The translations under genes and the position numbers were made by a program. The notes beneath the pieces are model-generated. The model was not told where the DNA came from and searched no databases. It was given only the letters and a program-made list of their open reading frames with translations. DNA of 64,000 nt. Source: Candidatus Fraserbacteria bacterium (GTDB taxonomy: Bacteria > Bipolaricaulota > Bipolaricaulia > RBG-16-55-9). Positions 1 through 64,000 of this stretch are shown here, one piece after another. Numbering within the stretch: position 1 is the first letter of the stretch; each line of letters starts with the position of its first letter. The stretch spans positions 1,368 through 65,367 of the forward strand of contig JBBIPG010000001.1 of NCBI GenBank assembly GCA_037442925.1, read 5' to 3'.

Positions 1-106
1 GATCAAGAGTTGCATCCTGTTGCACAGCAGCTCCAATGCTGAGCGAGCTGCCCAGGAGCACCAGGGTCACAGCCAGACCGACCAACTTGAGGTTCTTCTG
101 CAACAT
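1..106 (-). CDS. Secreted hypothetical protein, paralog of the 1364..1954 product (C-terminus cut by window edge)
   Basis: Reverse-complement of 1..106 starts ATG and translates MLQKNLKLVGLAVTLVLLGSSLSIGAAVQQDATLD, a signal peptide near-identical to the 1364..1954 product. AGGAGG SD 8 nt upstream. Confidence 0.5.
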   Translation of the reverse strand, partial: MLQKNLKLVGLAVTLVLLGSSLSIGAAVQQDATLD

Positions 107-168
107 TGTCTATCTCCTCCTTTAGGAGTTTGGGTTTAGAGAGGAGCGCTCGACTCTCCTGCCCTCAC
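78..168. repeat. 91-bp near-identical segment (copy 1) covering start codon, SD and 5' leader of the secreted-protein gene
   Basis: Matches 1926..2016 with about one mismatch, read by eye. Confidence 0.7.
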
Positions 169-193
169 GGTAGTTCCAATGGAAGGCTTTGGA

Positions 194-257
194 CCATCAA
201 AAACTCGATAGAAATAGCATCGTATTTGCGACGGATAGAGCATCAAAGATTTGATGG
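194..257. promoter_or_regulatory. Divergent promoter region with operator-like palindromes (copy 1)
   Basis: Three elements: a degenerate site near 194-211, CATCGTA-tt-TGCGACG near 218-233, and GCATCAA-AGAT-TTGATGG at 240-257. They are homologous to the array at 2042..2105. Confidence 0.4.
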
Positions 258-325
258 ACGACGAGAACGTATGACTATATGATCGGGTTGATCTCTGTAG
301 TGAATTGAATGGAAGGGAGGGAACT

Positions 326-1291
326 ATGCTCAAGATTCTAGTGTTGGTGATTGCCGCCCTGACCCTGCTCATCTGGCAAGTGTGGCCTATGATCTATCAG
401 GCAAGTGTAACCTCCATGTGGAGCATTGGAGAGGGGACGACTCAACAGATCTCTCTTTCTGACATGAAGAAAATCGAAACTTCAGAGGGCATCATCTACT
501 ATGAGGCGGGACAGGAGCAAGTTGCCCAAGACATAGCTGAAATACTCTTCAGGAGCCGCCGATTGATTCGACAACATCTGGGAATCGATCCTCATCTGCC
601 ATCGATCGTGCTCGTCCCTCAGCAGCCTGGGGTCGGTAGTGTAATCCTCAAGGGGATTATCGCCATTCCGCTTATGGTCCCCCCCGACATGAAAAGCCTC
701 AGGGATGCTGACGCGATAACAGATCTTTTTGTTTATTGGGTGGTACCTCATGAAAGTGTAGAATTAGTAATCGCACCGATACTCTATCACGACCGTTCCA
801 GTCGCTGGATAGGAGATGGATTAGCGCAGTACGCGGGCTATCTTGTCGCTCAGGAACTCTTCCCACAAGGGCTGGAGCGGTTCATGCGTGGCGAGTATCA
901 GCGAGTGGAGGCTCTTCTCGCGCAGGGGAACAGCGTTTACGACTTGACGAGGGAATTCTTGGTCCGAAGAGCTGAATCGGAGAACTTGCTGTCGCCACGT
1001 AACCCAGAGGAGTGGGCAGGCTATGCGGTTTCCTTGGCCCTCTGGCTCGACATCGCTAGGCGCTATGGTGAGGAAGTGATTCGAGAGCTTTGGCATAGGG
1101 TGAGCCAGCTCTCTCGCTGTGTTCTATACGTCATTTGCTTGAGCCGTCCTACAGCTAAAGATGCGGCCCGCATCCTCAGCGAGTTGACCGGAGAAGATAT
1201 TTGGCATCGCATCCAAAGCATGGATCTTCAGAAGGTTCTCGAAATCCTAAAGGCAGCTGACTCTCGAAGCTTTCCCAGCGAGGCTCCCTGA
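326..1291 (+). CDS. Membrane-anchored hypothetical protein (N-terminal TM helix, about 300-aa extracytoplasmic domain)
   Basis: ORF 305..1291. Likely ATG at 326 after AAGGGAGGG SD. Hydrophobic N-terminus LKILVLVIAALTLLIW. No family recognised; an HESVE motif was noted. Confidence 0.55.
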   Translation: MLKILVLVIAALTLLIWQVWPMIYQASVTSMWSIGEGTTQQISLSDMKKIETSEGIIYYEAGQEQVAQDIAEILFRSRRLIRQHLGIDPHLPSIVLVPQQPGVGSVILKGIIAIPLMVPPDMKSLRDADAITDLFVYWVVPHESVELVIAPILYHDRSSRWIGDGLAQYAGYLVAQELFPQGLERFMRGEYQRVEALLAQGNSVYDLTREFLVRRAESENLLSPRNPEEWAGYAVSLALWLDIARRYGEEVIRELWHRVSQLSRCVLYVICLSRPTAKDAARILSELTGEDIWHRIQSMDLQKVLEILKAADSRSFPSEAP

Positions 1292-1324
1292 GTTGCTGGC
1301 TTTGGCATGACAGAAATGTGAAGA

Positions 1325-1351
1325 GGGCCAGCCGGATTCCCAAGCTGGCCC
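1325..1351. terminator. Terminator-like hairpin between convergent genes
   Basis: GGGCCAGC-N11-GCTGGCCC 8-bp stem. No clear U-tract on either side. Confidence 0.3.
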
Positions 1352-1363
1352 TCGACCGTCGAA

Positions 1364-1954
1364 CTAGAAGATTGTACCTCCGACGCAGACCTCAACGAAG
1401 AAGGGGGGAATCTCCACCTTAATGCAAACTCTGCCACTTACTATGACGCCACCTCCTCCGGCAAAGTCTCCTCCCAGACCGACTCTTACCAGAAGCTGGC
1501 CATCGCTGGGTGATCCTTTCTTAGGACCTTCTGTATCAGCTGCTGTCGAGTTTGCGGCGAACACAGGGTAGAGGCCTTTGGAGTAGATCTGGCCGTTTAT
1601 CTCCGTTGTCTGGCGCACGTAGAGTAGACCCATGAGCAGGAGGCCACGCTCGTTCTGGGTGAAGTCTTGGATCTGCTCTTTGACTTCGTCCGTCAACTTC
1701 ACGGGCACGAAGATCGCTCGTCCAAGGGGATCGATCACGGCTTTGGGAAAGTCAAACGCCCGCGGATCGTAGCCCGATGCGATCATCTGCGACAGCAATT
1801 CAGCAACTAACGCCTGTCCAGCTGCTTCGTCCGTGTTGAGCGTACCCGGATCAAGAGTCACGCCCTCTTGGGCCTGAACTGGCCAACCGCTTGAGATTCC
1901 CACAATCGCCAACGCGACTGCTAAGCCGACCAACTTGAGGTTCTGCTGCAACAT
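1364..1954 (-). CDS. Secreted hypothetical protein with Gly-rich C-terminus
   Basis: 196-aa ORF. Signal peptide MLQQNLKLVGLAVALAIVGISSGWPVQAQEG. C-terminus GLGGDFAGGGGVIVSG. AGGAGG SD. No family recognised. Confidence 0.6.
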   Translation of the reverse strand: MLQQNLKLVGLAVALAIVGISSGWPVQAQEGVTLDPGTLNTDEAAGQALVAELLSQMIASGYDPRAFDFPKAVIDPLGRAIFVPVKLTDEVKEQIQDFTQNERGLLLMGLLYVRQTTEINGQIYSKGLYPVFAANSTAADTEGPKKGSPSDGQLLVRVGLGGDFAGGGGVIVSGRVCIKVEIPPFFVEVCVGGTIF

Positions 1955-2016
1955 TGTCTATCTCCTCCTTTAGGAGTTTGGGTTTAGAGAGGAGCGCTCG
2001 ACTCTCCTGCCCTCAC
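1926..2016. repeat. 91-bp near-identical segment (copy 2)
   Basis: Matches 78..168. Confidence 0.7.
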
Positions 2017-2041
2017 AATAAGCGCAGCCAGAGTTTCCACA

Positions 2042-2105
2042 CCATCAAGTGTTTGATGGAAGAAGCATCGCACTTGCGATGGGAGAACCATCAAAGATTT
2101 GATGG
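2042..2105. promoter_or_regulatory. Array of three palindromic operator-like sites in a divergent promoter
   Basis: CCATCAA-GTGT-TTGATGG at 2042-2059, CATCGCA-CT-TGCGATG at 2066-2081, CCATCAA-AGAT-TTGATGG at 2088-2105. The two 18-bp sites are perfect inverted repeats about 46 bp apart. Confidence 0.5.
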
Positions 2106-2180
2106 ACAAGGTGTAACTATGTGTATATGATGGATACACGTCCTCTACGGAATTGAATCGAAAGGAACTAAAGGGAGGTG

Positions 2181-2381
2181 ATGAGAGTGCAACGTTCTCA
2201 AGCCAAGAACGACTGGCAGCTCACAGTCTATATTCCCAAGACGCTGCGTGGCGAAGATCCCATCATGCAGTTGAAGCATTTGGCTCTGAGTAAGCGGCGG
2301 TCGGTCAACTTCCTGGTCGTCGAAGCCATCCGTAAGTATGTGCAAGAAATGCAACATCAGAACCCACTTGAGCAGGGATGA
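2181..2381 (+). CDS. Ribbon-helix-helix (CopG/Arc/MetJ-like) DNA-binding protein
   Basis: 67-aa ORF. QLTVYIPKTLRGE (beta strand) followed by two helices (MQLKHLALSKRRS, VNFLVVEAIRKYV) fits an RHH fold. GGGAGG SD. Confidence 0.5.
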   Translation: MRVQRSQAKNDWQLTVYIPKTLRGEDPIMQLKHLALSKRRSVNFLVVEAIRKYVQEMQHQNPLEQG

Positions 2382-2573
2382 TTACTCGACTCTCACGATG
2401 CCGTGGGCAGTAGAAGTCTGAAACTGACTAACGAGACGCTCGCAGCCATGGTGGGCACAAGCCCTCAGACGGTTTCGAGTTGTTTGGGGAGACTCCAGCG
2501 CAGGGGAATCATCGCTCGTGAGCGGGGTTGGATCAGAATTCTCGAGCCAGATGGAATGGGCGCTTTTACATAA
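2382..2573 (+). pseudogene. Crp/Fnr-family HTH C-terminal remnant (no N-terminal cNMP domain, no start codon)
   Basis: Frame opens right after a TGA and reads ...LKLTNETLAAMVGTSPQTVSSCLGRLQRRGIIARERGWIRILEPDGM*, a typical Crp/Fnr C-terminal helix-turn-helix. Only about 60 codons, and no room for the sensor domain. Confidence 0.5.
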
Positions 2574-2598
2574 ATGGCAGACCAGGACAAAGCTACTT

Positions 2599-3435
2599 CT
2601 ACGATGCGCTACCCTTGAGATACCGATGGATCTCATCGCCTATGCGTTGAGCCTCTCGGCGAGCCGCTTGCGCGAAGTCTTTTTCGTTGGAAGCATAGAG
2701 GATGCCTCGCGAGATATTGATGATAACCCGCTCGCCCTGTGAGTTTACAGCCGCGCGAACGGCCTTTTCTAAATCCCCCTTCTGGGCACCGACACCGGGC
2801 ACGAGGATGAACATCTCTTCTCCCACGATCTCCCGCACGATTCGCAGCTCATCCGGGTAGGTCGCTCCGACGACCAGGCCAATCTCCCTGCCACTTTGAG
2901 TCTGCCAGTCCTTTGCCTTCCTTGCTACGATCTCAAAGAGCTTCTGATGCCCGCATGTGAGATCCTGCAAGTCGCGCGCTCCGGGGTTGGAGGTGCGACA
3001 GAGTAGAAAGACACCGCCGTTGCGATAAGCGAGGAACGGCTCAATCGAATCAAACCCTAGATAGGGATTGACCGTGACGGCGTCGCACCCGTAGACATCG
3101 AATGCCGCTTGCGCGTATTTGCGGGCCGTGTTGGCGATATCTCCCCGCTTAGCATCCAGAATCACGGGGATCTCTGCGGGAATGTGCTCTCTCGTCTCTT
3201 TTAGGATCTCAAGACCCTGCGGTCCCAAGGCTTCATAGAAGGCGCTATTGAGCTTATACGCACACACGAGGTCATGCGTGGCGTCAATGATCTGGCCATT
3301 GAACTCAAGGATTGCCTTCGGCCCACGATGTTCTTTGAGGGAGGGAGGTATTTGATCGAGATCCGGATCGAGTCCGACACAGAGCCAACTGCGCTGTTGG
3401 CGGGCGATGCGAAGAAGTTTCTCAGAAAAACTCAT
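2599..3435 (-). CDS. pyrF: Orotidine 5'-phosphate decarboxylase (type 2)
   Basis: LCVGLDPD and DAKRGDI motifs. ORF 2599..3549 trimmed to the MSFSEKLL start. Confidence 0.85.
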   Translation of the reverse strand: MSFSEKLLRIARQQRSWLCVGLDPDLDQIPPSLKEHRGPKAILEFNGQIIDATHDLVCAYKLNSAFYEALGPQGLEILKETREHIPAEIPVILDAKRGDIANTARKYAQAAFDVYGCDAVTVNPYLGFDSIEPFLAYRNGGVFLLCRTSNPGARDLQDLTCGHQKLFEIVARKAKDWQTQSGREIGLVVGATYPDELRIVREIVGEEMFILVPGVGAQKGDLEKAVRAAVNSQGERVIINISRGILYASNEKDFAQAARREAQRIGDEIHRYLKGSAS

Positions 3436-3492
3436 TCTAGCCATCCAGCATACCGGAACGTGCGAGCCGTTGTCAAAGCGGCAAGAAGGACA

Positions 3493-3522
3493 TTGACGTG
3501 TCCCTCGGTCTGGTCTTACAAT
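3493..3522 (+). promoter_or_regulatory. Putative sigma-70-type promoter for trkA
   Basis: TTGACG - about 18 nt - TACAAT immediately upstream of trkA. Confidence 0.4.
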
Positions 3523-3538
3523 AGCGCATTCACGTAGC

Positions 3539-4858
3539 GTGATCCCCATGCTTGTAGTAGTGATTGGAGCGGGTCAGGTCGGACAGAGCATCGCACAGGC
3601 GCTGCAGCATGACCACAATGTCATCGTCATCGAGCGCGATAAGGACAACCTGGAAGCCCTCGCCGAATACGACGTGATGACCGTCGAGGGAAACGGCGCC
3701 AGCTTGAAGGTGCTGCAGGAGGCGGGTGCAGACAAGGCCGATCTTGTGATCGCGTGCACGAACATCGATGAAGCCAACATTGTGGCGTGCTCCGGCAGTA
3801 AACAGCTGGGTGCAGCGTTCACCATCGCCCGTGTTCACGATACGGAGTATCTCGACACGTGGGAGCGTGGACGGTTGGGTGTCGATTTCATGGTCTGCAG
3901 CGAAGTGCTCACGTCAGAACTCATCGCTCAGATCATCGGCGTCCCGGCGGCACGCGAAGTCCACGCTTTCGCAGAGGGCCGTATCCTCTTAGCAGAGCTT
4001 CTGATCGAAGCAGGATCTCCGCTGGTGGCACAGCCGCTCCGAGCATTGGAGTTGCCGCAAGGAACGATGATCGCCAGCATCATCCGCGACGGCAGGGTCA
4101 TCATCCCCAAAGGGGACGATGTGATCAAGATTGGGGATCTCATGGTCAGCGTCGGGATTCCCGAGGCCGTCGGTCAGCTCAATCGACAGGCCACCGGACA
4201 ATCGACGCCGCAGAACATTGTCATCATTGGCGGAGGTCGGATCGGATTCCGACTGGCCGCCACCTTGGAAAGGCAGGGACTCCGACCGAAACTCATCGAA
4301 GCAGAAAGCGAACGAAGCCGCTGGCTGGCGGAGCAACTCCCACGAAGCCAGGTCTTTCAGAGCAGTGGCACGGACCTCGAGTTCTTGGAAGCCGAGCGGA
4401 TCGGCGAGTGCGAAGCCGGGGTGTGTGTCATGGATCGAGATGAGAAGAACCTCCTCTCGGCGTTGCTCCTCAAGAGCCTGGGTGTCAAGAAAGTCATTGC
4501 AGGAGTGGTGGATACGCACTTCATCAAGGTCTTCGAGCGCGTCGGGATCGACGTGGCAGTAAGCGCTCGCAAGGTGATCGCCGAAGAGATCATCCGCTTC
4601 ACCCAGAGCCGCATCACCGGGGTATCCGTCTTGGAGGGGGATCGAGCGGAAGTGGTCGAAATGACCGTCTCCCGCAAGAGCCCGCTGGTCGGGGTTCCTC
4701 TCAAAGAATCGTGTCTTCCCAGAGAAGCGATCGTCGGTGCCATCGTGAGGAAGAAACAGGTGATCATCCCTCGGGGCGATGACGCCGTACAATCCGGGGA
4801 TCGCGTGATCATCTTCAGCAAAAAGGAAGCGGCCTCTGAGGTCGAGCGACTGCTATGA
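3539..4858 (+). CDS. trkA: Trk potassium uptake protein TrkA (two RCK_N plus RCK_C)
   Basis: VVIGAGQVGQ and IVIIGGGRIG Rossmann motifs; 439 aa. Confidence 0.9.
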   Translation: MIPMLVVVIGAGQVGQSIAQALQHDHNVIVIERDKDNLEALAEYDVMTVEGNGASLKVLQEAGADKADLVIACTNIDEANIVACSGSKQLGAAFTIARVHDTEYLDTWERGRLGVDFMVCSEVLTSELIAQIIGVPAAREVHAFAEGRILLAELLIEAGSPLVAQPLRALELPQGTMIASIIRDGRVIIPKGDDVIKIGDLMVSVGIPEAVGQLNRQATGQSTPQNIVIIGGGRIGFRLAATLERQGLRPKLIEAESERSRWLAEQLPRSQVFQSSGTDLEFLEAERIGECEAGVCVMDRDEKNLLSALLLKSLGVKKVIAGVVDTHFIKVFERVGIDVAVSARKVIAEEIIRFTQSRITGVSVLEGDRAEVVEMTVSRKSPLVGVPLKESCLPREAIVGAIVRKKQVIIPRGDDAVQSGDRVIIFSKKEAASEVERLL

Positions 4859-6321
4859 AGTTGGTCGTTGACGTCCGATCTTCTGTCCATGTCATCGCCA
4901 TTCTCCTTCAGTGGTTTGCTTTGGCTTTCCTCTTGCCTCTGGCAGTTGCGTTCTTTTATGGCGAGATTCTCTGGCCTTGGCTGCTGTCTCTGGGGGTAGC
5001 GTTGCTGCTGGGCACGGGTCTGCGGGTGCTCACGCGCACGAGCAGAGAAATAAGAGCCCGCGAGGCGTTTCTAGTCGTCGGGTTGGGATGGCTCCTGGTT
5101 GCCCTGGTTGGATGCCTGCCTTATGTATGGCTAGGGGTACTCTCGCCGATCGACGCGCTGTTCGAGTCCATGAGCGGATTTACTACGACTGGTGCCACTG
5201 TGATCGCTGACATAGAGTCCCAGTCCCGATCTCTCTTGTTCTGGCGCGCTCTCAGTCAATGGCTGGGGGGAATGGGCATCATCGTGTTGGCCATTGCGGT
5301 CTTGCCCAGGCTTGCCGTGGGGGGACGACAGCTGGTGGAAGCGGAAGTCCCCGGCCTGGAGATGGAACGACTGGCTCCCCATATCCGCGACACGATCCGA
5401 ACGATCGGCAAAGTGTATCTCAGCTTGAGCTTGGCCGAAGTGCTGGTCCTGCTTGTTACGGGTGTTTCTCTATACGAAGCAGTGGCACACACGTTTACGA
5501 CGCTGGCCACAGGAGGCTTTGGCACACGGAGCCGAAGTATAGAGCCCTTCTCACCTCTCACGCAATGGGTCATCACGTTTTTCATGGTGGTGGGGGGCAC
5601 GAACTTCGCACTCTTCTATCGAGGGTATCGGGCCAAGCTGGGCTTTGGCTCCATCTTCGTTCGAGATGAGGAATTTCGCTTCTACATGGCGACCCTTCTT
5701 CTTGCCAGTCTATTGCTGTTCGTGAGTTTGCTGCGCCTGTATCCGGGAGTAGAAGAGGCACTTCGGTATAGCACGTTTCAAGTTGTATCCATTATGACTA
5801 CGACGGGCTATGCCAGTACAGATTTCAACGAATGGGGCTCGACTGCCAAGTTGATATTACTGGCACTCATGTTCTTGGGTGGGAGCGCCGGTAGCACGGC
5901 GGGCTCGATCAAGCTCGTCCGGACGCTGCTCATCTTCAAGCTGATATGGCGCGAGATCCGGCAGCTCCTGCACCCGCAAGCGGTCATACCCATCCGATTG
6001 GGGTCACGTGTGATCAGCGAGGAGGCTCTCAAAGGCGTGATGATCTTTGCCATCGTCTATGTGACGATTTTCGCCTTGGGAAGCATTCTGCTCATGTTGG
6101 ATCTAGAGCGCGTGGGTGGAGTTCAAGTGCTGGACGCGGTGAGCGCCGTTGCTTCCGCCCTGGGAAACGTGGGACCCGGCTTCGGGATTGTGGGACCGAT
6201 GGCCAACTACGCGACTCTGCCGGAGACGTCAAAACTTCTTCTGACAGCGCTCATGTGGATTGGGCGTCTGGAAATCTTCCCGGTGATTGTGCTCCTGACG
6301 AGAAGCTACTGGCGGGGATGA
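4855..6321 (+). CDS. trkH: Potassium transporter TrkH/KtrB family
   Basis: Multi-TM protein with GGFGTRS and TTTGYA-like selectivity motifs. ATGA overlap with trkA. Confidence 0.9.
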   Translation: MKLVVDVRSSVHVIAILLQWFALAFLLPLAVAFFYGEILWPWLLSLGVALLLGTGLRVLTRTSREIRAREAFLVVGLGWLLVALVGCLPYVWLGVLSPIDALFESMSGFTTTGATVIADIESQSRSLLFWRALSQWLGGMGIIVLAIAVLPRLAVGGRQLVEAEVPGLEMERLAPHIRDTIRTIGKVYLSLSLAEVLVLLVTGVSLYEAVAHTFTTLATGGFGTRSRSIEPFSPLTQWVITFFMVVGGTNFALFYRGYRAKLGFGSIFVRDEEFRFYMATLLLASLLLFVSLLRLYPGVEEALRYSTFQVVSIMTTTGYASTDFNEWGSTAKLILLALMFLGGSAGSTAGSIKLVRTLLIFKLIWREIRQLLHPQAVIPIRLGSRVISEEALKGVMIFAIVYVTIFALGSILLMLDLERVGGVQVLDAVSAVASALGNVGPGFGIVGPMANYATLPETSKLLLTALMWIGRLEIFPVIVLLTRSYWRG

Positions 6322-6325
6322 GCAA

Positions 6326-6934
6326 ATGGCTCAAGCCCGACGTACCTTCGTCATCTTGGGCCATACGGCTGCGATCACGCCTCACTTCACTCTCAATGAC
6401 CTGCCCGGAAGCGCCGGAAGACTCGACATTCTTTGTCGCTGCGTGACGGCTGCTTTCTGTCTCTCGCACGGCATTCGCACTGCTGTCCAGGTCTATCTGG
6501 TCTTGAGGGATCAAGTGGCCGTGCGCTTGGAGGGTTCCCGGCTAAAACGCTTGAACCCTGACGAGCACAGCACGGGTGCCCTGATCAAACGAGCGTTGGA
6601 GGCTTTACCCAACGTACGCCCCGGTGAGCAATGCGAGAGCACGCCGGGCGTCTTCGTCTCCCTCGGCGGATTGCAGACTGTTCTAGACAAACTCCAAGCA
6701 GAAGGAATCGCACTCTATCTGCTCCATGAGCACGGCAAGGACCTTCGCAGCGTAGAGATCAAGGAGCCAGTCGCCTTCGTCTTGAGCGATCACCAGGATT
6801 TCCACTCTTCCGAAGAAGCTCTTATGGCCGGCTACCCACGATTGAGTTTAGGCCCGGTAATTCTTCACGCCGATCACTGCATTGCGATTGTCCATAACGA
6901 GTTGGATCGCAGAGTAAGCCAGATGCTAAAATGA
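6326..6934 (+). CDS. trmY: tRNA (pseudouridine54-N1)-methyltransferase TrmY-like (SPOUT, DUF358/COG1901)
   Basis: LNDLPGSAGRLDILCRCVTAAFCLSHGIR and LHADHCIAIVHNELDRR match archaeal TrmY signatures, as recalled from memory. Confidence 0.65.
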   Translation: MAQARRTFVILGHTAAITPHFTLNDLPGSAGRLDILCRCVTAAFCLSHGIRTAVQVYLVLRDQVAVRLEGSRLKRLNPDEHSTGALIKRALEALPNVRPGEQCESTPGVFVSLGGLQTVLDKLQAEGIALYLLHEHGKDLRSVEIKEPVAFVLSDHQDFHSSEEALMAGYPRLSLGPVILHADHCIAIVHNELDRRVSQMLK

Positions 6935-6958
6935 ACCACTACAACTACTATTATTACT

Positions 6959-7438
6959 ATGGAAGGCAAACCCGTCCGTGAATCGCTCGTGGAGATGGTC
7001 CAGGTAGTGCGCCCGGGCGATGCCAATCCTCTCGGCATTGCATTCGGGGGCACGGTGGTGGCTTGGATGGACATGGCTGCAGGAGTGGCTGCAGTCCGCC
7101 ATGCGAGAAGACCGGTTGTGACAGCATCCATTGATAATCTCAGTTTCCTCTCGCCGATTCACATCGGTGAGTGGGTGGTCATCCGGGCGGCGGTCAACTA
7201 CACCCACCGAACGTCCATGGAGGTCGGTGTCTGGATCGAATCGGAGAATCCCTTGACCGGAGAGCGCAAACCCACAACCCACGGCTATCTCACCTTTGTG
7301 GCCCTGGATGATTCTGGTCAACCTACACCTGTGCCTCCTGTCTTGCCGGAAACGTATGAGGAGAAGCAGCGCTACGAGGAGGCCAAGCGACGACGGGAAT
7401 ACAAGCTCAAGATGCGCGACGAAGAGCCGAAGTCTTAA
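6959..7438 (+). CDS. Acyl-CoA thioesterase (hotdog fold, YciA-like)
   Basis: VRPGDANPLGIAFGGTVVAWMD motif. Confidence 0.75.
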   Translation: MEGKPVRESLVEMVQVVRPGDANPLGIAFGGTVVAWMDMAAGVAAVRHARRPVVTASIDNLSFLSPIHIGEWVVIRAAVNYTHRTSMEVGVWIESENPLTGERKPTTHGYLTFVALDDSGQPTPVPPVLPETYEEKQRYEEAKRRREYKLKMRDEEPKS

Positions 7439-7488
7439 GTGACTCCTCTGTTGATTGACGCTTCACTTTGAATTAGAATAGTGACAGG

Positions 7489-8187
7489 ATGAATTTCGAT
7501 CGGCAGGGGGCGGAGGAGTCGTTTAGCGGTTCGCCTCAAAAAGACCGCCAGCTCATGGTCGAACGGTTGCGCGCTCAAGGCGTCCGGGATGAGCGTGTGC
7601 TTGAGGTCATAAGCCGCATTCCCCGACACTGCTTCGTCGGTGAAGAGTATTGGGACCAAGCCTATGCGAATCACCCCCTACCCATTGAAGATGGTCAGAC
7701 GATCTCCCAACCCTATATTGTGGCACTGATGACGGAGCTACTGGCACCCAAACAGAGCGACAGAGTCTTGGAGATCGGGACCGGCTCCGGCTATCAGACG
7801 GCCATTCTTGCAGAGCTGACAGCGGACGTTTACACTATAGAGCGGTCTCGCGTGCTTTTGGAGAAGGCGCGAGCGCGATTGAAGGCTGCAGGATATCAGA
7901 ATGTGCACTTTCGTCTGGGCGATGGTACGGTGGGTTGGGAAGAATACTCACCGTACAGTGCGATCATTGCTACCGGTGCGGTCCCTAAGGTGCCGCCGTC
8001 GTTGATCCAGCAGCTGGCCGAGGGCGGCCGGTTGGTTCTTCCCGTGGGAGATCGACAAGTGCAAAGACTCTGGCTGATTGAACGTCACGAAGCAGAACTG
8101 GATAAGAGAGAACTCTGTTTCTGCAGCTTTCTGCCTCTGGTGGGAAAGGAGGGATGGCCTGAGGAGGAACGAACTCGCCATCATTGA
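7489..8187 (+). CDS. pcm: Protein-L-isoaspartate O-methyltransferase
   Basis: TISQPYIVALMTELL and VLEIGTGSGYQTAILAEL. Confidence 0.9.
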   Translation: MNFDRQGAEESFSGSPQKDRQLMVERLRAQGVRDERVLEVISRIPRHCFVGEEYWDQAYANHPLPIEDGQTISQPYIVALMTELLAPKQSDRVLEIGTGSGYQTAILAELTADVYTIERSRVLLEKARARLKAAGYQNVHFRLGDGTVGWEEYSPYSAIIATGAVPKVPPSLIQQLAEGGRLVLPVGDRQVQRLWLIERHEAELDKRELCFCSFLPLVGKEGWPEEERTRHH

Positions 8188-8274
8188 CATAGCGTGCGTT
8201 ATCGCATCGACGTGCAAGCTCATCCAACATCGCAATCGTAATCGTCCACTAACAAAGGGGAGGGGACACTACAT

Positions 8275-9315
8275 ATGCGAAAGCTATGCGTACTGGTTGG
8301 AGTTTTAACTCTCGTCGGATTCATCTTGGCAGGCTGTGGACCGGGCAATCAAGCGCCCACAGTGAGCGTGACCAGCCCACAGGTAACTCAGGGTAAAGCG
8401 ACATCTAACAGCAAAGCCGTCTCCTTTGAAGTCAAAGGAGAAGACAAAGATCTACCTCAGGGCCAAAAGCTAACATACTCCTGGGATTTCGGTGACAACA
8501 AACCCACCAGCAAGAAGGACACGCAGGACGCCAAGATCACCTACACCTATGATAAGGCGGGGACCTACACCGTGAAGGTCGTGGCCACCGATGACAAGAA
8601 GGCCAAGAGCAAGGAAGTCAGCATCCAACTGGAAGTAAAGAACGCTCCACCCACAGCGGACGCCAAGGCCACACCCACGAGCGGTCAAGCCCCGCTGACT
8701 GTGCAGTTCGATGCCAGCGGTTCCAAGGATGCCGATGGCACGATCGCCAGCTACGAGTGGGACTTCGGCGATGGCCAGAAAGGCTCAGGCCAGAAAGTCA
8801 ATCACGACTATGTTGAACCCAAGACCTACACCGTCACGTTGACCGTGACCGACTCTGACGGAGCCAAGGCAACCAAGACTCTTACCATCACCGTGGAGGC
8901 GGCTTCCCAGGGAAAAGTCTGGGAAGTCCAGATGGAGCTTGAGGGCGGGAAGTTCTACTTCGAGCCCGCCGTGCTCAAGATCAATGTCGGTGATACCGTG
9001 CGCTGGGTCTGCAAGAGCGGCTGTCCTCATAGCGCAACGGCCTACACGAAGACGAACGGCAAAGCGGATGGACTGCCCGCGGGCGCGGCCTCATGGGATT
9101 CCAAGCTGGTGAACCAGGATGGTACGTTCGCGTTCACGTTCAGCGGACCGGAAGGGAGCTACCCCTACTTCTGCATCCCGCACGTTGCCTTGGGACAAGT
9201 GGGGCTCATCATCGTGGGCAAGTACACAGACTTGAGCGCCGACTTCCTGAGTAGCTTGCAGGGTGCGGAAAAGACGGAGATGCAAAAACTCATCGATCAG
9301 GCGAAGACGCTTTGA
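8275..9315 (+). CDS. Lipoprotein with two PKD domains and a C-terminal plastocyanin-like cupredoxin domain
   Basis: LAGC lipobox. Two WDFGD...YT PKD signatures. C-terminal CPHS ... YFCIPHVALGQ copper site (His, Cys, His, Gln). Confidence 0.7.
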   Translation: MRKLCVLVGVLTLVGFILAGCGPGNQAPTVSVTSPQVTQGKATSNSKAVSFEVKGEDKDLPQGQKLTYSWDFGDNKPTSKKDTQDAKITYTYDKAGTYTVKVVATDDKKAKSKEVSIQLEVKNAPPTADAKATPTSGQAPLTVQFDASGSKDADGTIASYEWDFGDGQKGSGQKVNHDYVEPKTYTVTLTVTDSDGAKATKTLTITVEAASQGKVWEVQMELEGGKFYFEPAVLKINVGDTVRWVCKSGCPHSATAYTKTNGKADGLPAGAASWDSKLVNQDGTFAFTFSGPEGSYPYFCIPHVALGQVGLIIVGKYTDLSADFLSSLQGAEKTEMQKLIDQAKTL

Positions 9316-10175
9316 CATTCTCTATCGTCGCTTGCGATCTCAAATCTGAGGAGTGGGGCGTCGCGGTTCAGTCGAAGTTCTTCGCGGTGGGCTCCGTCGT
9401 GCCGTGGGCTCAGGCCAATGTAGGCGCCGTCGCAACCCAAGCCTATGCGAACACGAGCTATGGCCCCCGAGGGCTTCGATTGCTGAGTTCGGGTCTTACT
9501 GCCAAAGAAGCGCTGGACCGACTTCTCTCCGACGATGAGGGTCGCGAACATCGACAGGTAGCACTGATAGACTCCCAGGGTCGTTCGGCAGCCTTCACCG
9601 GCAAGGAGTGTTATCCCTGGGCGGGCCATACAGAGAAACCGGGCTATGCCTGTCAGGGGAATATCCTAGCGGGGGAGGCTGTCGTACACGCCATGGCGGA
9701 AGCCTTCGAGGGAACCCGCGGTTCACTCGCGGAGCGTCTCATCGCTTCCCTTCGGGCCGGTCAGCAGGCAGGAGGGGATAAACGCGGTCAGCAATCGGCG
9801 GCGCTTCTCCTCGTGAGGGAGAAGGGTGGGTATGGAGGGTTCACCGATCGCCTGATGGATTTGCGGGTGGACGATCACCCTCAGCCCATCGAGGAGCTGG
9901 CACGCTTGCTGCGACTCCATCAGCTCTACTTCGGAAAGACGGCGGAGAAGATCCAGCTGGGCAAGAGTGAAGTCAAATCGATCCAGAAGATGCTTCGCGC
10001 CCTCGGCTATTACCGGGGTGCGATCCATAGCACCCTGGACGAGTTGACCCTTCAGGCCCTTGAGGATTTCCACAACGTGGAGAATCTGGAGATGCGGCGA
10101 CTTCAGACGCCCGACGTCTTAGATGTCGAAGTCTATCGATTCATGGAGGAGAAGTATCGAGCTCTTGGCCATTGA
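9312..10175 (+). CDS. DUF1028 (Ntn-hydrolase-like) protein with C-terminal peptidoglycan-binding domain
   Basis: MTFSIVACD N-terminus (Thr2). C-terminal LRALGYYRG...LDELTLQAL resembles PG_binding_1. Confidence 0.65.
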   Translation: MTFSIVACDLKSEEWGVAVQSKFFAVGSVVPWAQANVGAVATQAYANTSYGPRGLRLLSSGLTAKEALDRLLSDDEGREHRQVALIDSQGRSAAFTGKECYPWAGHTEKPGYACQGNILAGEAVVHAMAEAFEGTRGSLAERLIASLRAGQQAGGDKRGQQSAALLLVREKGGYGGFTDRLMDLRVDDHPQPIEELARLLRLHQLYFGKTAEKIQLGKSEVKSIQKMLRALGYYRGAIHSTLDELTLQALEDFHNVENLEMRRLQTPDVLDVEVYRFMEEKYRALGH

Positions 10176-10196
10176 GGACAATAAATGAAAGAGAAA

Positions 10197-10217
10197 GCCC
10201 CCGCCTGTGGCGGGGGC
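10197..10217. terminator. Stem-loop terminator after the DUF1028 gene
   Basis: GCCCCCGCC-tgt-GGCGGGGGC perfect 9-bp stem. A-rich upstream, weak T-run downstream. Confidence 0.45.
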
Positions 10218-10340
10218 TTCGTCCTCCACTTGCGGTGGTGAGAGGAAATTAGAGTAGAGGGACATCAGAAATTATAGCTCCTTCGGCTTCCCGCGTCGGT
10301 GATCTCGATTACATTAGGTGTGTTCGATCTTCCCAAGACA

Positions 10341-10369
10341 TTGAATGCGGAAGATCCGCAAGCTATCAT
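10341..10369 (+). promoter_or_regulatory. Putative promoter for the 10389 operon
   Basis: TTGAAT - 17 nt - TATCAT. Spacer contains GCGG-aagat-CCGC inverted repeat. Confidence 0.4.
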
Positions 10370-10388
10370 ACGCTTCGGGTGATCTCGT

Positions 10389-11045
10389 ATGCGAAGGGTG
10401 CTTCGTGTCTTCTTGCAGGCCACTTTCTGGAGTGTTATGGGTGTGGGGTTCTGGGTGTTGGCACAGACTGGTGACTACTTCCAGGATTATCCAGGTGGCT
10501 TCACTCAGGCTACCTATGAGATTACCACAAATGAGTTGGAGAACCCGATCACGTTGAGTTTTGAGATCGAGCCGGCATCCGCAGATCTCTTCACCGTCAC
10601 CAGCACCAACCGAGTGACGGCTCGACGGGAAGACTTAGCGATGGGCGTCACCAGTGGAGTCGCGCAAGCGCAGCTGCTCATTCAGGATGAAGCGGTGCGA
10701 GCCCTTCTCGAGAACCGCAAGAATCTTCGGCCACAGACTTCGTTCATACTGCCGAGTGGAGCGCGGTTCGCCAGCGCGGAACGTGAAACGATAGCCGGTG
10801 TGTCGGTCCTCTGTGGCATGCTGACCCAGCCTGACAGACCCACTCAACGCATCTTCCTGGCGATCACGGAAGATCCAACCTTGCCCTTTCCTCCGTGGAT
10901 TGAGCAGCAAGAAGAGCGTAGCTCAGGTGAGACGGTGGGTTCATTCGATGTCTGTGCCTCGCTTCTTCCACTGGCTCAGCAGTCGGGTCGGTTGTATGCC
11001 AAGGTCTTTGAGTTAAAGTTGACCCAGTTTGAGCATCGTGAGTGA
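10389..11045 (+). CDS. Secreted hypothetical protein
   Basis: 218 aa, N-terminal signal/TM. Overlaps downstream permease by 17 nt (operon). Confidence 0.5.
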   Translation: MRRVLRVFLQATFWSVMGVGFWVLAQTGDYFQDYPGGFTQATYEITTNELENPITLSFEIEPASADLFTVTSTNRVTARREDLAMGVTSGVAQAQLLIQDEAVRALLENRKNLRPQTSFILPSGARFASAERETIAGVSVLCGMLTQPDRPTQRIFLAITEDPTLPFPPWIEQQEERSSGETVGSFDVCASLLPLAQQSGRLYAKVFELKLTQFEHRE

Positions 11046-12237
11046 ACCATCGCGGTTTCGCCTCAGTCTGGATCTACTGCACTTGGCATGGGGGAACCTG
11101 CTGCGCCGTCCGATGAGATCCGTGTTGACAGTTGTGGGAATCGGGATCGGGATGACAGCGGTGGTGGGGCTTCTTGGGCTCACCGGTGGCCTGCAGCGAG
11201 TGTTGGAGGCGCAGTTTCAGCGGCTGGGACACGACCTTGTGCTCATCCTGCCGGGGGTAAGTCGTGGGCTTTCACCCTCGGAATCGATGGAGTTCGCATG
11301 GCAGAGTCTTCGCTCAGTACCTGGAGTCGCTCAATTGGGAGCCATGCTTCGCCAGACGCTCCCCGTCTCCACGGAGAACGCTCAGGGTTTTCTGATCGTT
11401 CTGGGGCTCTCTCCAGAGACTATGAACAACGCCGATCGCTTCTTTGCTCGCTTTGAGCTGGCAGAAGGGAGACTGCCAACTGCTGGAAGCCAGGAAGTCT
11501 TGCTGACTCAGAGAGCGGCACGTGATTTGAATCTACACGTAGGTGAAATCATTCGCGTATCCGATCGGGAATTTTGGACCAGCGGCGTGCTTCGTCCCAC
11601 AGGGGACTCACAGATGGAGGGAGCGATCGTTGTCCCGTTATCAGAGATGTGGGAGCTGACCGGGCGAGTCAACTCTGCGTCACTCGTCTGGGTTCAGGCA
11701 CAATCCGGCTATGACGTGGAAGTGCTGGCGACTTCCCTGGAAGCAGAGCTGCGTTCGAGTTCCATGGCAGGAAGCTTTACCGTGCAGACTTCCCAGCGTC
11801 TCGCCGACATCGTTCAGATCGTGCTGGGGGTGCTGCGGGCTGCTCTTACGGGCATTGCCGCCGTGGCCCTTCTGGTCGGAGGGATTGGGCTCATGAACAC
11901 CATGTATATGGCCGTCTTGGAGCGAACCCGAGAGATCGGCGTCCTGGTTTCGTTAGGTGCTCGTCAGAGCCAAATCCTGACGCTCTTCTTGATGGAAGCG
12001 GGATTCTTGGGGCTTCTTGGGGGAATAGTGGGAGTCCTTTTGGGAATGGGGCTGGCGACGACCATGGCTACCCTGATAGCGCAGGCAGCTCGTGCGCCGG
12101 GATTCGCGCCGGAGGCGAGCGCGTCGCTCATTGGGCTCTCTCTGCTATTCTCGATGGGCTTGGCGATGCTTGCGGGTGCGCTGCCTGCGCGTCGCGCAGC
12201 TTCATTGCACCCGGTGGATGCGCTACGCTATGAGTAA
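11029..12237 (+). CDS. ABC transporter permease, MacB/FtsX-like
   Basis: MacB-type periplasmic domain plus C-terminal FtsX 4-TM region. 402 aa. Confidence 0.8.
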   Translation: MSIVSEPSRFRLSLDLLHLAWGNLLRRPMRSVLTVVGIGIGMTAVVGLLGLTGGLQRVLEAQFQRLGHDLVLILPGVSRGLSPSESMEFAWQSLRSVPGVAQLGAMLRQTLPVSTENAQGFLIVLGLSPETMNNADRFFARFELAEGRLPTAGSQEVLLTQRAARDLNLHVGEIIRVSDREFWTSGVLRPTGDSQMEGAIVVPLSEMWELTGRVNSASLVWVQAQSGYDVEVLATSLEAELRSSSMAGSFTVQTSQRLADIVQIVLGVLRAALTGIAAVALLVGGIGLMNTMYMAVLERTREIGVLVSLGARQSQILTLFLMEAGFLGLLGGIVGVLLGMGLATTMATLIAQAARAPGFAPEASASLIGLSLLFSMGLAMLAGALPARRAASLHPVDALRYE

Positions 12238-12252
12238 AGTGCGAAGCAGCAG

Positions 12253-12282
12253 TTGACGCATCTTGCAATGTTTCGTTATGCT
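12253..12282 (+). promoter_or_regulatory. Putative promoter for prs
   Basis: TTGACG - 17/18 nt - TATGCT. Confidence 0.35.
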
Positions 12283-12308
12283 GAAGAACCCGGAAGAGGA
12301 GGAACTAC

Positions 12309-13253
12309 ATGGGGGGCGAGCTCAAACTTGTTGCGGGGAATTCCAATCTTGCTCTGGCTGAGGAGATCAGTGCTTGTCTAGGGGTTCCGCTCTGTGATGC
12401 GGAAGTTGGGCGCTTCCCCGATGGTGAAATCAATGTTCACATCAAGGAGACCGTACGCGGTGCGGACGTGTTTGTGATTCAATCGACTTCGCCTCCGGTC
12501 AATGAGCACTTGGTGGAGCTGCTCTTGATTCTCGATGCGTTGCGGCGCGCCTCTGCTGGGCGGATCACGGCCGTCATCCCGTACTATGGCTACGCCCGCC
12601 AAGACCGAAAGCACATCGGGCGTGTGCCCATCAGCGCCAAGCTCGTGGCCAATCTCATTGAGACTGCCCGAGCCGACCGTGTTCTCACACTCGATCTGCC
12701 TGCTGGCCAACTTCAGGGCTTTTTCGATATCCCAGTGGACAACCTGAGAATCGATCCCATCTTCGCCGACTATTTCTCACGCGAGGGCCTGGATCAAGGC
12801 TCCGTGATCGTGGCTCCCGATGTGGGTGCCGCTCGCAGAGCCAGTGGTGTGGCGGAACGCCTCGGTCTGCCTTACGCCATCGTAGAAAAGGTACGGCTCA
12901 GTGACAAGACCGGTCAAGTGCAAGCGCGCCACGTGATCGGCGAGGTAGAGGGCCAGCGAGCCATTCTCGTCGATGACATCATCTCGACCGGTGGGACCGT
13001 ACTGGCCGCCACAGATCTGCTATTGGCAAGTGGAGCACGGGAAGTCCATGCTGCGTTCTCGCACGGGGTCTTTGCCGGCGATGCCATGCAACGGATCGAG
13101 AACTCACGGCTTCAGAGTGTCATCGTAACCAATACCATTCCCCCGCCGATCAGCCCCAAGCTAACCCACATCTCCGTGGGCAAGCTCTTCGCGGATATCA
13201 TTGAACGCATTCACGAGGAGCAGTCCGTCAGCAAGCTCTTCCCCCACTACTGA
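12309..13253 (+). CDS. prs: Ribose-phosphate pyrophosphokinase
   Basis: VVAPDVGAARRA and DDIISTGGT PRPP-binding motifs. Confidence 0.92.
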   Translation: MGGELKLVAGNSNLALAEEISACLGVPLCDAEVGRFPDGEINVHIKETVRGADVFVIQSTSPPVNEHLVELLLILDALRRASAGRITAVIPYYGYARQDRKHIGRVPISAKLVANLIETARADRVLTLDLPAGQLQGFFDIPVDNLRIDPIFADYFSREGLDQGSVIVAPDVGAARRASGVAERLGLPYAIVEKVRLSDKTGQVQARHVIGEVEGQRAILVDDIISTGGTVLAATDLLLASGAREVHAAFSHGVFAGDAMQRIENSRLQSVIVTNTIPPPISPKLTHISVGKLFADIIERIHEEQSVSKLFPHY

Positions 13254-13310
13254 GGTTCATTGGCGTTTCCGCACGAAATTCGCTATGATAAAAGACCGTG
13301 CGGAGGGGTC

Positions 13311-14015
13311 ATGCAGATGGCTTATGAACTGAGTGCTGAGATTCGTACGCAGAAGAACCCAAGAGAGTTGAGGCGCCAAGGGCACGTCCCAGGCGTGATC
13401 TACGGTCCAGAGATACATCATTTGGTCTCGTTCGCCCAGAAAGAGCTGGAGGCTCTTTTGGGAAGGATCACCCGCAGCTCGCGCATCTCGCTCAAACTCG
13501 ATGGTGAAAAGTACGATACATTCATCAAGGAAATCCAATACGATCTTCTGACGGATCAAGTGATCCATCTCGACTTGTATCGGCCTCCTACCACGCGACC
13601 CATCACGGTGGAGGTACCCATCCGGCTTCGTGGTGAGTCCAAAGGGCGCAAGAGCGGAGGCGTCGTTGACCAGGCTCGTAGCGTCGTTCAAGTGCGTGGA
13701 GTGAGCGCTCTCATTCCTGAACTGATCGAGTTGGATGTCACGGAGCTGGATATTGGCCAAGCTCTCCACGCCAGCGATGTGAAGCTAGCAGAAGGAGTCA
13801 AGCTCGTTACCGCTGCGGAGACAGTGCTCGTCACCATCCTTGCGCCGCGCAAGGAAGAGGTGGTGGCACCCGTGGCTGTAGCTGTGGAGGAGGGTGCTGT
13901 GCCCGCTGCCGAGGGTGCGGAAGGAGCTGCCGCTCCTGGCGAGGGGAAAGAGGAAGCTATCCAAGGCGCGCCTGCCAAGGCGGCTAAGCAAGAGCCTGAG
14001 GGCAAGAAGAAGTAA
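13311..14015 (+). CDS. rplY: 50S ribosomal protein L25 / general stress protein Ctc, with A/E/K-rich C-terminal tail
   Basis: ORF 13260..14015 trimmed to ATG after GGAGGGG. prs-ctc-pth conserved order. Confidence 0.8.
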   Translation: MQMAYELSAEIRTQKNPRELRRQGHVPGVIYGPEIHHLVSFAQKELEALLGRITRSSRISLKLDGEKYDTFIKEIQYDLLTDQVIHLDLYRPPTTRPITVEVPIRLRGESKGRKSGGVVDQARSVVQVRGVSALIPELIELDVTELDIGQALHASDVKLAEGVKLVTAAETVLVTILAPRKEEVVAPVAVAVEEGAVPAAEGAEGAAAPGEGKEEAIQGAPAKAAKQEPEGKKK

Positions 14016-14054
14016 TCTCAAGAAGCTCTTTGGGCTTACTGAGAGCTTTACTTC

Positions 14055-14621
14055 ATGCCTGCGCGAATCCGCAAGGTGGCTATTGGCTTAGGCAATCCCG
14101 GCCCTCAGTACGAGCGCACGCGCCATAATCTGGGGTTCCTGGTGATTGATCGTTGGGTGGATCGCTTGCAGAGAAAACCCGAACGCATCGAATCGCAGAC
14201 GGCCATCCTCTACCAACATAGCGGGGTTCTGCTGGCCAAACCCACGACCTACATGAATCGGAGTGGCCTGGCCGTCCGCACGATCTGCGAAAGATTCCAG
14301 TTGACCCCGGAGCAGTGCCTCATCATCTATGACGATTATGCTCTACCCTTTGGCGTTCTTCGAGCCCGAGAGCGTGGCGGACCTGGAGGACATCACGGCA
14401 TGGAGTCCATCATAGAAGAGCTCGGAACCGAGGAGATTCCTCGCTTGCGAATGGGGATCGGAGCAGCTTCCGCTCACGAAGACCTCACAGACTATGTACT
14501 AGGAGAATTCACGCCGGAAGAAGAGAAGCGGTTGGACGAGTACCTCTCTCGCGCGGCGGATGCGATGGATTGTTTCTTTCAGCACGACGTTGAGGCCGTG
14601 ATGAATCGCTTCAACGGGTGA
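14055..14621 (+). CDS. pth: Peptidyl-tRNA hydrolase
   Basis: GLGNPG...RHN motif at N-terminus. Confidence 0.92.
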   Translation: MPARIRKVAIGLGNPGPQYERTRHNLGFLVIDRWVDRLQRKPERIESQTAILYQHSGVLLAKPTTYMNRSGLAVRTICERFQLTPEQCLIIYDDYALPFGVLRARERGGPGGHHGMESIIEELGTEEIPRLRMGIGAASAHEDLTDYVLGEFTPEEEKRLDEYLSRAADAMDCFFQHDVEAVMNRFNG

Positions 14622-14624
14622 TTG

Positions 14625-15353
14625 TTACGGGTGATCGTTGCCCAAATACGCTTGCTGCACAATGGGGTTCTTTATGATGTCCTCTGGAGGGCCCTCGGCG
14701 ATCAGTTCACCAAAGCTCATCACGAGAACGCGATCGACCAGGCGCATCACGCTTCGCACGTTGTGATCCACAATTACAACCGTCATCCCTTGCGCCCGAA
14801 GCTCTTGGATCGTCTGTGAGAGTTCATCCGCTTCGCTTGGGGTGAGGCCGGCAAAGGGTTCATCGAGCAGAAGAAGCTCCGGTTCCGTAGTAATGGCTCG
14901 GGCGATCTCCAAGCGCCTCAGGCCGGCGTAGGGCAGCATGGCTGGCAGCCTGTCGAGTTCGGGCAGGAGCCCGAGTCGCTCTGCCACGTGTATGATGTGA
15001 GCTCGGTCATGGAGCATCTGTGGGAAAAGATGGTTGGATAGAGCACAGAGTTCGAGGTTCTCCCAGACCGTCATGCCTGGACAGCACTGGACGCTCTGAA
15101 AGGCTCGTGCGATCCCCAGTTCGACGATCTGATGCGCCTTTCGGTGAGTGATGTCGTGCCCTTTAAAGTGAATTCTCCCGCGATCGGGCTTGAGCGTTCC
15201 CATGATCAAGTGGAAGACTGTCGTTTTGCCAGCTCCATTCGGCCCAATCAGCCCCATGATCGTGCCCTGCTCCACCTTAAGATCGAGCTGGTGGACGGCC
15301 TGCAACCCACCAAAGGCTTTGCTGATCTTGTGGGTTTCCAGGATGGCGCTCAC
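14625..15353 (-). CDS. livG: Branched-chain amino acid ABC transporter ATP-binding protein (LivG-like)
   Basis: Walker A GPNGAGKTT, signature, Walker B. ORF 14625..15491 trimmed to a GTG start at the livM stop. Confidence 0.85.
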   Translation of the reverse strand: MSAILETHKISKAFGGLQAVHQLDLKVEQGTIMGLIGPNGAGKTTVFHLIMGTLKPDRGRIHFKGHDITHRKAHQIVELGIARAFQSVQCCPGMTVWENLELCALSNHLFPQMLHDRAHIIHVAERLGLLPELDRLPAMLPYAGLRRLEIARAITTEPELLLLDEPFAGLTPSEADELSQTIQELRAQGMTVVIVDHNVRSVMRLVDRVLVMSFGELIAEGPPEDIIKNPIVQQAYLGNDHP

Positions 15354-16411
15354 TGCTGGCTCCTCCCTGTGTGGATCTGGATCTCGTCTACCGGCCTGCA
15401 GAGAAGATCTCCCATGAGCAGGGGAAGAAGACCCTTCCGGGCAAAGAGAACGAGGAATACGAGCAGGATCCAAAAGAGCAGCGAAATCCATCCCTGTCCC
15501 TCGAGAATGTGAAGCGCCTCCACTTGGGAAGGCAGTGCGCTTAGGTATTGCTGGCCAAGTTTTGTGATATACGCTCCGATCAGCGGCCCGATGATCGTTC
15601 CCAAGCCACCCGCGACACTGGCCACAATGATCGAGAGCGATAGATCGAGGCTCAGGACACCATCAAGACCTGCAGGCTGCAGAGCCGCCAGTACCGGAAG
15701 ATGCACGTAGGCGGCCCCGGCCAGGCCCGCTGCCGACGCGCTCACCATGAACGCCACCACTTTGAATTTGGCTGGACTCAGCCCTGAGGCTTCCACGGCG
15801 GCTTCATTGTCACGAATCGCCCTAAAGATCGCGCCCCATCTTGAGTGAGCAATCACCAACAATCCAGCACCAATCAATGCCATAAGACCCAGCGAATAAT
15901 AGTACGTCACGAGCTTGACTCTCTCCAGCGGGACATCGTACCCCAAGGGGGGGAAGAAGTTCTTCGGTGTGAAACTCATCCCGGAGATCCCTTCTGTCAC
16001 ATCGGAGTAGATGAGAACCAGCTTGTAGACAGCGATCAGTGCGAGGAGCGTGACCAACGCCAAATAGGGCCCTCGCAGACGGATGGCAGGGATCCCAATC
16101 AGGGCTCCCACGATGACAGATGTGCCCATACCGAGTGGGATCGTCACCCAGGGCGGCCACTCAAGGTGGGTGCCTGCCAGACCGCTGGTATAGGCAGCTA
16201 CGCCGATGAAGAGCGCATGGCCCAGATTCATCTGACCTGCATAACCGGCAAGAAGATCCCAGCTCATGGCAAAGATGGCAAAGAAGTTGGCGAAGATGAG
16301 AGGTGCATACCACTCCTTGGGCACGAGGTTGAAAGCTGGCAGCAAGGCGAGCGTGCCCACAACGCTAGCAAAGACAAGATACGAAGCACGCGATTGCCTC
16401 CTGCGGTTCAT
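15350..16411 (-). CDS. livM: Branched-chain amino acid ABC transporter permease (LivM-like)
   Basis: Multi-TM, 353 aa, overlaps livH. Confidence 0.85.
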   Translation of the reverse strand: MNRRRQSRASYLVFASVVGTLALLPAFNLVPKEWYAPLIFANFFAIFAMSWDLLAGYAGQMNLGHALFIGVAAYTSGLAGTHLEWPPWVTIPLGMGTSVIVGALIGIPAIRLRGPYLALVTLLALIAVYKLVLIYSDVTEGISGMSFTPKNFFPPLGYDVPLERVKLVTYYYSLGLMALIGAGLLVIAHSRWGAIFRAIRDNEAAVEASGLSPAKFKVVAFMVSASAAGLAGAAYVHLPVLAALQPAGLDGVLSLDLSLSIIVASVAGGLGTIIGPLIGAYITKLGQQYLSALPSQVEALHILEGQGWISLLFWILLVFLVLFARKGLLPLLMGDLLCRPVDEIQIHTGRSQQ

Positions 16412-17277
16412 GGTGCGGACCTCCCCAGCAGCCCTTGAGGGCGGAAGAGGAGGATGAGCACGGTGAGCAGCAGTGAAGGGACGCCCACCCAGGGAGCACC
16501 GAGCGGGATGTGGACTTGTGGCGCGTAGTAGGTGAAGGTCTCAGCGAACCCAACGAGATGGGCAGCAAGGAGCGAACCCGGTAAGCTTCCCAGCCCTCCT
16601 AAGATGACGATCGCAAACGAGATGATCAGGGGATCCATCCACATGCGTGGGTCTATCCCTCCCGGATAGGAAAAGAATATCCCCGCCAGCCCAGCCAGAG
16701 CTCCGGAGAGGGCCCACGTTGCTGTGTACGTGCGCTCGATGTCGATGCCCACCAGCGCCGCTCCTTTGCCGCTCATCGCCATGGCTCGGATGGCCTTGCC
16801 GGAGCGCGTGCGCTCCATGAAGAGCCAGCATCCTCCCAAAGCCAGCCAAGAGACGACGAACGCGAGGATCTGCACGTTCTCTACCCTCACTACCGCGACC
16901 GTGCTCACTCCACCCAAAGGAGGCGGGAGGCTCTTAGCTCCCAAGCCAAAGGCCATGGCAACCACCTCTTGCAGCACCAGGGCAATGGCCAAGGTCACCA
17001 CCAGCGTCAGGATGGACGAATGCTGGACACGACAGATGACACTTCGATAAAGTCCCGCGGCTACGAGCGATGTGGCCAACACTCCTAGTATCACGGCCAG
17101 GACAAGAGGAAGCCCCAGGATGGTGAACGCTGTAAATGCAACATAGGCCGAGATCATCAGTAGAGCTCCGTGAGCTAGGTTCAGTACCCCTGCAACCCCG
17201 AAGAGGAGTGTAAAGCCTAGAGCCAGCAACGCGTAGACCGCACTGCGAAGCCCGGCCAATAGCAGGATTTGCTCCAT
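16408..17277 (-). CDS. livH: Branched-chain amino acid ABC transporter permease (LivH-like)
   Basis: Multi-TM, 289 aa. Confidence 0.85.
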   Translation of the reverse strand: MEQILLLAGLRSAVYALLALGFTLLFGVAGVLNLAHGALLMISAYVAFTAFTILGLPLVLAVILGVLATSLVAAGLYRSVICRVQHSSILTLVVTLAIALVLQEVVAMAFGLGAKSLPPPLGGVSTVAVVRVENVQILAFVVSWLALGGCWLFMERTRSGKAIRAMAMSGKGAALVGIDIERTYTATWALSGALAGLAGIFFSYPGGIDPRMWMDPLIISFAIVILGGLGSLPGSLLAAHLVGFAETFTYYAPQVHIPLGAPWVGVPSLLLTVLILLFRPQGLLGRSAP

Positions 17278-17335
17278 AGTCTCACTGAGCTAGCATGGGT
17301 TGTAGAGTGTGCGCCCTCTACTGTGCTCAGCTCGT

Positions 17336-18682
17336 TCAGGCCGCTGGCGGCAGCAGGAAACTCGAGTTCTTAAACTCCGGTGGCCAGACAACCCGGCGAT
17401 CGGGTCTTCCGGCGGCATCTTTTTGCCACTGGACCCACTTGGGCACGACCAAGACCTCTCCCGAGGCGGGATCTCGGGTGAAGGGATCATGGGGTCGAGG
17501 ATCGTCTTTGCCTTGAAAGCGAATGCGCCCGACCGTTCCCACGAGATCTGTCTCTTCGAGAGCCGTAATCAGCTCTTCACGGTAGTTGCTATAGGCGCTC
17601 GCATTCGTGGGGTCCGGGGGAGGCTCACCGATACGCTCGACCGCTTGCTGGAAGACGAAGAGTGCATCATAGGTCGTATAGGCCATGTAGAGCGGTTGTG
17701 CCGGAGCGGTCTTGAACTCTTCCACATACTTTTGGAAGAAGGGTAGAGTTCGGTCGGTGATCGCCGTGGCTCCCGTGGCGGCATCGGCATAGACGTGGGA
17801 AATGACTCTGCCCTCCGTGTTGGCCCAGTATTCGAATGCCTGACCGGAGACGTTGATCCCCAAGACCGGCAGACGAGGCCCCAAGTTATACCACTGACGG
17901 ACGAACCCAAAGCCGTTATCCCGAATGAACGACACGATGAATGCCTCTGATCCCGACTGCGAGGCTTGAGAGAGACCGGCGCTAAAATCGAAATTCCTCT
18001 CGCCCGGAAAGCGGAAGGCCGAGACGATGCTCAAGCCTGCGCCGGGAAGTTGCTCCTGCAAAAAGCCCTGGTAGTCTCGACCGAAGAGATCATCCTCGAT
18101 CACGAGGCTCACTCTCTTCAGCTTCAACTCGTCCACCAGCAAGCCCTTGGCGGCACGGACGGTATCTTGAGTGAGCAAATCAGAGTCGATCATCAAGCGG
18201 AAGTAGTACTTGAAGTTGTTGTAATCTTCTATGACTTTGTCCGTCGTCTTCGGCGTGGAGGTGCCGGTATTCAAAAACGGCGTCTTCAGGCGGGGTAACA
18301 TGTTATTCACCAGGGGTATGACGGTCTCATCCAGAAACCCTCCGACGATGATGATGCATTGCTGAGTGGTGGCCAGCTCTTCGAAGCGCTGGGAAGCGAT
18401 CCGTGGATCGAGTTGATCATCCCGAATGATGAGCTGAATCTGCCGCCCCAGGATACCTCCGCTTTCGTTGATCTCTTGCTCGGCGATCTGGGCTCCTCGC
18501 TGAGCGGATACACCCAGCGGGAGATTGAAGACGAGAGGCAAGAGAAGCCCAATCTTAATGGGAAGAGCCGAACTTTGAGCCGCGGCGAAGTGTGGTGCCA
18601 GAGCGAGCGTGCCCAATGTGGCACTTACAGTTTTGAGGAACGCACGTCGGCTGATGCCCCCCTCGGAGTCTTTTGCTTGCAT
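17336..18682 (-). CDS. ABC transporter substrate-binding protein (type 1 PBP, Liv family) with Tat signal
   Basis: SRRAFLK twin-arginine motif, 448 aa. Confidence 0.85.
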   Translation of the reverse strand: MQAKDSEGGISRRAFLKTVSATLGTLALAPHFAAAQSSALPIKIGLLLPLVFNLPLGVSAQRGAQIAEQEINESGGILGRQIQLIIRDDQLDPRIASQRFEELATTQQCIIIVGGFLDETVIPLVNNMLPRLKTPFLNTGTSTPKTTDKVIEDYNNFKYYFRLMIDSDLLTQDTVRAAKGLLVDELKLKRVSLVIEDDLFGRDYQGFLQEQLPGAGLSIVSAFRFPGERNFDFSAGLSQASQSGSEAFIVSFIRDNGFGFVRQWYNLGPRLPVLGINVSGQAFEYWANTEGRVISHVYADAATGATAITDRTLPFFQKYVEEFKTAPAQPLYMAYTTYDALFVFQQAVERIGEPPPDPTNASAYSNYREELITALEETDLVGTVGRIRFQGKDDPRPHDPFTRDPASGEVLVVPKWVQWQKDAAGRPDRRVVWPPEFKNSSFLLPPAA

Positions 18683-18839
18683 ATGGACCTCCTCAATTTT
18701 GTGTGAAGATTGACACTATCATGACAACTTTCGGCAACCAGATCAATGGGTCTACTCTGCCACGGGTGTGCCGTCAAGTCTTATGGACAAGGCACTTGAC
18801 TTCGTCGCAGGAGCAGGACTAGAGTGAAGATGGCAGGAG

Positions 18840-20120
18840 GTGGTCCCCATGCAGGTGTGCCTGCGTAGCTTAACCGCTAGAGCATGGGTTGGGGTGCTCC
18901 TGGGTCTGCTCACGGGATTCGATCCCACCTGGGCCCAGCAAGGAGGGGGAGGAAGCCCTCTCGCTCCAGAGGTGCTCTTCATCGATTTCCCCCAGCAGAT
19001 CCCCTCGGATGGGAGCAAGGTCTTCGGTCGGGTGAGTTTTCGGGATACGGACGCCAACATCACGCTCGCCAAGTTCGAGGTGGTGGAAGCCACAGATTTT
19101 GCGTCGTTCAGCTTCGATCCTAAAGTCGAGGGTAAGAAGGAAGGGGTCTTCGAGTTTTTCGTCTTCTCCAAGATTGCCCAGCGGGTCACCCTCAAGGTCA
19201 CGTTGGCCGATGGCGCTGGGAACACGAGCTTCCCCAAAGAGTTCACGTTCGAGGCCGTTTCGCTGATCGAGTTTGTCACGCAGTGGGGAAGCTTGGGCAG
19301 CGGCAATGAGCAGTTCAAAGATCTAGGGGGACTCGCTCTGGATCGTCAGGGGAACATCTACGTCACGGACTTCGACAATAGCAGAGTGCAGAAGTTCTCG
19401 TCGGATGGAACCCTGATCGCAATCTGGGGAGGTCGCGGCAGTGCGCCGGGTCGACTGGATGGTCCTCTGGGCATTGCCGTGGACAGTCAGGGGAACGTCT
19501 ATGTGGCGGAGGCAGGAAACCGGCGGGTTCAGAAATTCAGTTCCGAGGGGAGGTATCTACTCCATTGGGGGAGCTTCGGCAACGATCCCGGACAATTCAA
19601 TTCCCCAACAGGGGTCGCTGTAGATCGCAACGGGAACGTTTATGTAGCGGATCAAACGACTGGGGTCATTCAAGCCTTCACCCCCACGGGAGCCTTTCTG
19701 CGACGCTGGGGCACCCAGGGGAGTGGCGAAGGTCAGCTGCGCAACACCATGGACTTAGTTGTTGACCAAAACGATACTATCTATGTGGCCGATACGGGCA
19801 ACCGCCGCATTGTGACCTTCAGCACTGATGGCGCCTTCTTGGGACAGTGGGGCACCGAAGGCTCGCGCGACGGTCAGTTTCTTGAACCCCGAGGAGTCAC
19901 AGTGGATCTGGAAGGCAACGTCTATGTGGCCGATAAAGGGAACCATCGCATTGCCAAGTTCTCGCGTGAAGGCAGGCTACTGGCTCAATGGGGCAGTGCG
20001 GGCAGTGGCCAAGGAGAATTCTCGGAGCCTGTGGATCTTGCGGTCGACTCGAACTGGGTGATCTACATTGCGGATGAGGGCAACCACCGCATACAAGCCC
20101 TCAAGTTCAAGATGCCGTAA
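18840..20120 (+). CDS. Secreted NHL-repeat beta-propeller protein
   Basis: Six repeats of G..G.F..P.G.AVD..GN.YV.D..N.R.Q.F. N-terminal signal. Confidence 0.7.
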   Translation: MVPMQVCLRSLTARAWVGVLLGLLTGFDPTWAQQGGGGSPLAPEVLFIDFPQQIPSDGSKVFGRVSFRDTDANITLAKFEVVEATDFASFSFDPKVEGKKEGVFEFFVFSKIAQRVTLKVTLADGAGNTSFPKEFTFEAVSLIEFVTQWGSLGSGNEQFKDLGGLALDRQGNIYVTDFDNSRVQKFSSDGTLIAIWGGRGSAPGRLDGPLGIAVDSQGNVYVAEAGNRRVQKFSSEGRYLLHWGSFGNDPGQFNSPTGVAVDRNGNVYVADQTTGVIQAFTPTGAFLRRWGTQGSGEGQLRNTMDLVVDQNDTIYVADTGNRRIVTFSTDGAFLGQWGTEGSRDGQFLEPRGVTVDLEGNVYVADKGNHRIAKFSREGRLLAQWGSAGSGQGEFSEPVDLAVDSNWVIYIADEGNHRIQALKFKMP

Positions 20121-20550
20121 GGTTGCTTCTAGACATGGATCTTCGACGGCGATCCAGAAAGCCCTGTAAGATCAAAACTGCAGCCAGTTGATCCCGGATT
20201 CCTTTGCGCTTCCGGCGACTGAGATCGGCTTCGAGTAAGACACGCTCTGCTTCGACGGTGGTGAGCCGCTCGTCGAACAGTTCGACGGGAAGCTTCAGCG
20301 CTTCTCGCAGTTGGCTCTGAAACTGCAAAGTCTCTTCGGCCTTGGGTCCGGGTGACCCATTCATATTGACCGGTAGCCCAACGACGATCAACTCCACGCC
20401 TTCGCTCTGAACGACGCCCTTGAGATACTCAAGATCACTCTGCCATGAGCGGCGCGTATAGACAGCAAGTCCGCGGGCAACGGTGTGCGTCTCATCGCTG
20501 ATGGCCAGTCCGATGCGCTTTTCGCCCAGATCTAGCGCGAGAATCTTCAT
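20107..20550 (-). CDS. ruvX: Putative pre-16S rRNA nuclease / Holliday junction resolvase RuvX (YqgF)
   Basis: MKILALDLGEKRIGLAISD N-terminus. Confidence 0.85.
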   Translation of the reverse strand: MKILALDLGEKRIGLAISDETHTVARGLAVYTRRSWQSDLEYLKGVVQSEGVELIVVGLPVNMNGSPGPKAEETLQFQSQLREALKLPVELFDERLTTVEAERVLLEADLSRRKRKGIRDQLAAVLILQGFLDRRRRSMSRSNLTAS

Positions 20551-20615
20551 CCCCTTACATTAACGGCGCGCGACTGGTTCGTCAAACACGGTATAATGGC
20601 GCAAGAGAGGAGACC

Positions 20616-21872
20616 ATGTCAGAACTGCTCGCGAAGGCCCAGGAGATCCTGCGACAGGAGGTGATCTGCAACCGCTGTCTCGGGCGTTGCTTTGCCAAGT
20701 CGGGCACGGGGTTAACGAACGAAGAGCGCGGGAAGGCTCTGCGAGTTCTTGCTGCAATGCACAAGCGCCAGCCATTCGTGGCCTCACAAGAGTGCTCGAT
20801 CTGTCAGAGTATTTTCACAACCGTGGATCGTTGGGTGGAGCAAGCTCTGCAGCGAATAGAAGGCTACGAGTTTCAGACATATCTCATGGGAACCCGCATT
20901 CCCTTGGAGATCGAGGCCGCGGAGCGATCGCTTTGGGAGAAGTATCACATTGGCGTTCAGTGTACGGAACCCATCAAGCAAGAGTTCAATCGCGAGGTGG
21001 GAAAGCGCTTTGGGATCATCATGTCCGCTCGTGGTCAACCCATTCTGGTGGATTTTCGAGAGCCGGAAGTTGTCTTTTTGATGGATCTAGAGCGCAATCA
21101 ACTGAAAGTGCGAGTCCACTCGCTCTTCCTCTATGGCCGGTATCGTAAGCTCGTACGAGGCATTCCGCAGACGAAGTGGCCCTGCCGTACGTGTCGTGGG
21201 CGAGGATGTGAGGAGTGCGATTACACGGGAAAGACGTATCCAGAGAGCGTAGAAGAGCTTATTGCTGAACCCGTACTAAGGGCAGCAAAAGGGAAGGCAC
21301 ATGCGCTTCATGCGGCGGGACGGGAGGATGTAGACGCTCGCATGTTGGGTAGCGGGCGGCCTTTCGTTCTGGAAATCACATCGCCTCGAAAACGAAGTCT
21401 GGACTTGGAACTGTTGACGAGAGAGATCAACAGACTGGCACAGGGCAAAGTGGAGGTGGGTGCGCTTCGCTTCGTCAAGAGCAAGGTTGTCGAGCACATC
21501 AAAGAGCTGGAAGCTCAGAAATCGTATCGTGCGGATGTCGCATTGGGTCGTGAAATTCATGAAGAAGAACTGCAACATGCTTTGCATCAGCTGATTGGCG
21601 ATATTGAGCAGCGGACTCCTCGCCGAGTGCGCCATCGGCGGGCCGATCTTGTGAGAACCCGAAGAGTTCTTGCTATCGACGGAAGACTCACAGGACCGTG
21701 CGCGGCCCTCATCGAGATTGTCTGCGATGGCGGACTCTACGTGAAAGAGCTCATTTCCGGAGATGAGGCTCGCACGCGCCCGAGTCTTTCAGGGTTATTG
21801 GGCACACGTGCACAAGTGGTAGAACTCGATGTTCTGGATGTTCTGGGCGGAATCAATCTGCCCGAAACTTGA
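20616..21872 (+). CDS. pus10: tRNA pseudouridine synthase Pus10 (archaeal/eukaryal type)
   Basis: N-terminal CNRCLGRCFAKSGTGLTNEERGKALRV zinc-ribbon region. Catalytic HAAGREDVDARMLGSGRPFVLE motif. 418 aa. Confidence 0.8.
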   Translation: MSELLAKAQEILRQEVICNRCLGRCFAKSGTGLTNEERGKALRVLAAMHKRQPFVASQECSICQSIFTTVDRWVEQALQRIEGYEFQTYLMGTRIPLEIEAAERSLWEKYHIGVQCTEPIKQEFNREVGKRFGIIMSARGQPILVDFREPEVVFLMDLERNQLKVRVHSLFLYGRYRKLVRGIPQTKWPCRTCRGRGCEECDYTGKTYPESVEELIAEPVLRAAKGKAHALHAAGREDVDARMLGSGRPFVLEITSPRKRSLDLELLTREINRLAQGKVEVGALRFVKSKVVEHIKELEAQKSYRADVALGREIHEEELQHALHQLIGDIEQRTPRRVRHRRADLVRTRRVLAIDGRLTGPCAALIEIVCDGGLYVKELISGDEARTRPSLSGLLGTRAQVVELDVLDVLGGINLPET

Positions 21873-22953
21873 AGACTTGGGCCGCGACAAAAAACGTGAT
21901 AGCCAGCCAGAGCCCAATATAGAGTAACTCCGGTCCTAGGGACGTAAGCGGCGCGTCATTGATCGAAATTGCGCGTAGGGCTTTCAGCAACGGCGTCAAC
22001 GGCAGAAATTGCACTAAAGAGTGCACTGCTGTAGGCAGATTGTCCGTCGAGAAGAACGCCCCCGATAGGAACAGCATGGGCATCCCGATCACTTGAGCCA
22101 GGCCGCTCGCTCCGCTGGCCGTCCGACTCAGCCCAGCGACAATGAAGCCGAGATTGAGAAAGATCAGTGTGCCCACAAGCGTCAATGCATACAGATTCAC
22201 GAGGTTTCCGTGGATGGTCGCGCCAAAAAGGCTTGTCCCCACAACCAGAATCAACGACGCTTGAAGGAAGACGAGCACGAGGTACGCCAGCACTTGGCTA
22301 ATAATAAAGGTGCGGGGCGGAAGCGGTGTACTGCGAATTCTCTTCAAGATGCGCTGCTCGCGGTAGCGCGTCATATCCACGGCAATCAAGATGATCCCGT
22401 TGAACATAAGACCCATGCCCATGATCCCCGGCAGGAGGAAATCCATGTATTTCACGGTGCGCGCTTCGAGCGATTCTTCTTTGAGAGCAAAGAGCCTGGG
22501 CACTCCAATCAACTTCAAGTTCAACTCGTTCACTAGCTGATTGAGTGCACTGCGCACCAACTCATACTCAATGAGGTTCGCTTTGTCATAGTATACGGTG
22601 AACTCAATCGTTTCTGAAAGTGTGCCGTCTGAACCCAGAGCACGGAACGACTCAGGGATGATGATCGCGGCTTCGATCTTCCCGTCCTTGAGCGCCCTCT
22701 TTGCAGCAGCTTCGCTTGTGATGTCGTCATGGAGCTGGAAGTACTTGATCTGGCGCATCGCAGCGATGAGTTGCTTCGATACATCCGTGCCGGCTTGATC
22801 GATGATTGCCAGCCGAGCTGTGCCTCCACCTTCGAAGTTGAAGAGCCCAAAGATGACGATGAACATGACCGGAAAGGCCAAACCCCAAAAGAGCGTGAGC
22901 CGGTCTCGGAATATGATCTTGAGCGAAGCGATAAACAGCTTGAGGTAAGTCAA
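21853..22953 (-). CDS. ABC-2 family transporter permease
   Basis: 366 aa, large N-terminal extracytoplasmic loop plus 5 C-terminal TM helices. Operon with ATPase. Confidence 0.75.
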   Translation of the reverse strand: MTYLKLFIASLKIIFRDRLTLFWGLAFPVMFIVIFGLFNFEGGGTARLAIIDQAGTDVSKQLIAAMRQIKYFQLHDDITSEAAAKRALKDGKIEAAIIIPESFRALGSDGTLSETIEFTVYYDKANLIEYELVRSALNQLVNELNLKLIGVPRLFALKEESLEARTVKYMDFLLPGIMGMGLMFNGIILIAVDMTRYREQRILKRIRSTPLPPRTFIISQVLAYLVLVFLQASLILVVGTSLFGATIHGNLVNLYALTLVGTLIFLNLGFIVAGLSRTASGASGLAQVIGMPMLFLSGAFFSTDNLPTAVHSLVQFLPLTPLLKALRAISINDAPLTSLGPELLYIGLWLAITFFVAAQVFKFRAD

Positions 22954-23873
22954 TCTCTCAGCTCCTTGCCGGTCAGTTCCAGAAAGACGTCTTCCAGATT
23001 GGCGGGCAAGACTTCGATGTCTTCGAGTGGAATCTTCTCGGCCTCGATCACCTTGAGTAGCGACGGCAGACTGTCCAAAGCTTTGGTGACCCGCAGCTGA
23101 TATTTCGGGGCATGATCGCGGATCTCTTGGACGCTCAGCACGCCTTCAACAGCTTGGAACGCGCTTGCTGGCAATTGCTTTTCCGTGATCACGTTGATGC
23201 GGTAGCTCGACTTTAAACCATGAACAAGATTGGTCGGCGTGTCGAGCGCCACGATCACGCCAAGATCAATAATTGCGACGCGATCGCAGAGCAGTTGGGC
23301 CTCTTCCATGTAGTGCGTCGTCAGAATGACCGTCTTGCCCTTCGCATTGATCTCCCTGATAAAATCCCAAAGGTGCCGACGGGCCTGAGGATCAAGCCCG
23401 GTCGTGGGCTCATCCAGAAAGACGACCTCGGGATCATTGACGAGACTGGCAACGATAGAGAATCGCTGCTTCTGGCCGCCGGAAAGATGCTTGACCAGAG
23501 AGTTCTTCTTTTCGAGTAAACCGACGATGGAAAGCAGTTGATCGACATCCACTTTCGTTCGGTAGAAGCTGGCAAAGAGATCGAGGATTTCCGCCAGCGT
23601 CAAGAAGTCAAAGTACGCTGAGGCTTGAAGCTGGATGCCGATCTTCTGCTTGACCTTCTTGCTTTCCCTGTGTGAGTCGCATCCCAAGACCCACGTGCGC
23701 CCGGAGGTGGGCTCTTGCAATCCTTCGATGACCTCGAGAGTTGTGGTCTTACCAGCGCCATTGGGGCCGAGCATCCCGAAGATCTCACCTTGCTCGACTT
23801 CAAACGAAATATCATCGATGGCAACGAGAGTGCCAAAGCGCTTGGTCAGATGCTCAACGCGGATGACCGCCAT
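22950..23873 (-). CDS. ABC transporter ATP-binding protein (DrrA-like)
   Basis: GPNGAGKTT, LSGGQKQR, Walker B. Confidence 0.9.
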   Translation of the reverse strand: MAVIRVEHLTKRFGTLVAIDDISFEVEQGEIFGMLGPNGAGKTTTLEVIEGLQEPTSGRTWVLGCDSHRESKKVKQKIGIQLQASAYFDFLTLAEILDLFASFYRTKVDVDQLLSIVGLLEKKNSLVKHLSGGQKQRFSIVASLVNDPEVVFLDEPTTGLDPQARRHLWDFIREINAKGKTVILTTHYMEEAQLLCDRVAIIDLGVIVALDTPTNLVHGLKSSYRINVITEKQLPASAFQAVEGVLSVQEIRDHAPKYQLRVTKALDSLPSLLKVIEAEKIPLEDIEVLPANLEDVFLELTGKELRD

Positions 23874-23875
23874 GT

Positions 23876-24298
23876 TTACGCTTTTGGATTGATGTGATAC
23901 TCGTAGGAGATCTCGGCTCGCCCTTTAAGCGTGTTGGACACGGTGCAGTATTTCTCAAGCGATAGCTCGATCGCTTGCTTGAACGCTTCTTCCGAGATGT
24001 TCTGGCCCCAGATCTTGTAGGTCAGGTGAATCTTCTTGATGTACTTCGGTAGTTCGGTGGCTCGTTCCTCATTCACTTCGATCTCAAAATCGTTGAAATC
24101 GATGCGCTTCTTCTTCAAGATCGAGACCACGTCCATGCCGGTGCAACCTGCCGCGGCGATGAGCACGAGTTCCACTGGGCTGGGCCCGGCGTTGAAGCCA
24201 CCTACATCGGCAGACGTATCCACCACAACTGCATGATTGCTACCGGATGATCCCACAAACTGCAGTCCCCGGTTCCAGACGATCTTGGCCGTGGCCAT
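23876..24298 (-). CDS. OsmC/Ohr family protein
   Basis: 140 aa with paired Cys (CTGMD) typical of OsmC. Confidence 0.75.
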   Translation of the reverse strand: MATAKIVWNRGLQFVGSSGSNHAVVVDTSADVGGFNAGPSPVELVLIAAAGCTGMDVVSILKKKRIDFNDFEIEVNEERATELPKYIKKIHLTYKIWGQNISEEAFKQAIELSLEKYCTVSNTLKGRAEISYEYHINPKA

Positions 24299-24405
24299 AG
24301 GTTCCTCCTTGGACGAGATTTTAGTAAGTGGACGACGCCAAGGTCTACGAGATCAAGAATGATCTGTGGGATCTGACTTTGAGCTTCATGGTCTTCACTC
24401 CTTGA

Positions 24406-24921
24406 TTAAGCCTTCTCAAACACCAGATCGCCGTGCTTCTTGATGTACTCGATAATGCCACCCTCGTTTAAGATCTGCATCATCACCGGTGGGATGCGCC
24501 CGGCCTGAAGCTGCGTCCCCTTCGTCTTGTTGTGAATCATGCCTTGCGAGAGATCGATCTCAAGCTCATCTCCTTGGGCAATCTGATCGGTGTCCACCAC
24601 AAGAGCGGGCATTCCGATGTTGAAGCAGTTGCGATAGAAGATGCGAGCGAAGGACTTTGCCAAGACGATGGGCACGCCAGACAATTTGATCAGCCTCGCT
24701 GCATGTTCCCGAGAAGATCCCTGACCAAAATTGCGCCCACCTACAACGATATACTTCTCTTTGCTCTCAAGAGCAGCCGGAGCGAACTTGGGATCGGCGT
24801 CTTCCAAGACGTGTTTGACGAATTCATCCATCTTGTCCCGGAGATTGGCATAGCGTCCCGGTGCGATGAGATCTGTAGAAACATAGTCTCCAAACTTCCA
24901 GGCTTTGCCTCGGATGATCAT
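24406..24921 (-). CDS. leuD: 3-isopropylmalate/homoaconitate dehydratase small subunit (archaeal-type short LeuD)
   Basis: 171 aa, GDYVSTDLIAPGRY. Confidence 0.85.
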   Translation of the reverse strand: MIIRGKAWKFGDYVSTDLIAPGRYANLRDKMDEFVKHVLEDADPKFAPAALESKEKYIVVGGRNFGQGSSREHAARLIKLSGVPIVLAKSFARIFYRNCFNIGMPALVVDTDQIAQGDELEIDLSQGMIHNKTKGTQLQAGRIPPVMMQILNEGGIIEYIKKHGDLVFEKA

Positions 24922-26229
24922 GGCGTGTACGCCTCCTCTAGAGTCTGGACTTCACTCTGCCCGGTTTTCAGATAGGGCCTGGGATCAGCAATCATGCCCT
25001 CGATGGCGGTCGCTGCCGCTGTCGCAGGCGAAGCGAGATAGACGAATGAGTTGGGATTGCCCAAGCGTCCCTTGAAGTTGCGGTTCTGAGTTGCGACACA
25101 GACTTCACCATCTGACAAGAGCCCAAACTGCATGCCCGGACACGGCCCGCAAGCCGCATGGGCTACTATAGCTCCTGCCTCTTCCAACGCCTTGATGTAT
25201 CCCTTCTTGAGAGCTTGGTGATAGACCCAGCGCGAGCCAGGGTACACCAGAAAGCGCGTGCCCTTGGGTACCTGATGTCCCTTCACGATCTCTGCTGCGA
25301 CGGCAAGGTCCTCCAGTCTGCCATTCGTGCACGTTCCCAAGAAGACTTGATGGACTTTTACTCTCTTCTTAGCCACTTCGCATATGGACACCACATTGCC
25401 GGGAGTGTGCGGCTCCGAAACCATGGGTTCCAGCTTCGAGACATCAATCTCATAGATCTTCTCGTATCTGGCGCTGCGGTCCGGCTTGATCGGCTTCCAT
25501 TGGGCTTCGCGTCCATGAAGCTTCATCCAACGCTTCGTCTGCTGATCCGAAGGGAAGAGTCCGAGCTTGGCTCCACATTCTTGTGCCATGCTGGTGATTG
25601 TGAAGCGTGCATCCATAGAGAGCTTTTTCACCAAGTCCCCGCCGTATTCCATGGCTTTATAGGCAGCTCCATCTTCCCCAATGAGTTTGATAATGTGAAG
25701 AATGATGTCTTTTGCATAGACCCCGTGGGGAAGATCACCGTTCAGTTCAAAGCGAAGCGTCTCCGGCACGCGGAACCATTGCTTGCCCAACGCCATAGCT
25801 ACAGCCGTATCGGTCGAGCCCATTCCGGTGGCAAAGGCGCACATGCCAGCCGATGTGCTTGTGTGTGAATCGGCTCCCACGACTACATCTCCCGGCTTGA
25901 CGTAGCGCTCCGTGAGCAGGATGTGGCTGATCCCCTCACCCATCTCTGCCAGAATGCATCCCGTGTCTTCTGCAAACTTCCTCAGGCGGCCGTGCATATT
26001 GGCGTATTCGGGCCGTCCCGGTGGCCCCAGGTGATCGAGCACGATCATCGCGCGCTCCGGATGCTTCAAGTAATCGCGGCCCATGAGTTGTCGGATCACG
26101 TCGAAGGTGAGCGTGCCGGTGCCATCTTGCACGATGGCCATATCCACTTCACAAAGTGCAATATCACCAGCCTTCACCTCATGCCCCAATTTCATCGAAA
26201 GAATCTGCTCTGCCAGTGTGAGTCCCACA
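24918..26229 (-). CDS. leuC: 3-isopropylmalate/homoaconitate dehydratase large subunit
   Basis: Aconitase-family Cys ligands. ORF 24918..26270 trimmed to GTG (VGLTLAEQIL). Confidence 0.85.
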
Positions 26230-26370
26230 GTTGGAATCCTCCCTCTTGGTGATCGCGCTGAGTATAGCATAGAAGTACAGAATGTGCGAGTGCCTCACGC
26301 AGAGCGATGTTGCGGCCTGGAAGGCTTATCGCTATGCTGGAGTTTACCTTTCGTAGAGAGGGATGAGCAC

Positions 26371-27879
26371 ATGGAAGAGAAACTCCGCAAACTCAAAGAA
26401 TTATTGGCAAGAGTCAGTGATCTGGAATCTGCTGCGGCCGTCTTAAGTTGGGACCAAGAGACGTACATGCCTTCGGGCGGAGCAAGAGCACGAGCCGAAC
26501 AGATCGCAACTCTGGGTAAACTCGCTCACGAGTTCTTCACTTCCACTGAGATCGGGGAGCTGCTCACAGCCCTTGCTCCCTACGCCCGCCAGCTCGACTA
26601 TGATTCTGATGAGGCCAGCCTCATACGCGTTACCCAACGCGACTACGATAAGGCCGTGAAGATCCCCGCGGAGCTTGTGGCGGAGATTGCCCGCACGGGA
26701 GCGCTGGCCCGCCAAGCATGGAAGGAAGCTAAAGAGACCTCGAACTTCGCCCTCTTTCGTCCCCATCTGGAGAAGGTCGTCGATCTTTGCATTCAAAAGG
26801 CAGAAGCCCTGGGGTACGAAGATCGCATCTACGATGCGCTGCTCGATGAGTACGAGCCCGGCATGAAGACGGCGCATGTCGAGAGGATCTTCACTGACCT
26901 TAGGGCTGAACTGGTCCCGATCGTTCAGGCGATTGCCGCATGCGAAAAACCCGATGACTCGTTCCTCCACCAAGAATACGGCGAACAAGCCCAGTGGGAC
27001 TTCGGGATCGAAGTGATCAAGGATTTCGGCTTCCATTTGGAGAACGGCCGACAAGATCTATCCGCTCATCCGTTCACGACGGCGTTTTCCCTCAAAGATG
27101 TGCGGCTGACGACCCGCATCCACAAAGACTATCTGCCTTCGGGTCTCTTCAGCACGCTCCACGAGTGCGGTCATGGACTCTACAACCAGGGAATCGCGCC
27201 GGAATTGGAACGCACACCTCTGGCCGGTGGGACATCGCTTGGGGTGCACGAATCTCAGTCGCGACTATGGGAGAACCTCATCGGGCGTAGCCGTCTCTTC
27301 TGGAGTCACTACTACCCGCGCCTGACGAAGCTCTTTCCGGCTCAGCTCAAGAACGTGAGCCTGGAGCGTTTCTATCAGGCAATCAATCGCGTGGAACCTT
27401 CGTTCATCCGCGTTGAGGCCGATGAAGTTACTTACAATCTTCACGTCATGCTCCGCTTTGAGCTGGAGAATGCCCTGCTGGAAGGCCGGGTCAAAGTCAA
27501 AGATCTCCCGAAAGTCTGGAACGCGAAAATGGAGGAGTATCTGGGTATTGTGCCGCCCAATGATGCTCAGGGTGTCCTCCAAGACATCCACTGGTCTCAG
27601 GCATATCTGGGCTACTTCCCCACCTACTCGCTGGGAAACCTGATGTCGGCCCAGCTCTTTAAGCAAGCAACGCAGGACATTCCCACTCTGGCTCGGCAGA
27701 TCGAGTCGGGCCAGTTTGGTGAGCTATTGAGCTGGTTGCGCACGAACGTGCATCGTCACGGACGAAAATTCACTTCGACGGAACTGCTCGAGAGAATCAC
27801 CCAAAAGCCACTCGAAGCCCAGAGTTATCTAGAATATATCCGTGAGAAATACTCGGACATCTACGGTGAGCTGAACTAG
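26371..27879 (+). CDS. Carboxypeptidase Taq (M32) family metallopeptidase
   Basis: HECGHGLY HEXXH site and SAHPF motif. ORF 26083..27879 trimmed to MEEKLRKL. Confidence 0.9.
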   Translation: MEEKLRKLKELLARVSDLESAAAVLSWDQETYMPSGGARARAEQIATLGKLAHEFFTSTEIGELLTALAPYARQLDYDSDEASLIRVTQRDYDKAVKIPAELVAEIARTGALARQAWKEAKETSNFALFRPHLEKVVDLCIQKAEALGYEDRIYDALLDEYEPGMKTAHVERIFTDLRAELVPIVQAIAACEKPDDSFLHQEYGEQAQWDFGIEVIKDFGFHLENGRQDLSAHPFTTAFSLKDVRLTTRIHKDYLPSGLFSTLHECGHGLYNQGIAPELERTPLAGGTSLGVHESQSRLWENLIGRSRLFWSHYYPRLTKLFPAQLKNVSLERFYQAINRVEPSFIRVEADEVTYNLHVMLRFELENALLEGRVKVKDLPKVWNAKMEEYLGIVPPNDAQGVLQDIHWSQAYLGYFPTYSLGNLMSAQLFKQATQDIPTLARQIESGQFGELLSWLRTNVHRHGRKFTSTELLERITQKPLEAQSYLEYIREKYSDIYGELN

Positions 27880-27914
27880 AGAACGACAAGGCGGAAGCAC
27901 GCGCACAAAAGCAC

Positions 27915-28028
27915 CTAGACCCGGCCAATCTTTCGCGCCAAGCGACTGCGATGGCGACGCCGGGCAGCCAGCTTCCTCTTGCGTTTGCGCATCCACTTTG
28001 GCATGTATTGCCGCTTCATCTTCGACAT
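27915..28028 (-). CDS. 37-aa Arg/Lys-rich small protein, possibly ribosomal bS22-like
   Basis: Reverse-complement reads AAGGAG-N8-ATG then MSKMKRQYMPKWMRKRKRKLAARRRHRSRLARKIGRV*. Composition resembles actinobacterial bS22. Below the ORF-track length cutoff. Confidence 0.45.
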   Translation of the reverse strand: MSKMKRQYMPKWMRKRKRKLAARRRHRSRLARKIGRV

Positions 28029-28117
28029 GTCGATTTCTCCTTCTGTCAGGATTGTGCCCGTGTATCAAGACGAAACACTATTATATTATACATCGGGAGA
28101 TTCCGTGTTGCCGCTGT

Positions 28118-28146
28118 TTGACAAGATCGGCAGCAGTTGGTAGTCT
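28118..28146 (+). promoter_or_regulatory. Putative promoter for infB
   Basis: TTGACA - 17 nt - TAGTCT. Confidence 0.45.
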
Positions 28147-28195
28147 GTGACGGGCTTCTACCCACATCGAAATTCGTTTCGCGAAAGGGAGAATA

Positions 28196-30046
28196 GTGAG
28201 GAAGCAGGTCTTTAGGATTGCAAAAGAGTTGGGGATTTCGAGTAAGCAGCTATTGGCAGATCTCAAAGAGCTGGGCATAGAGAAAGCGAACAACTTCAGT
28301 GCCCTTGAGGAAGACGAGTACGAGAGAGTCCAAGCATTCTACAAGAAAGGCCAAGCGGCTGCTGGAACTCCTCGAGCCGCCGTCGGGGTGATTGAGGCAG
28401 AGCCCCCGCCTGGCAAAGAGAAAGAAAAAGCCGCACAGGAAGCAGCGGTTGCCGTAGAAGAAGCAGTCGAGCCGGAGATTACACCCGAAGAGCCCAAGGT
28501 AGTTCCGCCACCGCCCAAGCCCAAAGTAAAACCCACAGGACAACCTCGCCCGCCGGTCGTGGCAGTACTGGGCCATGTCGATCACGGGAAGACCACGTTG
28601 CTCGACCAGATCCGCAAGACCCACGTGGCTGAGGGGGAAGCAGGCGGCATCACACAGTCCATTGGTGCTTACCAAGTTGAGTTTCAAGGGCAGAAGATCA
28701 CGTTCATCGACACACCCGGCCATCGGGCCTTCGCGGGCATGCGCGCCCGAGGCGCTCAAGTGACCGATATTGCCCTGCTGGTCGTCGCAGCGGATGACGG
28801 CGTCATGGAACAGACCCGCGAGGCTCTTGCCCATGCCCGCCACGCTCAAGTCCCAATCATCGTGGTCATCAACAAGATCGACAAGACCGGAGTGGATCTT
28901 AATCGCGTTAAGAAGCAGCTCCATGAAGAGGGGCTCACACCGGAAGACTGGGGCGGAAATACCATCACCGTTCCCGTCTCGGCACTCTCGGGCCAAGGGA
29001 TCGACGAACTGCTGGAAATGATTCTGCTCGTCGCTGAGCTCGAAGAACTGCGAGCGGATCCCAAGCGGCCCGCCCAAGGTACGATCATCGAGAGCTATCT
29101 GGACCCTACGCGCGGTCCGGTGGCTACGGCCATCATCAAGGATGGTACGCTGCGAGAGCGGGAGACGGTGATTGCCGGGACAGCATCAGGTCGTATCCGT
29201 GCTCTCCTGGATGATCGAGGAAGGCGCATTCAGGAAGCGCTCCCAAGCTCACCCGTGCAGATCTTAGGACTTTCGGAAGTACCCGCAGTAGGCATTCCCC
29301 TGGAGGTAGTCGAACACCCATCCCATGCAAGGCAGCTAGTACAAGCACGCAAGGAAGAGGAGCGGAAGGCGCGCCTCCAGCGTACGCACCGCACCTGGGA
29401 AGATGTGCTGGCTCAAGCTGCTGCACAGCAAGGACTGCTCAAGCTCATCCTCAAAGCCGACACGATCGGGTCGCTCGAGGCCGTTCAGAGTGAACTGCAG
29501 GGCATGGTGATTGACGGTGCGAAGCTGGAGTTCATCTACGCAAGCGTCGGCCACGTCAACGAGAGCGATGTGCTGCTGGCGGCGTCTTCGGAAGGGGAAA
29601 TCGGTGTGTTGGGCTTCCGCGTGGATGTCGATCCCAAGGCCAAGGAACTGGCAGACCAAGAGCACGTCACGATCCGCACCTATGAGATCATCTATCAGCT
29701 CACAGACGATGTGCGCCGCGCGCTCAAGGGCCTGATCGAACCGGAGTATGAAGAAGTCACGCTCGGTGAGATCGAAGTGCGCAACGTCTTCAAGATCCCC
29801 AAGGTGGGTGTGGTCGCCGGTTGTTATGTGAAGGAAGGGCAAGTCACGCACAGTGCCCAGATCCGGGTGCTTCGAAACAAAGCGGTCGTCTTCCAAGGGC
29901 GGATCCAGAGCCTCAAACGCTTCGATCAGGACGTGCGCGATGTCTCCAAAGACAAAGAGTGCGGCATCAAGATCAAGGGCTTTGATGAGATCAAGATCGG
30001 TGATCGAATCGAAGCCTTCACGCTCCGCCTGAAAGAGTCCTTGTAG
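28196..30046 (+). CDS. infB: Translation initiation factor IF-2 (short form)
   Basis: GHVDHGKTTLLD, DTPGH, NKID G-domain motifs. 616 aa. Confidence 0.92.
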   Translation: MRKQVFRIAKELGISSKQLLADLKELGIEKANNFSALEEDEYERVQAFYKKGQAAAGTPRAAVGVIEAEPPPGKEKEKAAQEAAVAVEEAVEPEITPEEPKVVPPPPKPKVKPTGQPRPPVVAVLGHVDHGKTTLLDQIRKTHVAEGEAGGITQSIGAYQVEFQGQKITFIDTPGHRAFAGMRARGAQVTDIALLVVAADDGVMEQTREALAHARHAQVPIIVVINKIDKTGVDLNRVKKQLHEEGLTPEDWGGNTITVPVSALSGQGIDELLEMILLVAELEELRADPKRPAQGTIIESYLDPTRGPVATAIIKDGTLRERETVIAGTASGRIRALLDDRGRRIQEALPSSPVQILGLSEVPAVGIPLEVVEHPSHARQLVQARKEEERKARLQRTHRTWEDVLAQAAAQQGLLKLILKADTIGSLEAVQSELQGMVIDGAKLEFIYASVGHVNESDVLLAASSEGEIGVLGFRVDVDPKAKELADQEHVTIRTYEIIYQLTDDVRRALKGLIEPEYEEVTLGEIEVRNVFKIPKVGVVAGCYVKEGQVTHSAQIRVLRNKAVVFQGRIQSLKRFDQDVRDVSKDKECGIKIKGFDEIKIGDRIEAFTLRLKESL

Positions 30047-30085
30047 GCGGGAGACTTTCCATCCGCGGGGTGTGGGTGAGAGTAT

Positions 30086-30367
30086 ATGCGCGTTGGAATT
30101 GCGCGGATGACGCTGCGCTTGCCACAGACTTCCTCCCTCAAAGACAAACGGCGCGTTCTTAAGAGTCTTATCGCCAAAGTCAAACAGGAGTTCAACGTCT
30201 CGATTGCAGAGGTGGACGAATTGGATAACAGGCGCGTGGCCGTCCTCGGTGTGGCCTTCGTCTCCAACGACGGACGTCTCAACCAACGTGTGATCCAGCA
30301 TCTTGTCTCCCTCATCAGCCACAATCCCCAAGTGTTCGTAGAAGACTGCCAGAGCGAGATCCTTTAG
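30086..30367 (+). CDS. DUF503 (YlxP-like) protein
   Basis: 93 aa between infB and rbfA, as in Bacillus ylxP. Confidence 0.7.
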   Translation: MRVGIARMTLRLPQTSSLKDKRRVLKSLIAKVKQEFNVSIAEVDELDNRRVAVLGVAFVSNDGRLNQRVIQHLVSLISHNPQVFVEDCQSEIL

Positions 30368-30369
30368 TC

Positions 30370-30720
30370 ATGAGCCGGAAGTGGCTGGAAAGAGTCCGTG
30401 AGGAGATCAAGCGCCGTCTCAGCGAGATATTACAATATGAAGCACGCGATCCTCGGCTGCAGCTGGTCACCGTGATGGATGTTCGCGTCTCGAGCGATCT
30501 GCACTATGCGACGATCTACGTGAGTGCCACGGGGAGAGAAGCTTCCTCTGAAGAAGAAGTGGTCAAAATACTAAACGGGCATCGGGGCTTCTTTCGCTCT
30601 GAGCTTGCCAAGCAGCTTCGGCTACGCCACACGCCCGAGTTGCGCTTTGAGCTTGATCTGGTAGAAAGGCGCGCCAGACGAATTGAAGAAGTGCTCAAAG
30701 AAGAAAACCGCAAGCTCTAG
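30370..30720 (+). CDS. rbfA: Ribosome-binding factor A
   Basis: 116 aa, RVSSDLHYATIYVS typical. Confidence 0.85.
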   Translation: MSRKWLERVREEIKRRLSEILQYEARDPRLQLVTVMDVRVSSDLHYATIYVSATGREASSEEEVVKILNGHRGFFRSELAKQLRLRHTPELRFELDLVERRARRIEEVLKEENRKL

Positions 30721-31254
30721 CTATTCACGGTTGTTGGTTGCACACTCCACCAGCGCGTAGTGTTCATCGAGCCACTGCCCGATCACGTTCTCTCTCGCTC
30801 GGTGATGGGCATAGTGCATGTGAAGACACTTCACTTGGCTCCAATCTCGTAATCCTCCGATCCCGCGCTTCAAGAAGACAGAAGCCAAGCCCTTGGCTTC
30901 TATCCAGCGGCGATCACGTTCTGTCAGTTCCGCCCAGCGTTCCCGGATATAGGCCTGATGATTCTCGTGGTAACGGGCACGCAAGGATGCGTCGTCTTGG
31001 ATGAGCTTTTCGATGACTCGGATCAGACCCTGATATTCCAGCTGAGAGATCTGCTGGATCAAAGCTGGGCAACTGAGCCAGAAGAGCGTCGGGAACGGCC
31101 TCTCATCGAGGAGCGGGTAGACGCGGATCACTTGAGGATGTCTCGCCGGACAGTATCTCTCAATGGTGCGCACGCCCCTTGGGAAACGCCCAAGCTGTCC
31201 TGTCAAGATCTCAATCTCGCGTCCCGTGACCATAGCCGAAGTGAGAATAGACAA
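30721..31254 (-). CDS. Conserved hypothetical protein (possibly DUF501-like)
   Basis: 177 aa, no confident family. Abuts rbfA stop. Confidence 0.45.
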   Translation of the reverse strand: MSILTSAMVTGREIEILTGQLGRFPRGVRTIERYCPARHPQVIRVYPLLDERPFPTLFWLSCPALIQQISQLEYQGLIRVIEKLIQDDASLRARYHENHQAYIRERWAELTERDRRWIEAKGLASVFLKRGIGGLRDWSQVKCLHMHYAHHRARENVIGQWLDEHYALVECATNNRE

Positions 31255-31441
31255 TGATCCTCGCTATTGCAACTCAAAGAATCGCTATAGCCAAGACACC
31301 TGATGGGATGAGTGTGGCTAAAGAGTGTCAGAATCTTCCTCTTCCCTCGTAGAATGATGAATGCTCGTGTAGCGAGTAACCCGTAGGGACAGGAACGGCT
31401 CTTCTCTGCCTCCGGAAGAGCACTGCCCTCCACCATATCCT

Positions 31442-31472
31442 CGGCGGCCCTCCCCCCAGGGCCGCCGTTTTT
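31442..31472 (+). terminator. Intrinsic terminator on + strand with no annotated + gene upstream
   Basis: CGGCGGCCCT-cccccc-AGGGCCGCCG then TTTTT. Confidence 0.5.
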
Positions 31473-33121
31473 CATGGCAAGACATGGATCTGCCAGGGTC
31501 CAGTGACCACGATCTCCGGCCCGTTGTACTCTTCGAGTTCTCCGGTCACCTCAACCATCTGGTCCTGAAGTCCAAAGAGATCGAGGCCACTTCCCGTGAA
31601 TCTCTCCAGTGCACAGGCAGGGATGAAGGCCGTGAAGTCCGTCTTGTAGTCCTCCCCTGCGTTGAGATAGACATGGCCTTGGCGCCCTGTAGGCTCTGGC
31701 TTGTTGACGACCTGGAAACGCACAGTGACCGTTTTGCCCTCATAGAGTCGGAGATCTTCTCCAGCTTGTTCAGGGCCGAGCGAAGGAATATTGTCTGGTA
31801 CCCATGTGCGATAGACATTCGAATAGTCCGTCCACTGATCTGCAGTCTGACTCCGAACTTGATAGGCATATTCGCGGCCCGGCGTGACTTCCCGATCAAT
31901 AAAATACCAAGCCCAACCCGGAGCTTCATACTTCTGCTCACAGGCCGAGGCTGTCGAATCGCTTAGGCGGCATATCTCATAGCGGTCAATCACCCCCAGG
32001 GCATAGGGGTGCCATTGAATGAGAGATCCATCTCGCACCACGTCGAAGTGACGGACTTCCACACGGGGAGGTTGATGACTGTCCCGTTCATACGTTCGTG
32101 TATCTTCCACGAGTTGTTCGAAACTCTCTCGATATTGCTGTGCGATCTCCTCACTGTGAATGACAAGTATGTTCTCATCATTGTTCTCCATGCCACTCTG
32201 GGACCAGTTAGCGGAGCCGGTAATCACAATGCGATCATCGATGACGGCGAATTTGTGATGGAGAAGTCCCGGGTTGGCTTCCGAGACACCAATGCCGGCT
32301 TTCTCCAAATCATCGGCTTTCGAGAACTGACAGTCTGCCAGATTGAGAAAATCCCAGAGGGCTTCGATGCGTACGCCTTTTCGATAGGCTGCCAACAACT
32401 CGTCATACAGGGCAGAATCCGTGAAGGCGTAGACAGCGATCTGTATAGACTCCTGTGCGCGGCGGATCAGCTCGAGCAGGCGTTGACGCGGTTGGTCACT
32501 CGGAGAGAAATACACCTCCAGGGCGATGCCATCCACTGTGAAACGCTCGTCGTTTGTATCCCGTTTGGAGGAGCCGTAGCGGCCGGCAGAGTACATCTCT
32601 TCAAATTCGGCCTCGTAGGCTCGCGCCACGGCCTGACTCTGGATCACCACCGAGTTATTCGCATCGAAGTAGAAGCCCGATTCCGTCCAGTTGGTGGAAC
32701 CCGTCCAGACGGTGCGTTGATCGACGACCATGAATTTGTGGTGCATCAGGCGCTCATTCTCATCGAGTTTGAGTTGGACACAGCTGGCAAGTCTTGGAGG
32801 GCGGGATTGCCCGGCTTCGAGAACGAGGCGGATCGTCACGCGGCGAGTGCAGGCACGCTCAAGAGCGTCCAGAAGAGCGTGCATCGTCAGATGATACATC
32901 GCGATGTCCAGCGACGAGTCGGCGGAATCGATGAGATCGATGAGAACTTGATCGAGGCCGTTGGCTTGAGTGGACAGATGAGTCATGTCTGGAAGTCCTG
33001 CAAGTGGATTATTGAAGTAAACGATGATGCTTTCTGACGCGGACTGCGCGGCCTGGCGAGAGGCTGTGGCTCCGCACCCTGTAAGTCCGATGAGGAGAAG
33101 CAGAATCCAAAGTTTTCGCAT
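31472..33121 (-). CDS. Phospholipase D-family lipoprotein (two HKD motifs) with extra C-terminal domain
   Basis: HHKFMVVD...GSTNWT and HHKFAVID...GSANWS. LTGC lipobox. Confidence 0.8.
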   Translation of the reverse strand: MRKLWILLLLIGLTGCGATASRQAAQSASESIIVYFNNPLAGLPDMTHLSTQANGLDQVLIDLIDSADSSLDIAMYHLTMHALLDALERACTRRVTIRLVLEAGQSRPPRLASCVQLKLDENERLMHHKFMVVDQRTVWTGSTNWTESGFYFDANNSVVIQSQAVARAYEAEFEEMYSAGRYGSSKRDTNDERFTVDGIALEVYFSPSDQPRQRLLELIRRAQESIQIAVYAFTDSALYDELLAAYRKGVRIEALWDFLNLADCQFSKADDLEKAGIGVSEANPGLLHHKFAVIDDRIVITGSANWSQSGMENNDENILVIHSEEIAQQYRESFEQLVEDTRTYERDSHQPPRVEVRHFDVVRDGSLIQWHPYALGVIDRYEICRLSDSTASACEQKYEAPGWAWYFIDREVTPGREYAYQVRSQTADQWTDYSNVYRTWVPDNIPSLGPEQAGEDLRLYEGKTVTVRFQVVNKPEPTGRQGHVYLNAGEDYKTDFTAFIPACALERFTGSGLDLFGLQDQMVEVTGELEEYNGPEIVVTGPWQIHVLP

Positions 33122-33174
33122 GGCTTTTCAATTATAGCTCTGTCGTCCAACTCGAAGTCAAGGCGCTAAGACGT

Positions 33175-33203
33175 TTGAATTGCTCGGAACACAATACTAT
33201 ACT
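33175..33203 (+). promoter_or_regulatory. Putative promoter for sucD
   Basis: TTGAAT - 17 nt - TATACT. Confidence 0.4.
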
Positions 33204-33227
33204 CAAGGCGTACGAAGGGGGCGTTTG

Positions 33228-34103
33228 ATGAGCATTCTCATCGACGAACATACACGAGTGTTGGTGCAGGGAATCACGGGGAAAGAAGGGTCTTTTCACA
33301 CCCAGCGCATGGTCGAATACGGCACGAAAGTCGTCGCCGGCGTCACCCCCGGCAAGGGGGGCAGCTCGTTTGACGGAATCCCCATTTACAACAGCGTCGC
33401 GGAAGCCATGGGAAGACACGGGATCGATGCGGCGGCCATCTTCGTCCCGGCGCGCTTTGCGAGCGATGCCATCATCGAAGAGGTGGATGCCGGTATCCCG
33501 CTCATCGTGTGCATCACCGAAGGCATTCCCCTGCACCAGATGCTCAGAACCTATGAGATTGTGAGAATCCGCGGTGCCCGCCTCATTGGACCGAATTGCC
33601 CCGGTCTCCTCTCGGCGGGCAAATCCAAGATTGGAATCATCCCGGGGCAGATCTTCACGAAAGGACCCGTCGGCGTCGTATCACGCAGTGGCACGCTGAC
33701 GTACGAGATCGTTGATCAGCTCACAAGAGCAGGCATAGGGCAGACGACAGCTGTGGGCATCGGCGGTGATCCTGTGATTGGCAGCTCCTTCATCGATATG
33801 TTGGAGCTCTTCGAGAAAGACCCAGAAACGGAGCTGGTCGTGCTCGTGGGCGAGATCGGTGGCAGCGACGAGGAACAGGCAGCAGAATTCATCTGGGGTC
33901 AAATGAGCAAGCCCGTTGTCGCATATATCGCAGGATTCGCGGCCCCGGCGGGTAAGCGCATGGGACATGCCGGAGCGATCATCACGGGCTCCTTGGGAAC
34001 GGCAGAAGCGAAGGCGAAGGCCCTGGAAGCCAAGGGCATTCCGGTAGCACGCACCCCTGGTCAGATCGTCGAACTGGTGAAACAGAAGCTGCACAAAACA
34101 TAG
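33228..34103 (+). CDS. sucD: Succinyl-CoA synthetase alpha subunit (CoA-binding)
   Basis: [26 protein letters not shown] motifs. ATG after GAAGGGGG. Confidence 0.88.
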
Positions 34104-34106
34104 AAC

Positions 34107-35192
34107 ATGGGCTTTACGTGTGGGCTGGTCGGACTTCCCAATGCCGGAAAGTCGACGCTGTTTAACGCCCTCACGTCCGCCGGCGCCAAAGTCGCGAGTT
34201 TCCCCTTTAGTACCATGGAACCGCAAGTGGGCATCGTTCCTGTTCCGGATGAGCAGTTGGAGCGTCTGGCGAAACTGTTTCCGGAGAAGCGCAAAGTCCC
34301 TACAACGCTTGAGTTCATCGATATTGCAGGTCTTGTAAAGGGAGCCCATCGAGGCGAGGGTCTGGGCAATCAGTTTCTAGCGGAGATCCGCAACGTGGAT
34401 GTGATGGTGCATGTGGTGCGATGCTTTGAGGACCCCAACGTCGTCCATCCGGAGGGCACTCTCGATCCGAGGCGCGACATCGAACTCGTGGAGACAGAGC
34501 TTTTGTTGAAAGACCTTGAGACGTTGGAGAAAAAACTAAAAACTGTCGAATCCCAGGCGCGCGTGGGTGACAAGACCGCTCGCGCAGAGATCCCCTTTTA
34601 TCAGAGACTCATAGACGCGGTGGGGCGTGGCCAGGCCCTTCGGCAATTGGAGCTTCACCCCGAAGAGAAAGTGAAACTCAAAGAGATCAGCCCACTCACG
34701 CTCAAGCCGGTTCTCTATGCCGCCAATGTGGGAGAAGAGCGAAAGTATATCGAAGTCGTCGAGAAAGTGGCTGCTGAACGAGGTGGAGCTGCAGTTGTCA
34801 TCTTTGGGAAGCTCGAAATGGAGGTGGGTGAGACAACGGAAGTCCCAACGGAGCGCGAGGCGTATCTGAAAGAGTGGGGTATTGGTGAATCGGGGCTGAA
34901 AAAGCTCGTACGCGCCGGGTATAAGCTTCTTCACTTGGTGACATTCTACACGGTGGATGGCCCAGAAGTGCGCGCGTGGACGGTGCCACAAGGAATGGGG
35001 GCGCGGCAGGCCGCAGGAAAGATCCACAGCGACTTTGAGAAGCATTTCATCCACGCGGATGTGGTGCGCGTGGACGATCTCGTACAGCACGGTTCTCTGG
35101 CAAAGCTTCGTGAGCTGGGAAAATTCCATCGGCAGGGTGAAAAATACCCGGTTCAGGATGGTGACGTGATCCACTTCGTCGTGGCTGGATGA
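34107..35192 (+). CDS. ychF: Ribosome-binding ATPase YchF
   Basis: GLVGLPNAGKSTLFNALT and TGS domain. Confidence 0.92.
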   Translation: MGFTCGLVGLPNAGKSTLFNALTSAGAKVASFPFSTMEPQVGIVPVPDEQLERLAKLFPEKRKVPTTLEFIDIAGLVKGAHRGEGLGNQFLAEIRNVDVMVHVVRCFEDPNVVHPEGTLDPRRDIELVETELLLKDLETLEKKLKTVESQARVGDKTARAEIPFYQRLIDAVGRGQALRQLELHPEEKVKLKEISPLTLKPVLYAANVGEERKYIEVVEKVAAERGGAAVVIFGKLEMEVGETTEVPTEREAYLKEWGIGESGLKKLVRAGYKLLHLVTFYTVDGPEVRAWTVPQGMGARQAAGKIHSDFEKHFIHADVVRVDDLVQHGSLAKLRELGKFHRQGEKYPVQDGDVIHFVVAG

Positions 35193-35198
35193 TCTTCC

Positions 35199-35840
35199 AT
35201 GTCAGCGGGCATTCTTCATCTGCGTGCCGAGCAGGGTCTTGCTGTATCAGAACAAGAACAAGAACAGATACGCGAAGTCGTGCACGGCGGGAAGATTCTC
35301 ATCTTCCCTACAGACACCATTTACGGGTTAGGGTGCGATGCCTTCAATGACAGAGCCGTTGAGCGAGTTTATAGAATCAAAGGGCGCGCTCCGGAGCGAC
35401 CGTTCTCTGTGCACGTGGCGAGCGTTTCGGTTATCGAGCAGTATGTAGCCCCACTTACGGGACGTCAGCGTGATTTGCTAGAAAGGCTTCTGCCCGGTCC
35501 CTACACAGTGGTGATGAGAGCTTCCCCTATGGCTCCACCCATGTGTGTAAGCCATGAAGGCAAGATCGGTCTACGAGTGCCCGCGAGTCGTTCCTTCCGG
35601 CTCGTGTATGAAGCTCCCGGACGTCCGCTCGTGGGCACGAGCGCCAACCGCTCTGGCGAGCCGCCGCTACCTTCCATAGACGAGATCATCGAGCGATTCT
35701 CACATGCTGTGGACCTCATCGTTGCCACCGATGAGCCCATGACTCAAGTGAGTTCGAGTGTAATTGACATTACCGTCGATCCCCCACGGGTGTTGAGGGG
35801 AAGACTGCCCGAAGGCATTGTATGGCGGGAGGATCACTGA
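35199..35840 (+). CDS. tsaC: L-threonylcarbamoyladenylate synthase (YrdC/TsaC short form)
   Basis: ILIFPTDTIYGLGCDA motif. Confidence 0.8.
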   Translation: MSAGILHLRAEQGLAVSEQEQEQIREVVHGGKILIFPTDTIYGLGCDAFNDRAVERVYRIKGRAPERPFSVHVASVSVIEQYVAPLTGRQRDLLERLLPGPYTVVMRASPMAPPMCVSHEGKIGLRVPASRSFRLVYEAPGRPLVGTSANRSGEPPLPSIDEIIERFSHAVDLIVATDEPMTQVSSSVIDITVDPPRVLRGRLPEGIVWREDH

Positions 35841-37093
35841 TGGAGCTAGCGGCACTTGTGATCTTTCTCATCACGTACATCATCATCGCTATTCAGAAGC
35901 TGCCTTTTATTCACATCAGTCGAGCCGCGGGTGCGTTGGTCGGTGCTGTGGCCATGTGCCTCTTTGGGGTGCTCACTCCGGAGCAGGCTTATGCGGCGAT
36001 TGACCTGGACACACTCGTATTCCTTTTGGGGATGATGATCCTGGTAGCACATCTCGAGATCGCCGGTTTCTTTGAAGTTCTCGAACTATGGATTCTGCGT
36101 CGGGCGCGCAGTCGCCGGGGGTTGCTGGGCCTGGTCGTGGCTTCCAGTGGCCTGCTTTCGTCTCTTTTCATGAACGACACGATTAGCTTGATGTTCACGC
36201 CCGTTCTACTGCGTCTCACGCAACGGTTCCAGCTGAATCCACTGCCGTATCTTTTGGGGTTAGTGATGGCAGCCAATGCGGGTAGCGTCGCCACACTCAT
36301 CGGGAATCCCCAACACATGCTGATCAGCCTACGGGGTCAGCTGGGGTTCCTGGAGTTTACCGCTGCCTTGGGACCGGTGGCTCTGGTGAATCTTGTCATC
36401 ATCTTCGCTGGGCTCTGCCTCCTCTTTCGGCGTGAACTTGGGGGACCCATCTCCTTGTGGGAGGAAGGTCTTCCAGAGTATCACGACCTTGTGCGGCAGC
36501 GTGGGCTTCTGTTCGTAGGGCTCGTCGTGATGGGGCTCTTTCTCGCGTTGCTCCTGGCAGGAACTCCTCCCCAGTGGGCGGCCATCCTCTGCGCCGCTCT
36601 GCTTCTTGTGTTGAGCAGCAACCGTCCCCGCCGGGCCCTTCAGCAGGTGGATTGGACCCTCTTGCTGCTCTTTGCTGGGCTTTTCATTGTCATGCGCGGT
36701 CTGGAGGAGGTGAACTGGGTTGAGAAGCTTATGGCGTGGGTTCAGCCTTGGTTTTCTGCGGAGAGTTCTGGATTCGGCTCACTGATGCCGCTCGCAGGGA
36801 TTACCGTCTTAGCCAGCAATCTTGTGAGTAACGTGCCTGCTGTGCTGCTTTTGGCGCCGCTTCTAGAGCATACCGGGGTTGGCTCAGATTCCTGGCTGAC
36901 TCTCGCGATGTCCTCGACTCTCGCGGGCAACCTCACGATCATTGGCTCGGCAGCGAACTTGATCGTCCTGGAGATCGCTGCAACTCGCGGTGTTCATATC
37001 GGCTTCTGGAGCTATTTCCGCGTGGGACTGCCTCTGACACTGCTTACTGTTGTCATCGGTGCTCTCTGGCTGATGTTTCGTGCTCTACTATAG
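35822..37093 (+). CDS. ArsB/NhaD-superfamily anion permease
   Basis: 423 aa, about 10-12 TM. Overlaps tsaC by 19 nt. Confidence 0.6.
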   Translation: MAGGSLMELAALVIFLITYIIIAIQKLPFIHISRAAGALVGAVAMCLFGVLTPEQAYAAIDLDTLVFLLGMMILVAHLEIAGFFEVLELWILRRARSRRGLLGLVVASSGLLSSLFMNDTISLMFTPVLLRLTQRFQLNPLPYLLGLVMAANAGSVATLIGNPQHMLISLRGQLGFLEFTAALGPVALVNLVIIFAGLCLLFRRELGGPISLWEEGLPEYHDLVRQRGLLFVGLVVMGLFLALLLAGTPPQWAAILCAALLLVLSSNRPRRALQQVDWTLLLLFAGLFIVMRGLEEVNWVEKLMAWVQPWFSAESSGFGSLMPLAGITVLASNLVSNVPAVLLLAPLLEHTGVGSDSWLTLAMSSTLAGNLTIIGSAANLIVLEIAATRGVHIGFWSYFRVGLPLTLLTVVIGALWLMFRALL

Positions 37094-37115
37094 AAATCAG
37101 GCTTTGCAGGGCAAC

Positions 37116-38279
37116 TCATATGGATCGGGGATAGCGTTTGTAGCGGGCTTCGATCTCCGCAATCGAGTCGCCACCCAGCTTCTCGAGAAAGGCATCTGCG
37201 AGCGTGAGCGCAAGAACGTTCTCGGCGATCACGGAGGCGGCGGGCACGGCACAGACATCCGAACGTTCTATGTGCGCCTCCTGCCGCTCTTTGCTGATGA
37301 TATCAACAGAGTCGAGGGGACGGCTCAAGGTAGAGAGTGGCTTCATGGCCACTCTGATAATAATGGGCTCCCCTGTGCTGATGCCCCCTTCTATGCCGCC
37401 CGCCCGCGAGGTCTTGCGATAGAAGCCGGCCTCTCGTTCGTAGTAGATCGCATCGTGAGCTTCTGAGCCCCACGTGGAGGCCACCTCGAAGCTGAGTCCC
37501 ACGCCCACGGCTTTGATGGCTTGAATGCTCATCATGGCTTGAGCGATTTGGGCATCAAGTTTGCGATCCCAGTGGACGTGGCTGCCCAAGCCGGGAGGCG
37601 CACCCCGTGCGATCACTTCGAAGGCCCCGCCGACGGTGTTCTTGTCGGCCATGGCTTGTTGAATGCGGGCGATCATGGCTTTCTCCGCGCTGGGATCGAG
37701 GCAACGAACGGGTGAGGCATCGGCTTTCTCGTTCAGCATGTCTAGATCGTCATATTGGCTGTGGCTGACATCGCTCTGCGCGTTGTGGATCTGTGTGACG
37801 TGACTGGCAATTGTGATGTTGAAGTGTTCTAGGAGCTGGCGCGCGATGGCACCGAGGGCCACGCGCATGGCCGTCTCACGCGCGCTGGCTCGCTCAAGAA
37901 CATTGCGAATGTCTCGGTGCTGATATTTGATGGCACCGGCCAGATCTGCATGGCCCGGACGGGGCACAGTCACGGGTTTATAATCTGGAGGCTCCTGCCA
38001 AGGGTCCATTCGCTCTTTCCAGTTCTCCCAATCGCGATTCCAGATCACAAGGGCAATGGGACTCCCGAGCGTTCTGCCAAAGCGAATTCCCGCAAGAACT
38101 TCGACTTGATCGTTCTCGATGAGCATGCGCCCGCCGCGGCCATAACCCTGCTGCCGACGGCAAAGTTGTTTGTTGATGGCTTCTCGATTGATAGGAAGGC
38201 CTGCGGGCATTCCCTCGAGGATACCCACAAGCGCCCGTCCGTGAGATTCGCCGGCTGTCAGATATCGCAATCGGTGCAT
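37116..38279 (-). CDS. aroC: Chorismate synthase
   Basis: MHRLRYLTAGESHGRALVGILEG N-terminus. Confidence 0.92.
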   Translation of the reverse strand: MHRLRYLTAGESHGRALVGILEGMPAGLPINREAINKQLCRRQQGYGRGGRMLIENDQVEVLAGIRFGRTLGSPIALVIWNRDWENWKERMDPWQEPPDYKPVTVPRPGHADLAGAIKYQHRDIRNVLERASARETAMRVALGAIARQLLEHFNITIASHVTQIHNAQSDVSHSQYDDLDMLNEKADASPVRCLDPSAEKAMIARIQQAMADKNTVGGAFEVIARGAPPGLGSHVHWDRKLDAQIAQAMMSIQAIKAVGVGLSFEVASTWGSEAHDAIYYEREAGFYRKTSRAGGIEGGISTGEPIIIRVAMKPLSTLSRPLDSVDIISKERQEAHIERSDVCAVPAASVIAENVLALTLADAFLEKLGGDSIAEIEARYKRYPRSI

Positions 38280-38330
38280 GGCCTTCCACTATGGACGAGA
38301 GCAGTAGAGCTTGTCAACTGAAAAGAGAAG

Positions 38331-38379
38331 GGTGACAGGGGCTCATCTCGTTTGTCATGTGAGATGACTCTGTCACCCT
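38331..38379 (-). terminator. Long hairpin terminator downstream of the 38414..39265 gene
   Basis: GGGTGACAGGGGCTCATCTC-loop-GAGATGA..CTGTCACCC. Followed on the minus strand by TTCTCTTTTC. Confidence 0.5.
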
Positions 38380-38413
38380 CCGTGTCCATCGGGATGGGTC
38401 ACATTAAAGCAGC

Positions 38414-39265
38414 TCATGGCGAAACACGAATGTCCATGTCTTGTTCCACTTGGATCTGGATCCACGCAAGACCGTTGCGCTGGTCATAGCTTACTCCCAG
38501 CACCATCCCGGCATAGGGCGCACGAAGATAGAGCTTCTGCATGGCGTCTGTAAGAGCTGCCAGTCGCTCTTCGAACTGTCGCTCACCGAAGAAGAGAGCG
38601 TTCAACTTGCCCGTGAACGAAGCTCGTTCTAGTTGCAAGTCGTTGATCTGCTTCTGGATCTGCGCTAGAGTTGCAGGATCTTTCACGCAAAGCGGTTCGT
38701 CTTGCGCCACGAGCTGGTAGGGCTGAACCAGAGGCTCGCCTGCACAAGAGAGCTCTTTGAGCACGAGGTGCGAGTTGGGAACAGCTTGATTTCCACTGTC
38801 CTTCCACTCCCAATCGATGCGAGCTGCCTCCACACGCTGAGTGACCGGCCGGCCCAGCTGACGCACGATCCAGTAGGCCTCCCGGACCTCATGCAGGGGA
38901 GTTGCCCCACAAAGCTCGATTCGAAGTGCGGTGGCCATCTGTAGAGTTCGGGCGGCATAGCGAACCTGGAGCATGCCATCCTCCGCATCGTAGTCCAACT
39001 CCTCAATGCCTGGGTTAAAGCGCAGCATCGAAGGGTCCACAGAAGGCGCGATGCGTACTCGAAGCGCGCTGATCCGCGCGCGATCCTGTTCGTTCAACGT
39101 CAAGCGAAAGATCTTACTCGGTTGGATGCAAACTGCATTCACCGCATCCTCACTCCCGCCCACTCGCGAAGGGAAGTTCGCCGTCTGCGAAGCTCCCAAG
39201 ATGAGCAGCACTCCTAAAGGCACCGCTATGACCAAGAGCTTCAACGTTCCAAGCCGAGTCATCAT
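38414..39265 (-). CDS. Secreted hypothetical protein
   Basis: 283 aa, signal peptide, no family recognised. Confidence 0.5.
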   Translation of the reverse strand: MMTRLGTLKLLVIAVPLGVLLILGASQTANFPSRVGGSEDAVNAVCIQPSKIFRLTLNEQDRARISALRVRIAPSVDPSMLRFNPGIEELDYDAEDGMLQVRYAARTLQMATALRIELCGATPLHEVREAYWIVRQLGRPVTQRVEAARIDWEWKDSGNQAVPNSHLVLKELSCAGEPLVQPYQLVAQDEPLCVKDPATLAQIQKQINDLQLERASFTGKLNALFFGERQFEERLAALTDAMQKLYLRAPYAGMVLGVSYDQRNGLAWIQIQVEQDMDIRVSP

Positions 39266-39389
39266 CGTATGTCACCCCTTTCGATGGGTCGATCCATGTA
39301 CATCTACTCTTTTGGCGTTACAGAGTTTCATTTGTTTCATGGCTCGTGTTTCTGTTTCGCTTCCTTGCGGGATGCTATAATGAGTTGCT

Positions 39390-41078
39390 ATGCACGTTGA
39401 GGGGATCACGCTGGCAGCGGTGGTCAACGAACTTCGCCAGAGCATCCAGGGCGGTTTCATCCAACAGATCTATCAACCACTTGCGGATCTTCTCGTTCTC
39501 AAGCTCTACACCAGAGAGAAGCATTCATTACTCATCGCGGCTTCTCAGGACGCGCGCCTGCATCTCACGGAGCAGAAGTACGAGAATCCGTCGGTGCCTT
39601 CGCCGTTCTGCATGTTGCTGCGCAAGCATCTAAAAGGTGGGAGGATTGAGGAGATTCACCAGCCAAACTGGGAACGCATCGTGGATTTTAGTGTCGTCTG
39701 CCACCAGGGTGTCTACGTGCTGCGCGCGGAATTGATGGGATCTCATAGCAACGTGATTCTTCTAAAAGACGACGCCGTCGTGGGAGCGCTCAAAGTCACG
39801 AGCGGCCAACGCAAACTCGTTCCTCATGCCCACTATGCGCCACCATCGCCTCAAGACAAGCTGAATCTGCGTATGGCCACGAAAGAGGAACTATTTCAGG
39901 CTCTCCAGGCTCACGCAGACAAGAGTGTCAAGCAAGGTCTTCTGGGCACCATCGATGGCATTGGACCCCGCAGCGCGAGCGAGATCGTCTTGAGGGCCCG
40001 GCTACAGCCCGAAGAGACTATCGCCTCGCTGAGCAAAGAAGAGTTGGGTGCCCTCTGGGAAGTTATTGATGAATTCTTCTCCCGAATCGTTCGGGGCAAC
40101 CTGGAGCCCTGCGTCTATCTCAAAGCGGGAGAACCCTTTGACTGCACGCCGTTTCCCTTTGTGAGTTATTCCCGGCTCGAAGTGAGAAGATTCGAGAGCA
40201 TGTCTCAGGCGTTGGACGCCTGCCATCGGGAACGCCATCAAGAGCCATTCGAGCGACTCACTCGCGTCCTCGCGCAGCAGCTCAAGCACCGCCTCAACAA
40301 GACAGAGAAAGCTCTCAGCCAACTGATGAAGGATCTGGCAGATGCCGAGAGATTCCAAGAGTACAAAGAGCGTGGAGATCTTCTGATCACTCATCTTCGG
40401 CAGATTAAGAAAGGCCAGCGGCAGATCGAGGTGGAGGATCTTGCGAGGGGAGGCAAGCGGGTCATTTCGCTCGATCCGACCCTTGATCCGGCTGCCAATG
40501 CCCAGCGTTACTATGAACGCTACAAGAAGCTCAAGCGCGGAGTTGAAAAGCTCACGGAGCGACGGCACGAACTGGAAATGGAGATCAGCTATCTTCAGAA
40601 CGTGGGAGTGCAACTGGAGCAGGCGGAGAATCTCGAGGAGTTAAGAGAGCTTCAAGCCGAGCTAGAACTGGAGGGTTCTCTATCTCGATCTAGTAAGAAA
40701 AGATCTCAACCGGTATCCTCAGGTCCTCGGCGCTACCCAATAGATGGTTTCTTGGTGCTGGTCGGACGGAATGGCCGCCAGAACGACGCGCTCATCCGGC
40801 AGGCGAATCGAGAAGAGTACTGGTTGCACGCCAAAGATCGTCCGGGAGCCCATGTCGTGATTATGAGCGATCAGCGCGGTGCTGTGCCTCCAGAACGGGT
40901 CTTGTTGCGCGCAGCTCAGTTGGCTGCGTATTATTCCCGTGGGCGCGGCTCCACGAAGGTGCCTGTCACATACACGCGAGTGAAATACTTGAGGAAACCG
41001 AAGGGGGCAAGACCGGGGCTGGTCACGGTTACTCGCGAAGAAGGCACGCTCATCGTCTCCCCCAAGGAGGAGGAATGA
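39390..41078 (+). CDS. rqcH: Ribosome quality control protein RqcH (NFACT family)
   Basis: N-terminal ...ENPSVPSPFCMLLRKHLKGGRIEEI matches Bacillus RqcH. C-terminal NFACT-R/DUF814 (GRNGRQND...HAKDRPGAHVVI). Confidence 0.85.
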   Translation: MHVEGITLAAVVNELRQSIQGGFIQQIYQPLADLLVLKLYTREKHSLLIAASQDARLHLTEQKYENPSVPSPFCMLLRKHLKGGRIEEIHQPNWERIVDFSVVCHQGVYVLRAELMGSHSNVILLKDDAVVGALKVTSGQRKLVPHAHYAPPSPQDKLNLRMATKEELFQALQAHADKSVKQGLLGTIDGIGPRSASEIVLRARLQPEETIASLSKEELGALWEVIDEFFSRIVRGNLEPCVYLKAGEPFDCTPFPFVSYSRLEVRRFESMSQALDACHRERHQEPFERLTRVLAQQLKHRLNKTEKALSQLMKDLADAERFQEYKERGDLLITHLRQIKKGQRQIEVEDLARGGKRVISLDPTLDPAANAQRYYERYKKLKRGVEKLTERRHELEMEISYLQNVGVQLEQAENLEELRELQAELELEGSLSRSSKKRSQPVSSGPRRYPIDGFLVLVGRNGRQNDALIRQANREEYWLHAKDRPGAHVVIMSDQRGAVPPERVLLRAAQLAAYYSRGRGSTKVPVTYTRVKYLRKPKGARPGLVTVTREEGTLIVSPKEEE

Positions 41079-41746
41079 ACCGCTTCCGCTCGACATTTGC
41101 TTTGGCCAGCGCCACTCAGTATATCGTCTTGGCCGTCATCATCGTCTATGCCATCCAGATCATCCAGCAGCCCAAGGGGGGCTCCGGGTTCTTTGACCTC
41201 TTCGACATTTCACGCATCACTCCATTTGAACTGACCTTTGGGTTGATCACGCCTCCCGAGATCCCCGATGTCTTCTGGCAACTGGTTACGTACATGTTCT
41301 TGCATGGCAGCCTGTGGCACATACTGTTTAACATGTGGGCTCTTTGGTTGTTCGGCCATGCGCTCGAGGCGGTCTGGGGGATGCAGCGGTTTTTGGTCTA
41401 TTACTTCTTTACGGGCATAGGGGCGGGGCTGACTGTGGTGGTGATCGCCCTCTGGACCGGCCAGCCCGGCATGAACATCACGATTGGTGCTTCAGGGGCG
41501 GTCTACGGGTTGCTGCTGGCATTTGGAATGCTCTTCCCCAATCAGGCATTATACTTGTTCTTCATCCCGGTCCCGATCCCAGCCAAGTACGCGGTGCTCC
41601 TCTTGGGCGGGTTCGCCTTTGTGGCCTCGATCACCGGCATCCAGCCTGGCATAAGCAACATCGGGCATCTGGGTGGATTGCTGTTCGGATTCATCTACCT
41701 CAAAGGCCGCCGTTGGTGGGTCAGGCTTCGCGATCTTGAACGCTGA
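41075..41746 (+). CDS. Rhomboid family intramembrane serine protease
   Basis: GASGAVYGLL (GxSG) and downstream His in TM helix. Confidence 0.8.
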   Translation: MNRFRSTFALASATQYIVLAVIIVYAIQIIQQPKGGSGFFDLFDISRITPFELTFGLITPPEIPDVFWQLVTYMFLHGSLWHILFNMWALWLFGHALEAVWGMQRFLVYYFFTGIGAGLTVVVIALWTGQPGMNITIGASGAVYGLLLAFGMLFPNQALYLFFIPVPIPAKYAVLLLGGFAFVASITGIQPGISNIGHLGGLLFGFIYLKGRRWWVRLRDLER

Positions 41747-41788
41747 GCGGGAGGATTTGAGAAGGCAAGAGCCGCCTGATACAATGTC

Positions 41789-42034
41789 TTGAAAGCGAGG
41801 TCGAGCGGAATGCGAACGTTTCTTCTGGTGCTCTTTGTGCTGGATGCGCTGGTGCTGATCGGCTTGATTCTCATGCAGATGAGCCGACACGCCGGCTTGG
41901 GCGGAGCCTTCGGAGGAGGAGGAAGCCACACGGTATTCGGACGCGAAGAGCAGAGCGATCCCAAGCGCACCGCCACAGCTTGGTTGGCAGCTCTCTTTAT
42001 GGTCTTGGGACTGGCTCTCTCTTTGGTGTCGTAA
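41789..42034 (+). CDS. secG: Preprotein translocase subunit SecG
   Basis: 81 aa, two TM helices, Gly-rich loop GLGGAFGGGGS. Confidence 0.8.
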   Translation: MKARSSGMRTFLLVLFVLDALVLIGLILMQMSRHAGLGGAFGGGGSHTVFGREEQSDPKRTATAWLAALFMVLGLALSLVS

Positions 42035-43030
42035 GTGGGGGCATCCATGGCCGCTGATACGCTCATCGAGGTACGAGACCTAAAGACGTACTTTTACACC
42101 GAAGATGGCGTCGTACGCGCAGTAGATGGCGTTTCGTTCTCCCTGGAACGCCAGGGTACTATAGGAGTCGTGGGGGAGTCGGGTTGCGGTAAAAGCCAGA
42201 CGGCGCTTTCCATTATGGGACTTGTGCCCATGCCTCCGGGCAAGATCGTCGGAGGCCAGATCATCTACCACCGCAACGGAACCCCCACGGATCTCACCAA
42301 GCTCGATGCCAAGGGCCGCGAGTATCGCTCGATCCGCGGCAACGAGATCGCCATGATCTTCCAGGAGCCGATGACCTCGCTCAACCCGGTCTACACCATC
42401 GGCAACCAGATCATGGAGGCGATCATGCTCCACCAGAAGAAGACCAAGCGGGACGCTCGAGAACTGGCCATCGCCATGCTCCGCCAAGTGGGGATTCCCC
42501 TGCCGGAGCAGCGCGTGGATGAGTATCCTCACCAACTCTCCGGTGGCATGCGACAGCGTGCCATGATCGCCATGGCGCTTTCTTGCAATCCCAATCTGCT
42601 CATCGCCGATGAGCCCACGACAGCTCTGGATGTGACCATTCAGGCCCAGATTCTCGAGCTCATCAAGACGCTGCAAGATCAGTATCACATGTCGCTCATG
42701 ATGATCACCCACAACTTAGGGGTGATCGCGGAAACGGCCGACGATGTGGTCGTCATGTACATGGGAAAGGTCGTCGAGCACGCTCCTGTAGATGCAGTCT
42801 TCCACAATCCAAAGCACCCCTACACCCAGGGGTTGATGGAGTCCATTCCGGCGCTCACGAAGAAGAAGGAGCGGCTCAAGCCCATCAAAGGGGTGGTGCC
42901 CGATCCCTACAACATACCCAAGGGGTGCCCCTTCCAGACCAGGTGTCCATACGTGATGGAGACCTGCAAGGAGATGCCTCCGTTGGAGGAGGTGGAGCCG
43001 GGTCACAAAGTCGCCTGCTGGCTATATTAG
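42035..43030 (+). CDS. oppD: Oligopeptide/dipeptide ABC transporter ATP-binding protein (OppD/DppD)
   Basis: Walker [18 protein letters not shown]-terminal oligopeptide ABC extension. Confidence 0.88.
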
Positions 43031-43054
43031 TGAGTACTGTGCGTGAAGGAGTGA

Positions 43055-44116
43055 ATGGAAGTGGCGAATGAGGAATTGCTTCTGGAAGTCAAGAAACTGA
43101 AGAAGTACTTTCCTGTGAAGCGTGGGATCTTTCGGCGGACGGTTGCCCATGTCAAGGCGGTTGATGGGATCGATTTCTTCATCAAGAAGGGAGAAACGCT
43201 GGGGTTGGTGGGCGAGTCGGGCTGTGGCAAGACGACGGCAGGTCGCACCATTCTGCGACTCATCGAACCCGATCCAGGCAGCCAGATCCTCTTCCACACG
43301 AATGGCCAGATGATCGATATTGCCAAACTGCGCCCCAGACAGCTCAAGCCCCTGCGCCGCCAGATGCAGATCATCTTCCAAGATCCTTACTCCAGCTTGA
43401 ACCCGCGTATGACCATTGGCGACATTGTGGGTGAACCTCTTGTGGTTCACGGCGTGGCCCGCGGCCGGGAGCGCGAAGCGCGCGTGCGCGAGTTGCTGGA
43501 AGCCGTCGGTCTCAACCCGGCCTACATGAAGCGCTACCCCCATGAGTTCAGTGGCGGTCAGCGGCAGAGAATCGGTATCGCCCGTGCGTTGGCTCTCGAC
43601 CCTCAGCTCATCATCTGTGACGAGCCGGTTTCGGCCTTGGACGTTTCAATTCAAGCCCAAGTGCTCAACTTGTTGGAAGACCTTCAGAAAGAGTTTGGAT
43701 TGACGTATCTGTTCATCGCTCACGACTTAAGCGTGGTGCGCCACATCAGTAGCCGGATCGCCGTGATGTACTTGGGCAAGATCGTGGAGATGGCCGAAAC
43801 GGAAGAGCTGTTCAAGTCACCCAAGCATCCCTATACGGAGGCGTTGCTGTCGGCAGTTCCGGTGCCCGACCCTGCGATCAAGATGGACCGCATCATTCTC
43901 GAAGGGGACGTGCCTAGCCCTGTGAATCCGCCCTCGGGATGCGTCTTCCATCCCCGATGTCCTTACTACGCCAAGAACAAATGGGAGCCCTGCAAGAACG
44001 ATGTGCCTCCTCTTGTGGATGTGACCGGGAATGGCCACTACTCCAGCTGCCACTTCGCCCGGGAGCTCCAGCTTCATGGCGTAGAGGAGATCGTGGAGCG
44101 ACGGTCGCGCTCATAA
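43055..44116 (+). CDS. oppF: Oligopeptide/dipeptide ABC transporter ATP-binding protein (OppF/DppF)
   Basis: [17 protein letters not shown]. Confidence 0.88.
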
Positions 44117-44120
44117 GTCA

Positions 44121-44714
44121 GTGAAGCTGCTGCTCGGGACAAAAAACGACAAGAAATTCCCGGAATTTTTCCAGATTCTCGCGAATCTCCCCGTGGAATG
44201 GCTGACGTATCATGAGTGCCCCTTCCGTGACGTAAGAGAAGACGGTCGCACGTTTAAAGAAAATGCACTCAAAAAGGCTCGCCAGATCAGTCAGGCGACA
44301 GGGCTGGCCGTCTTGGCTGAGGATGCCGGCTTGGAGGTGGAGGCATTAGGAGGCAAGCCAGGTGTGTACTCGGCTCGCTTTGCAGGAGTTGCTGGTCGAA
44401 GGGCGACGGACCAGCAGAACATCGAAAAGCTTCTCAAGTTGCTGAAGGGTGTGGAAGATAGGAGGGCCCACTTTGTTTGCGTGGCTGTACTGCATTTCCC
44501 AGACGGGAAAGAGCTGATTTCTGAAGGAGAACTCAAGGGGCACATCGCTCAGGAGGCCCGAGGAACGCACGGCTTCGGCTACGACCCCGTGTTTATTCCT
44601 GAGGGCTATGAGAAGACGCTGGCAGAGCTGGGACCGTCTGTGAAAGACGAGATCAGTCATCGCAAGAAAGCGCTGGAACGACTCAAAAAAGAGCTTCAAG
44701 CTAAGGTTATTTGA
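44121..44714 (+). CDS. rdgB: dITP/XTP pyrophosphatase (Ham1/RdgB)
   Basis: GTKNDKK..., FGYDPVF motifs. Confidence 0.9.
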   Translation: MKLLLGTKNDKKFPEFFQILANLPVEWLTYHECPFRDVREDGRTFKENALKKARQISQATGLAVLAEDAGLEVEALGGKPGVYSARFAGVAGRRATDQQNIEKLLKLLKGVEDRRAHFVCVAVLHFPDGKELISEGELKGHIAQEARGTHGFGYDPVFIPEGYEKTLAELGPSVKDEISHRKKALERLKKELQAKVI

Positions 44715-44770
44715 CAGCCTCCCGAAAGTAAGCTATTCTTGATCTGGTAATACTATTATGAAACGGTAAG

Positions 44771-45022
44771 GTGATGGCCATGATCGGTAGCAAGCTGACC
44801 TCCAAAGGCCAGACGACGATTCCTAAAGAGATTCGAGACTTTCTCGGCCTGCGAGCTGGAGATCGGGTGGTCTTCCTTCGCCGGGAGGGGGAAGTCATCC
44901 TACAAGCTGTGAAGCAGACGCTTTTGGACCTGCGTGGGAGCATCCAGATTCGTAGACAGCCGGAGGACTTCGATCAGATCCGCCGACAAGTCAAGCGCCG
45001 AATGACCCGCAAGGGCGCATGA
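44771..45022 (+). CDS. vapB: AbrB/MazE-fold antitoxin (VapB-like)
   Basis: KLTSKGQTTIPKEIRD swapped-hairpin motif. Stop immediately followed by the PIN gene's ATG (TGAATG). Confidence 0.7.
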   Translation: MMAMIGSKLTSKGQTTIPKEIRDFLGLRAGDRVVFLRREGEVILQAVKQTLLDLRGSIQIRRQPEDFDQIRRQVKRRMTRKGA

Positions 45023-45451
45023 ATGACTCCGTGCTTTGTCGATACCAACATCTTCTTGCGCTTTCTCACTAGTGATGTCCCTGCTCAGGCCGAGGCGGTT
45101 GCGCAGCTACTGCGGCGAGCAGCAGACGGGAAAGTCTCCCTAAAAACGAGCGCGCTTGTGATCGCAGAGCTTGTCTGGACGTTGGAATCCTATTATGAGC
45201 TGGATCGCGAGGAGATCAAGGCCAAAGTGTTGGCGATCTTGAATACGCCGGGGTTGGAGGTGGAGGATGGCGAGCTCATTGGAGAAACCATTCTGTTCTA
45301 TGCAGAGAAGAATGTGGATTTCATTGATGCGTACCACGCTTATTGGATGAAGAGCCATGGACTCTCTCGGGTGTATACCTTCGATACGAAACACTTTACG
45401 CGGGCTGAGGGGATCATACCTCTGGTGCCGGGAGCCAAGGAGCAGGCGTAA
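45023..45451 (+). CDS. vapC: PIN-domain toxin VapC
   Basis: FVDTNIFLRFL N-terminus with acidic PIN residues. Confidence 0.8.
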   Translation: MTPCFVDTNIFLRFLTSDVPAQAEAVAQLLRRAADGKVSLKTSALVIAELVWTLESYYELDREEIKAKVLAILNTPGLEVEDGELIGETILFYAEKNVDFIDAYHAYWMKSHGLSRVYTFDTKHFTRAEGIIPLVPGAKEQA

Positions 45452-45497
45452 CACAGAGATCTTCAAGCCAAGCTTTCCTAGGACCCCATCTACACTC

Positions 45498-45525
45498 TTG
45501 CCAGATATTAAGAGCGTGTTATCAT
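45498..45525 (+). promoter_or_regulatory. Putative promoter for the protease-WD40 gene
   Basis: TTGCCA - 16 nt - TATCAT. Followed by a 6-bp hairpin in the leader. Confidence 0.35.
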
Positions 45526-45589
45526 ATGGGAGTAGGCCCGGATGTGGGTTTGAAAGAGTTCACATCTAGGCCAGAAAAGGAGGGCGCCC

Positions 45590-47064
45590 ATGCTCAAGCG
45601 TGGTCTCAGGCTTGCAGCGATACTCGGTTTCTTGTCGGTGTTGATTCTATCGGGGAGTTTTCCTGGAGTGGGGGTAATCGCAAGCGCGCAGCAAGATATT
45701 TCAGCGATCGTCGAGCGTGTCAGGCCGGCGGTCGTCGAAATCGTGACGGATAAGGGGCAAGGGAGCGGATTTATCATCACATCGGATGGGGCAGTTCTCA
45801 CTGCTTACCACGTCGTGCGGGGAGCCAGCAGCATCGAAGCTCGGTTGCCGAATGGCTCAAGCTACAGAGCAACTGTAGGAAGTATGATGAGACGTATGAC
45901 CGTGGGGGCAGCGATCTGGCCTTGCTGAGGGTAAGCGCCAGCGGCCTTCCCACAGTGAGCTTAGGCGACTCGGATACCATCAGGATTGGGCACTCCATCA
46001 TCGTCATGGGCTATCCCTTGGGTATGGGTTTTCTTGTTGGCACCGGAAACATTAGTGGCAGTGTGGATTTTGGCGGTGGGCGCACAGTCTTTGTAATTGA
46101 TGCTGCCGTCAACCCAGGCAACAGCGGCGGACCGCTCCTCAATGATGAAGGTGATGTTATTGGAGTCGTCTTCGGCAGGGCCGATGTCCCCGGGATCAGG
46201 GTGGAGGGAATCAACTTCGCTACCCCAATAAACACTGCCAAGCGTGAGTTGAGACTAAACGTACCCACTGTGCACACCCTCACCCTCGGCCACAACAGCA
46301 CAGTCCTGTCAGTAGTGTTCAGCCCCGACGGACGGCTGCTCGCCTCCGGCTCCGTGTTCTGGGACAGTAGCACGTGGAGAGGAGAGATCAAGCTGTGGGA
46401 TGTAGCCACGGGTCAGGAGATCCGCACCATCAGCCCCAGCGGTAGCTGCACTATCGAGTGGGGGATCGCGTTCAGCCCTAACGGACAATTTCTCGCCTCC
46501 GGCTCCGGGGAAGGAGTGGTCTATTTGTGGGAGGTGGCCACGGGCCGGGAGGTCCGCACCTTAACTACTGGCAACACCTTCTCAGTCTGTTGGGTGGCCT
46601 TCAGCCCGGACGGGCGGTTACTCGCCGCCGCCACCGCCACTGACGACATCAAACTGTGGGAGGTGGCCACGGGTCAGGAGATCCGCACTCTCACTGGCCA
46701 CACCTACGGTGTCCATCAAGTAGCCTTCAGTCCTGACGGAAAGTTCCTCGCTTCCGGTGCTGGTGACTATACTATCAAGCTGTGGGAGGTGACCACGGGC
46801 AAAGAGGTGCACACACTCTCCGGTCACACTGGGTCGGTGTACTCCGTAGCCTTCAGCCCAGATGGGAAGCAGCTCGCCTCAGGTTCCTGGGACGAGACAA
46901 TCAAGCTGTGGGCTGTGGCCACAGGACAAGAAGTTTGCACCCTCACAGGGCACACCGACCAGGTCAATTCGGTAGCCTACAGTCCCGATGGGAGGCTCCT
47001 TGCCTCCGCTGGCTATATGGACCATACGATTAAGCTCTGGAACATCACTGCACTGTCAGGGTGA
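45590..47064 (+). pseudogene. Secreted trypsin-like (S1/HtrA-type) serine protease fused to WD40 repeats, interrupted by a -1 frameshift near 45880
   Basis: ORF 45590..45928 carries signal peptide and the catalytic His (LTAYHVV). The next frame (45922..47064) continues with DLALLRV (Asp) and GNSGGPL (Ser), then 6-7 WD repeats. The two frames join at ...RATVG|KYDETYD. Confidence 0.7.
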
Positions 47065-47115
47065 ATGATCGGGATGATTGCGGGCAACAACACCTCAGGC
47101 AATCAGAACGGTATG

Positions 47116-47240
47116 GGCAACCCCTGCAATCACCCCTGGAACCGACCCGACGTGCCTGATGGGCAAGTGTGTCTGCCATAGATGCAAGGAAGCAACTGGC
47201 GGTCAGCAATCCGCTGTCAGCAGAGACGAAAGACTCAAAG
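47116..47240. repeat. Copy A of about 125-bp direct repeat flanking the DUF433/DUF5615 pair
   Basis: About 80% identical to 47938..48062, read by eye. Core: GTGTGTCTGCCATAGATGCAAGGAAGCAACTGGCGGTCAGCAATC. Confidence 0.6.
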
Positions 47241-47280
47241 CTGATGGCTGAAAGCTGACTGCCAATTCGCTACAATCAAC

Positions 47281-47547
47281 ATGGTGATACCCATGAAGAT
47301 CGCAGAACGCATTGAAGTCGACCATAACATCTGCCACGGCAAGCCCCGCATCGCCGGCACCCGCATCATGGTCGAACAGGTGCTGGATCTCCTAGCCGCT
47401 GGTATCCCCATTGAGCAGATCACTTCCGAGGAATACTTCCCGGATCTCACCAAAGAGGACGTACTGGCCTGCGTGGGCTTCGCCAATGCGTTCCTTAAGG
47501 GCGAAGAGTTCCATATCTACGAACCGGAGACCCCAAGCCCAGCGTGA
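47281..47547 (+). CDS. DUF433 protein (putative antitoxin)
   Basis: 88 aa, ...HGKPRIAGTRIMVEQVLDLLAAG typical of DUF433. Confidence 0.65.
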   Translation: MVIPMKIAERIEVDHNICHGKPRIAGTRIMVEQVLDLLAAGIPIEQITSEEYFPDLTKEDVLACVGFANAFLKGEEFHIYEPETPSPA

Positions 47548-47900
47548 AGATTCTGGCTGATCACTGCGTCTATGGCAAGACCGTTCAACTTCTTCGAGCA
47601 CAAGGCCATGAGGCCATCACGCTCCAGGAGTTGGGGCAGGCCAAGGTCGCTGACCATCAAGTGCTGATGCTGGCTCAGTCACTGGATGCCGTGCTGGTCA
47701 CAAACGACAAGGGATTTGGCAATATCCTGACCTATCCCCCGGAGCGCTATGGAGGCATCCTTGTACTGCGGGTGACCGCCACGAGCCAGCAACGAGTTCA
47801 TCAGATTCTATTGGATTTCTTAAAGTCACATGATCGGGAGTCGTTGCGCAAAGCGCTTGTGGTCATTGATGCCCGGACCTATCGGATCAGAAGAAGCTAG
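47544..47900 (+). CDS. DUF5615 (PIN-like) putative toxin
   Basis: 118 aa, MKILADHCV...LVTNDKGFG. 4-nt overlap with DUF433 gene. Confidence 0.6.
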   Translation: MKILADHCVYGKTVQLLRAQGHEAITLQELGQAKVADHQVLMLAQSLDAVLVTNDKGFGNILTYPPERYGGILVLRVTATSQQRVHQILLDFLKSHDRESLRKALVVIDARTYRIRRS

Positions 47901-47937
47901 CTGGCCAACGATTCCCCGTGGCTCGAAGAATCTTATG

Positions 47938-48062
47938 GACAACCTTGGCAATCACCCCGGAACCGGCCCAGCGTGCTCGATGGGTAGGTGTGTTTGCCAT
48001 AGACGCAAGGAAGCAACTAGCGGTCAGCAATCAGCTCTCAGCTAAAGGCAAGAGCTGAAGGC
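47938..48062. repeat. Copy B of about 125-bp direct repeat
   Basis: See copy A. Confidence 0.6.
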
Positions 48063-48156
48063 CACTCCCAACATTCAGGCAGATTAAATCGGGCGGTCTA
48101 GTTGCCTGAGTACCGGCCTACTGTCTAAGATGTAAAAATCGACAAATGGAGCGGTC

Positions 48157-48429
48157 ATGGCCGATGGCGATGTGGACCTTCTGGAGCGAATGCGCCGCAC
48201 ACGCAGCGGCTGGGGCGAGGATGACTTGGACAGACTTTATCGTAGCTTCAGCTTCCGCGAGATCACACGCCCCAGGGCCCCTCACCGTGTCTACGTCCAC
48301 CCTGCTCACCCTGACCTACGAGCTACTGTCGCGCGCAAAAAATCTCTGCCCAAGGGCTATCCGACCACGGCCGTACGCATCATTGATCAACTCTTGGAGA
48401 GACAGAAAGCGAAAGGGGGAAGCCCATGA
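48157..48429 (+). CDS. hicA: HicA-like mRNA interferase toxin
   Basis: 90 aa. SGWGEDDLDRLYRSFSF...HRVYVHPAHPDLRATVARKK fits HicA dsRBD-like pattern. Confidence 0.55.
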   Translation: MADGDVDLLERMRRTRSGWGEDDLDRLYRSFSFREITRPRAPHRVYVHPAHPDLRATVARKKSLPKGYPTTAVRIIDQLLERQKAKGGSP

Positions 48430-48665
48430 AGAAAGACGTAGATTATTATGACCGATTGCCTTGGAGGGTGCAGATCGAACCCGAGCGTCAAGACGACGGG
48501 ACGATCGTTTACATTGCCTCGCATCCGGAGTTTGAGGGCGTGCTGGGCAGTGGAACCACACCCGAAGAGGCGTTGGTCGATTTGCGCAAAGCACGCCGCG
48601 CGATGATCGAGGCATTGCTGTCGGAGGGTTACTCCGTGCCAGAACCAGCAGCCGTAGTGGTTTAG
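48426..48665 (+). CDS. hicB: HicB-like antitoxin (UPF0150)
   Basis: 79 aa. DGTIVYIASHPEFEGVLGSGTTPEEALVDLRKA. 4-nt overlap with hicA. Confidence 0.55.
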   Translation: MKKDVDYYDRLPWRVQIEPERQDDGTIVYIASHPEFEGVLGSGTTPEEALVDLRKARRAMIEALLSEGYSVPEPAAVVV

Positions 48666-48703
48666 CTTGGCTCTTCCTTGCTTGTGCCTGACAGCGTTGT
48701 GGA

Positions 48704-48964
48704 GTGCCAGGGAATGCGGATGAAGAACGACGCAACGAGGGGCTCAGCATCGCAGAGGTCGAACAAGCTTTGCTCAATGGACGCATTCTGGAGGATTATC
48801 CTCAAGATCCTCGCGGACCTTCGTGCCTGGTTTATGGGGATGCCGGAGGGCAGCCCATTCACGTGGTCTGCGGACGTAACCGCTCAGGATGGCTCGTGCT
48901 GATCATTGTGTATGTTCCGACAATGCCGAAATGGAAAAGCCAGACAGAAAGGAGTCAGCCATGA
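48704..48964 (+). CDS. DUF4258 putative toxin
   Basis: About 86 aa. ...ILEDYPQDPRGPSCLVYG...PIHVVCG...LIIVYVPT pattern. Start uncertain. Confidence 0.5.
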   Translation: MPGNADEERRNEGLSIAEVEQALLNGRILEDYPQDPRGPSCLVYGDAGGQPIHVVCGRNRSGWLVLIIVYVPTMPKWKSQTERSQP

Positions 48965-49107
48965 AGCCTTATGATGACTGCATCCATTGCGGCGGCCGGG
49001 TGGACGAACGCCTGGAGTGCATCGACTATCGCTACCACGGACAGCTCTTCATCCTGGGGCCGCGCCTCTCCAAGCTCGGGCTTTACATGCTGAGCGATCT
49101 GTTCTAG
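48961..49107 (+). CDS. YgiT/MqsA-type zinc-finger antitoxin-like protein
   Basis: 48 aa. MKPYDDCIHCGG...ECIDYRY. Overlaps DUF4258 stop (ATGA). Confidence 0.45.
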   Translation: MKPYDDCIHCGGRVDERLECIDYRYHGQLFILGPRLSKLGLYMLSDLF

Positions 49108-49152
49108 AATGTGCAAGGTATCCAAGAAGACAGCTAAGCTCAGGATTGGCGT

Positions 49153-49500
49153 ATGCTTCGCGAAGGAGGCGAGTGGATGATTTCTTTTGACGATTTTCTC
49201 AAGCTGGACATTCGCATGGCAGAGATCGCGGCAGCAGAGCGCGTCCCCGGCACTGACAAACTCCTTAAGTTGACGGTGAATTTGGGAAGCGAAACCCGGC
49301 AACTTGTGGCAGGTATTGCGAAATCTTACGCACCGGAGAGTCTTGTTGGAAAGAAAATACCCATCGTGACCAATCTCGAACCTAAGACCATTCGAGGCAT
49401 CGAAAGCCAAGGGATGATCCTCTGCCCTTCCACGTCCGAGGGAAAGCCGGTCTTGCTCCTGCCCGACCGGGATGTGCCACTGGGAGCCAAAGTGAAGTAA
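49153..49500 (+). CDS. csaA: tRNA-binding protein CsaA (EMAP/MetRS C-terminal-like)
   Basis: 115 aa, LDIRMAEIAAAERVPGTDKLLKLTV. Confidence 0.8.
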   Translation: MLREGGEWMISFDDFLKLDIRMAEIAAAERVPGTDKLLKLTVNLGSETRQLVAGIAKSYAPESLVGKKIPIVTNLEPKTIRGIESQGMILCPSTSEGKPVLLLPDRDVPLGAKVK

Positions 49501-49506
49501 TTGCGT

Positions 49507-51618
49507 TCACGGAGCTTGGCCTGCCTCGATCGATTCGGCAACGAGTTCGGCAATGTCCTTGTCTTGTAGGGGGAGACTCTTGTTCTTGATGCCATCCTCG
49601 AGCATGATCATACAAAAGGGGCAGGCCGTTGCCACGATCTCCGGCTTGACTTCCATCGCTTGCATGAGCCGTCGGTCGTTCACCCGTTTTTCGGGCTCCT
49701 CCTCTACCCACATGAGTCCTCCGCCCGCACCGCAACACATACCCTTCTCACGGGAGCGTTTCATCTCTACTCGCCGGGTGCCTGGAATGGCATCCAACGT
49801 CGCTCGCGGTGCATCATAGACCTTGTTGTAGCGACCCAAGTAGCAAGAATCGTGGTACGTGATCGTCTGTCGTACCTCTTTTGTGAGTCTGACTCTGCCC
49901 TCTTTGACAAGCTGGGCAATGAGCTGTGAATGATGTACAACTTCGTAATGACCGCCGAAATCTGGATATTCGTTCTGGAAGGTGTTGTAGCAATGTGGAC
50001 AGACGGTCAAGATCTTCTTGACGCCGTAGGTGTTGAATCTCTCGATGTTCTGTTGCGCCTGCATCTGGAAGAGATACTCATGACCGATGCGCCGCGCCGG
50101 ATCGCCGGTACAGGTCTCTTCTTCACCCAGAATCGCGAAGGTGATACCCGCGGCGCGCAAGATTTGAACAAGGCTTCGGGCGATCTTGTGGTTCCTCGGC
50201 TCAAAGGCCGTTGCGCATCCCACCCAGAAGAGATACTCCACTTCCGTGGCCGGATTCGCGCCTGTCGGCTGTAGCTGGCTCATGACCGGGACATTGAGCC
50301 CCTTTGCCCACTCCAGTCGCACCTCGGCGGTCATGTTCCAGGGATTGCCTCGCCCATCGAAACCCTTGAAAACATCCGTGAAGTGCGACGGGTATTTGTC
50401 CTTGATCATGACTTCGTTTCGTCGCATGGCCAAAATCTTATCCAGCTGATTGATCTGAATGGGACAGGCAGCCACACAAGCCATGCAGGTCGTGCAAGCC
50501 CAAATCTCTTCCGGTTTCACAGCCAGTGGCACGACGTCTTGCGGCTCCTTGGCTTTGCCAAAGAGCGGGACTTCTTCATAGGCGTGATCCCTCAGTTCGA
50601 GGATGATCTCCTTGGGCGAGAGGACTTTGCCGGAGATGTGTGCGGGACACTCCGCTTCGCAACGCCCACACTCCGTGCAGCTGTAGAGATCGAGGATGTC
50701 CCGCCAACTGAGGTCTTTGATCGTTTGAAGACCCAATACTTCGTTGCGCTCGAACGCACCTTCCACATCCAGCTTCGTCATGCGCCCCTGGGGAGCTGTC
50801 TTGTAGAAGATCACGTTAGGCAAGCTTGTGATGATATGAAAGTGCTTCGAGATAGGAAGATAATTCAAGAAGACGAGGATCAAGAAGAGATGGAACCACC
50901 AAGAGGCAAAATGCAGGGAGCTGAGCGCCGCTTCGTTCAGCCCAACTTGGGTGAGAAGCCATGCAGCCGTACCGCTGGCAAACGCCCAAGCACCTCGTGG
51001 ATTGCCTTCCAACGCAAAGAGCGCTCCATCGAGCAGCAGATCTGTGACCATCAGCATGAAAATCAGCAACAGAATGAAGATGGCTCCTCCGGAGAGCGTA
51101 AGTCGCGCCTTTTTCGCGATCAGCCTCTGATAGAGCCAATAGAGGCACCCCAGCATCACGAGCAGAGAGAAAGCGTCTTTCGCAAAGAAGTAGAGATTGC
51201 CCCATACGTTCACGGGAATATCGAGGCTTGGAGCGAAACCGGAAATGAATAGACTGACCGTACGCACGGCGTAGATGAGAAATCCCCAGAAGATGAAGGC
51301 GTGCATCAAGCCTGCGAATAGATCCTTGAAGAGACCTCGTTGCGCGAAGAAGTAGAGGAATGTGTTGACAAGGCGCTTGCCCCATTCGTGAAAGCGATCC
51401 TCTGGGCCTCCCCGGGCAAGCAGTTGCCATCGCCTCCACATGACGTAGGAGAAGAGTGCAAGGCTCACAAACAGCATCGCTGCCAGCCAAATACGACCGC
51501 TCAATCCAAGAAAGTCGAAATCTGTTGGGTGCATGAGTGGACTCCCCTCTACAACACTCTGACAATAGCCGAAGCGAAAGATCTCTGTCAAATGGAAGCG
51601 GGATAAAGCAGTTGACAA
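49507..51618 (-). CDS. Fe-S oxidoreductase: NarI-like cytochrome-b membrane domain fused to HdrD-like domain (2x4Fe-4S plus two CCG motifs)
   Basis: N-terminal about 6 TM. CTECGRCEAECP and CTTCMACVAACP ferredoxin motifs. CPHC.../CCGAGGG.../CPFC Cys-rich CCG domains. Confidence 0.75.
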   Translation of the reverse strand: MSTALSRFHLTEIFRFGYCQSVVEGSPLMHPTDFDFLGLSGRIWLAAMLFVSLALFSYVMWRRWQLLARGGPEDRFHEWGKRLVNTFLYFFAQRGLFKDLFAGLMHAFIFWGFLIYAVRTVSLFISGFAPSLDIPVNVWGNLYFFAKDAFSLLVMLGCLYWLYQRLIAKKARLTLSGGAIFILLLIFMLMVTDLLLDGALFALEGNPRGAWAFASGTAAWLLTQVGLNEAALSSLHFASWWFHLFLILVFLNYLPISKHFHIITSLPNVIFYKTAPQGRMTKLDVEGAFERNEVLGLQTIKDLSWRDILDLYSCTECGRCEAECPAHISGKVLSPKEIILELRDHAYEEVPLFGKAKEPQDVVPLAVKPEEIWACTTCMACVAACPIQINQLDKILAMRRNEVMIKDKYPSHFTDVFKGFDGRGNPWNMTAEVRLEWAKGLNVPVMSQLQPTGANPATEVEYLFWVGCATAFEPRNHKIARSLVQILRAAGITFAILGEEETCTGDPARRIGHEYLFQMQAQQNIERFNTYGVKKILTVCPHCYNTFQNEYPDFGGHYEVVHHSQLIAQLVKEGRVRLTKEVRQTITYHDSCYLGRYNKVYDAPRATLDAIPGTRRVEMKRSREKGMCCGAGGGLMWVEEEPEKRVNDRRLMQAMEVKPEIVATACPFCMIMLEDGIKNKSLPLQDKDIAELVAESIEAGQAP

Positions 51619-51661
51619 CTCTCACGAGAGTCCGCTATGATCTCTGAGAGGTTAGAGGGAT

Positions 51662-52312
51662 ATGCCTAGAGCAACCGTTGACTCTCATCATATCCGAGTC
51701 CTCTACGATCAGTTGGCTTCGGGCTACGATCGCCGTACTGCACTGAGCGATTTCTTATTCTTGAAGCGTTTTCGCCGACAGCTTCTGGCCTCGGCTCATG
51801 GGCGAGTTCTGGAGATCGGCATCGGAACGGGCCGAAATCTCCCCTATTATCCACGCGATTGTGACATCACGGGCGTGGATATCTCTCCCAAAATGCTTGA
51901 AGCAGCAGCACATCGAGCAGCCCAGATGGGTCTTAAGGTGAAGCTCTTGCAGATGGATGGCCATGAACTCAGCTTCCCCAGTTCTAGTTTCGACACGGTA
52001 GTGAGCAGCTTGTCGCTCTGCACCGTGATCGATCCGGTCAAAGCCCTGGCAGAGATGTCTCGGGTGAGCGTTCCCAATGGACGCATCTTGCTGCTCGAGC
52101 ACGGTCGAAGCCGATACCGCTGGGTCTGCCGCCTTCTGGATTTATTGGCGCCCCACCAGATTGGCAAGTACGGCTGCCATCCGAATCGGAATATCTTGGC
52201 GCTGGTACAAGCCGCAGATCTCGTGGTATTACAGATCGAGCGCCACTTTCTGGGTGGCATCCTGCAAGTGATCCGTGCGCGACCTCCGCGCTCTGGCACG
52301 ATCTCCAAATGA
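51662..52312 (+). CDS. Class I SAM-dependent methyltransferase
   Basis: VLEIGIGTGRNL motif I. Confidence 0.75.
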   Translation: MPRATVDSHHIRVLYDQLASGYDRRTALSDFLFLKRFRRQLLASAHGRVLEIGIGTGRNLPYYPRDCDITGVDISPKMLEAAAHRAAQMGLKVKLLQMDGHELSFPSSSFDTVVSSLSLCTVIDPVKALAEMSRVSVPNGRILLLEHGRSRYRWVCRLLDLLAPHQIGKYGCHPNRNILALVQAADLVVLQIERHFLGGILQVIRARPPRSGTISK

Positions 52313-52339
52313 GACCCCAGTGCGCAGAATGGTCTTGAG

Positions 52340-55063
52340 CTAGCTTGTCGTTGAGAAGCGCGGCTCGAGCATAAGATAGACCTGAGGCTGTGCTGTGCCG
52401 ATGCCGTAAGCAAAACCCACTCGAAGCGAGCCAGTCATGAGCCCGTATCCCAGCACGACCTGGAGTTGGAGTTCTGCTCCCAAAGCGACCCGACTTTGAT
52501 CGAGTTCTAGAGTCGATCCGACCGTTCCGGCATCCACAAATAGGCTGCCGCGAAGATCGTCAAGAAATAGGGGTGAAATGGAGTCCCCGCAGCACGCCCA
52601 CTCGATGGCCCATACAGGGAATCGATATTCTGCGGTCATCGAAACAAGCTCGGATCCTACGGAGATGTTCGCAAAGCCGCGCAGCGGATACTTCCCGCTG
52701 ACACCTCCCAGACGGAACTCCTCGCGATCGCTCCAGGCGGCACCGGCTCGGAAGAGAAACTCGTGTGGGCCGACGGGATTCTCAAACGGAAGCTGAAACT
52801 CTTCACGCCATTCCAGAGTCAACCGACGCGCCAGTCCCTGCAAGGGCCATGTCAGACTGCCCTGGATCGCCAGTGAGGAGCGGCGCTGGAACAGGTCGAA
52901 CCCTTGCGCATCCATGAGTCGTTCCGTGAGAGATACCTCGGCCGCGCCGCGCTCTTGCCCTAGAGCCAGTGTCAAGACACGCTCACGGTTCAAGCTCTCT
53001 CCCCAGGGGAATTCCAGTGCGAACTCCTGACGCTCTTGTACAGGGCTCCCCTGCACACGGAAGTGAAGGGCGGGAAAGAACTGGTTATTGATGTAGCCAA
53101 ACTCGTAGAAAAACTCGAACGTGTCGGTACTCAATCCCACGTTGAGGTCGTAGCGATGTCGATGAAGCGGATCTTCGTTTTGCGTGAAGAACCCCACTTC
53201 CGTCATTCCGACAAAGGGCACCCAGAAGGTCGGGATCAGTGCAGGCACTGGATCGTAGATCACCGGTCGCAGCTTTTGAACTTCCTTAGCAGAGAGTGCA
53301 CTGGCCATCTGAGGCGTCTTCACGCTGGCTGAGTTGCTCGAAGGCGGCTTGAGACTCCAACGGGCGGGGTCATACTCCGCACGCTGTAGGCTGAATCCGT
53401 TTTCCGTGTAGCCTACGATGAGGAGGTGCTGTCCATCGGACGAGACGGCAGGGTCAAAACTGCCGCTGAGGGAACGGGTGACACGGAAGAGCTGGCGATC
53501 TCCCAGGCGAAGAGCGTAGACATCAAAAATGCCCTCACGGTTGGACGAGAAGAGAATGAAACGGCCATCGGGTGAGAAGACGGGATCGAAGTCGAGAGCT
53601 GGGTCTTGGGTCAGAGGAATCGGTTCCCCTCCTTGGCTATTCATGAGATATATATCTTGCCCCTGCTCACTCTTCCAGAGGGAGAGCGCGATGAGTTTTC
53701 CATCCGGAGAGATGCTCATGGAGTGGACGCGTTGGTCCCTATCGAATTCCGTGAGTACTTGACGGCTCTTAGTAAGAAGATCGAAGACGACCAACGCACT
53801 TGTTCCTGCGGTGCCGTTGCGAGCGAAGAGCAAACGGCGGCCATCTAAGAAGGATTCTACCTGGTAGACTCTCTCGCCATACGTGAGACGCGCCTCGCGC
53901 CGACTTTCAAGATCATACAGGTAGAGATCATAGACGCGAGAGCCATGGGTGATGCCGAGCTTAGGATAAGTCAGTGTGATCGCATCCAGCCAGGCTGGCG
54001 GACCACATTCGCAAGCCAGCAGTGGCTGATCGTCTGTCCCGTTGGGCCGGATCCAGCGTAAGCCGGAGCTACGCTGTGGATCTTGGTGATAGTAGGCAAT
54101 GGCATCACCCAACGGGGATTCCGCGGGCCAGACACTCCAGAAATCCAGGGAGCCTAGAGGGGTTCGCGCGGTTACCCCGCCTTGGCTCTGGATCTCGTCT
54201 TGAAGCCGGGCCGAGCGCTCCTCTGCCCAGAACCGAAAGTCCTGATAGGTTTTTTCAGAGGACTGACCCGTCGCGATACTCAATGGACCTGAGAGGAAAG
54301 AACCCAGGAGATTGGTCGCATAGGCTCGGCTGATCTCTTGAATCGCTTCATGACCGTATGTTTCATCCAGATACGCCAGCAGCACGGACCCAACGAAGTA
54401 GGCTTGTACGTCAGCGGAAGGCCAAACCTTCTTCGTGTACGGGGAACTCAATTGCGCCAGAGTAGGCAAGCGCTCTGATTCAGCCATGGCCCGGAGGCTC
54501 ATCTCGGCAAGACCCGGATCGCGATGAGTCCGGTAGATGAGACCCTCTCGCCACCAGAGCGGCTTCACGAGACCGGGGGCAACGAGACTCCCGAAGATCG
54601 CCCGCAGATCCGCGGTGATTCCTTCCACTCGCGTCGCGTCAACGATACGTCCGTATTCAGAAAAGATGATCTCCTCAAGCCACGATTCCCTCGGGGAGCT
54701 CCACAGTTCAGTGGACCACCCATACGGGTGATCGATCACCATGACGTTGTGGGGAAAGATGCTCCGGACGACTGTTGTGACATCGCTACGATCCGTCAGC
54801 ACGATATAGGTCTTTGCCGGCTCGGAATACTGGAGCTTCTGAGCCCAGTACTCATGAGCTCTTTCCGCAAGGAGAGCGGCTTCCTTCGCTAATTCGAAGA
54901 GATCATCCGGGAAGAGGATCTCAAAGTGCTCGGTCTTAAGAGCCTGCCAGTTGCGAGCCGAAGCCTGCGTTCCCCAGGGCAAAGGAGTAGGTGCTCCGTC
55001 GAGAGTGATGAACCATATTGCGACAGCTGCGAGTACCCAGATCAACCACGACCTCACGTACAC
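52340..55063 (-). CDS. Large envelope protein: N-terminal domain, TolB-like PD40 beta-propeller repeats, C-terminal Omp85-family beta-barrel
   Basis: 907 aa. N-terminal signal/TM. PD40-type repeats (SPDGKLIAL..., FSPDGRFILFSS...). C-terminal YPLRGF ... LFVDAGTVG motifs typical of Omp85/BamA barrels. Confidence 0.55.
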   Translation of the reverse strand: MYVRSWLIWVLAAVAIWFITLDGAPTPLPWGTQASARNWQALKTEHFEILFPDDLFELAKEAALLAERAHEYWAQKLQYSEPAKTYIVLTDRSDVTTVVRSIFPHNVMVIDHPYGWSTELWSSPRESWLEEIIFSEYGRIVDATRVEGITADLRAIFGSLVAPGLVKPLWWREGLIYRTHRDPGLAEMSLRAMAESERLPTLAQLSSPYTKKVWPSADVQAYFVGSVLLAYLDETYGHEAIQEISRAYATNLLGSFLSGPLSIATGQSSEKTYQDFRFWAEERSARLQDEIQSQGGVTARTPLGSLDFWSVWPAESPLGDAIAYYHQDPQRSSGLRWIRPNGTDDQPLLACECGPPAWLDAITLTYPKLGITHGSRVYDLYLYDLESRREARLTYGERVYQVESFLDGRRLLFARNGTAGTSALVVFDLLTKSRQVLTEFDRDQRVHSMSISPDGKLIALSLWKSEQGQDIYLMNSQGGEPIPLTQDPALDFDPVFSPDGRFILFSSNREGIFDVYALRLGDRQLFRVTRSLSGSFDPAVSSDGQHLLIVGYTENGFSLQRAEYDPARWSLKPPSSNSASVKTPQMASALSAKEVQKLRPVIYDPVPALIPTFWVPFVGMTEVGFFTQNEDPLHRHRYDLNVGLSTDTFEFFYEFGYINNQFFPALHFRVQGSPVQERQEFALEFPWGESLNRERVLTLALGQERGAAEVSLTERLMDAQGFDLFQRRSSLAIQGSLTWPLQGLARRLTLEWREEFQLPFENPVGPHEFLFRAGAAWSDREEFRLGGVSGKYPLRGFANISVGSELVSMTAEYRFPVWAIEWACCGDSISPLFLDDLRGSLFVDAGTVGSTLELDQSRVALGAELQLQVVLGYGLMTGSLRVGFAYGIGTAQPQVYLMLEPRFSTTS

Positions 55064-55094
55064 GTACGTTCCTCTCTCCTTAAGGTTCGGATCT

Positions 55095-56144
55095 TCAGGG
55101 AAGCACCCCAGCCTCCACGGTCAATACGGGAACGCCGTCGCGGGTGACGGCCAGACTGATATTCACATTTAGGTCCGGGAAGCTAAGCGAAGTCCCCCAG
55201 CCGAAGAGCACTTCGTTCGACTCTTCTCCATCGCCCAATACCATGCCACCCTCGAAGAAGACCGACGAGAGCAGGCGGAGTCGCACGGGAATCCATCCGA
55301 GCCTCTCTCCCAGAATGTCCCTGAGATCCAACTGGAAGATCTGAGCTGAAAGCACTTCAAAGCCCTGTTCGAGCGAGAACAAGAAGAATCGATGGCCCGC
55401 AAACGAAGCGGGATAGCTGCGAAGCCCCAGATTGAAGCGAAAGCCTGGCAGGTCGGCGGGGTTATCTAACTCTCCCAGGCGAAACTCCAACGTGGTCTCA
55501 TCGACCCACAATCTGGTCGAGCTAAAGAAAGTCTGAAAGGAGCTTTCGAGGTCGGTCAGAGGCTGACCGAACAGAAACTCTCCGCGAGTCTCCAGAGTGA
55601 TGCCGAGCGGCAGTGGCCAGTGAAGGAAACCGCTCAGGTGAAAGTATCGCACATCCGGACCTTCCATCTCGCCTTCCCCTGGCCAGAGGCGCCCCAAGAA
55701 TCCCGTTCCTTGGAGCTGGCTTTGCTGGAGAACTGCGCCAAGAAGTCCCTCTCCTTCACTCCCCAGCAGTCGATTGAGTGCCAGCAGGTCCAGCGACGCA
55801 TGAATACCCTGTTCGCCTTGACGACCGAATACCAAGCTGCTCGGCCAGTCTCCATAGGAGATCCTCAGAGCGTTCTGGTATTGCAGGCCCGTTCGGAAGC
55901 GTCCCATCTGGCTCAACACGCCATAGGCTCCGCCTGCTTCCAGTTCCAACCCCAAGCCTTCCAGAGTTAATGCAAAATCCAGTCCCAGCAGCAGGCCGTC
56001 GCGATGGCTCTCCGCGATCACAGGGCGCAGATGGGGAATCGCACCGATGGGTTGCTGCTCCTGGGACCAACCACTAAACCCGCTCAAAGCGACGAGCCCC
56101 AGAGTGAGCCATGCCCAACTGTATCTCCATCCTCGATCACTCAT
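55095..56144 (-). CDS. Secreted hypothetical protein, possibly outer-membrane beta-barrel
   Basis: 349 aa, signal peptide, alternating hydrophobic pattern. Start overlaps ABC-F stop. Confidence 0.45.
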   Translation of the reverse strand: MSDRGWRYSWAWLTLGLVALSGFSGWSQEQQPIGAIPHLRPVIAESHRDGLLLGLDFALTLEGLGLELEAGGAYGVLSQMGRFRTGLQYQNALRISYGDWPSSLVFGRQGEQGIHASLDLLALNRLLGSEGEGLLGAVLQQSQLQGTGFLGRLWPGEGEMEGPDVRYFHLSGFLHWPLPLGITLETRGEFLFGQPLTDLESSFQTFFSSTRLWVDETTLEFRLGELDNPADLPGFRFNLGLRSYPASFAGHRFFLFSLEQGFEVLSAQIFQLDLRDILGERLGWIPVRLRLLSSVFFEGGMVLGDGEESNEVLFGWGTSLSFPDLNVNISLAVTRDGVPVLTVEAGVLP

Positions 56145-58095
56145 GTTGTGATGATGGAATCTGCCTCTGGAGTTCTTCCATAATAGCCGTCCATTCTCGA
56201 TACATCACATCCAAGCGCGTTTTCGCCTCTTGATACTGCTTGTTGAGCTCACGCAGGCGTTCGTGATCTTGCGCGTAGCTAGCCTCTTGCAGTGCCTCTT
56301 CGATCCGAGCGATCGTGCCTTCCCATTCCGTCACGGCGTGAGACAGTCCCGCTTCTTGTGTCTCCAGCTTCTTGCGTTCCCTTTGTCTTACTTTCTCATC
56401 GTGGCCTGCCTTTGGTGTTTGAGCCTGACGTCTTGGAGCTTTCTCTTGTTGTTTGTGCTCTTGCGCTCCTCGTTTCGTCCCCTCACCGGTACGTCTGCGG
56501 AGGTAATCTTCGTACCTTCCGCGATAGATGTAGCACTCTCCGTCACGGATCTCCCAGACTTGGGTGGCGAATCTCTGAATGAGGTACCGATCGTGGGATA
56601 CAAACAGAACCGTTCCTTCGTAGTTATGCAGTGCCTGTTCCAGCACTTCTCGTGAACTTATGTCCAAGTGGTTGGTCGGCTCATCCAGCACGAGAAAATT
56701 CCCGTCCAATTGCGCCAAGCGAGCCAGCGCGAGGCGACTGCGCTCACCGCCCGACAACTCCCCAATACGCTTATACACGTCGTCTTCGGAGAAGAGGAAA
56801 CGCCCGAGGAAGTCGCGCGCTTCACTGATGGTCTGATGCTTCCCGGCCATGAGCGCATCCAAGACCGTCTGATCACGAGCGAGCTCTTCCCACTGGCTTT
56901 GGCGGAAGTACGAAAGAATGGCGTTATGTCCCATTTGGAGTCTGCCTGCCAAAGGCGTAAGTTCTCCGACCAATGCTTTCAGGAAACTGGTCTTGCCACA
57001 ACCGTTGGGCCCGATGAGAGCCACGCGCTCGCCCCGCTCCAGTATCGCTTGTGGGATGCGAAAGAGCACCTGGGGCTGGCCATTCGCACCCGGATAACCA
57101 ATGAGGAGATCTTCTACTTCGAGAATGCGCTGACCACTGGGTTCTCCTAACGGAATGGAGAAATGAATGGATTTCGTGACCGGTGGAGCCTCTACGAGCT
57201 CTAGTCGTTCGAGTTGCTTGCGCCGCGCTTTGGCTTGCGCCTCTCGGAACCGTCCACCGGCAATGTTCTTCCGGATGAATTCCTCTGATTTCTTGATGAA
57301 TTCCTGTTGTTGATCGTAGCGTTTCTGCTGATGCCCTACCCGCTCGGTCTTGATCGCGCGATATTTTGAGTAATTGCCTGGATATTCTGTAAGTCGACCC
57401 ACTTCCAGCTCCCAGATTCGATCGGCCAGTTTGTCGATCATGAATCGATCGTGGGAGGAGAGTATGAAGCCGCCCTTCCAGTTTGCGAGATGCTCCTCGA
57501 GCCATTCGAGGGCGTCGAAATCCAGGTGATTCGTGGGCTCATCCAAGAGCAGGATTTCCGGTTCCTCGAGTAAGAGTTTGGCGAGCGCCGCACGAGCTCG
57601 CTCCCCTCCACTCAAATGGGCAACGGGCTTGTTCTCATCTTCTAGAGAAAAGCCCAGTCCCGCCAGCACTTGATGAACCTCACTCTCGTACTCATAGCCT
57701 CCTGCAAGGCGGTACGATTCCAAGAGCTCATCATATCGGTGCAGCAGTTCTTCGCTGTCCGACTCTGCTGCCAGTTTCGCCTCTAACGTTCGAAGTTCGT
57801 GCTCTTTTCGGAGCAGCTCTTGCTTCGCGGCCCGTACGGCTTCATAGAGTGTGTCGGCCCCATGCAACTGGGGCTCCTGAGCGAGATAACCGATCTTTAC
57901 GGAGCTGGCCCTTTTCACCCGACCGTCGTTCGGCTCCTCGATCCCGGTGAGCACCTTGAGCAGAGTTGATTTCCCAGAACCGTTGGGACCAATGAGTGCA
58001 ATGCGGTCGCCTCGGGCCACTTGCAGCGTGACACCCTTAAGAACGGTCTCCGCTCCAAACCGCTTTGTCAGTCCTTCCGCGCTGATGGCTGCCAT
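56137..58095 (-). CDS. ABC-F family ATPase (two tandem ABC domains, no TM)
   Basis: 652 aa. Two Walker A (GPNGSGKST, GPNGCGKTS), two signature motifs, charged linker. Confidence 0.88.
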   Translation of the reverse strand: MAAISAEGLTKRFGAETVLKGVTLQVARGDRIALIGPNGSGKSTLLKVLTGIEEPNDGRVKRASSVKIGYLAQEPQLHGADTLYEAVRAAKQELLRKEHELRTLEAKLAAESDSEELLHRYDELLESYRLAGGYEYESEVHQVLAGLGFSLEDENKPVAHLSGGERARAALAKLLLEEPEILLLDEPTNHLDFDALEWLEEHLANWKGGFILSSHDRFMIDKLADRIWELEVGRLTEYPGNYSKYRAIKTERVGHQQKRYDQQQEFIKKSEEFIRKNIAGGRFREAQAKARRKQLERLELVEAPPVTKSIHFSIPLGEPSGQRILEVEDLLIGYPGANGQPQVLFRIPQAILERGERVALIGPNGCGKTSFLKALVGELTPLAGRLQMGHNAILSYFRQSQWEELARDQTVLDALMAGKHQTISEARDFLGRFLFSEDDVYKRIGELSGGERSRLALARLAQLDGNFLVLDEPTNHLDISSREVLEQALHNYEGTVLFVSHDRYLIQRFATQVWEIRDGECYIYRGRYEDYLRRRTGEGTKRGAQEHKQQEKAPRRQAQTPKAGHDEKVRQRERKKLETQEAGLSHAVTEWEGTIARIEEALQEASYAQDHERLRELNKQYQEAKTRLDVMYREWTAIMEELQRQIPSSQHE

Positions 58096-58256
58096 GATGA
58101 ATCATTTCACAGATGAGCTGGGACTAGCTGCAACCGGATTGTATGGGAATTTTGACGGATCGGCAACAGCGTTACCCTTCCGGGAGCGATGTCCACCCTG
58201 AGAAAGCCCGTCGGACTTGCCGCGGAATTGAGCCGCACCCTATACTGAGATTACCC

Positions 58257-58319
58257 ATGAAGATCACTCACATTCATGCGCGCGAGATTCTCGATTCTCG
58301 AGGGGAAGATCCGCGATGA
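58257..58319 (+). other. 20-codon upstream ORF identical in sequence to an enolase N-terminus (eno remnant), stop overlapping the ftsB ATG
   Basis: atg aag atc act cac att cat gcg cgc gag att ctc gat tct cga ggg ... tga translates MKITHIHAREILDSRGEDPR*. Enolase N-termini read ..I.AREILDSRGNPTVEV. ATGA overlap with the ftsB start. Confidence 0.5.
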
Positions 58320-58588
58320 ATCTTCGGATCGTGCCCATCGCCATTCTCATTGGGGTCGTGGCCCTCGGTGTGCTCTTCTTCCTGCGAGGACAGGCGATTG
58401 TGAGTCTCCAAAGAGAACTTCACAAGCTTCAAATCCAACAAGAGGAACTGATTGAGGAGAATGGGTACTTGAGGGGACTCCTCGCTCGCAAGGACGATCT
58501 GGGCTATCTCGAGTATCTGGCTCGTCGTGAGCTGGGGTTGATCAAGCCGGGCGAAGAGAAGTATATTCTCATCGAAGGTGGGCCATGA
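58316..58588 (+). CDS. ftsB: Septum formation initiator (FtsB/DivIC family)
   Basis: 90 aa. N-terminal TM plus coiled coil (LQRELHKLQIQQEELIEENGYLRGLL). Confidence 0.7.
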   Translation: MNLRIVPIAILIGVVALGVLFFLRGQAIVSLQRELHKLQIQQEELIEENGYLRGLLARKDDLGYLEYLARRELGLIKPGEEKYILIEGGP

Positions 58589-61500
58589 GTTTCGTCCACT
58601 TGCACGTGCACTCAGAGTATAGCTTGCTGGATGCTACCTGCCGAATTGATCAGCTGTTGGACCGAGCTGTAGAGTTCCAGATGCCTGCGATAGCCCTTAC
58701 GGATCATGGCGTGCTCTGCGGGGCGATCGAGTTTTATCTTAAGGCCCGCGAAAGAGGCATTCAGCCGATCATCGGCTGCGAGCTCTATGTGGCTCCCGGC
58801 AGCCGCTTCGAGAAGCGGCAGACAGAAAAGTATTATCATCTCACCGTGCTCGCTCGCAACGCCACAGGGTATAGAAACCTCTTGAAGCTGACGAGTCTCG
58901 GCTACTTGGAAGGCTTCTACTATCGCCCGCGCGTGGACAAAGAGCTGCTGCGCCAATACAGCGACGGCCTGCTGGCACTTTCCGGGTGTCTTAAGAGCGA
59001 GATCAACACGCTTCTTCTTCGGGGGGATTTAGAGGCTGCTCGTGCTGCGGCGCGGGAGTTTCAAGAGATCTTTGGGCATGAATATTTCTTCATGGAACTC
59101 CAAGACCATGGTTTGGAGGACCAACGGCGGCTCAGACCCCAACTGATGGAACTGGCTCGACGAATCGGTGCTCGCCTCGTCGCCAGCAACGACGTGCATT
59201 TCCTTACCCGTGCGGATCACGAAGCTCATGAAGTCTTCATCAATATTGGCTCCAGCAAGTCCAACGAGCGGCGCAGCTATGGTCACGAATGCTATCTCAA
59301 GTCCCCCGAAGAGATGGCTCAGATCTTCCCAGACATGCCGGAGGCCCTTGAAACTACGCTGTACATTGCTGAACTATGCCAGCTCGAACTCGATCTCAGT
59401 CATCGGCATCTGCCCTACTTTGAGCTGCCCCCTTCGGAGACGAGCGCGGATCGCTACCTCGAGAAGCTGGCGTGGGAAGGTGTCCAGCAACGTTACCCGG
59501 AACTCACGGCGGAGATCGAAGAACGGCTGCGTCATGAGCTTGAGATCATCGAGCACATGGGCTTTGCCTCGTATTTCTTGATCGTTCAAGATTTCATTCG
59601 CTTTGCCAAGTCTCGCGGGATTTCGGTGGGACCGGGAAGAGGCTCTGCAGCAGGGAGCCTGGTCTGCTATGCGTTGGGCATCACCGATGTAGATCCACTT
59701 CGGTATGGACTGATCTTCGAGCGCTTTTTGAACCCCGATCGCATTGAGCTTCCGGATATCGACATCGATTTCTGCATGCGCCGCCGCGACGAAGTGATCC
59801 GATATGTAGAAGAGAAGTACGGCACGGATCACGTGGCCCAGATTGTCACATTCGATACGATGGCAGCGCGAAGCGCCGTACGCGATGTGGCGCGGGCTAT
59901 GGGCATCTCGCATGCGGATGCCGACAGAATTGCCAAACTCATCCCCTTCGGGGCTACCCTCGAACAAGCCTTGTCGGCCTCGAGAGAACTTAGGGAGCTC
60001 GGCGAGCGCGATGAGAGGATTCAGCGCTTGTTGGAAGTGGCGGGTAGACTCGAAGGGCTCGTCCGCAACCCCGCCACTCATGCCGCGGGCGTGGTCATCG
60101 CACCCAACGAGATCACGCAATATACAGCACTCATGCGTTTGAGCGATGGCGCTGTTGTCACTCAGTACGACATGATCTCTGTAGGTGCCATCGGCATGCT
60201 CAAGATGGACTTCCTGGGCTTACGGAATCTCACCGTGCTCGAAGATACGCTCAAGTTCATTCGCCAACACATGGGCCAGAAGCTGGAGCTCCGCGATATT
60301 CCGCTGGAAGACCCCAAGACCTATAGCCTGCTGCAACAGGGCCGCACCGCAGGAGTGTTCCAGCTGGAGAGCAGCGGCATTCGCGAGATGCTCAAGCGTC
60401 TGGAACCCACAGAGTTCAAAGACGTGATCGCCACGCTCGCGCTCTATCGCCCTGGGCCTTTAGAGAGCGGTATGGCCAACGACTACATCGAGCGCAAGCA
60501 CGGGCGCGAGAAGATCTCCTACCCTCACCCGAAACTCGAAGGAATTCTTCGGGACACGTATGGGTTGCCCATCTATCAGGATCAAGTGCTGATGATGGCT
60601 CGCGTGATGGCGGGCTTTTCCCTGGCTGAGGCAGACACGCTGCGGAAGGCCATCGGCAAGAAGAACAGGGCACTCATGGAAAAGATGAGGCAGAAGTTCA
60701 TTGAGGGATGCGTGAAGAACGAGATCGCCGCCCAGAAGGCCGAATCCCTCTTTACAGATATTGAGAAATTCGCGCGCTACGGCTTTGTGAAAGCCCACTC
60801 CACAGCGTATGCTCTCATCTCATACTGGACGGCCTATCTCAAAGCGAACTACCCCACATTCTACCTGGCAGCACTCTTGACGAGTGTGGCGGGCAACTCG
60901 GCCCGTGTGCGAGAGTACATCAACGAATGCCGCGAGCTGGGCATTCAGCTGCTCCCACCGGATATCAATGAGAGCCAGGCGGATTTCACACCGCGGGAGG
61001 GCAAGACCGGCAACGCCATTCGCTTTGGACTGGGCGCAATCAAGAACGTTGGACACGGCCCCATCGAGGCGATATTGAAGGCCCGTCAAGCGCGTCCGTT
61101 TGAGTCTTTCTTCGACTTCTGCCGGCGTGTCGAGGCCGATAAGCTCAACCGCGAGGTGCTCGAAAGCCTCGTCAAGGCGGGAGCCTTCTGCCAAATGGGT
61201 ACGCGCAAATATCTCTTGGAGCTTATTCCGATGGGTATGGAATTGGCCGGACGCGCCCACCGAGAGCGCCGCAGTGGCCAAGCAGCACTCTTTGGTGTGG
61301 GCGAGATCTCTCCTCTAGGAAACGCCGCCCCACGAGCGACGGTGAATGAAGAATTCTCCAAGTGGGAACTGCTCAGTTTCGAGAAGGAACTCTTGGGACT
61401 CTATGTGAGCGGGCATCCCTTAGAGGATTATGAGGACCGATTGGCTCTCTATCGCACGTGCGCGCTCAGTGCCATGGCAGAAGCTACAGAAGGTCAGGAG

Positions 61501-62034
61501 CTACAGCTGGGTGGCCGCGTGGAGAACGTGAAGATCATTCATACACAAGGCGGCAAGGATATGGCCTTTGTCACGTTGGAGGATGTCAGCGGAGAAGCGG
61601 AAGCCGTCGTATTCCCTGCGCAATATGAGCGATATCGTTCCCTGCTCAAGCGAGATCACCTGCTCTTCATCCAAGGACAACTGGGAAGTCGCAATGGGCG
61701 ACGGAGCCTGATTGCTGAGGAGATCCTGTCTTTGGAGGAACTCGACAAGAAGAGTGAACTTCACGTGTTGCTGCCTGTTGCGGCCGTGGAAGAACCCACT
61801 TTGGAAAGACTCCGCGAGACGTTGAGGAAACACGCAGGCCAATCGAAGGTTTATCTTCATATCATCGAAGGCGAGGCTCATGAGACAGTCGAAGCCGGAG
61901 GGAATCTGCATGTTCAACTCTCCCGTTCGCTTCTGGAAGAGTTGCGAACGATGCTGGGCTCAGATCGGGTCAAGATCCAGATCCGGATGCATGGCCCCGC
62001 GATGAAAGACGCACAGATGGCATGGGCAACGTGA
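58585..62034 (+). CDS. dnaE: DNA polymerase III alpha subunit
   Basis: 1149 aa. PHP domain HLHVHSEYSLLD. Pol III alpha fingers/palm motifs. Confidence 0.95.
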   Translation: MSFVHLHVHSEYSLLDATCRIDQLLDRAVEFQMPAIALTDHGVLCGAIEFYLKARERGIQPIIGCELYVAPGSRFEKRQTEKYYHLTVLARNATGYRNLLKLTSLGYLEGFYYRPRVDKELLRQYSDGLLALSGCLKSEINTLLLRGDLEAARAAAREFQEIFGHEYFFMELQDHGLEDQRRLRPQLMELARRIGARLVASNDVHFLTRADHEAHEVFINIGSSKSNERRSYGHECYLKSPEEMAQIFPDMPEALETTLYIAELCQLELDLSHRHLPYFELPPSETSADRYLEKLAWEGVQQRYPELTAEIEERLRHELEIIEHMGFASYFLIVQDFIRFAKSRGISVGPGRGSAAGSLVCYALGITDVDPLRYGLIFERFLNPDRIELPDIDIDFCMRRRDEVIRYVEEKYGTDHVAQIVTFDTMAARSAVRDVARAMGISHADADRIAKLIPFGATLEQALSASRELRELGERDERIQRLLEVAGRLEGLVRNPATHAAGVVIAPNEITQYTALMRLSDGAVVTQYDMISVGAIGMLKMDFLGLRNLTVLEDTLKFIRQHMGQKLELRDIPLEDPKTYSLLQQGRTAGVFQLESSGIREMLKRLEPTEFKDVIATLALYRPGPLESGMANDYIERKHGREKISYPHPKLEGILRDTYGLPIYQDQVLMMARVMAGFSLAEADTLRKAIGKKNRALMEKMRQKFIEGCVKNEIAAQKAESLFTDIEKFARYGFVKAHSTAYALISYWTAYLKANYPTFYLAALLTSVAGNSARVREYINECRELGIQLLPPDINESQADFTPREGKTGNAIRFGLGAIKNVGHGPIEAILKARQARPFESFFDFCRRVEADKLNREVLESLVKAGAFCQMGTRKYLLELIPMGMELAGRAHRERRSGQAALFGVGEISPLGNAAPRATVNEEFSKWELLSFEKELLGLYVSGHPLEDYEDRLALYRTCALSAMAEATEGQELQLGGRVENVKIIHTQGGKDMAFVTLEDVSGEAEAVVFPAQYERYRSLLKRDHLLFIQGQLGSRNGRRSLIAEEILSLEELDKKSELHVLLPVAAVEEPTLERLRETLRKHAGQSKVYLHIIEGEAHETVEAGGNLHVQLSRSLLEELRTMLGSDRVKIQIRMHGPAMKDAQMAWAT

Positions 62035-63350
62035 ACAGGCGTGTGCTGCGGCAAGTGGCCAAATGGCTCTACCCCGGCATGGGTGTGAAGCGCTGGGCAC
62101 TGGTCATTGGACTCTCGGCGCTCTTGCTGATCGTGGGTCTGATAGGACTGATCGGCAGGGAGAATCTGCGGATGATTTCTGGACTCTTCTCCGGCTCCGG
62201 CCTGGCGCTCTATGCTCTCATTGCCGGATTAAGCATCGTCGGTCTGGGTGGAGTCATCTTGGGAGTCAATCAACTCGTGCGCTCGATCATACGGGGCATC
62301 TCGCCGGAGTTTGAAGGAAGAGCCTCGGAAGTGATCTACAGCAAGCGGCTGTTGAGTCGAGGTCCTCACATTGTAGCCGTCGGCGGAGGCACGGGCCTCT
62401 CGACCTTGCTCCGTGGCGTAAAGCACTTGACGTCAAATATCACGGCGATCGTCACGGTCATGGATGACGGAGGGAGTTCGGGAAGACTCAGGCGGGAGAT
62501 GAACATCCTGCCCCCAGGCGACATACGTAACTGCCTGATCGCACTGGCGGAAGACGAATCGAAGATGGCCCAGCTCTTTCAGCATCGCTTTCGCACAGGC
62601 GGGGGAAGCGCTCTCAACGGCCACTCTCTGGGGAACTTGGTGTTGGCTGGCCTACAGGAGATGACAGGCTCCTTCGATCGTGCCATCGAAGAACTCAGCT
62701 CACTGCTTAACGTGCGTGGACAAGTGCTGCCAGCCACCCTGGAAGACGTTCAACTCGTGGCGGAGCTGGCCGATGGTTCGCTGGCCCGAGGAGAGTTCGA
62801 CATAGTCCAAACGAAGAAGGGCATCGTTCGGATGTCGCTGTCACAACCCCGAGTTCGCCCTTACCCCAAGGTGCTTGCAGCGATCCGTTCGGCCGATCTC
62901 ATCATTCTGGGTCCAGGGAGCCTGTTTACGAGCCTCATCCCCAATTTGCTTGTGGATGAGGTCGCCCGCGAGATCGAGTTGTCTCGAGCCATCAAATTCC
63001 ATATCGCGAATCTCATGACCCAGCCCGGCGAGACCGAGGGGTTCACATTGAAGGACCATTTGCGGGTCCTCAACGACTACATCGACCTGACCACGTTCGA
63101 CTGTGTGGTGGTGAATCGAGAAGCGATTCCCCAAGACTTGCAAGAGCGCTATCGCCTGGAGAAAGCCTCGCCTGTATGGAACGATCTGGATGCTGTAAAC
63201 GAGTATGCCCTTGAGGTCGTCGAGAGCGACTTGCTGGATATTGTAGAGCTTGAGGGAAAGCTCACCGTGAAGCACCACCCTCAGAAGTTGTCGCAAGTCA
63301 TTGCGCGCTGTGCTAAGCAGGCATTCGCGGAGCGGCTAAGAAGATTCTAA
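62022..63350 (+). CDS. yvcK: Gluconeogenesis factor YvcK/UPF0052 (CofD-like) with predicted N-terminal membrane extension
   Basis: IVAVGGGTGLSTLLRGVK...VMDDGGSSGRLRRE core. First about 100 residues hydrophobic. True start may be internal. Confidence 0.75.
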   Translation: MGNVNRRVLRQVAKWLYPGMGVKRWALVIGLSALLLIVGLIGLIGRENLRMISGLFSGSGLALYALIAGLSIVGLGGVILGVNQLVRSIIRGISPEFEGRASEVIYSKRLLSRGPHIVAVGGGTGLSTLLRGVKHLTSNITAIVTVMDDGGSSGRLRREMNILPPGDIRNCLIALAEDESKMAQLFQHRFRTGGGSALNGHSLGNLVLAGLQEMTGSFDRAIEELSSLLNVRGQVLPATLEDVQLVAELADGSLARGEFDIVQTKKGIVRMSLSQPRVRPYPKVLAAIRSADLIILGPGSLFTSLIPNLLVDEVAREIELSRAIKFHIANLMTQPGETEGFTLKDHLRVLNDYIDLTTFDCVVVNREAIPQDLQERYRLEKASPVWNDLDAVNEYALEVVESDLLDIVELEGKLTVKHHPQKLSQVIARCAKQAFAERLRRF

Positions 63351-63365
63351 GAAGAGGAGGCACCG

Positions 63366-64000
63366 TGAAACGCTACAAGCTGATGATTCCTGGCCCGATT
63401 GAACTGGAGCCCGAGATATTGGCGGAGATGGGCAAGCCTCTGGTTGCTCACTACGGCGAGGAATGGACCGACTTTTTTAACCAGACCGTTGAGCTGATGA
63501 AGAGAGTCATGCTGGCACAACGCGCGGATCTCTATCTCATCGTTGGACCAGGGAGTGCTGCCCTGGATACAGCCATCGGCAACACGATTGCCGATGGCAA
63601 GAGTATTCTGATCGCGGCGAACGGTCATTTCGGCAAGAGACTGCACGAGATCGCAACCTCGTATACGTCTCCGGAGCGGGTACATCTCGTCGAGGCTCCA
63701 CTTGGGCAGGCCATCGATCCGCCGCGCATCGAAGACGCATTGAGGAAAGCAAGAGATGTGAGGGTTGCCGCGATCGTCCACAGTGAGACGTCGACAGGTG
63801 TGCTCAACCCCCTGCGCGAGATCGCCGAGATCTGCAATAGATACGACGTAATTCTGATCGTGGATACCATCTCCTCACTGGGCGGAGTCGAATTCCGCTT
63901 CGACGAGTGGAATATTGGCATCTGTGTCAGTTCCACCCAAAAGTGCCTCGAGGTACCTCCTGGATTGGCTCCCATCGCGATCAGCCCGCAGGCCTGGGAA
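63366..64000 (+). CDS. Class-V aminotransferase (alanine-glyoxylate/serine-pyruvate type), 3' end beyond window
   Basis: GTG start after GAGGAGG. LMIPGPIELEPEIL N-terminus typical of AGXT family. Open to window end. Confidence 0.7.

What the first reader, a model, noticed from the sequence alone, without database searches (positions are those of the whole stretch)
63..2180. Duplicated bidirectional promoter/leader module with three CCATCAA-N4-TTGATGG-type palindromes
Two loci (about 63-304 and 1925-2180) share a roughly 350-bp module. It comprises a 91-bp near-identical block (start codon, AGGAGG SD and 5' leader of a secreted-protein gene), then a roughly 75%-identical divergent promoter region.

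The promoter region carries three dyad-symmetric sites. In copy 2 these are CCATCAA-GTGT-TTGATGG, CATCGCA-CT-TGCGATG and CCATCAA-AGAT-TTGATGG, with the two 18-mers about 46 bp apart (about 4.4 helical turns). Copy 1 keeps the third site nearly intact (GCATCAAAGATTTGATGG) and degenerate versions of the others.

The module drives different divergent genes in the two copies: a 300-aa membrane-anchored protein in one, and an RHH protein in the other. An operator array of this regularity implies a dimeric repressor or activator acting on both secreted paralogs. The half-site ATCAA/TTGAT is the FNR/Crp half-site in swapped orientation, and a Crp/Fnr HTH remnant sits 300 bp away.
Basis: seen in the sequence. 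Interest (0 to 1): 0.7.

Follow-up and report, generated by a model that had tools for sequence, protein, structure and literature searches.

The report
Conserved three-palindrome operator, duplicated with its genes
The duplicated stretch is a real two-way promoter region whose three evenly spaced palindromes are conserved in distant relatives next to the same pair of regulator genes, so it is very probably their private operator: a tidy but fairly ordinary kind of bacterial gene switch with an unreported motif.

Summary
Window 45-326 and 1893-2170 are paralogous. A 91-bp block differs at 1 base; the operator part is 74% identical. Copy 2 carries three 18-bp palindromes at 2042, 2065 and 2088, exactly 23 bp apart.

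The array is a phylogenetic footprint. Four further lineages were found through the neighbouring regulator proteins, not through the motif. All have the same A-B-A array (A = ATCAA-N4-TTGAT, B = ATCGS-N4-SCGAT) at 23.0-bp spacing. Half-sites are 90% invariant, spacers 6%.

The array always lies between a secreted-protein gene and a ribbon-helix-helix (RHH) gene followed by a Crp/Fnr-type gene. In three of those loci a CPBP protease gene follows the secreted-protein gene.

P3 is centred at about -41.5 of a near-consensus promoter for the RHH operon. P1 is centred at about -42.5 of a weak secreted-gene promoter that has no -35.

Best reading: a dedicated operator for the two local regulators. 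I infer the Fnr-like protein acts at the A sites as a class-II-type activator and the RHH at B. Which protein binds which site is untested.

The window's Crp remnant comes from a 535-bp deletion; a 99%-identical sister genome has the intact gene and a third module copy. No wider regulon was seen.

The parts
2..106 (-). 5' end (35 codons) of the copy-1 secreted-protein paralogue; it runs off the window
   Evidence: Translation MLQKNLKLVGLAVTLVLLGSSLSIGAAVQQDATLD is identical to the N-terminus of family member P0015, 220 aa.
78..168 (.). Near-identical block, copy 1: first 9 codons, Shine-Dalgarno, predicted leader and start-site region
   Evidence: 1 mismatch in 91 against 1926-2016.
167..172 (-). 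Predicted weak -10 (TACCGT) of the copy-1 secreted-gene promoter
   Evidence: T-12, A-11 and T-7 are invariant at fixed distance from P1 in five lineages. The consensus scan found no minus-strand promoter.
194..211 (.). P1', a degenerate A site (core ATCAAAAACTCGAT)
217..234 (.). P2', a degenerate B site (core ATCGTATTTGCGAC)
240..257 (.). P3', an intact A site (core ATCAAAGATTTGAT)
255..283 (+). Sigma-70-like promoter (TGGACG, 17-nt spacer, TATGAT) for the 321-aa gene; the -35 abuts P3'
326..1291 (+). 321-aa N-terminally anchored protein of unknown family, recruited to the copy-1 module
   Evidence: No Pfam, NCBIfam, PADLOC or PDB match. Only 76% identical to the sister-genome allele.
1364..1954 (-). 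196-aa secreted-protein paralogue (P0001), the copy-2 target gene
   Evidence: Signal-peptide-like N-terminus. The family has 29 representatives in 1.84 billion proteins.
1926..2016 (.). Near-identical block, copy 2
2015..2020 (-). Predicted weak -10 (TATTGT) of the secreted-gene promoter. There is no -35. P1 is centred at about -42.5.
   Evidence: invariant T, A, T positions; computed from coordinates.
2042..2059 (.). P1, an A-type palindrome CCATCAAGTGTTTGATGG
2065..2082 (.). P2, a B-type palindrome GCATCGCACTTGCGATGG
   Evidence: It shows a symmetric G/C swap relative to ATCGGATATCCGAT in L026, L027 and L028.
2088..2105 (.). P3, an A-type palindrome CCATCAAAGATTTGATGG, centred at about -41.5 of the RHH promoter
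2103..2131 (+). Near-consensus sigma-70-like promoter (TGGACA, 17-nt spacer, TATGAT) of the RHH/Fnr-like operon
   Evidence: Equivalent -35 and -10 elements are present in L026, L027, L028 and L030.
2181..2381 (+). 66-aa ribbon-helix-helix protein (CopG-like)
   Evidence: Profile hit to PDB CopG-family RHH 9kkd, E=3e-6. The beta-strand NDWQLTVYIP is invariant in orthologues.
2376..2386 (.). Junction of a 535-bp deletion that removed the sensor domain of the Fnr-like gene
   Evidence: BLAST of L025 against the window: L025 9034-9568 is absent and the flanks overlap by 11 bp.
2403..2573 (+). Remnant of the Crp/Fnr-type regulator (helix-turn-helix domain only)
   Evidence: Pfam HTH_Crp_2, E=2e-14. 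The intact 231-aa version is in L025.

Best explanation
The three palindromes are a conserved A-B-A operator array in the shared control region of two back-to-back promoters. One promoter drives a secreted-protein gene; ancestrally a CPBP/Rce1-like membrane protease gene followed it. The other drives an operon encoding a small ribbon-helix-helix (RHH) protein and an Fnr-like Crp-family regulator. That regulator has a conserved N-terminal C-X4-C plus CYWLC cysteine set.

The array is the private operator of these two local regulators.

Inferred mechanism:
- The Fnr-like dimer binds the two A sites (ATCAA-N4-TTGAT).
- From P1, centred near -42, it activates the weak secreted-gene promoter, which lacks a -35, in class-II fashion.
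- From P3, centred at -41.5 and abutting the -35, it autoregulates the strong RHH promoter.
- The RHH binds the central B site (ATCGS-N4-SCGAT), between the two Fnr-like dimers, as a repressor or anti-activator.

In this species the secreted gene was duplicated together with its control region, giving three copies. Patchy gene conversion keeps parts of the copies nearly identical. In the window's strain a 535-bp deletion has destroyed the Fnr-like gene.

Shown: the conservation, spacing, positions and gene neighbourhood. Inferred: which protein binds which site, and the sign of regulation.
For: (1) Loci chosen by protein homology to the Crp or the RHH, not by the motif, carry the same array. 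L026, L027, L028 and L030 each have A, B and A cores at exactly 23.0-bp centre spacing.

(2) Footprint across five lineages: half-site positions are 90% invariant, central N4 33%, spacers 6%, flanks 14%.

(3) P2 shows a symmetric change (ATCGG..CCGAT vs ATCGC..GCGAT) that keeps the dyad.

(4) The RHH-then-Crp gene order is conserved in L025, L026, L027, L028, L030, L044 and L048. The secreted gene lies across the array in L025, L026 and L028. A CPBP gene follows the secreted gene in L002, L026 and L028.

(5) The DNA-reading elements of both regulators are conserved: the RHH beta-strand NDWQLTVYIP and the Crp recognition helix GTSPQTVSSCL.

(6) Geometry. The plus-strand promoter is TGGACA, 17 nt, TATGAT, which puts the P3 centre at -41.5. 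The minus-strand TANNNT has T-12, A-11 and T-7 invariant at fixed distance from P1, which puts the P1 centre at -42.5. No -35 was found there.

(7) Perfect A sites occur nowhere else in 122 kb, which fits a local regulator.

(8) Relaxation where function is lost. Copy 3 has no divergent gene; it carries a P3 mutation and a 5-bp insertion in the plus-strand promoter spacer.

(9) Half-sites diverge more slowly than their surroundings between window copies 1 and 2 (3/30 vs 38/85, p=7e-4).
Against: No binding or transcription data exist. Start sites are predicted only from hexamers.

The assignment of A to the Fnr-like protein and B to the RHH rests on geometry and on the general habit of the two families. 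All three sites share ATC-N8-GAT, so one protein could bind all of them.

The 23-bp spacing puts neighbouring dyads about 68 degrees out of phase. That does not obviously favour contacts between bound proteins.

The RHH promoter is near-consensus, so activation from P3 is not needed.

The Fnr-like gene is disrupted in the window (deletion), L030 (frameshift) and L046 (split). It may therefore be dispensable, although sequencing error is not excluded for the last two.

Only about 64 kb of this genome could be scanned for further sites.
Confidence: 0.6

Rival explanations
1. The RHH alone binds all three palindromes, as dimers of dimers on ATC-N8-GAT. It represses both promoters, which is classical RHH autoregulation. 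The Fnr-like protein acts elsewhere or through another, unrecognised site.
For: RHH proteins are typically autorepressors encoded next to their operators (general knowledge). The RHH is the first gene after the array in every lineage. Its beta-strand is invariant. All three sites share ATC-N8-GAT. The array is intact in a strain whose Fnr-like gene is deleted. P3 abuts the -35 of a strong promoter.
Against: It does not explain why the outer and middle sites are consistently different classes in five lineages. It does not explain why the secreted-gene promoter has no -35 and only a minimal -10 at a fixed distance from P1. The deletion is so recent (98.9% identity) that operator decay would not yet show.
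Confidence: 0.2
2. The Fnr-like regulator alone binds all three sites, with A and B as different affinity classes. The RHH has another role, for example as a partner or antagonist that does not bind this DNA.
For: A 14-bp dyad whose conserved outer triplets are 8 bp apart has the footprint size of Crp/Fnr/NtcA sites (general knowledge). The outer sites sit at class-II positions. The recognition helix is conserved.
Against: Three Crp-family dimers packed at 23-bp spacing would be sterically tight. The conserved A/B distinction and the conserved RHH beta-strand would then lack a purpose.
Confidence: 0.12
3. The palindromes are sites of a global regulator encoded elsewhere, and the adjacency to the RHH and Crp genes is incidental.
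For: Only about 64 kb of this genome could be searched. Copies 1 and 3 function away from the regulator genes.
Against: The array lies next to the RHH-Crp pair in five diverged lineages. No perfect A site lies outside an array in 122 kb. No paper in the library used the motif strings ATCAA-N4-TTGAT, ATCAANNNNTTGAT or ATCAAN4TTGAT.
Confidence: 0.05
4. The duplication is an assembly artefact, or the module is part of a mobile element, phage immunity region or plasmid partition site.
For: The 91-bp block is nearly identical. The 17-18-bp dyads at 23-bp spacing resemble lambda OR. RHH proteins also serve as centromere binders (general knowledge).
Against: The copies differ outside the block. An independent Logan contig spans the unique segment between the repeats. 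A sister genome carries copies 2 and 3. There is no match in phage or plasmid records. The single viral-contig match lacks a palindromic B site and a P1 site and reads as chance. There are no PADLOC hits. The flanking genes are chromosomal core genes: pyrF, trkAH, infB, dnaE. No ParA or ParM was seen among the genes called around the array in the related loci.
Confidence: 0.03

Closest known systems
Class II CRP/FNR-dependent promoters (activator dyad centred at -41.5)
   Same: A Crp/Fnr-family regulator is encoded alongside. The site is a 14-bp dyad with the 5-N4-5 layout. P1 and P3 are centred at about -42.5 and -41.5 of the two promoters. The secreted-gene promoter lacks a -35, like activator-dependent promoters.
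   Different: The half-sites read ATCAA...TTGAT, the inverse of FNR's TTGAT...ATCAA. The recognition helix is PQTVSS instead of CRP's RETVGR or FNR's VETISR, as I recall those sequences. The cysteine pattern is C-X4-C plus C-X3-C, not the FNR pattern. Positions are predicted, not mapped.
CytR-CRP anti-activation complexes of E. coli (deoP2, cdd): a second regulator bound between two CRP sites. From my own knowledge of the literature.
   Same: Two sites of one class flank a central site of another class, and two different regulators are available. One outer site is at about -41.
   Different: The outer sites are 46 bp apart rather than 52-53 bp. The central candidate binder is an RHH, not a LacI-family protein. 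The region serves two divergent promoters. No interaction has been shown.
Lambda OR1-OR2-OR3 tripartite operator between PR and PRM. From my own knowledge.
   Same: Three 17-18-bp dyads at 23-24-bp spacing lie between divergent promoters. One of the promoters drives the regulator gene. One site lies near -42 of that promoter.
   Different: There are no cI/Cro-type proteins and no phage context (the one viral-contig match reads as chance). The sites fall into two sequence classes. The promoters are back-to-back, about 130 bp apart, rather than overlapping the operators.
Autoregulated RHH operators (Arc, Mnt, CopG)
   Same: A small CopG-like RHH is encoded immediately downstream of palindromic operators that touch its own -35.
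   Different: The operon has a second regulator. There are three spaced dyads of two kinds rather than a single operator. There is no Pfam RHH hit at E<=0.1.
Myxosortase/MYXO-CTERM-type sorting pairs (CPBP protease plus a Cys-bearing C-terminal tail). From my own knowledge of the NCBIfam family descriptions. This concerns the regulated genes only.
   Same: A CPBP/Rce1-like gene follows the secreted-protein gene. Many family members end in a G/P-rich linker, a Cys, a hydrophobic stretch and a terminal Cys.
   Different: All Mrt subfamily models score below their cut-offs. No C-terminal sorting-domain model matches. The window's own paralogues (P0001, P0015) lack the hydrophobic tail and the CPBP neighbour.

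Membership tests
Crp/Fnr family regulator (the neighbouring gene) | N-terminal cNMP-binding-type beta-roll plus C-terminal Crp-type helix-turn-helix | tested here: met
   The L025 231-aa protein hits PF00027 at E=1.5e-15 and PF13545 at E=4.9e-15. PDB relatives include 4ev0, NtcA and FNR. In the window itself only the helix-turn-helix survives.
FNR-type operator | TTGAT-N4-ATCAA dyad | tested here: not met
   The sites read ATCAA-N4-TTGAT and ATCGS-N4-SCGAT, so half-site orientation is inverted.
FNR-type oxygen sensor | Four-cysteine [4Fe-4S] ligand set (E. coli C20, C23, C29, C122) | tested here: inconclusive
   A different pattern is present: C-X4-C near the N-terminus plus CYWLC in the beta-roll. 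It is conserved in most orthologues, but L028 has SWFWLC. Cofactor binding is not testable here.
Class II activator-dependent promoter | Activator dyad centred at about -41.5 of a mapped start site, with a weak or absent -35 | tested here: inconclusive
   Predicted centres are -41.5 (P3) and -42.5 (P1), taken from -10 hexamers. No start sites are mapped. P3's promoter has a good -35.
Ribbon-helix-helix (CopG/Arc/MetJ) superfamily | N-terminal beta-strand followed by two helices, with sequence similarity to known RHH proteins | tested here: met
   A profile of three orthologues hits PDB CopG-family RHH proteins: 9kkd at E=3e-6, 6iya at 3e-5, 7etr at 8e-5. Pfam gives no hit at E<=0.1, so this member is divergent.
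Type II toxin-antitoxin (RelB-like antitoxin) | Score above the model cut-off and an adjacent toxin gene | tested here: not met
   NF048017 scores 20-24 bits against a cut-off of 50. The downstream gene is a Crp-family regulator, not a toxin.
Phage immunity-region tripartite operator | cI/Cro-type repressors and a prophage context | tested here: not met
   No phage record match. One viral-contig match, judged chance because it lacks a palindromic B site and a P1 site. Chromosomal core neighbours.
Structured 5' leader or riboswitch | A fold more stable than shuffles, covariation, or an Rfam match | tested here: not met
   Fold z-score -0.06. 0 compensatory pairs and a positive covariation term. 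No Rfam hit in the window.
Myxosortase-type CPBP sorting system (the regulated genes) | CPBP protease above an Mrt-family cut-off plus a recognised C-terminal sorting domain | tested here: not met
   PF02517 is met at E=2.5e-22, but all Mrt models score below cut-off. No sorting-domain model hits. The resemblance is by tail composition only.

The most novel reading that the evidence does not exclude
A composite 'sandwich' operator. Two dimers of a cysteine-sensing Fnr-like activator with an unreported specificity (ATCAA-N4-TTGAT) sit at class-II positions of two divergent promoters. A CopG-like RHH binds the fixed central ATCG-type dyad as an anti-activator. Together they control an undescribed secreted-protein family that carries a Cys-bearing hydrophobic tail processed by a dedicated CPBP protease. 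The control region plus signal-peptide end is copied and homogenised among paralogues.
Probability: 0.25. Interest if true: 0.6.

Novelty: new variant of a known kind. Interest (0 to 1): 0.42.

Why it matters
It provides a ready-made, testable cis-regulatory code for an uncultivated lineage. One related locus (L026) is from Yellowstone's Chocolate Pots hot spring, per PMC6137239.

What is defined:
- a motif
- a fixed 23-bp geometry
- two candidate regulators whose DNA-reading elements are conserved
- natural loss-of-function alleles of one of the regulators

If the dual-regulator reading holds, it adds a new binding specificity to the Crp/Fnr family. It would also be an RHH-based counterpart to CRP-CytR-type composite operators.

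It also flags a small, unannotated secreted-protein/CPBP-protease cassette whose function is unknown.

In itself, an operator array next to its own regulators is ordinary bacterial gene control.

Tried and rejected
- RNA leader or riboswitch reading of the 91-bp block: rejected. No Rfam hit, a fold no better than shuffles and no covariation.
- Genome-collection scan for three CATC-N8-GATG sites at 23-bp spacing. The one non-Prevotellaceae hit I opened (L009, Trueperaceae) is an unrelated 23-bp tandem repeat. Most other hits are Prevotellaceae/Bacteroides loci with matches at a 69-bp period that look repeat-like; they were not opened. The pattern was also too strict for relatives whose outer bases are TATC..GATA.
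- Viral scan for the B-A pair: one non-palindromic coding-region hit, judged chance.
- Phage and plasmid BLAST: nothing. PADLOC: nothing.
- AlphaFold model of the 196-aa protein: mean pLDDT 38, unusable, so no fold search was run.
- Function of the 321-aa protein: no Pfam, NCBIfam or PDB match.
- Organism name: accession and sample searches in the paper library identified only the L026 sample. The phylum is undetermined.
- Look-up of the copy-1 product P0015: not on record.
- More distant RHH relatives (33-47% identity, 13 loci) carry no array, so the motif is specific to the orthologous group.
- Covariation between the regulators' reading residues and the sites: uninformative, because both reading elements are essentially invariant.
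- An apparent 12-bp palindrome in the leader proved on re-reading to be only the 8-mer GAGCGCTC.
Full report
**1. The observation**

Window 1-340 and 1850-2200 align without gaps at an offset of 1848 bp.
- Positions 78-168 and 1926-2016 differ at 1 of 91 bases.
- This block holds the first nine codons, the AGGAGG Shine-Dalgarno and the leader of two minus-strand genes with ATGs at 106 and 1954.
- After about 24 diverged bases, 193-283 and 2041-2131 are 74% identical.
- Similarity runs on to about 318/2166, just before the start codons of the plus-strand genes.

Copy 2 has three 18-bp palindromes at 2042-2059, 2065-2082 and 2088-2105. All fit CATC-N8-GATG and their starts are exactly 23 bp apart. 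Copy 1 keeps the third core perfectly. The first has one mismatch, and the second has two half-site mismatches plus one central difference.

The 18-mer pattern with up to 2 mismatches occurs 4 times in the window against 0.21 expected.

**2. Not an artefact**

- The copies differ outside the 91-bp block.
- A Logan assembly of run SRR11582170 gives an 1837-bp contig. It corresponds to window 139-1975, the unique segment bounded by the repeated block.
- A sister genome, GCA_037444325.1, is 98.9% identical over 9 kb. It carries copy 2 in the same place (L025). It also carries a third copy on another contig, upstream of a 229-aa paralogue (L002).

**3. The neighbourhood and the regulators**

In L025 the plus-strand operon reads as a 66-aa protein followed by an intact Crp/Fnr-family gene.
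- The intact gene has PF00027 and PF13545.
- With its upstream in-frame start it encodes 231 aa.
- It carries C-X4-C near the N-terminus and CYWLC in the beta-roll.

The window lacks L025 9034-9568. This is a 535-bp deletion with 11 bp of overlap at the junction.

The 66-aa protein is a divergent CopG-like ribbon-helix-helix (RHH) protein. A profile hits PDB entry 9kkd at E=3e-6. Pfam gives no hit.

**4. Comparative test**

Homologues of the Crp-family protein and of the RHH were used to fetch loci without reference to the DNA motif. Four further lineages hold the upstream region:
- L026: Crp 94% identical, from the Chocolate Pots hot spring metagenome (PMC6137239)
- L027: Crp 51% identical
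- L028 (with L029): Crp 41% identical
- L030: RHH 68% identical

Every one has ATCAA-N4-TTGAT, then ATCGG-N4-CCGAT, then ATCAA-N4-TTGAT, with centres 23.0 bp apart.

In an ungapped five-lineage alignment anchored on the middle site, the fraction of invariant positions is:

| Region | Invariant |
|---|---|
| Half-sites | 90% |
| Central N4 | 33% |
| Spacers between sites | 6% |
| Flanks | 14% |

The middle site is always the ATCG type and the outer sites always the ATCAA type. In the window clade the middle site changed symmetrically (GG..CC to GC..GC). Thirteen more distant RHH relatives have no array. Perfect A cores occur only inside arrays in 122 kb examined.

Between the window's own two copies, half-sites have 3/30 mismatches against 38/85 elsewhere (p=7e-4).

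These results make protein binding to the dyads the only reasonable reading. They also tie the array to the RHH/Fnr-like orthologous group.

**5. Promoter geometry**

The consensus scan finds TGGACA, a 17-nt spacer and TATGAT at 2103-2131, and TGGACG, 17 nt and TATGAT at 255-283. Equivalent near-consensus elements follow P3 in all lineages. The P3 centre therefore lies at -41.5, and its last base is the first base of the -35.

On the other side no consensus promoter is found. However, a TANNNT hexamer has T-12, A-11 and T-7 invariant at a fixed distance from P1, while the bases between are free. That puts the P1 centre at about -42.5 of a promoter without a -35. All of these positions are predictions.

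**6. Mechanism**

Class-II placement at a promoter lacking a -35 is the hallmark of Crp/Fnr activators. RHH proteins are mostly repressors. These are general properties of the two families, from my own knowledge.

I therefore favour this model:
- The Fnr-like dimer binds the A sites. It activates the secreted-gene promoter from P1 and autoregulates from P3.
- The RHH binds the central B site as a repressor or anti-activator. This layout resembles CRP-CytR-CRP.

The opposite assignment would put the Fnr-like protein at -64.5 for both promoters, which is off-phase for class-I activation.

The alternatives cannot be excluded: RHH alone, Fnr-like alone, or a distant global regulator. Both reading elements are invariant, namely NDWQLTVYIP in the RHH and GTSPQTVSSCL in the Crp, so covariation gives no discrimination. 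The FNR site proper (TTGAT-N4-ATCAA) is not present.

**7. Duplication history**

- In L026 and L028 the secreted gene is followed by a CPBP/Rce1-like protease gene.
- In the window's species that pair sits with copy 3 (L002). Copy 2 keeps the regulators. Copy 1 has captured an unrelated 321-aa membrane protein gene.
- Copy 3 has no divergent gene. It carries a P3 mutation and a 5-bp insertion in the plus-strand promoter spacer.
- Within one genome, copies 2 and 3 are 100% identical across the operator. They are 93-97% identical in the leader and 80-88% in the first ~100 nt of coding sequence, then 40-65%.
- Copies 1 and 2 show the reverse pattern: the leader is 99% identical and the operator 74%.

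Such patchwork points to gene conversion. The leader shows no structural signal: fold z-score -0.06, no compensatory pairs and no Rfam match.

**8. The targets**

The secreted protein belongs to a small family with no annotation: 29 representatives in 1.84 billion proteins, and no NCBIfam, Pfam or PADLOC hit. The structure model was unusable.

**9. Verdict**

This is a real, conserved, dedicated operator array with an unreported motif and a fixed A-B-A geometry, duplicated along with its target genes. It is a new variant of a familiar kind of control region. The binding assignments remain to be tested.

Noticed in passing
L002 3081-4847; L026 3461-5253; L028 3550-5138; proteins P0002, P0013, P0021, P0023, P0030: Many members of the secreted-protein family end in a Gly/Pro-rich linker, an [AG]-C-[AV] motif, about 25-30 hydrophobic residues and a terminal Cys. 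In L002, L026 and L028 the gene is followed by a CPBP/Rce1-like protease gene. This could be an undescribed Cys-bearing C-terminal sorting signal with its own processing protease. No NCBIfam model matches.
   Followed up: partly
window 2376-2386; L030 537-1266; L046 179-784: The Fnr-like regulator is disrupted in three different ways in three genomes: a 535-bp deletion in the window, a frameshift at a poly-G run in L030, and a split into 75 + 120 aa in L046. This may be recurrent loss, phase variation or sequencing error.
   Followed up: partly
window about 417-1449: The window and the sister genome are 98.9% identical from the right-hand side as far as about 1449, inside the 3' end of the 196-aa gene. 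Beyond that, the 321-aa gene is only 76% identical. This looks like a recombination breakpoint and a strain-variable segment.
   Followed up: partly
window 144-151 and 1992-1999: An 8-bp palindrome GAGCGCTC lies just downstream of the predicted secreted-gene start site. It is also present in L026 and L030, and as GAGCGCTT in L002. There is no RNA covariation, so it could be a further DNA site or a start-region element.
   Followed up: partly
window 302-318 and 2149-2166: A GAAYTGAA..GAAAGGA motif in the plus-strand 5' UTR is conserved in all lineages. It is also present in copy 3, which has no downstream gene.
   Followed up: no
window 46317-47014: Six or so tandem 126-129-bp repeats lie inside an ORF whose N-terminal part resembles HtrA-type serine proteases. 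I read the repeats as WD40-like, but no WD40 model was run.
   Followed up: no
window 47134-47221 and 47955-48042: An 88-bp direct repeat, 85% identical, with copies 821 bp apart in an apparently non-coding stretch.
   Followed up: no
window 1-64000: No tRNA or any other Rfam family reaches its gathering score in 64 kb of core chromosome that includes dnaE, infB, pyrF and trkAH.
   Followed up: no

Follow-up and report, generated by a model that had tools for sequence, protein, structure and literature searches.

Concerted evolution of 5′ regions is known from the upstream homology regions of the Borrelia erp/mlp genes and from the 5′ gene conversion of Helicobacter babA/babB. The locus described here, located in a 64,000-nt stretch of DNA (the window), is like these systems in that promoter, leader, and signal-peptide DNA are near-identical within the genome while the mature parts diverge, and in that the shared sequence varies between lineages. 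Unlike the Borrelia and Helicobacter cases, it comes from another organism, carries a defined operator array, and involves a very short tract (~97 nt) that runs from the −10/transcription start site (TSS) region to codon 10.

For the control region, the nearest described systems are class II CRP/FNR-type promoters and the autoregulated operators of CopG/ribbon-helix-helix (RHH) proteins. As at class II promoters, a 5-N6-5 dyad site is predicted to lie near −41.5 of a promoter without a −35 element; as at autoregulated CopG/RHH operators, the same dyad overlaps the −35 element of a divergent promoter for a regulator gene, and proteins of both kinds (Crp-family helix-turn-helix (HTH) and CopG-family RHH) are encoded adjacently. 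The half-site here, CATCR, is unlike that of CRP (TGTGA) or FNR (TTGAT-N4-ATCAA), the recognition helix of the Crp-like protein reads Q..SS instead of the RE..R or E..SR of CRP/FNR, and the arrangement of three sites at 23-bp spacing differs from both CRP/FNR and CopG operators. For the encoded products, parallels are found in conotoxin precursors, where a conserved signal/pro-region precedes a hypervariable Cys-framework C-terminal peptide, and in the polymorphic C-terminal cassettes with a co-varying neighbor gene seen in CdiA-CT/CdiI and in bacteriocins with Abi/CPBP immunity.

Judging from the comparisons below, the most fitting description of what the paralogs share is a promoter-operator-leader cassette of ~320 nt that is present in multiple copies, one per paralog. 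We put at about 60% the probability that the leader is identical between paralogs as part of this shared regulatory cassette, kept so by gene conversion and purifying selection. An ordinary explanation of this kind, a shared control region homogenized by conversion, means that the identical leader does not call for a new riboregulator.

Extent and identity of the repeated leader

The preliminary description of this stretch had reported a leader of ~60 nt shared by two reverse-strand genes, here named A and B, and the leader is indeed real. The features concerned are as follows.

1–106, minus strand: 5′ end of gene A, with the start codon at 106–104 and 35 signal-peptide codons; the remainder lies past the window edge
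107–168, minus strand: leader A, a 62-nt 5′UTR identical to leader B (alignment)
1364–1954, minus strand: gene B, 196 a.a
1955–2016, minus strand: leader B, a 62-nt 5′UTR identical to leader A (alignment)

The two 5′UTRs agree at 62/62 aligned positions and the first 30 nt of the coding sequence (CDS) at 28/30, and the 55-nt pattern at 104–158 recurs at 1952–2006 with no mismatch, where shuffled sequences lead one to expect 0 matches. The identical block runs uninterrupted from GTGAGGGCAGG via the Shine–Dalgarno (SD) sequence AAAGGAGGAG, which stands at an equal distance from the ATG in both leaders, and through the ATG into coding sequence. Past codon 10 the genes part, as the preliminary description had stated, with 55% identity over CDS nt 31–105. 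Its statement that the signal peptides are nearly identical holds for residues 1–13 (12/13) and fails over the full 35 a.a, where identity is only 54%; both products do begin with a Sec-type signal peptide, in keeping with the proposed secretion.

The leader copies are direct repeats 1848 bp (~1.85 kb) apart and are the only two in the 64 kb, each preceding a family gene. Homology between A and B exceeds the leader and takes in the entire divergent intergenic region (193–283 versus 2041–2131, 74% identical), which holds three palindromes and a second, divergent promoter. As for gene A, residues 1–35 of a 220-a.a protein (P0009) equal the translation of nt 2–106 of the window, and P0009, P0001, and P0031 are encoded on one 97,813-nt NCBI contig; this N-terminal match and the shared contig identify P0009 as full-length gene A. 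It falls in the same family as B by HMMER, and the paralogy claimed earlier is thereby upheld. On the opposite strand, two 58-a.a open reading frames (106–282 and 1954–2130, TTG start) were rejected as genes, being without an SD sequence and having in common only 21 repeat-encoded residues, after which they diverge.

Probable gene conversion and selection on the leader

The mosaic of identities along a six-sequence alignment, compared segment by segment, backs the gene conversion that the preliminary description had suggested. Between A and B, the 25-nt spacer upstream of the leader is 32% identical (8/25), the leader 62/62, and CDS nt 31–105 55%. Between B and a further paralog, C (L002), the spacer agrees at 24/25 positions, the leader at 58/62 (94%), and CDS nt 31–105 at 83%, with flanks at 96–97%. 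On both flanks of the leader no pair is more diverged than A and B, which are nonetheless identical within it, and the B/C pair shows the reverse. The segments thus differ in genealogy, which is a signature of recombination. Were the A/B leaders diverging at the rate of 4/62, zero differences would be expected with a probability of ~0.016. The A/B tract measures ~97 nt, its limits being the −10/TSS region and codon 10. This argument draws on 4–5 sequences, for which strong constraint in A/B and relaxed constraint in C/D would be an alternative reading.

Leader conservation at orthologous loci, which the preliminary description had named as the check that might reduce the matter to a recent duplication, was found across genomes. 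In another species (L005, carrying paralog D), the leader at the orthologous locus keeps 94% identity (59/63), next to flanking genes with 72–83% nucleotide identity, and the L014 leader, from a third genome, keeps ~85%; the adjacent spacer reaches 32–48% in comparisons with A. This cross-genome conservation points to selection on the leader besides conversion. A similar pattern is seen in a distant lineage (L016), where two copies of a ~125-nt leader do not differ (100%) and another is 94% identical; this last one lacks operators, and its homology begins at the −10/TSS boundary. A Candidatus Bipolaricaulota metagenome-assembled genome (MAG)/metagenome likewise carries four variants with a common 5′ part and divergent 3′ ends. 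The identity of leaders A and B would most likely reflect local gene conversion combined with selection for common regulation.

Operator arrays, promoters, and adjacent regulators

The intergenic regions upstream of genes A and B contain the following features.

194–257: operator array A, with site 3 at 194–211 (left half degenerate), site 2 at 216–233, and site 1 at 240–257 (GCATCAAAGATTTGATGG)
2042–2105: operator array B, with site 3 at 2042–2059, site 2 at 2065–2082, and site 1 at 2088–2105, all palindromic
167–172, minus strand: predicted −10 element of gene A, TACCGT (fitting TAnnnT), 21 nt downstream of a TTGATGG half-site
2015–2020, minus strand: predicted −10 element of gene B, TATTGT, separated from site 3 by 21 nt
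255–283, plus strand: divergent sigma-70-like promoter of the 321-a.a gene, TGGACG-17-TATGAT (scan)
2103–2131, plus strand: divergent sigma-70-like promoter of the RHH gene, TGGACA-17-TATGAT (scan, 10/12)

Each array comprises three 18-bp palindromes of the form CATCR-N6-YGATG with centers 23 bp apart, those of copy B being CCATCAAGTGTTTGATGG, GCATCGCACTTGCGATGG, and CCATCAAAGATTTGATGG. Exact matches to CATCRM-N4-KYGATG within the 64 kb are confined to the two cassettes. The operators of B and C are 97% identical, and in L005 and L016 the middle palindrome is altered symmetrically, from CATCGCAagTGCGATG to CATCGGAtaTCCGATG, with the dyad kept.

The geometry relative to the family genes is fixed: TTGATGG-N21-TAnnnT occurs in every readable cassette, that is, in A, B, D, L014 (twice), L007, and L016. 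The −10 hexamers of the family genes, which are weak matches chosen by conservation, read TACCGT in L005, TACGGT in L014 (where the 320-a.a gene has TATCGT), TAAGGT in L007, and TAGGGT in L016, and no usable −35 element was found on this side of the cassettes. On the divergent side the geometry is TTGATGG-N20-TATGAT, so that each outer palindrome is followed, after 21 or 20 nt, by a −10 box, the two boxes pointing in opposite directions, and at both divergent promoters the −35 element overlaps the outer palindrome (site 1). A TSS placed ~7 nt past the −10 element would put the palindrome center near −41.5 or −42.5. This position, together with the missing −35 element, corresponds to class II activator geometry on the family-gene side, while a palindrome lying over a good −35 element corresponds to autorepressor geometry on the divergent side. 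The geometry thus suggests that the family genes are activated and the divergent genes repressed. At the 23-bp spacing, sites 2 and 1 are out of helical phase for classical class I positions.

Between gene B and its convergent neighbor there is a further element that is probably a bidirectional terminator; it was not reported by a scan for T-run-dependent terminators.

1323–1353: perfect inverted repeat with 10-bp arms (GAGGGCCAGC...GCTGGCCCTC), located between gene B and the convergent 321-a.a gene

Two candidate regulators are encoded divergently from gene B.

2178–2381, plus strand: CopG-family RHH regulator, 66–67 a.a (ATG at 2181)
2403–2573, plus strand: Crp/Fnr-family C-terminal HTH remnant, the last 56 residues (Pfam HTH_Crp_2, E = 2e-14)

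The RHH protein had no Pfam match and an NCBIfam score under the cut-off, and was assigned by a profile search against the PDB (hmmsearch), in which the CopG-family structures 9kkd (E = 7e-7) and 6iya (E = 6e-6) were found. The L005 protein, from another species with 72–83% nucleotide identity in the flanking genes, matches it at 100%, and the β-strand WQLTVYIPK is unchanged even in the distant L016 lineage. The Crp-like gene, by comparison with L004 and L005, has suffered a 536-nt deletion (junction ~2376–2386) that took its cNMP-type sensor domain and upstream region; the L004 ortholog (nt 8837–9442 of L004) is intact at 201 a.a, with sensor and HTH domains. Given the loss of the sensor domain, the copy in the window is a remnant and not a full Crp/Fnr regulator.

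The order Crp-like gene, RHH gene, palindromes, and family gene is shared by L004, L005, and L016, the last despite being a distant lineage with its own leader and signal-peptide sequence. The contigs of L006 and L014 cover the RHH gene, palindromes, and family gene and end at or before the place where a Crp-like gene would stand. Two distant relatives (L018 and L019) have the family gene with neither an RHH neighbor nor an upstream palindrome, and paralog C has palindromes with no local regulator. From this co-occurrence, the RHH protein encoded divergently from B and/or the Crp-like protein are likely candidates for binding the palindromes. If the Crp-like protein is the activator, its truncation means that the family genes may be silent in this genome.

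The preliminary description had overlooked the operator palindromes, the RHH and Crp-like regulators, and the protease partner. Palindromes with adjoining regulators offer a more direct explanation of the repeat, namely a shared cassette for transcriptional and translational control. In the mechanism we propose, the RHH and/or Crp-like protein would bind the palindromes, activating the family genes and repressing the divergent gene. The leader (~55–62 nt) would contribute a short 5′ stem-loop and a very strong SD sequence that a 5-bp hairpin could partly cover, and would probably set mRNA stability and the strength of translation initiation equally across paralogs. Purifying selection on the leader and a recent conversion tract of ~97 nt between the direct copies would then account for the observed identity. 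Such a small regulon in an uncultured lineage would make the locus of use beyond the leader itself, as it combines a consensus for the operator, a promoter geometry, and a pair of candidate regulators, of which one is naturally deleted here.

The leader as RNA and other explanations

The leader contains a predicted 5′ hairpin (AGGAG-AGUCGAGCG-CUCCU), then a tract rich in A and C, and finally the SD sequence. The preliminary description had raised the possibility of a structured cis-regulatory RNA such as a translational control element. That the leader is an RNA of this sort (a riboswitch, thermometer, or translational repressor site), whose structure would account for the identity of the copies, we judge unlikely. 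In its favor, the A/B, C, and D leaders are predicted to fold alike, with a 5′ stem-loop (with an outer extension) and an SD hairpin (CUCCU-AAAGG-AGGAG) whose 5 bp cover the first half of the SD sequence, and L014 has both helices with a shifted register. One-sided changes keep the pairing (G.U to A-U, G-C to G.U), distant leaders open with stems of other sequence (in L007, GGGAG/CUCCC), folding of the L016 leader reaches z = −2.5 to −2.6, and an anti-SD-like CUCCUC stands ~25 nt upstream of the SD sequence in two lineages. Against this, the 64 kb contain 0 Rfam matches at gathering score, and the leader itself had none even at E = 10 bar SpR10, which scores 15 bits where its gathering score is 50 (E = 7.4). 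Folding in this lineage was ordinary (z = +0.7 for a 93-nt region, no better than shuffles, and −1.1 to −1.75 for the 64-nt leaders). Comparison with relatives gave 0 compensatory pairs and an RNAalifold covariation term of −0.08, with shuffles equal to the observed value; since close relatives are nearly invariant, this covariation test and its shuffle control are uninformative. The leader is short and its helices small, and two predicted structures compete, RNAalifold favoring an alternative 7-bp anti-SD/SD helix (CUCCUCU/GGAGGAG) over the 5-bp CUCCU/AGGAG hairpin; one or the other SD-covering helix is predicted in all copies. RNA structure also leaves the mosaic pattern unexplained, as the B and C leaders differ more than the B and C flanks. 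A riboswitch-like element is therefore unlikely, and a stabilizing 5′ stem with partial occlusion of the SD sequence is, on the folding models, plausibly a property of the leader, not the cause of its identity.

The other explanations are far less probable still. Under a plain recent tandem duplication, with neither selection nor conversion, the copies would be identical simply through youth, and their arrangement as direct repeats 1848 bp apart would fit; this is already contradicted by the divergence of the A/B flanks (32% in the spacer, 55% in CDS nt 31–105, proteins ~44%), and the leader is conserved in other species too. About as improbable is that a short mobile element or repeat of MITE or REP type came to lie in front of several genes, as might be read from the inverted-repeat motifs and the palindrome GAGCGCTC in the leader, and from the L016 copy that has the leader, lacks operators, and shows a sharp homology boundary. 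We rejected a MITE given that only two copies exist in the 64 kb, each before a family gene, that GAGCGCTC occurs 6 times where 3.3 are expected, which is no enrichment, that homology runs on into the start and signal-peptide codons, and that neither terminal inverted repeats nor target duplications are present; an exact leader 25-mer had 0 matches among one representative genome per species (neither source genome included). Most remote is a collapsed or chimeric repeat arising in a metagenome-assembled contig, which might be entertained as the source is evidently a MAG and related contigs often break at family genes. However, an independent Logan assembly (L001) repeats nt 139–1975 of the window at 100% identity with both ends inside the leader copies, the break expected of a de Bruijn assembler at a true repeat, the B-side junction also occurs in strain L004, and other genomes carry the cassette as well. 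A shared regulatory cassette maintained by conversion and selection is accordingly the explanation that we favor.

An unannotated family with a strain-variable C-terminus

The 196-a.a product had been described as matching no recognized family, and this was borne out, with no Pfam or NCBIfam match. A profile-HMM search, as the preliminary description had proposed, places it in a small family of 29 related clusters (exhaustive HMMER search), all without annotation. A word-indexed protein search with the 42-a.a N-terminus of gene A gave nothing, and gene A was found later by HMMER. The only organism-labeled matches come from one Candidatus Bipolaricaulota MAG, and L005 derives from a Chocolate Pots hot spring metagenome (PMC6137239).

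The family layout consists of a signal peptide, a Cys-free N-domain of ~100 residues, and a hypervariable C-terminal region, with the A and B proteins ~44% identical. The N-domain is modeled with a pLDDT above 90 and had no significant structural neighbor. The C-terminal region in nearly all full-length members has 2, 4, or 8 Cys, arranged as a Cys loop, a Pro/Gly-rich linker, and a Cys loop, with the last Cys 1–4 residues from the end. In gene B, these parts correspond to a signal peptide at residues 1–29, a Cys-free N-domain at ~40–135, a Gly-rich linker, and Cys177...Cys190, a stretch tentatively predicted (low confidence) to form a β-hairpin. The earlier label of a Gly-rich protein suits only the last 56 residues (23% Gly); Gly makes up 12.8% of the whole protein and 8.6% of residues 1–140.

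The end of gene B differs between strains of the same species.

1364–1449, minus strand: 3′ cassette of gene B that varies between strains, comprising the final 28 codons, which follow the GGGG linker (by comparison with L004)

The alignment with L004, whose flanks are 98.9% identical, stops at nt 1449 of the window. The L004 protein equals B up to GGGG, after which the tail of B (GGGG-VIVSGRV-C-IKVEI-PP-FFVEV-C-VGGTIF) is replaced by IGIKV-C-VVVGI-PP-FEATV-C-VTIPIIRF. The last 28 a.a are thus unrelated in sequence between the two, with the C-x5-PP-x5-C layout kept. A diversity-generating retroelement target was considered and rejected, as the L004/B differences comprise indels and all base types and are not adenine-specific, no second copy of the gene B 3′ region serving as a template repeat exists in the 64 kb, and the neighboring reading frames do not encode a reverse transcriptase.

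Protease-like partner genes

The gene that follows a family member is always protease-like, encoding an MA-clan-like protein, a CPBP intramembrane protease, or a metzincin. The partner of gene B is of the first kind.

326–1291, plus strand: 321-a.a protein, convergent partner of gene B, with an N-terminal transmembrane (TM) helix and an MA-clan (M1/M61-like) fold

Homologs of this protein adjoin family genes on L004, L014, L013, L018, and L019. A CPBP protease follows the family member on L002, L005, L006, and L016, P0018 appears to be a fusion of a family protein with a CPBP protease, and on L017 a metzincin (HEIGHALGLPH) follows. Where a CPBP gene is the neighbor, the family member frequently ends with a Cys motif and a hydrophobic segment. 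Such a tail was noted in P0002 (paralog C), P0007, P0008, P0015, P0017, and P0024, and is absent from A and B; P0005 (L005/L006) is followed by a CPBP gene and has no hydrophobic tail. The constancy of a protease neighbor suggests that the variable C-terminus may be a protease substrate, to be released or anchored.

Cys-containing CTERM sorting signals cut by a dedicated CPBP protease of the myxosortase type have been described as the MYXO-CTERM/MrtX and JDVT-CTERM/MrtJ pairs, a class that also takes in Synerg-CTERM, the signature being an invariant Cys motif, a TM helix, and an Arg-rich cytoplasmic tail (Haft 2023, doi 10.1101/2023.06.07.544157; Guo et al. 2025, PMC11980579). Several family members are like these in ending with a Cys motif and a hydrophobic segment with a CPBP gene next to them (L002, L016), and the CPBP-adjacent members especially resemble the one-client JDVT-CTERM/MrtJ pairs. 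Among the NCBIfam sorting subfamilies, the family CPBPs score best with MrtJ and MrtS, ABC_perm_CPBP being top for 2/3. Unlike CTERM signals, the family tails lack an Arg-rich or basic cluster (ending in C-x-G, CL, or PLAF) and place a second Cys 1–4 residues from the C-terminus; no CTERM model matched in the family, and none of the CPBPs reaches the cut-off of any subfamily. Gene B departs further from CTERM/CPBP pairs, having no TM tail and an MA-type peptidase-like partner.

A broader reading, which taken as a whole is tentative and rather doubtful, would see the family as Sec-exported pro-proteins akin to conotoxin precursors, processed by proteases, swapped between strains, and serving antagonism, immunity, or kin recognition under one RHH/Crp cassette. 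The N-domain would be a carrier, followed by a flexible Gly/Pro linker and a hypervariable peptide that is stapled by disulfides or hydrophobic between two Cys, to be freed or anchored by the cognate protease next door (MA-type HExxE, CPBP, or metzincin). Peptide and protease would be exchanged together between strains at the linker, giving hot-spring Bipolaricaulota-like bacteria a means of antagonism, immunity, or kin recognition at the strain level, and the paralogs would be co-induced by the single RHH/Crp-controlled cassette, kept uniform by gene conversion. As in conotoxin precursors, the N-terminal part of the family is conserved and Cys-free and the C-terminus hypervariable with 2, 4, or 8 Cys, and as in CdiA-CT/CdiI, the last 28 a.a and the neighboring gene are replaced between strains (99% identical flanks) at a Gly linker. 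Unlike conotoxins and CdiA-CT, the variable module is tiny, a predicted 14-residue Cys-bracketed hairpin in B, and unlike CdiI and other immunity proteins, the partner is protease-like and not a classical small immunity protein. The features of this unannotated secreted family (N-domain, Cys-framed tail, protease neighbor, and strain replacement) suggest either processed extracellular peptides or a new sorting pair.

The 321-a.a protein itself, which had no match in Pfam or NCBIfam, shows the thermolysin-like catalytic fold of MA-clan gluzincins with an atypical HExxE motif (H142-E143-x-x-E146) in place of HExxH. Among 27 aligned homologs, the H and E143 are invariant and E146 nearly so, HExxE being present in all but one. 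It differs from the M1/M61 gluzincins of the MA clan in that the second zinc-ligand His is replaced by Glu, and in the single N-terminal TM anchor and the ultra-conserved C-terminal helix pair (AARILSELTGEDIW..) of its family. These HExxE membrane proteins with an MA fold (~30 members, no Pfam entry) are a candidate for the definition of a family. Between strains, the 321-a.a gene is a 64% identical mosaic relative to its L004 counterpart, where the strain flanks are ~99% identical.

Variable island and regulator remnant

The locus between the gene for the CopG-family regulator (RHH gene) and AhpC is a variable island. In the related species (L005, 12503-13582; L006, 3318-4397), the position corresponding to the secreted-protein gene B is occupied by another paralog, P0005, together with a CPBP protease, and these are followed by a DDE transposase. 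Compared with two related genomes, a Crp-family regulator in the window has lost its sensor domain and upstream region through a 536-nt deletion, with the following features:

2376-2386, deletion junction
2403-2573, Crp-family regulator remnant

The strain could be a naturally occurring regulator mutant.

Across both leaders of the paralogous genes A and B lie antisense 58-aa ORFs with TTG starts (106-282 and 1954-2130, both on the forward strand), which we judged to be non-coding given that their common residues are only the 21 encoded by the repeat.

Neighbouring membrane protein family

The MA-fold membrane protein encoded beside gene B (326-1291) and its homologs (one of them labelled Thermofilaceae archaeon) share only ~35% identity overall, despite a nearly invariant C-terminal segment, AARILSELTGEDIWxKLQxMDLxEVLxTLE. 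At locus L013 (1300-1795), a homolog of this 321-aa gene carries an in-frame stop and is joined directly to a mid-domain fragment of a gene of the secreted-protein family on the same strand; the junction is either the scar of a recombination event or a chimera produced during assembly.

Other repeats

In a distant lineage (L016, 4880-5518), a 213-nt repeat occurs three times in tandem (99% and 92% identical), encoding a 229-aa protein built from a 71-aa two-TM unit in triplicate; this gene is flanked by two family-gene cassettes. Within the window, an intergenic 88-nt direct repeat (47134-47221 and 47955-48042; 85% identical) may be a further duplicated control region, and immediately downstream of its copies are two small two-gene modules, toxin-antitoxin-like in appearance. 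Nearby, a 380-aa ORF (45922-47064) combines an N-terminal part resembling a trypsin-like protease with six WD40-type repeats, the latter visible in the DNA as 126-132-nt repeats.

What the first reader, a model, noticed from the sequence alone, without database searches (positions are those of the whole stretch)
6326..6934. Archaeal-type trmY (DUF358 SPOUT methyltransferase) embedded in a bacterial trkA-trkH operon
The 202-aa product carries the hallmark TrmY motifs (LPGSAGRLDILCRCVTAAFCLSHGIR; C-terminal HADHCIAIVHNELD) of the enzyme that makes 1-methylpseudouridine-54 in archaeal tRNA. It sits 4 nt after trkH in an otherwise bacterial operon.

Together with the Pus10 gene at 20616..21872, this implies that this bacterium replaces the usual bacterial T54 (m5U) with an archaeal-style m1-Psi54.
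Basis: partly seen in the sequence, partly recalled or inferred. Interest (0 to 1): 0.6.

Follow-up and report, generated by a model that had tools for sequence, protein, structure and literature searches.

The report
Archaeal tRNA methylase TrmY in bacteria
This bacterium, and apparently its whole candidate phylum (Bipolaricaulota/Fraserbacteria), carries intact copies of the enzyme pair Pus10 and TrmY that archaea use to put 1-methylpseudouridine at position 54 of tRNA, although reviews describe both enzymes as absent from bacteria.

Summary
ORF 6326..6934 (+, 202 aa) starts 4 nt after trkH and is a full-length TrmY. It scores 222 bits against the NCBIfam TrmY equivalog (cutoff 183), gives E=9e-40 to the characterised M. 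jannaschii enzyme MJ1640, and its AF2 model superposes on MJ1640 at TM 0.88. The Pus10 call at 20616..21872 also holds (TIGR01213, 510 bits). That protein has the GREDVD catalytic motif and a full-length MjPus10-type forefinger loop, the determinant of pseudouridine-54 activity.

The contig is bacterial: it encodes bL25, bacterial Pth, RuvX, RbfA, IF-2 and DnaE. This is not a one-off insertion. Close homologues of both genes come almost only from Bipolaricaulota/Acetothermia/Fraserbacteria. The order pyrF|trkA-trkH-trmY-(thioesterase)-pcmt is kept in 16 of 17 informative genomes. Bacterial TrmY (91% bootstrap) and Pus10 (72%) each form one clade next to Methanotrichales/Halobacteriales/Archaeoglobi sequences. 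trmY composition is host-like. This points to one old archaeal-to-bacterial transfer.

Most likely, Pus10 makes pseudouridine 54/55 and TrmY methylates N1 of pseudouridine 54. Whether this replaces m5U54 was not testable, because I could not check whole genomes for trmA, trmFO or truB. The only hint is that truB is missing after rbfA in three of the four genomes checked; the fourth has no rbfA after DUF503. It is a new member of a known family in an unexpected domain.

The parts
3493..3522 (+). sigma-70-like promoter match (TTGACG-18-TACAAT) just upstream of trkA; a possible operon promoter
   Evidence: 10 of 12 matches. This is a consensus match only, not evidence of function.
3539..4858 (+). 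trkA (K+ uptake, NAD-binding subunit), first gene of the operon
   Evidence: Pfam TrkA_N E=1.3e-48 and TrkA_C. It is syntenic in 15 bacterial loci.
4855..6321 (+). trkH (K+ transporter membrane subunit); overlaps trkA by ATGA
   Evidence: Pfam TrkH E=8.4e-71. It lies directly upstream of trmY in 16 of 17 informative bacterial loci.
6326..6934 (+). trmY: tRNA (pseudouridine54-N1)-methyltransferase, SPOUT class, 202 aa; the finding itself
   Evidence: NF002560 at 222 bits (cutoff 183). PF04013 E=8e-51. MJ1640 E=9e-40. AF2 pLDDT 90.3 and TM 0.88-0.89 to 3AI9/3AIA. Nineteen columns are invariant with archaeal TrmY.
6959..7438 (+). 4HBT-family acyl-CoA thioesterase, 24 nt downstream of trmY
   Evidence: Pfam 4HBT E=4e-19. 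It sits at this position in 5 related loci.
7489..8187 (+). pcmt (protein-L-isoaspartate O-methyltransferase), a conserved downstream neighbour
   Evidence: Pfam PCMT E=4.4e-61. It follows trmY in 16 of 17 bacterial loci.
20616..21872 (+). pus10: tRNA pseudouridine(54/55) synthase, the enzyme that makes TrmY's substrate. Key residues are catalytic D238, R236, D240, H232, forefinger C190-V212, Y304, H340-R341, V376-K377 and L404.
   Evidence: TIGR01213 at 510 bits (cutoff 200), PF22023 and PF21238. GREDVD motif and offsets, compared with the MjPus10 residues reported in PMC3753934.
28196..30720 (+). infB-DUF503(ylxP)-rbfA cluster with no truB after rbfA. This is context for the question of whether Pus10 also replaces TruB.
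   Evidence: The same arrangement occurs in L037 and L039.

Best explanation
ORF 6326..6934 encodes a functional orthologue of archaeal TrmY. TrmY is a homodimeric SPOUT (alpha/beta-knot) S-adenosylmethionine-dependent methyltransferase. The proposed pathway has two steps. First, the Pus10 encoded at 20616..21872 isomerises U54 and U55 in the T-loop of tRNA to pseudouridine. Second, TrmY methylates N1 of pseudouridine 54, giving m1-pseudouridine-54, which resembles ribothymidine (isosteric, from general knowledge). An ancestor of the Bipolaricaulota/Fraserbacteria lineage acquired both genes from a euryarchaeon. The nearest sampled relatives are Methanotrichales, Halobacteriales and Archaeoglobi. 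The genes have been inherited vertically since then. trmY became fixed as the third gene of the trkA-trkH operon and is probably co-transcribed with it. What is shown: family membership, fold, conserved residues, the partner enzyme, phylum-wide conservation, synteny and the bacterial host. What is inferred: the actual modification, its tRNA substrates, and whether it replaces or coexists with m5U54 and TruB-made pseudouridine 55.
For: Identity of the protein:
- NCBIfam TrmY equivalog above its cutoff and a full-length Pfam PF04013 match.
- phmmer E=8.7e-40 to MJ1640, the biochemically characterised TrmY, and E=6e-33 to AF_1056.
- AF2 model with pLDDT 90.3. The best Foldseek hits are 3AI9/3AIA at TM 0.88-0.89 and rmsd about 2.1 A.
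- Nineteen columns are invariant across 18 bacterial and 20 archaeal sequences. They include G31 R32 D34 R38 C39, P78 D79 E80, F151 D155 and D194.

The partner enzyme:
- Pus10 scores 510 bits against TIGR01213.
- It has GREDVD, a His at -6, and Cys residues at -48 and -37 from the catalytic Asp. These offsets match MjPus10 segments ffl1 and ffl2, whose deletion abolishes pseudouridine-54 activity.

Conservation and co-occurrence:
- The top 120 homologues of TrmY and of Pus10 that carry a name are almost all Bipolaricaulota/Acetothermia/Fraserbacteria, at 50-87% identity.
- Both proteins list matching longest-contig lengths (97,813; 90,701; 67,439; 121,680; 488,165 bp), which suggests shared contigs.
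- trkA-trkH-trmY synteny holds in 16 of 17 informative loci.
- Bacterial TrmY is monophyletic at 91% bootstrap and Pus10 at 72%.
- trmY GC and GC3 are within 0.5 sd of the window's genes.

Supporting context:
- In archaea, trmY and pus10 are adjacent in L018 and L036, which fits a functional couple.
- tRNA-Val genes in related genomes have the canonical GGTTCAAGTCC T-loop.
Against: - There is no biochemical or mass-spectrometry evidence, and the organisms are uncultured MAGs.
- The window holds no tRNA gene.
- I could not establish that trmA, trmFO or truB are absent from these genomes, so 'replacement' is unproven.
- trmY and pus10 are 14 kb apart and not co-transcribed here.
- Pus10 alone would be needed even if only pseudouridine 55 were made, as in Thermococcales.
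- The trees are neighbour-joining. Their archaeal sampling is small and biased by the query-derived search patterns.
Confidence: 0.8

Rival explanations
1. The pair is active but does not replace the bacterial system. TrmA or TrmFO and TruB are still encoded elsewhere. Pus10/TrmY then modify only a subset of tRNAs, as human PUS10 does for pseudouridine 54, or act under particular conditions.
For: Whole genomes could not be searched. Human PUS10 acts on select tRNAs alongside TRMT2A and TRUB1 (PMC6380271). Thermococcales keep Pus10 together with an m5U54 methyltransferase.
Against: truB is missing from its canonical slot after rbfA in the window and in L037 and L039. In L038 no rbfA follows DUF503, so that locus is uninformative, although no TruB_N hit lies within 10 kb. 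Phylum-wide retention of TrmY, which is useless without pseudouridine 54, argues that pseudouridine 54 is common. MjPus10 outcompetes native TrmA when expressed in E. coli (PMC3753934).
Confidence: 0.3
2. The bacterial TrmY has shifted substrate. It would methylate a pseudouridine in rRNA, tmRNA or another RNA rather than tRNA position 54, as the SPOUT enzyme Nep1 does in small-subunit rRNA.
For: Nep1 is the next-closest fold family (TM about 0.63). Specificity shifts between rRNA and tRNA are documented for U54 methyltransferases (PMC7912444). About 29 columns are invariant in bacteria but differ in archaea.
Against: The protein scores above the curated equivalog cutoff. All family-invariant residues are kept. 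It co-occurs with a Pus10 that carries the pseudouridine-54 determinants. Halobacterial TrmY share several of the 'bacterial' residues, for example S154.
Confidence: 0.08
3. Artefact: an archaeal fragment was mis-assembled or mis-binned into a bacterial MAG, or the gene is a decaying relic of a recent transfer.
For: The sequences come from metagenome-assembled genomes. One Pus10 relative is labelled Caldiserica and one locus Thermotogae, which shows that binning labels can be wrong.
Against: trmY lies 4 nt from trkH on one contig together with bL25, Pth, RuvX, RbfA and DnaE. The same gene order recurs in 16 independent assemblies. Composition is host-like. The ORF is intact, with conserved catalytic residues at 55-87% identity across the phylum.
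Confidence: 0.02

Closest known systems
Archaeal TrmY (MJ1640 of Methanocaldococcus jannaschii, HVO_1989 of Haloferax volcanii; COG1901/DUF358/PF04013)
   Same: It has the same length (about 200 aa), a single-domain SPOUT fold (TM 0.88-0.89 to 3AI9/3AIA) and the same invariant motifs (GR.D.L.RC, PDE, F..D(H), LHA.H, LD). It co-occurs with Pus10. Identity is 39% to MJ1640 and 47-50% to Methanotrichales/Halobacteriales TrmY.
   Different: It is encoded in a bacterial genome, inside a trkA-trkH K+ uptake operon rather than next to pus10 as in some archaea. It forms a separate bacterial clade (91% bootstrap). Reviews state that TrmY is found only in archaea (PMC5372735; PMC9508554).
Archaeal Pus10 (MjPus10), the tRNA pseudouridine 54/55 synthase
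   Same: The window's Pus10 has the THUMP plus catalytic domain architecture, GREDxD, His at -6, the thumb-loop His-Arg, and a full-length Cys-rich forefinger loop at the same offsets as MjPus10.
   Different: The host is bacterial. The literature states that Pus10 orthologues are not found in bacteria (PMC6380271, PMC5682645, PMC7264889).
Vibrio cholerae VC_A1059 (PDB 2QWV), a bacterial DUF358 protein of unknown function
   Same: It belongs to the same Pfam family and fold (TM 0.84).
   Different: It is much more distant: E=3.4e-14 and 26% identity, against 9e-40 and 38% for MJ1640. The window protein belongs to the archaeal TrmY branch, not this subfamily.
Nep1/Emg1, the N1-pseudouridine methyltransferase of small-subunit rRNA
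   Same: It is a SPOUT fold and performs the same chemistry, N1 methylation of pseudouridine.
   Different: The resemblance is at fold level only (TM about 0.63, 11-16% identity). Its substrate is rRNA. The window protein is not a member of this family.
Bacterial TrmA/TrmFO with TruB (m5U54 and pseudouridine 55)
   Same: They act on the same tRNA positions, and the product (m5U) is isosteric with m1-pseudouridine.
   Different: The folds and chemistry are unrelated. None of these genes is in the window, and truB is missing after rbfA.

Membership tests
TrmY (tRNA pseudouridine54-N1 methyltransferase; NF002560 / PF04013 / COG1901) | Full-length match to the curated family profile above its trusted cutoff | tested here: met
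   NF002560 equivalog at 222.4 bits against a cutoff of 183. PF04013 at 173 bits against 25.5, covering profile positions 2-195 of 198.
TrmY (tRNA pseudouridine54-N1 methyltransferase; NF002560 / PF04013 / COG1901) | SPOUT alpha/beta fold superposable on solved TrmY structures | tested here: met
   AF2 model with pLDDT 90.3 and pTM 0.90. Foldseek gives 3AI9 at TM 0.89, 3AIA at 0.88 and 2QMM at 0.86. The knot topology itself was not checked explicitly.
TrmY (tRNA pseudouridine54-N1 methyltransferase; NF002560 / PF04013 / COG1901) | Conservation of the family-invariant residues, including the C-terminal knot region | tested here: met
   Nineteen columns are invariant across 38 bacterial and archaeal sequences. 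Another 29 are invariant in bacteria and present in at least 80% of archaea. I could not read the mutagenesis papers, so I cannot say which of these residues bind SAM.
TrmY (tRNA pseudouridine54-N1 methyltransferase; NF002560 / PF04013 / COG1901) | Co-occurrence with Pus10, which supplies the pseudouridine-54 substrate | tested here: met
   Pus10 is at 20616..21872 on the same contig. Homologues of both proteins list matching longest-contig lengths in five cases. Pus10 is also present on the 488-kb Acetothermia contig (L037).
TrmY (tRNA pseudouridine54-N1 methyltransferase; NF002560 / PF04013 / COG1901) | SAM-dependent N1-methylation of pseudouridine 54 in tRNA or a T-arm minihelix | not testable with these tools
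   This needs an enzyme assay or LC-MS of tRNA nucleosides.
TrmY (tRNA pseudouridine54-N1 methyltransferase; NF002560 / PF04013 / COG1901) | Homodimeric assembly | not tested
   Only a monomer was modelled.
Pus10 (tRNA pseudouridine 54/55 synthase; TIGR01213) | Profile match above cutoff, with a THUMP domain and a C-terminal catalytic domain | tested here: met
   TIGR01213 at 510.3 bits against a cutoff of 200. PF22023 E=3e-23 and PF21238 E=1e-66.
Pus10 (tRNA pseudouridine 54/55 synthase; TIGR01213) | GREDxD active site and a full-length forefinger loop (pseudouridine-54 determinants) | tested here: met
   GREDVD with D238. C190-R194 and C201-V212 lie at -48 and -37 from the catalytic Asp, as do Mj ffl1 (C227-R231) and ffl2 (C238-V249) relative to D275. 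The mapping is by offset, because no MjPus10 sequence was available to align.
Vibrio-type bacterial DUF358 (VC_A1059 subfamily) | Closer to VC_A1059 than to archaeal TrmY | tested here: not met
   E=3.4e-14 to VC_A1059 against 8.7e-40 to MJ1640.
Nep1/Emg1 | Sequence-level or close structural match | tested here: not met
   TM 0.56-0.65 and 10-16% identity. There was no profile hit.

The most novel reading that the evidence does not exclude
The whole Bipolaricaulota/Fraserbacteria lineage has swapped the bacterial T-loop machinery (TrmA or TrmFO, and TruB) for the archaeal Pus10/TrmY pair through one ancient transfer from a Methanotrichales/Halobacteria/Archaeoglobi-like archaeon. Its tRNAs would then read m1-pseudouridine-pseudouridine-C instead of T-pseudouridine-C. 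That would be the first bacteria with an archaeal-type tRNA elbow and a case of inter-domain displacement in the core translation apparatus.
Probability: 0.4. Interest if true: 0.7.

Novelty: new member of a known kind. Interest (0 to 1): 0.5.

Why it matters
T54 and pseudouridine 55 are among the most conserved tRNA modifications. The enzymes that make them are used as a textbook contrast between domains: TrmA/TruB in bacteria and eukaryotes, Pus10/TrmY in archaea. Reviews up to 2023 state that Pus10 is absent from bacteria and that TrmY occurs only in archaea. None of my literature searches found a paper linking these enzymes to Bipolaricaulota.

A whole bacterial phylum that keeps both genes under purifying selection gives a concrete, testable prediction: m1-pseudouridine-54 in bacterial tRNA. 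It would also be a natural experiment on whether m1-pseudouridine and m5U are interchangeable at the tRNA elbow. Finally, it marks an old archaea-to-bacteria transfer into the translation apparatus. Annotation pipelines already name these genes in MAGs, so the advance is recognising and interpreting them, not discovering a new protein family.

Tried and rejected
Dead ends:
- I looked for tRNA genes and Rfam families in the window to inspect T-loops directly. None were found. I used tRNA-Val genes from related loci instead.
- I tried to read Chatterjee 2012, Wurm 2012 and Fitzek 2018, for bacterial COG1901 members, mutagenesis data and Pus10 evolution. The library does not hold them.
- An exact look-up of the window's TrmY (P0001), meant to give the source record and extend the contig, returned nothing.
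- The supplements of the ribosome-biogenesis survey PMC12641178 do not list TruB or Bipolaricaulota.
- The first bootstrap script, using Biopython's distance calculator, timed out. I redid it with numpy and counted bipartitions directly, because Biopython's rooted support values were unreliable.

Limits of the tools:
- I could not test for the absence of trmA, trmFO or truB. As a proxy I examined the infB-rbfA neighbourhood in three other genomes.

Considered and rejected:
- The window is archaeal. The bacterial markers rule this out.
- Recent horizontal transfer. Synteny and composition argue against it.
- Membership of the Vibrio DUF358 subfamily or of Nep1.

Full report
**Observation**

The ORF exists exactly as described. 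It runs from 6326 to 6934 on the + strand, starts with ATG and encodes 202 aa, and both quoted motifs are in the translation. It starts 4 nt after the trkH stop codon. trkA (3539..4858) and trkH (4855..6321) overlap by ATGA. A 4HBT thioesterase follows 24 nt downstream and pcmt 50 nt after that. A promoter-like site lies just before trkA. No room for a terminator exists between trkH and trmY, so co-transcription is likely, though this is inferred.

**What the protein is**

- Pfam gives only PF04013, at E=7.9e-51 over nearly the whole model.
- The NCBIfam TrmY equivalog NF002560 scores 222 bits against a curated cutoff of 183.
- Among solved structures, the best match is MJ1640, the M. jannaschii TrmY (E=8.7e-40). 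AF_1056 follows at 6e-33. The only bacterial structure in the family, Vibrio VC_A1059, is far weaker at 3e-14.
- An AlphaFold2 model built on 37 homologues is confident (pLDDT 90.3). It superposes on MJ1640 at TM 0.88-0.89 and rmsd about 2.1 A. The next fold family is Nep1, the other N1-pseudouridine methyltransferase, at TM about 0.63.
- In an alignment of 18 bacterial and 20 archaeal sequences, 19 columns are invariant. They include G31 R32 D34 R38 C39, P78 D79 E80, F151 D155 and D194. Another 29 are invariant in bacteria and present in at least 80% of archaea.

**The partner enzyme**

ORF 20616..21872 is Pus10. It scores 510 bits against TIGR01213 (cutoff 200) and has the archaeal THUMP domain and the Pus10 catalytic domain.

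It carries the GREDVD active site with catalytic D238, plus R236 and D240, and a His six residues upstream. Equivalents of the MjPus10 residues Tyr339, His376-Arg377, Ile412-Lys413 and Leu440 are present as Y304, H340-R341, V376-K377 and L404 (residue roles from PMC3753934).

The Cys-rich segment C190..V212 sits at offsets -48 and -37 from the catalytic Asp. Segments ffl1 and ffl2 of MjPus10 sit at the same offsets, and their deletion abolishes pseudouridine-54 but not pseudouridine-55 activity. The bacterial enzyme therefore has the full-length forefinger loop, not the shortened Pyrococcus form. This mapping is by position, because I had no MjPus10 sequence to align. The same motifs occur in 20 of the 21 aligned Pus10 sequences; the GREDxD pattern was not found in the one Fraserbacteria-labelled sequence, P0180.

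**The host is a bacterium**

The window encodes the following bacterial genes:

- bL25/Ctc
- bacterial-type peptidyl-tRNA hydrolase
- RuvX/YqgF
- IF-2
- DUF503
- RbfA
- DNA polymerase III alpha
- PRPP synthase

Related loci add PriA and sigma-70. The closest relatives are Candidatus Fraserbacteria RBG_16_55_9 and Bipolaricaulota/Acetothermia MAGs. Neighbouring proteins are 66-90% identical to those of the Fraserbacteria locus. NCBI lists Fraserbacteria as a separate candidate phylum. From memory, GTDB places it inside Bipolaricaulota.

**Distribution and history**

Of the 120 best TrmY homologues (55-100% identity), every one that carries a name is Bipolaricaulota, Acetothermia or Fraserbacteria. 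The same holds for Pus10, except for one 'Caldiserica' and one 'Archaeoglobi' label. Homologues of both proteins list the same longest-contig length in five cases (97,813; 90,701; 67,439; 121,680; 488,165 bp), which suggests shared contigs.

A scan of one genome per species returned 18 bacterial loci, followed by Methanotrichales and Halobacteriales at 46-49% identity, Thermoplasmata at 41% and Hermodarchaeota at 28%.

By tblastn, the order pyrF(-)|trkA-trkH-trmY-(thioesterase)-pcmt-PKD protein is kept in 16 of 17 informative bacterial loci, even where TrkA is only about 55% identical. The arrangement is therefore old.

Neighbour-joining trees give these results:

| Grouping | Bootstrap |
|---|---|
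| Bacterial TrmY monophyletic | 91% |
| Bacterial TrmY grouped with Halobacteriales, Methanotrichales and Thermoplasmata, apart from MJ1640, AF_1056 and Hermodarchaeota | 82% |
| Bacterial Pus10 monophyletic against Methanotrichaceae, Archaeoglobi and Hermodarchaeota | 72% |

The immediate sister group of bacterial TrmY is unresolved.

trmY GC and GC3 are typical of the window. Pus10 GC3 is somewhat low (z=-2.2). In Methanotrichaceae (L018) trmY is followed by pus10 58 nt downstream, and in Hermodarchaeota (L036) the two are divergent neighbours. A single co-transfer is therefore plausible.

Taken together, this points to one ancient archaeal-to-bacterial acquisition followed by vertical descent, not a strain-specific insertion. 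One caveat applies to the donor: the archaeal sample is small and was selected by query-derived peptide patterns, so the donor lineage is tentative.

**How it most likely works**

Pus10 converts U54 and U55 of tRNA to pseudouridine. The TrmY dimer then transfers a methyl group from SAM to N1 of pseudouridine 54. This order, and the sufficiency of the T-arm as substrate, are established for the archaeal enzymes (PMC7912444, PMC9508554, PMC5372735). tRNA-Val(CAC) genes in eight related genomes have the canonical GGTTCAAGTCC T-loop. That is compatible with the pathway but does not discriminate. TrmY has no known use without pseudouridine 54, so its retention across the phylum is the strongest genomic argument that pseudouridine 54 is actually made.

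**What remains open**

With these tools I could not search whole genomes.

As a proxy for truB, I examined its usual location. The window has infB-DUF503(ylxP)-rbfA, the Bacillus-type cluster in which truB normally follows rbfA (operon order from my own knowledge). Here a convergent DUF501 gene abuts rbfA instead. The same arrangement is seen in two further genomes. A third has infB-DUF503 with no rbfA after it, so it says nothing about the post-rbfA slot. No TruB_N hit lies within 10 kb in any of the three. This fits Pus10 having displaced TruB, but it does not prove that truB is absent.

I put 0.8 on 'functional TrmY making m1-pseudouridine-54 with Pus10'. I put about 0.4 on full phylum-wide replacement of the bacterial enzymes.

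**Comparison with what is known, and novelty**

The protein is an ordinary member of the TrmY family in sequence, fold and partner. The unusual point is the domain of life. Reviews say TrmY is 'found only in archaea' (PMC5372735). [quoted passage not shown]

Full-text searches pairing Pus10, TrmY, COG1901 or pseudouridine with Bipolaricaulota or Acetothermia found no paper on the subject. NCBI and JGI pipelines already label these MAG genes as TrmY and Pus10, so the proteins are annotated but apparently not discussed.

I class it as a new member of a known kind in an unexpected lineage, with moderate interest (0.5). It contradicts a repeated statement in the field and gives a directly testable prediction. 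It involves known enzymes, and their activity here is still inferred.

Noticed in passing
window 28196..31254; L037 10001..13125; L039 10001..12919: The infB-DUF503(ylxP)-rbfA cluster is followed directly by a convergent DUF501 gene. truB, which usually follows rbfA, is absent there in the window and in two other Bipolaricaulota genomes. A third genome (L038) has infB-DUF503 with no rbfA and no truB within 10 kb.
   Followed up: partly
window 20107..30720; L037 4824..12622: The location of pus10 is conserved in a distant relative (IF-2 57% identical). It is divergent from ruvX (directly adjacent in the window; one gene intervenes in L037) and a few kb upstream of OsmC, M32 carboxypeptidase and infB-DUF503-rbfA.
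   Followed up: partly
L002 3745..4845: In one Fraserbacteria MAG the TrmY reading frame runs on into the downstream thioesterase, giving a 367-aa ORF. This is either a real TrmY-thioesterase fusion or an assembly error.
   Followed up: no
window 44771..45451, 47281..47900, 48704..48964: A cluster of toxin-antitoxin-like genes: MazE/AbrB-type antitoxin with a PIN toxin, DUF433 with a DUF5615/PIN-like protein, and a DUF4258 protein.
   Followed up: partly
window 49153..49500 (+): A stand-alone tRNA_bind (PF01588, Trbp111/CsaA-like) protein of 115 aa, E=1.6e-27. From memory, such proteins bind the tRNA elbow. Any link to the T-loop modification is untested.
   Followed up: no
window 45590..47064 (+); tandem repeat 46720..46955: A trypsin-like peptidase domain is followed by a many-bladed WD40 propeller. 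It may be split over two ORFs (45590..45928 and 45922..47064). The 126-bp tandem repeat reflects the WD40 repeats.
   Followed up: no
window 39390..41078 (+): An NFACT/RqcH-type ribosome quality-control protein (NFACT_N E=1e-113) is encoded in this bacterium.
   Followed up: no
L038 8149..8826: A Rad52/Mgm101-family gene lies between cytochrome c and ychF in a Bipolaricaulota genome. This is unusual for a bacterial chromosome and may be phage-derived.
   Followed up: no
L007 (labelled 'uncultured Thermotogae'); P0225 (labelled Caldiserica): These records carry other phylum labels. L007 has the full Bipolaricaulota synteny. P0225 clusters with Bipolaricaulota sp. J31 in the Pus10 tree. The taxonomic labels of these MAGs are probably wrong.
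   Followed up: partly
window 20616..21872: Pus10 GC3 is 0.57, against a mean of 0.648 for 37 window genes (z=-2.2). trmY is typical (z=-0.5).
   Followed up: no
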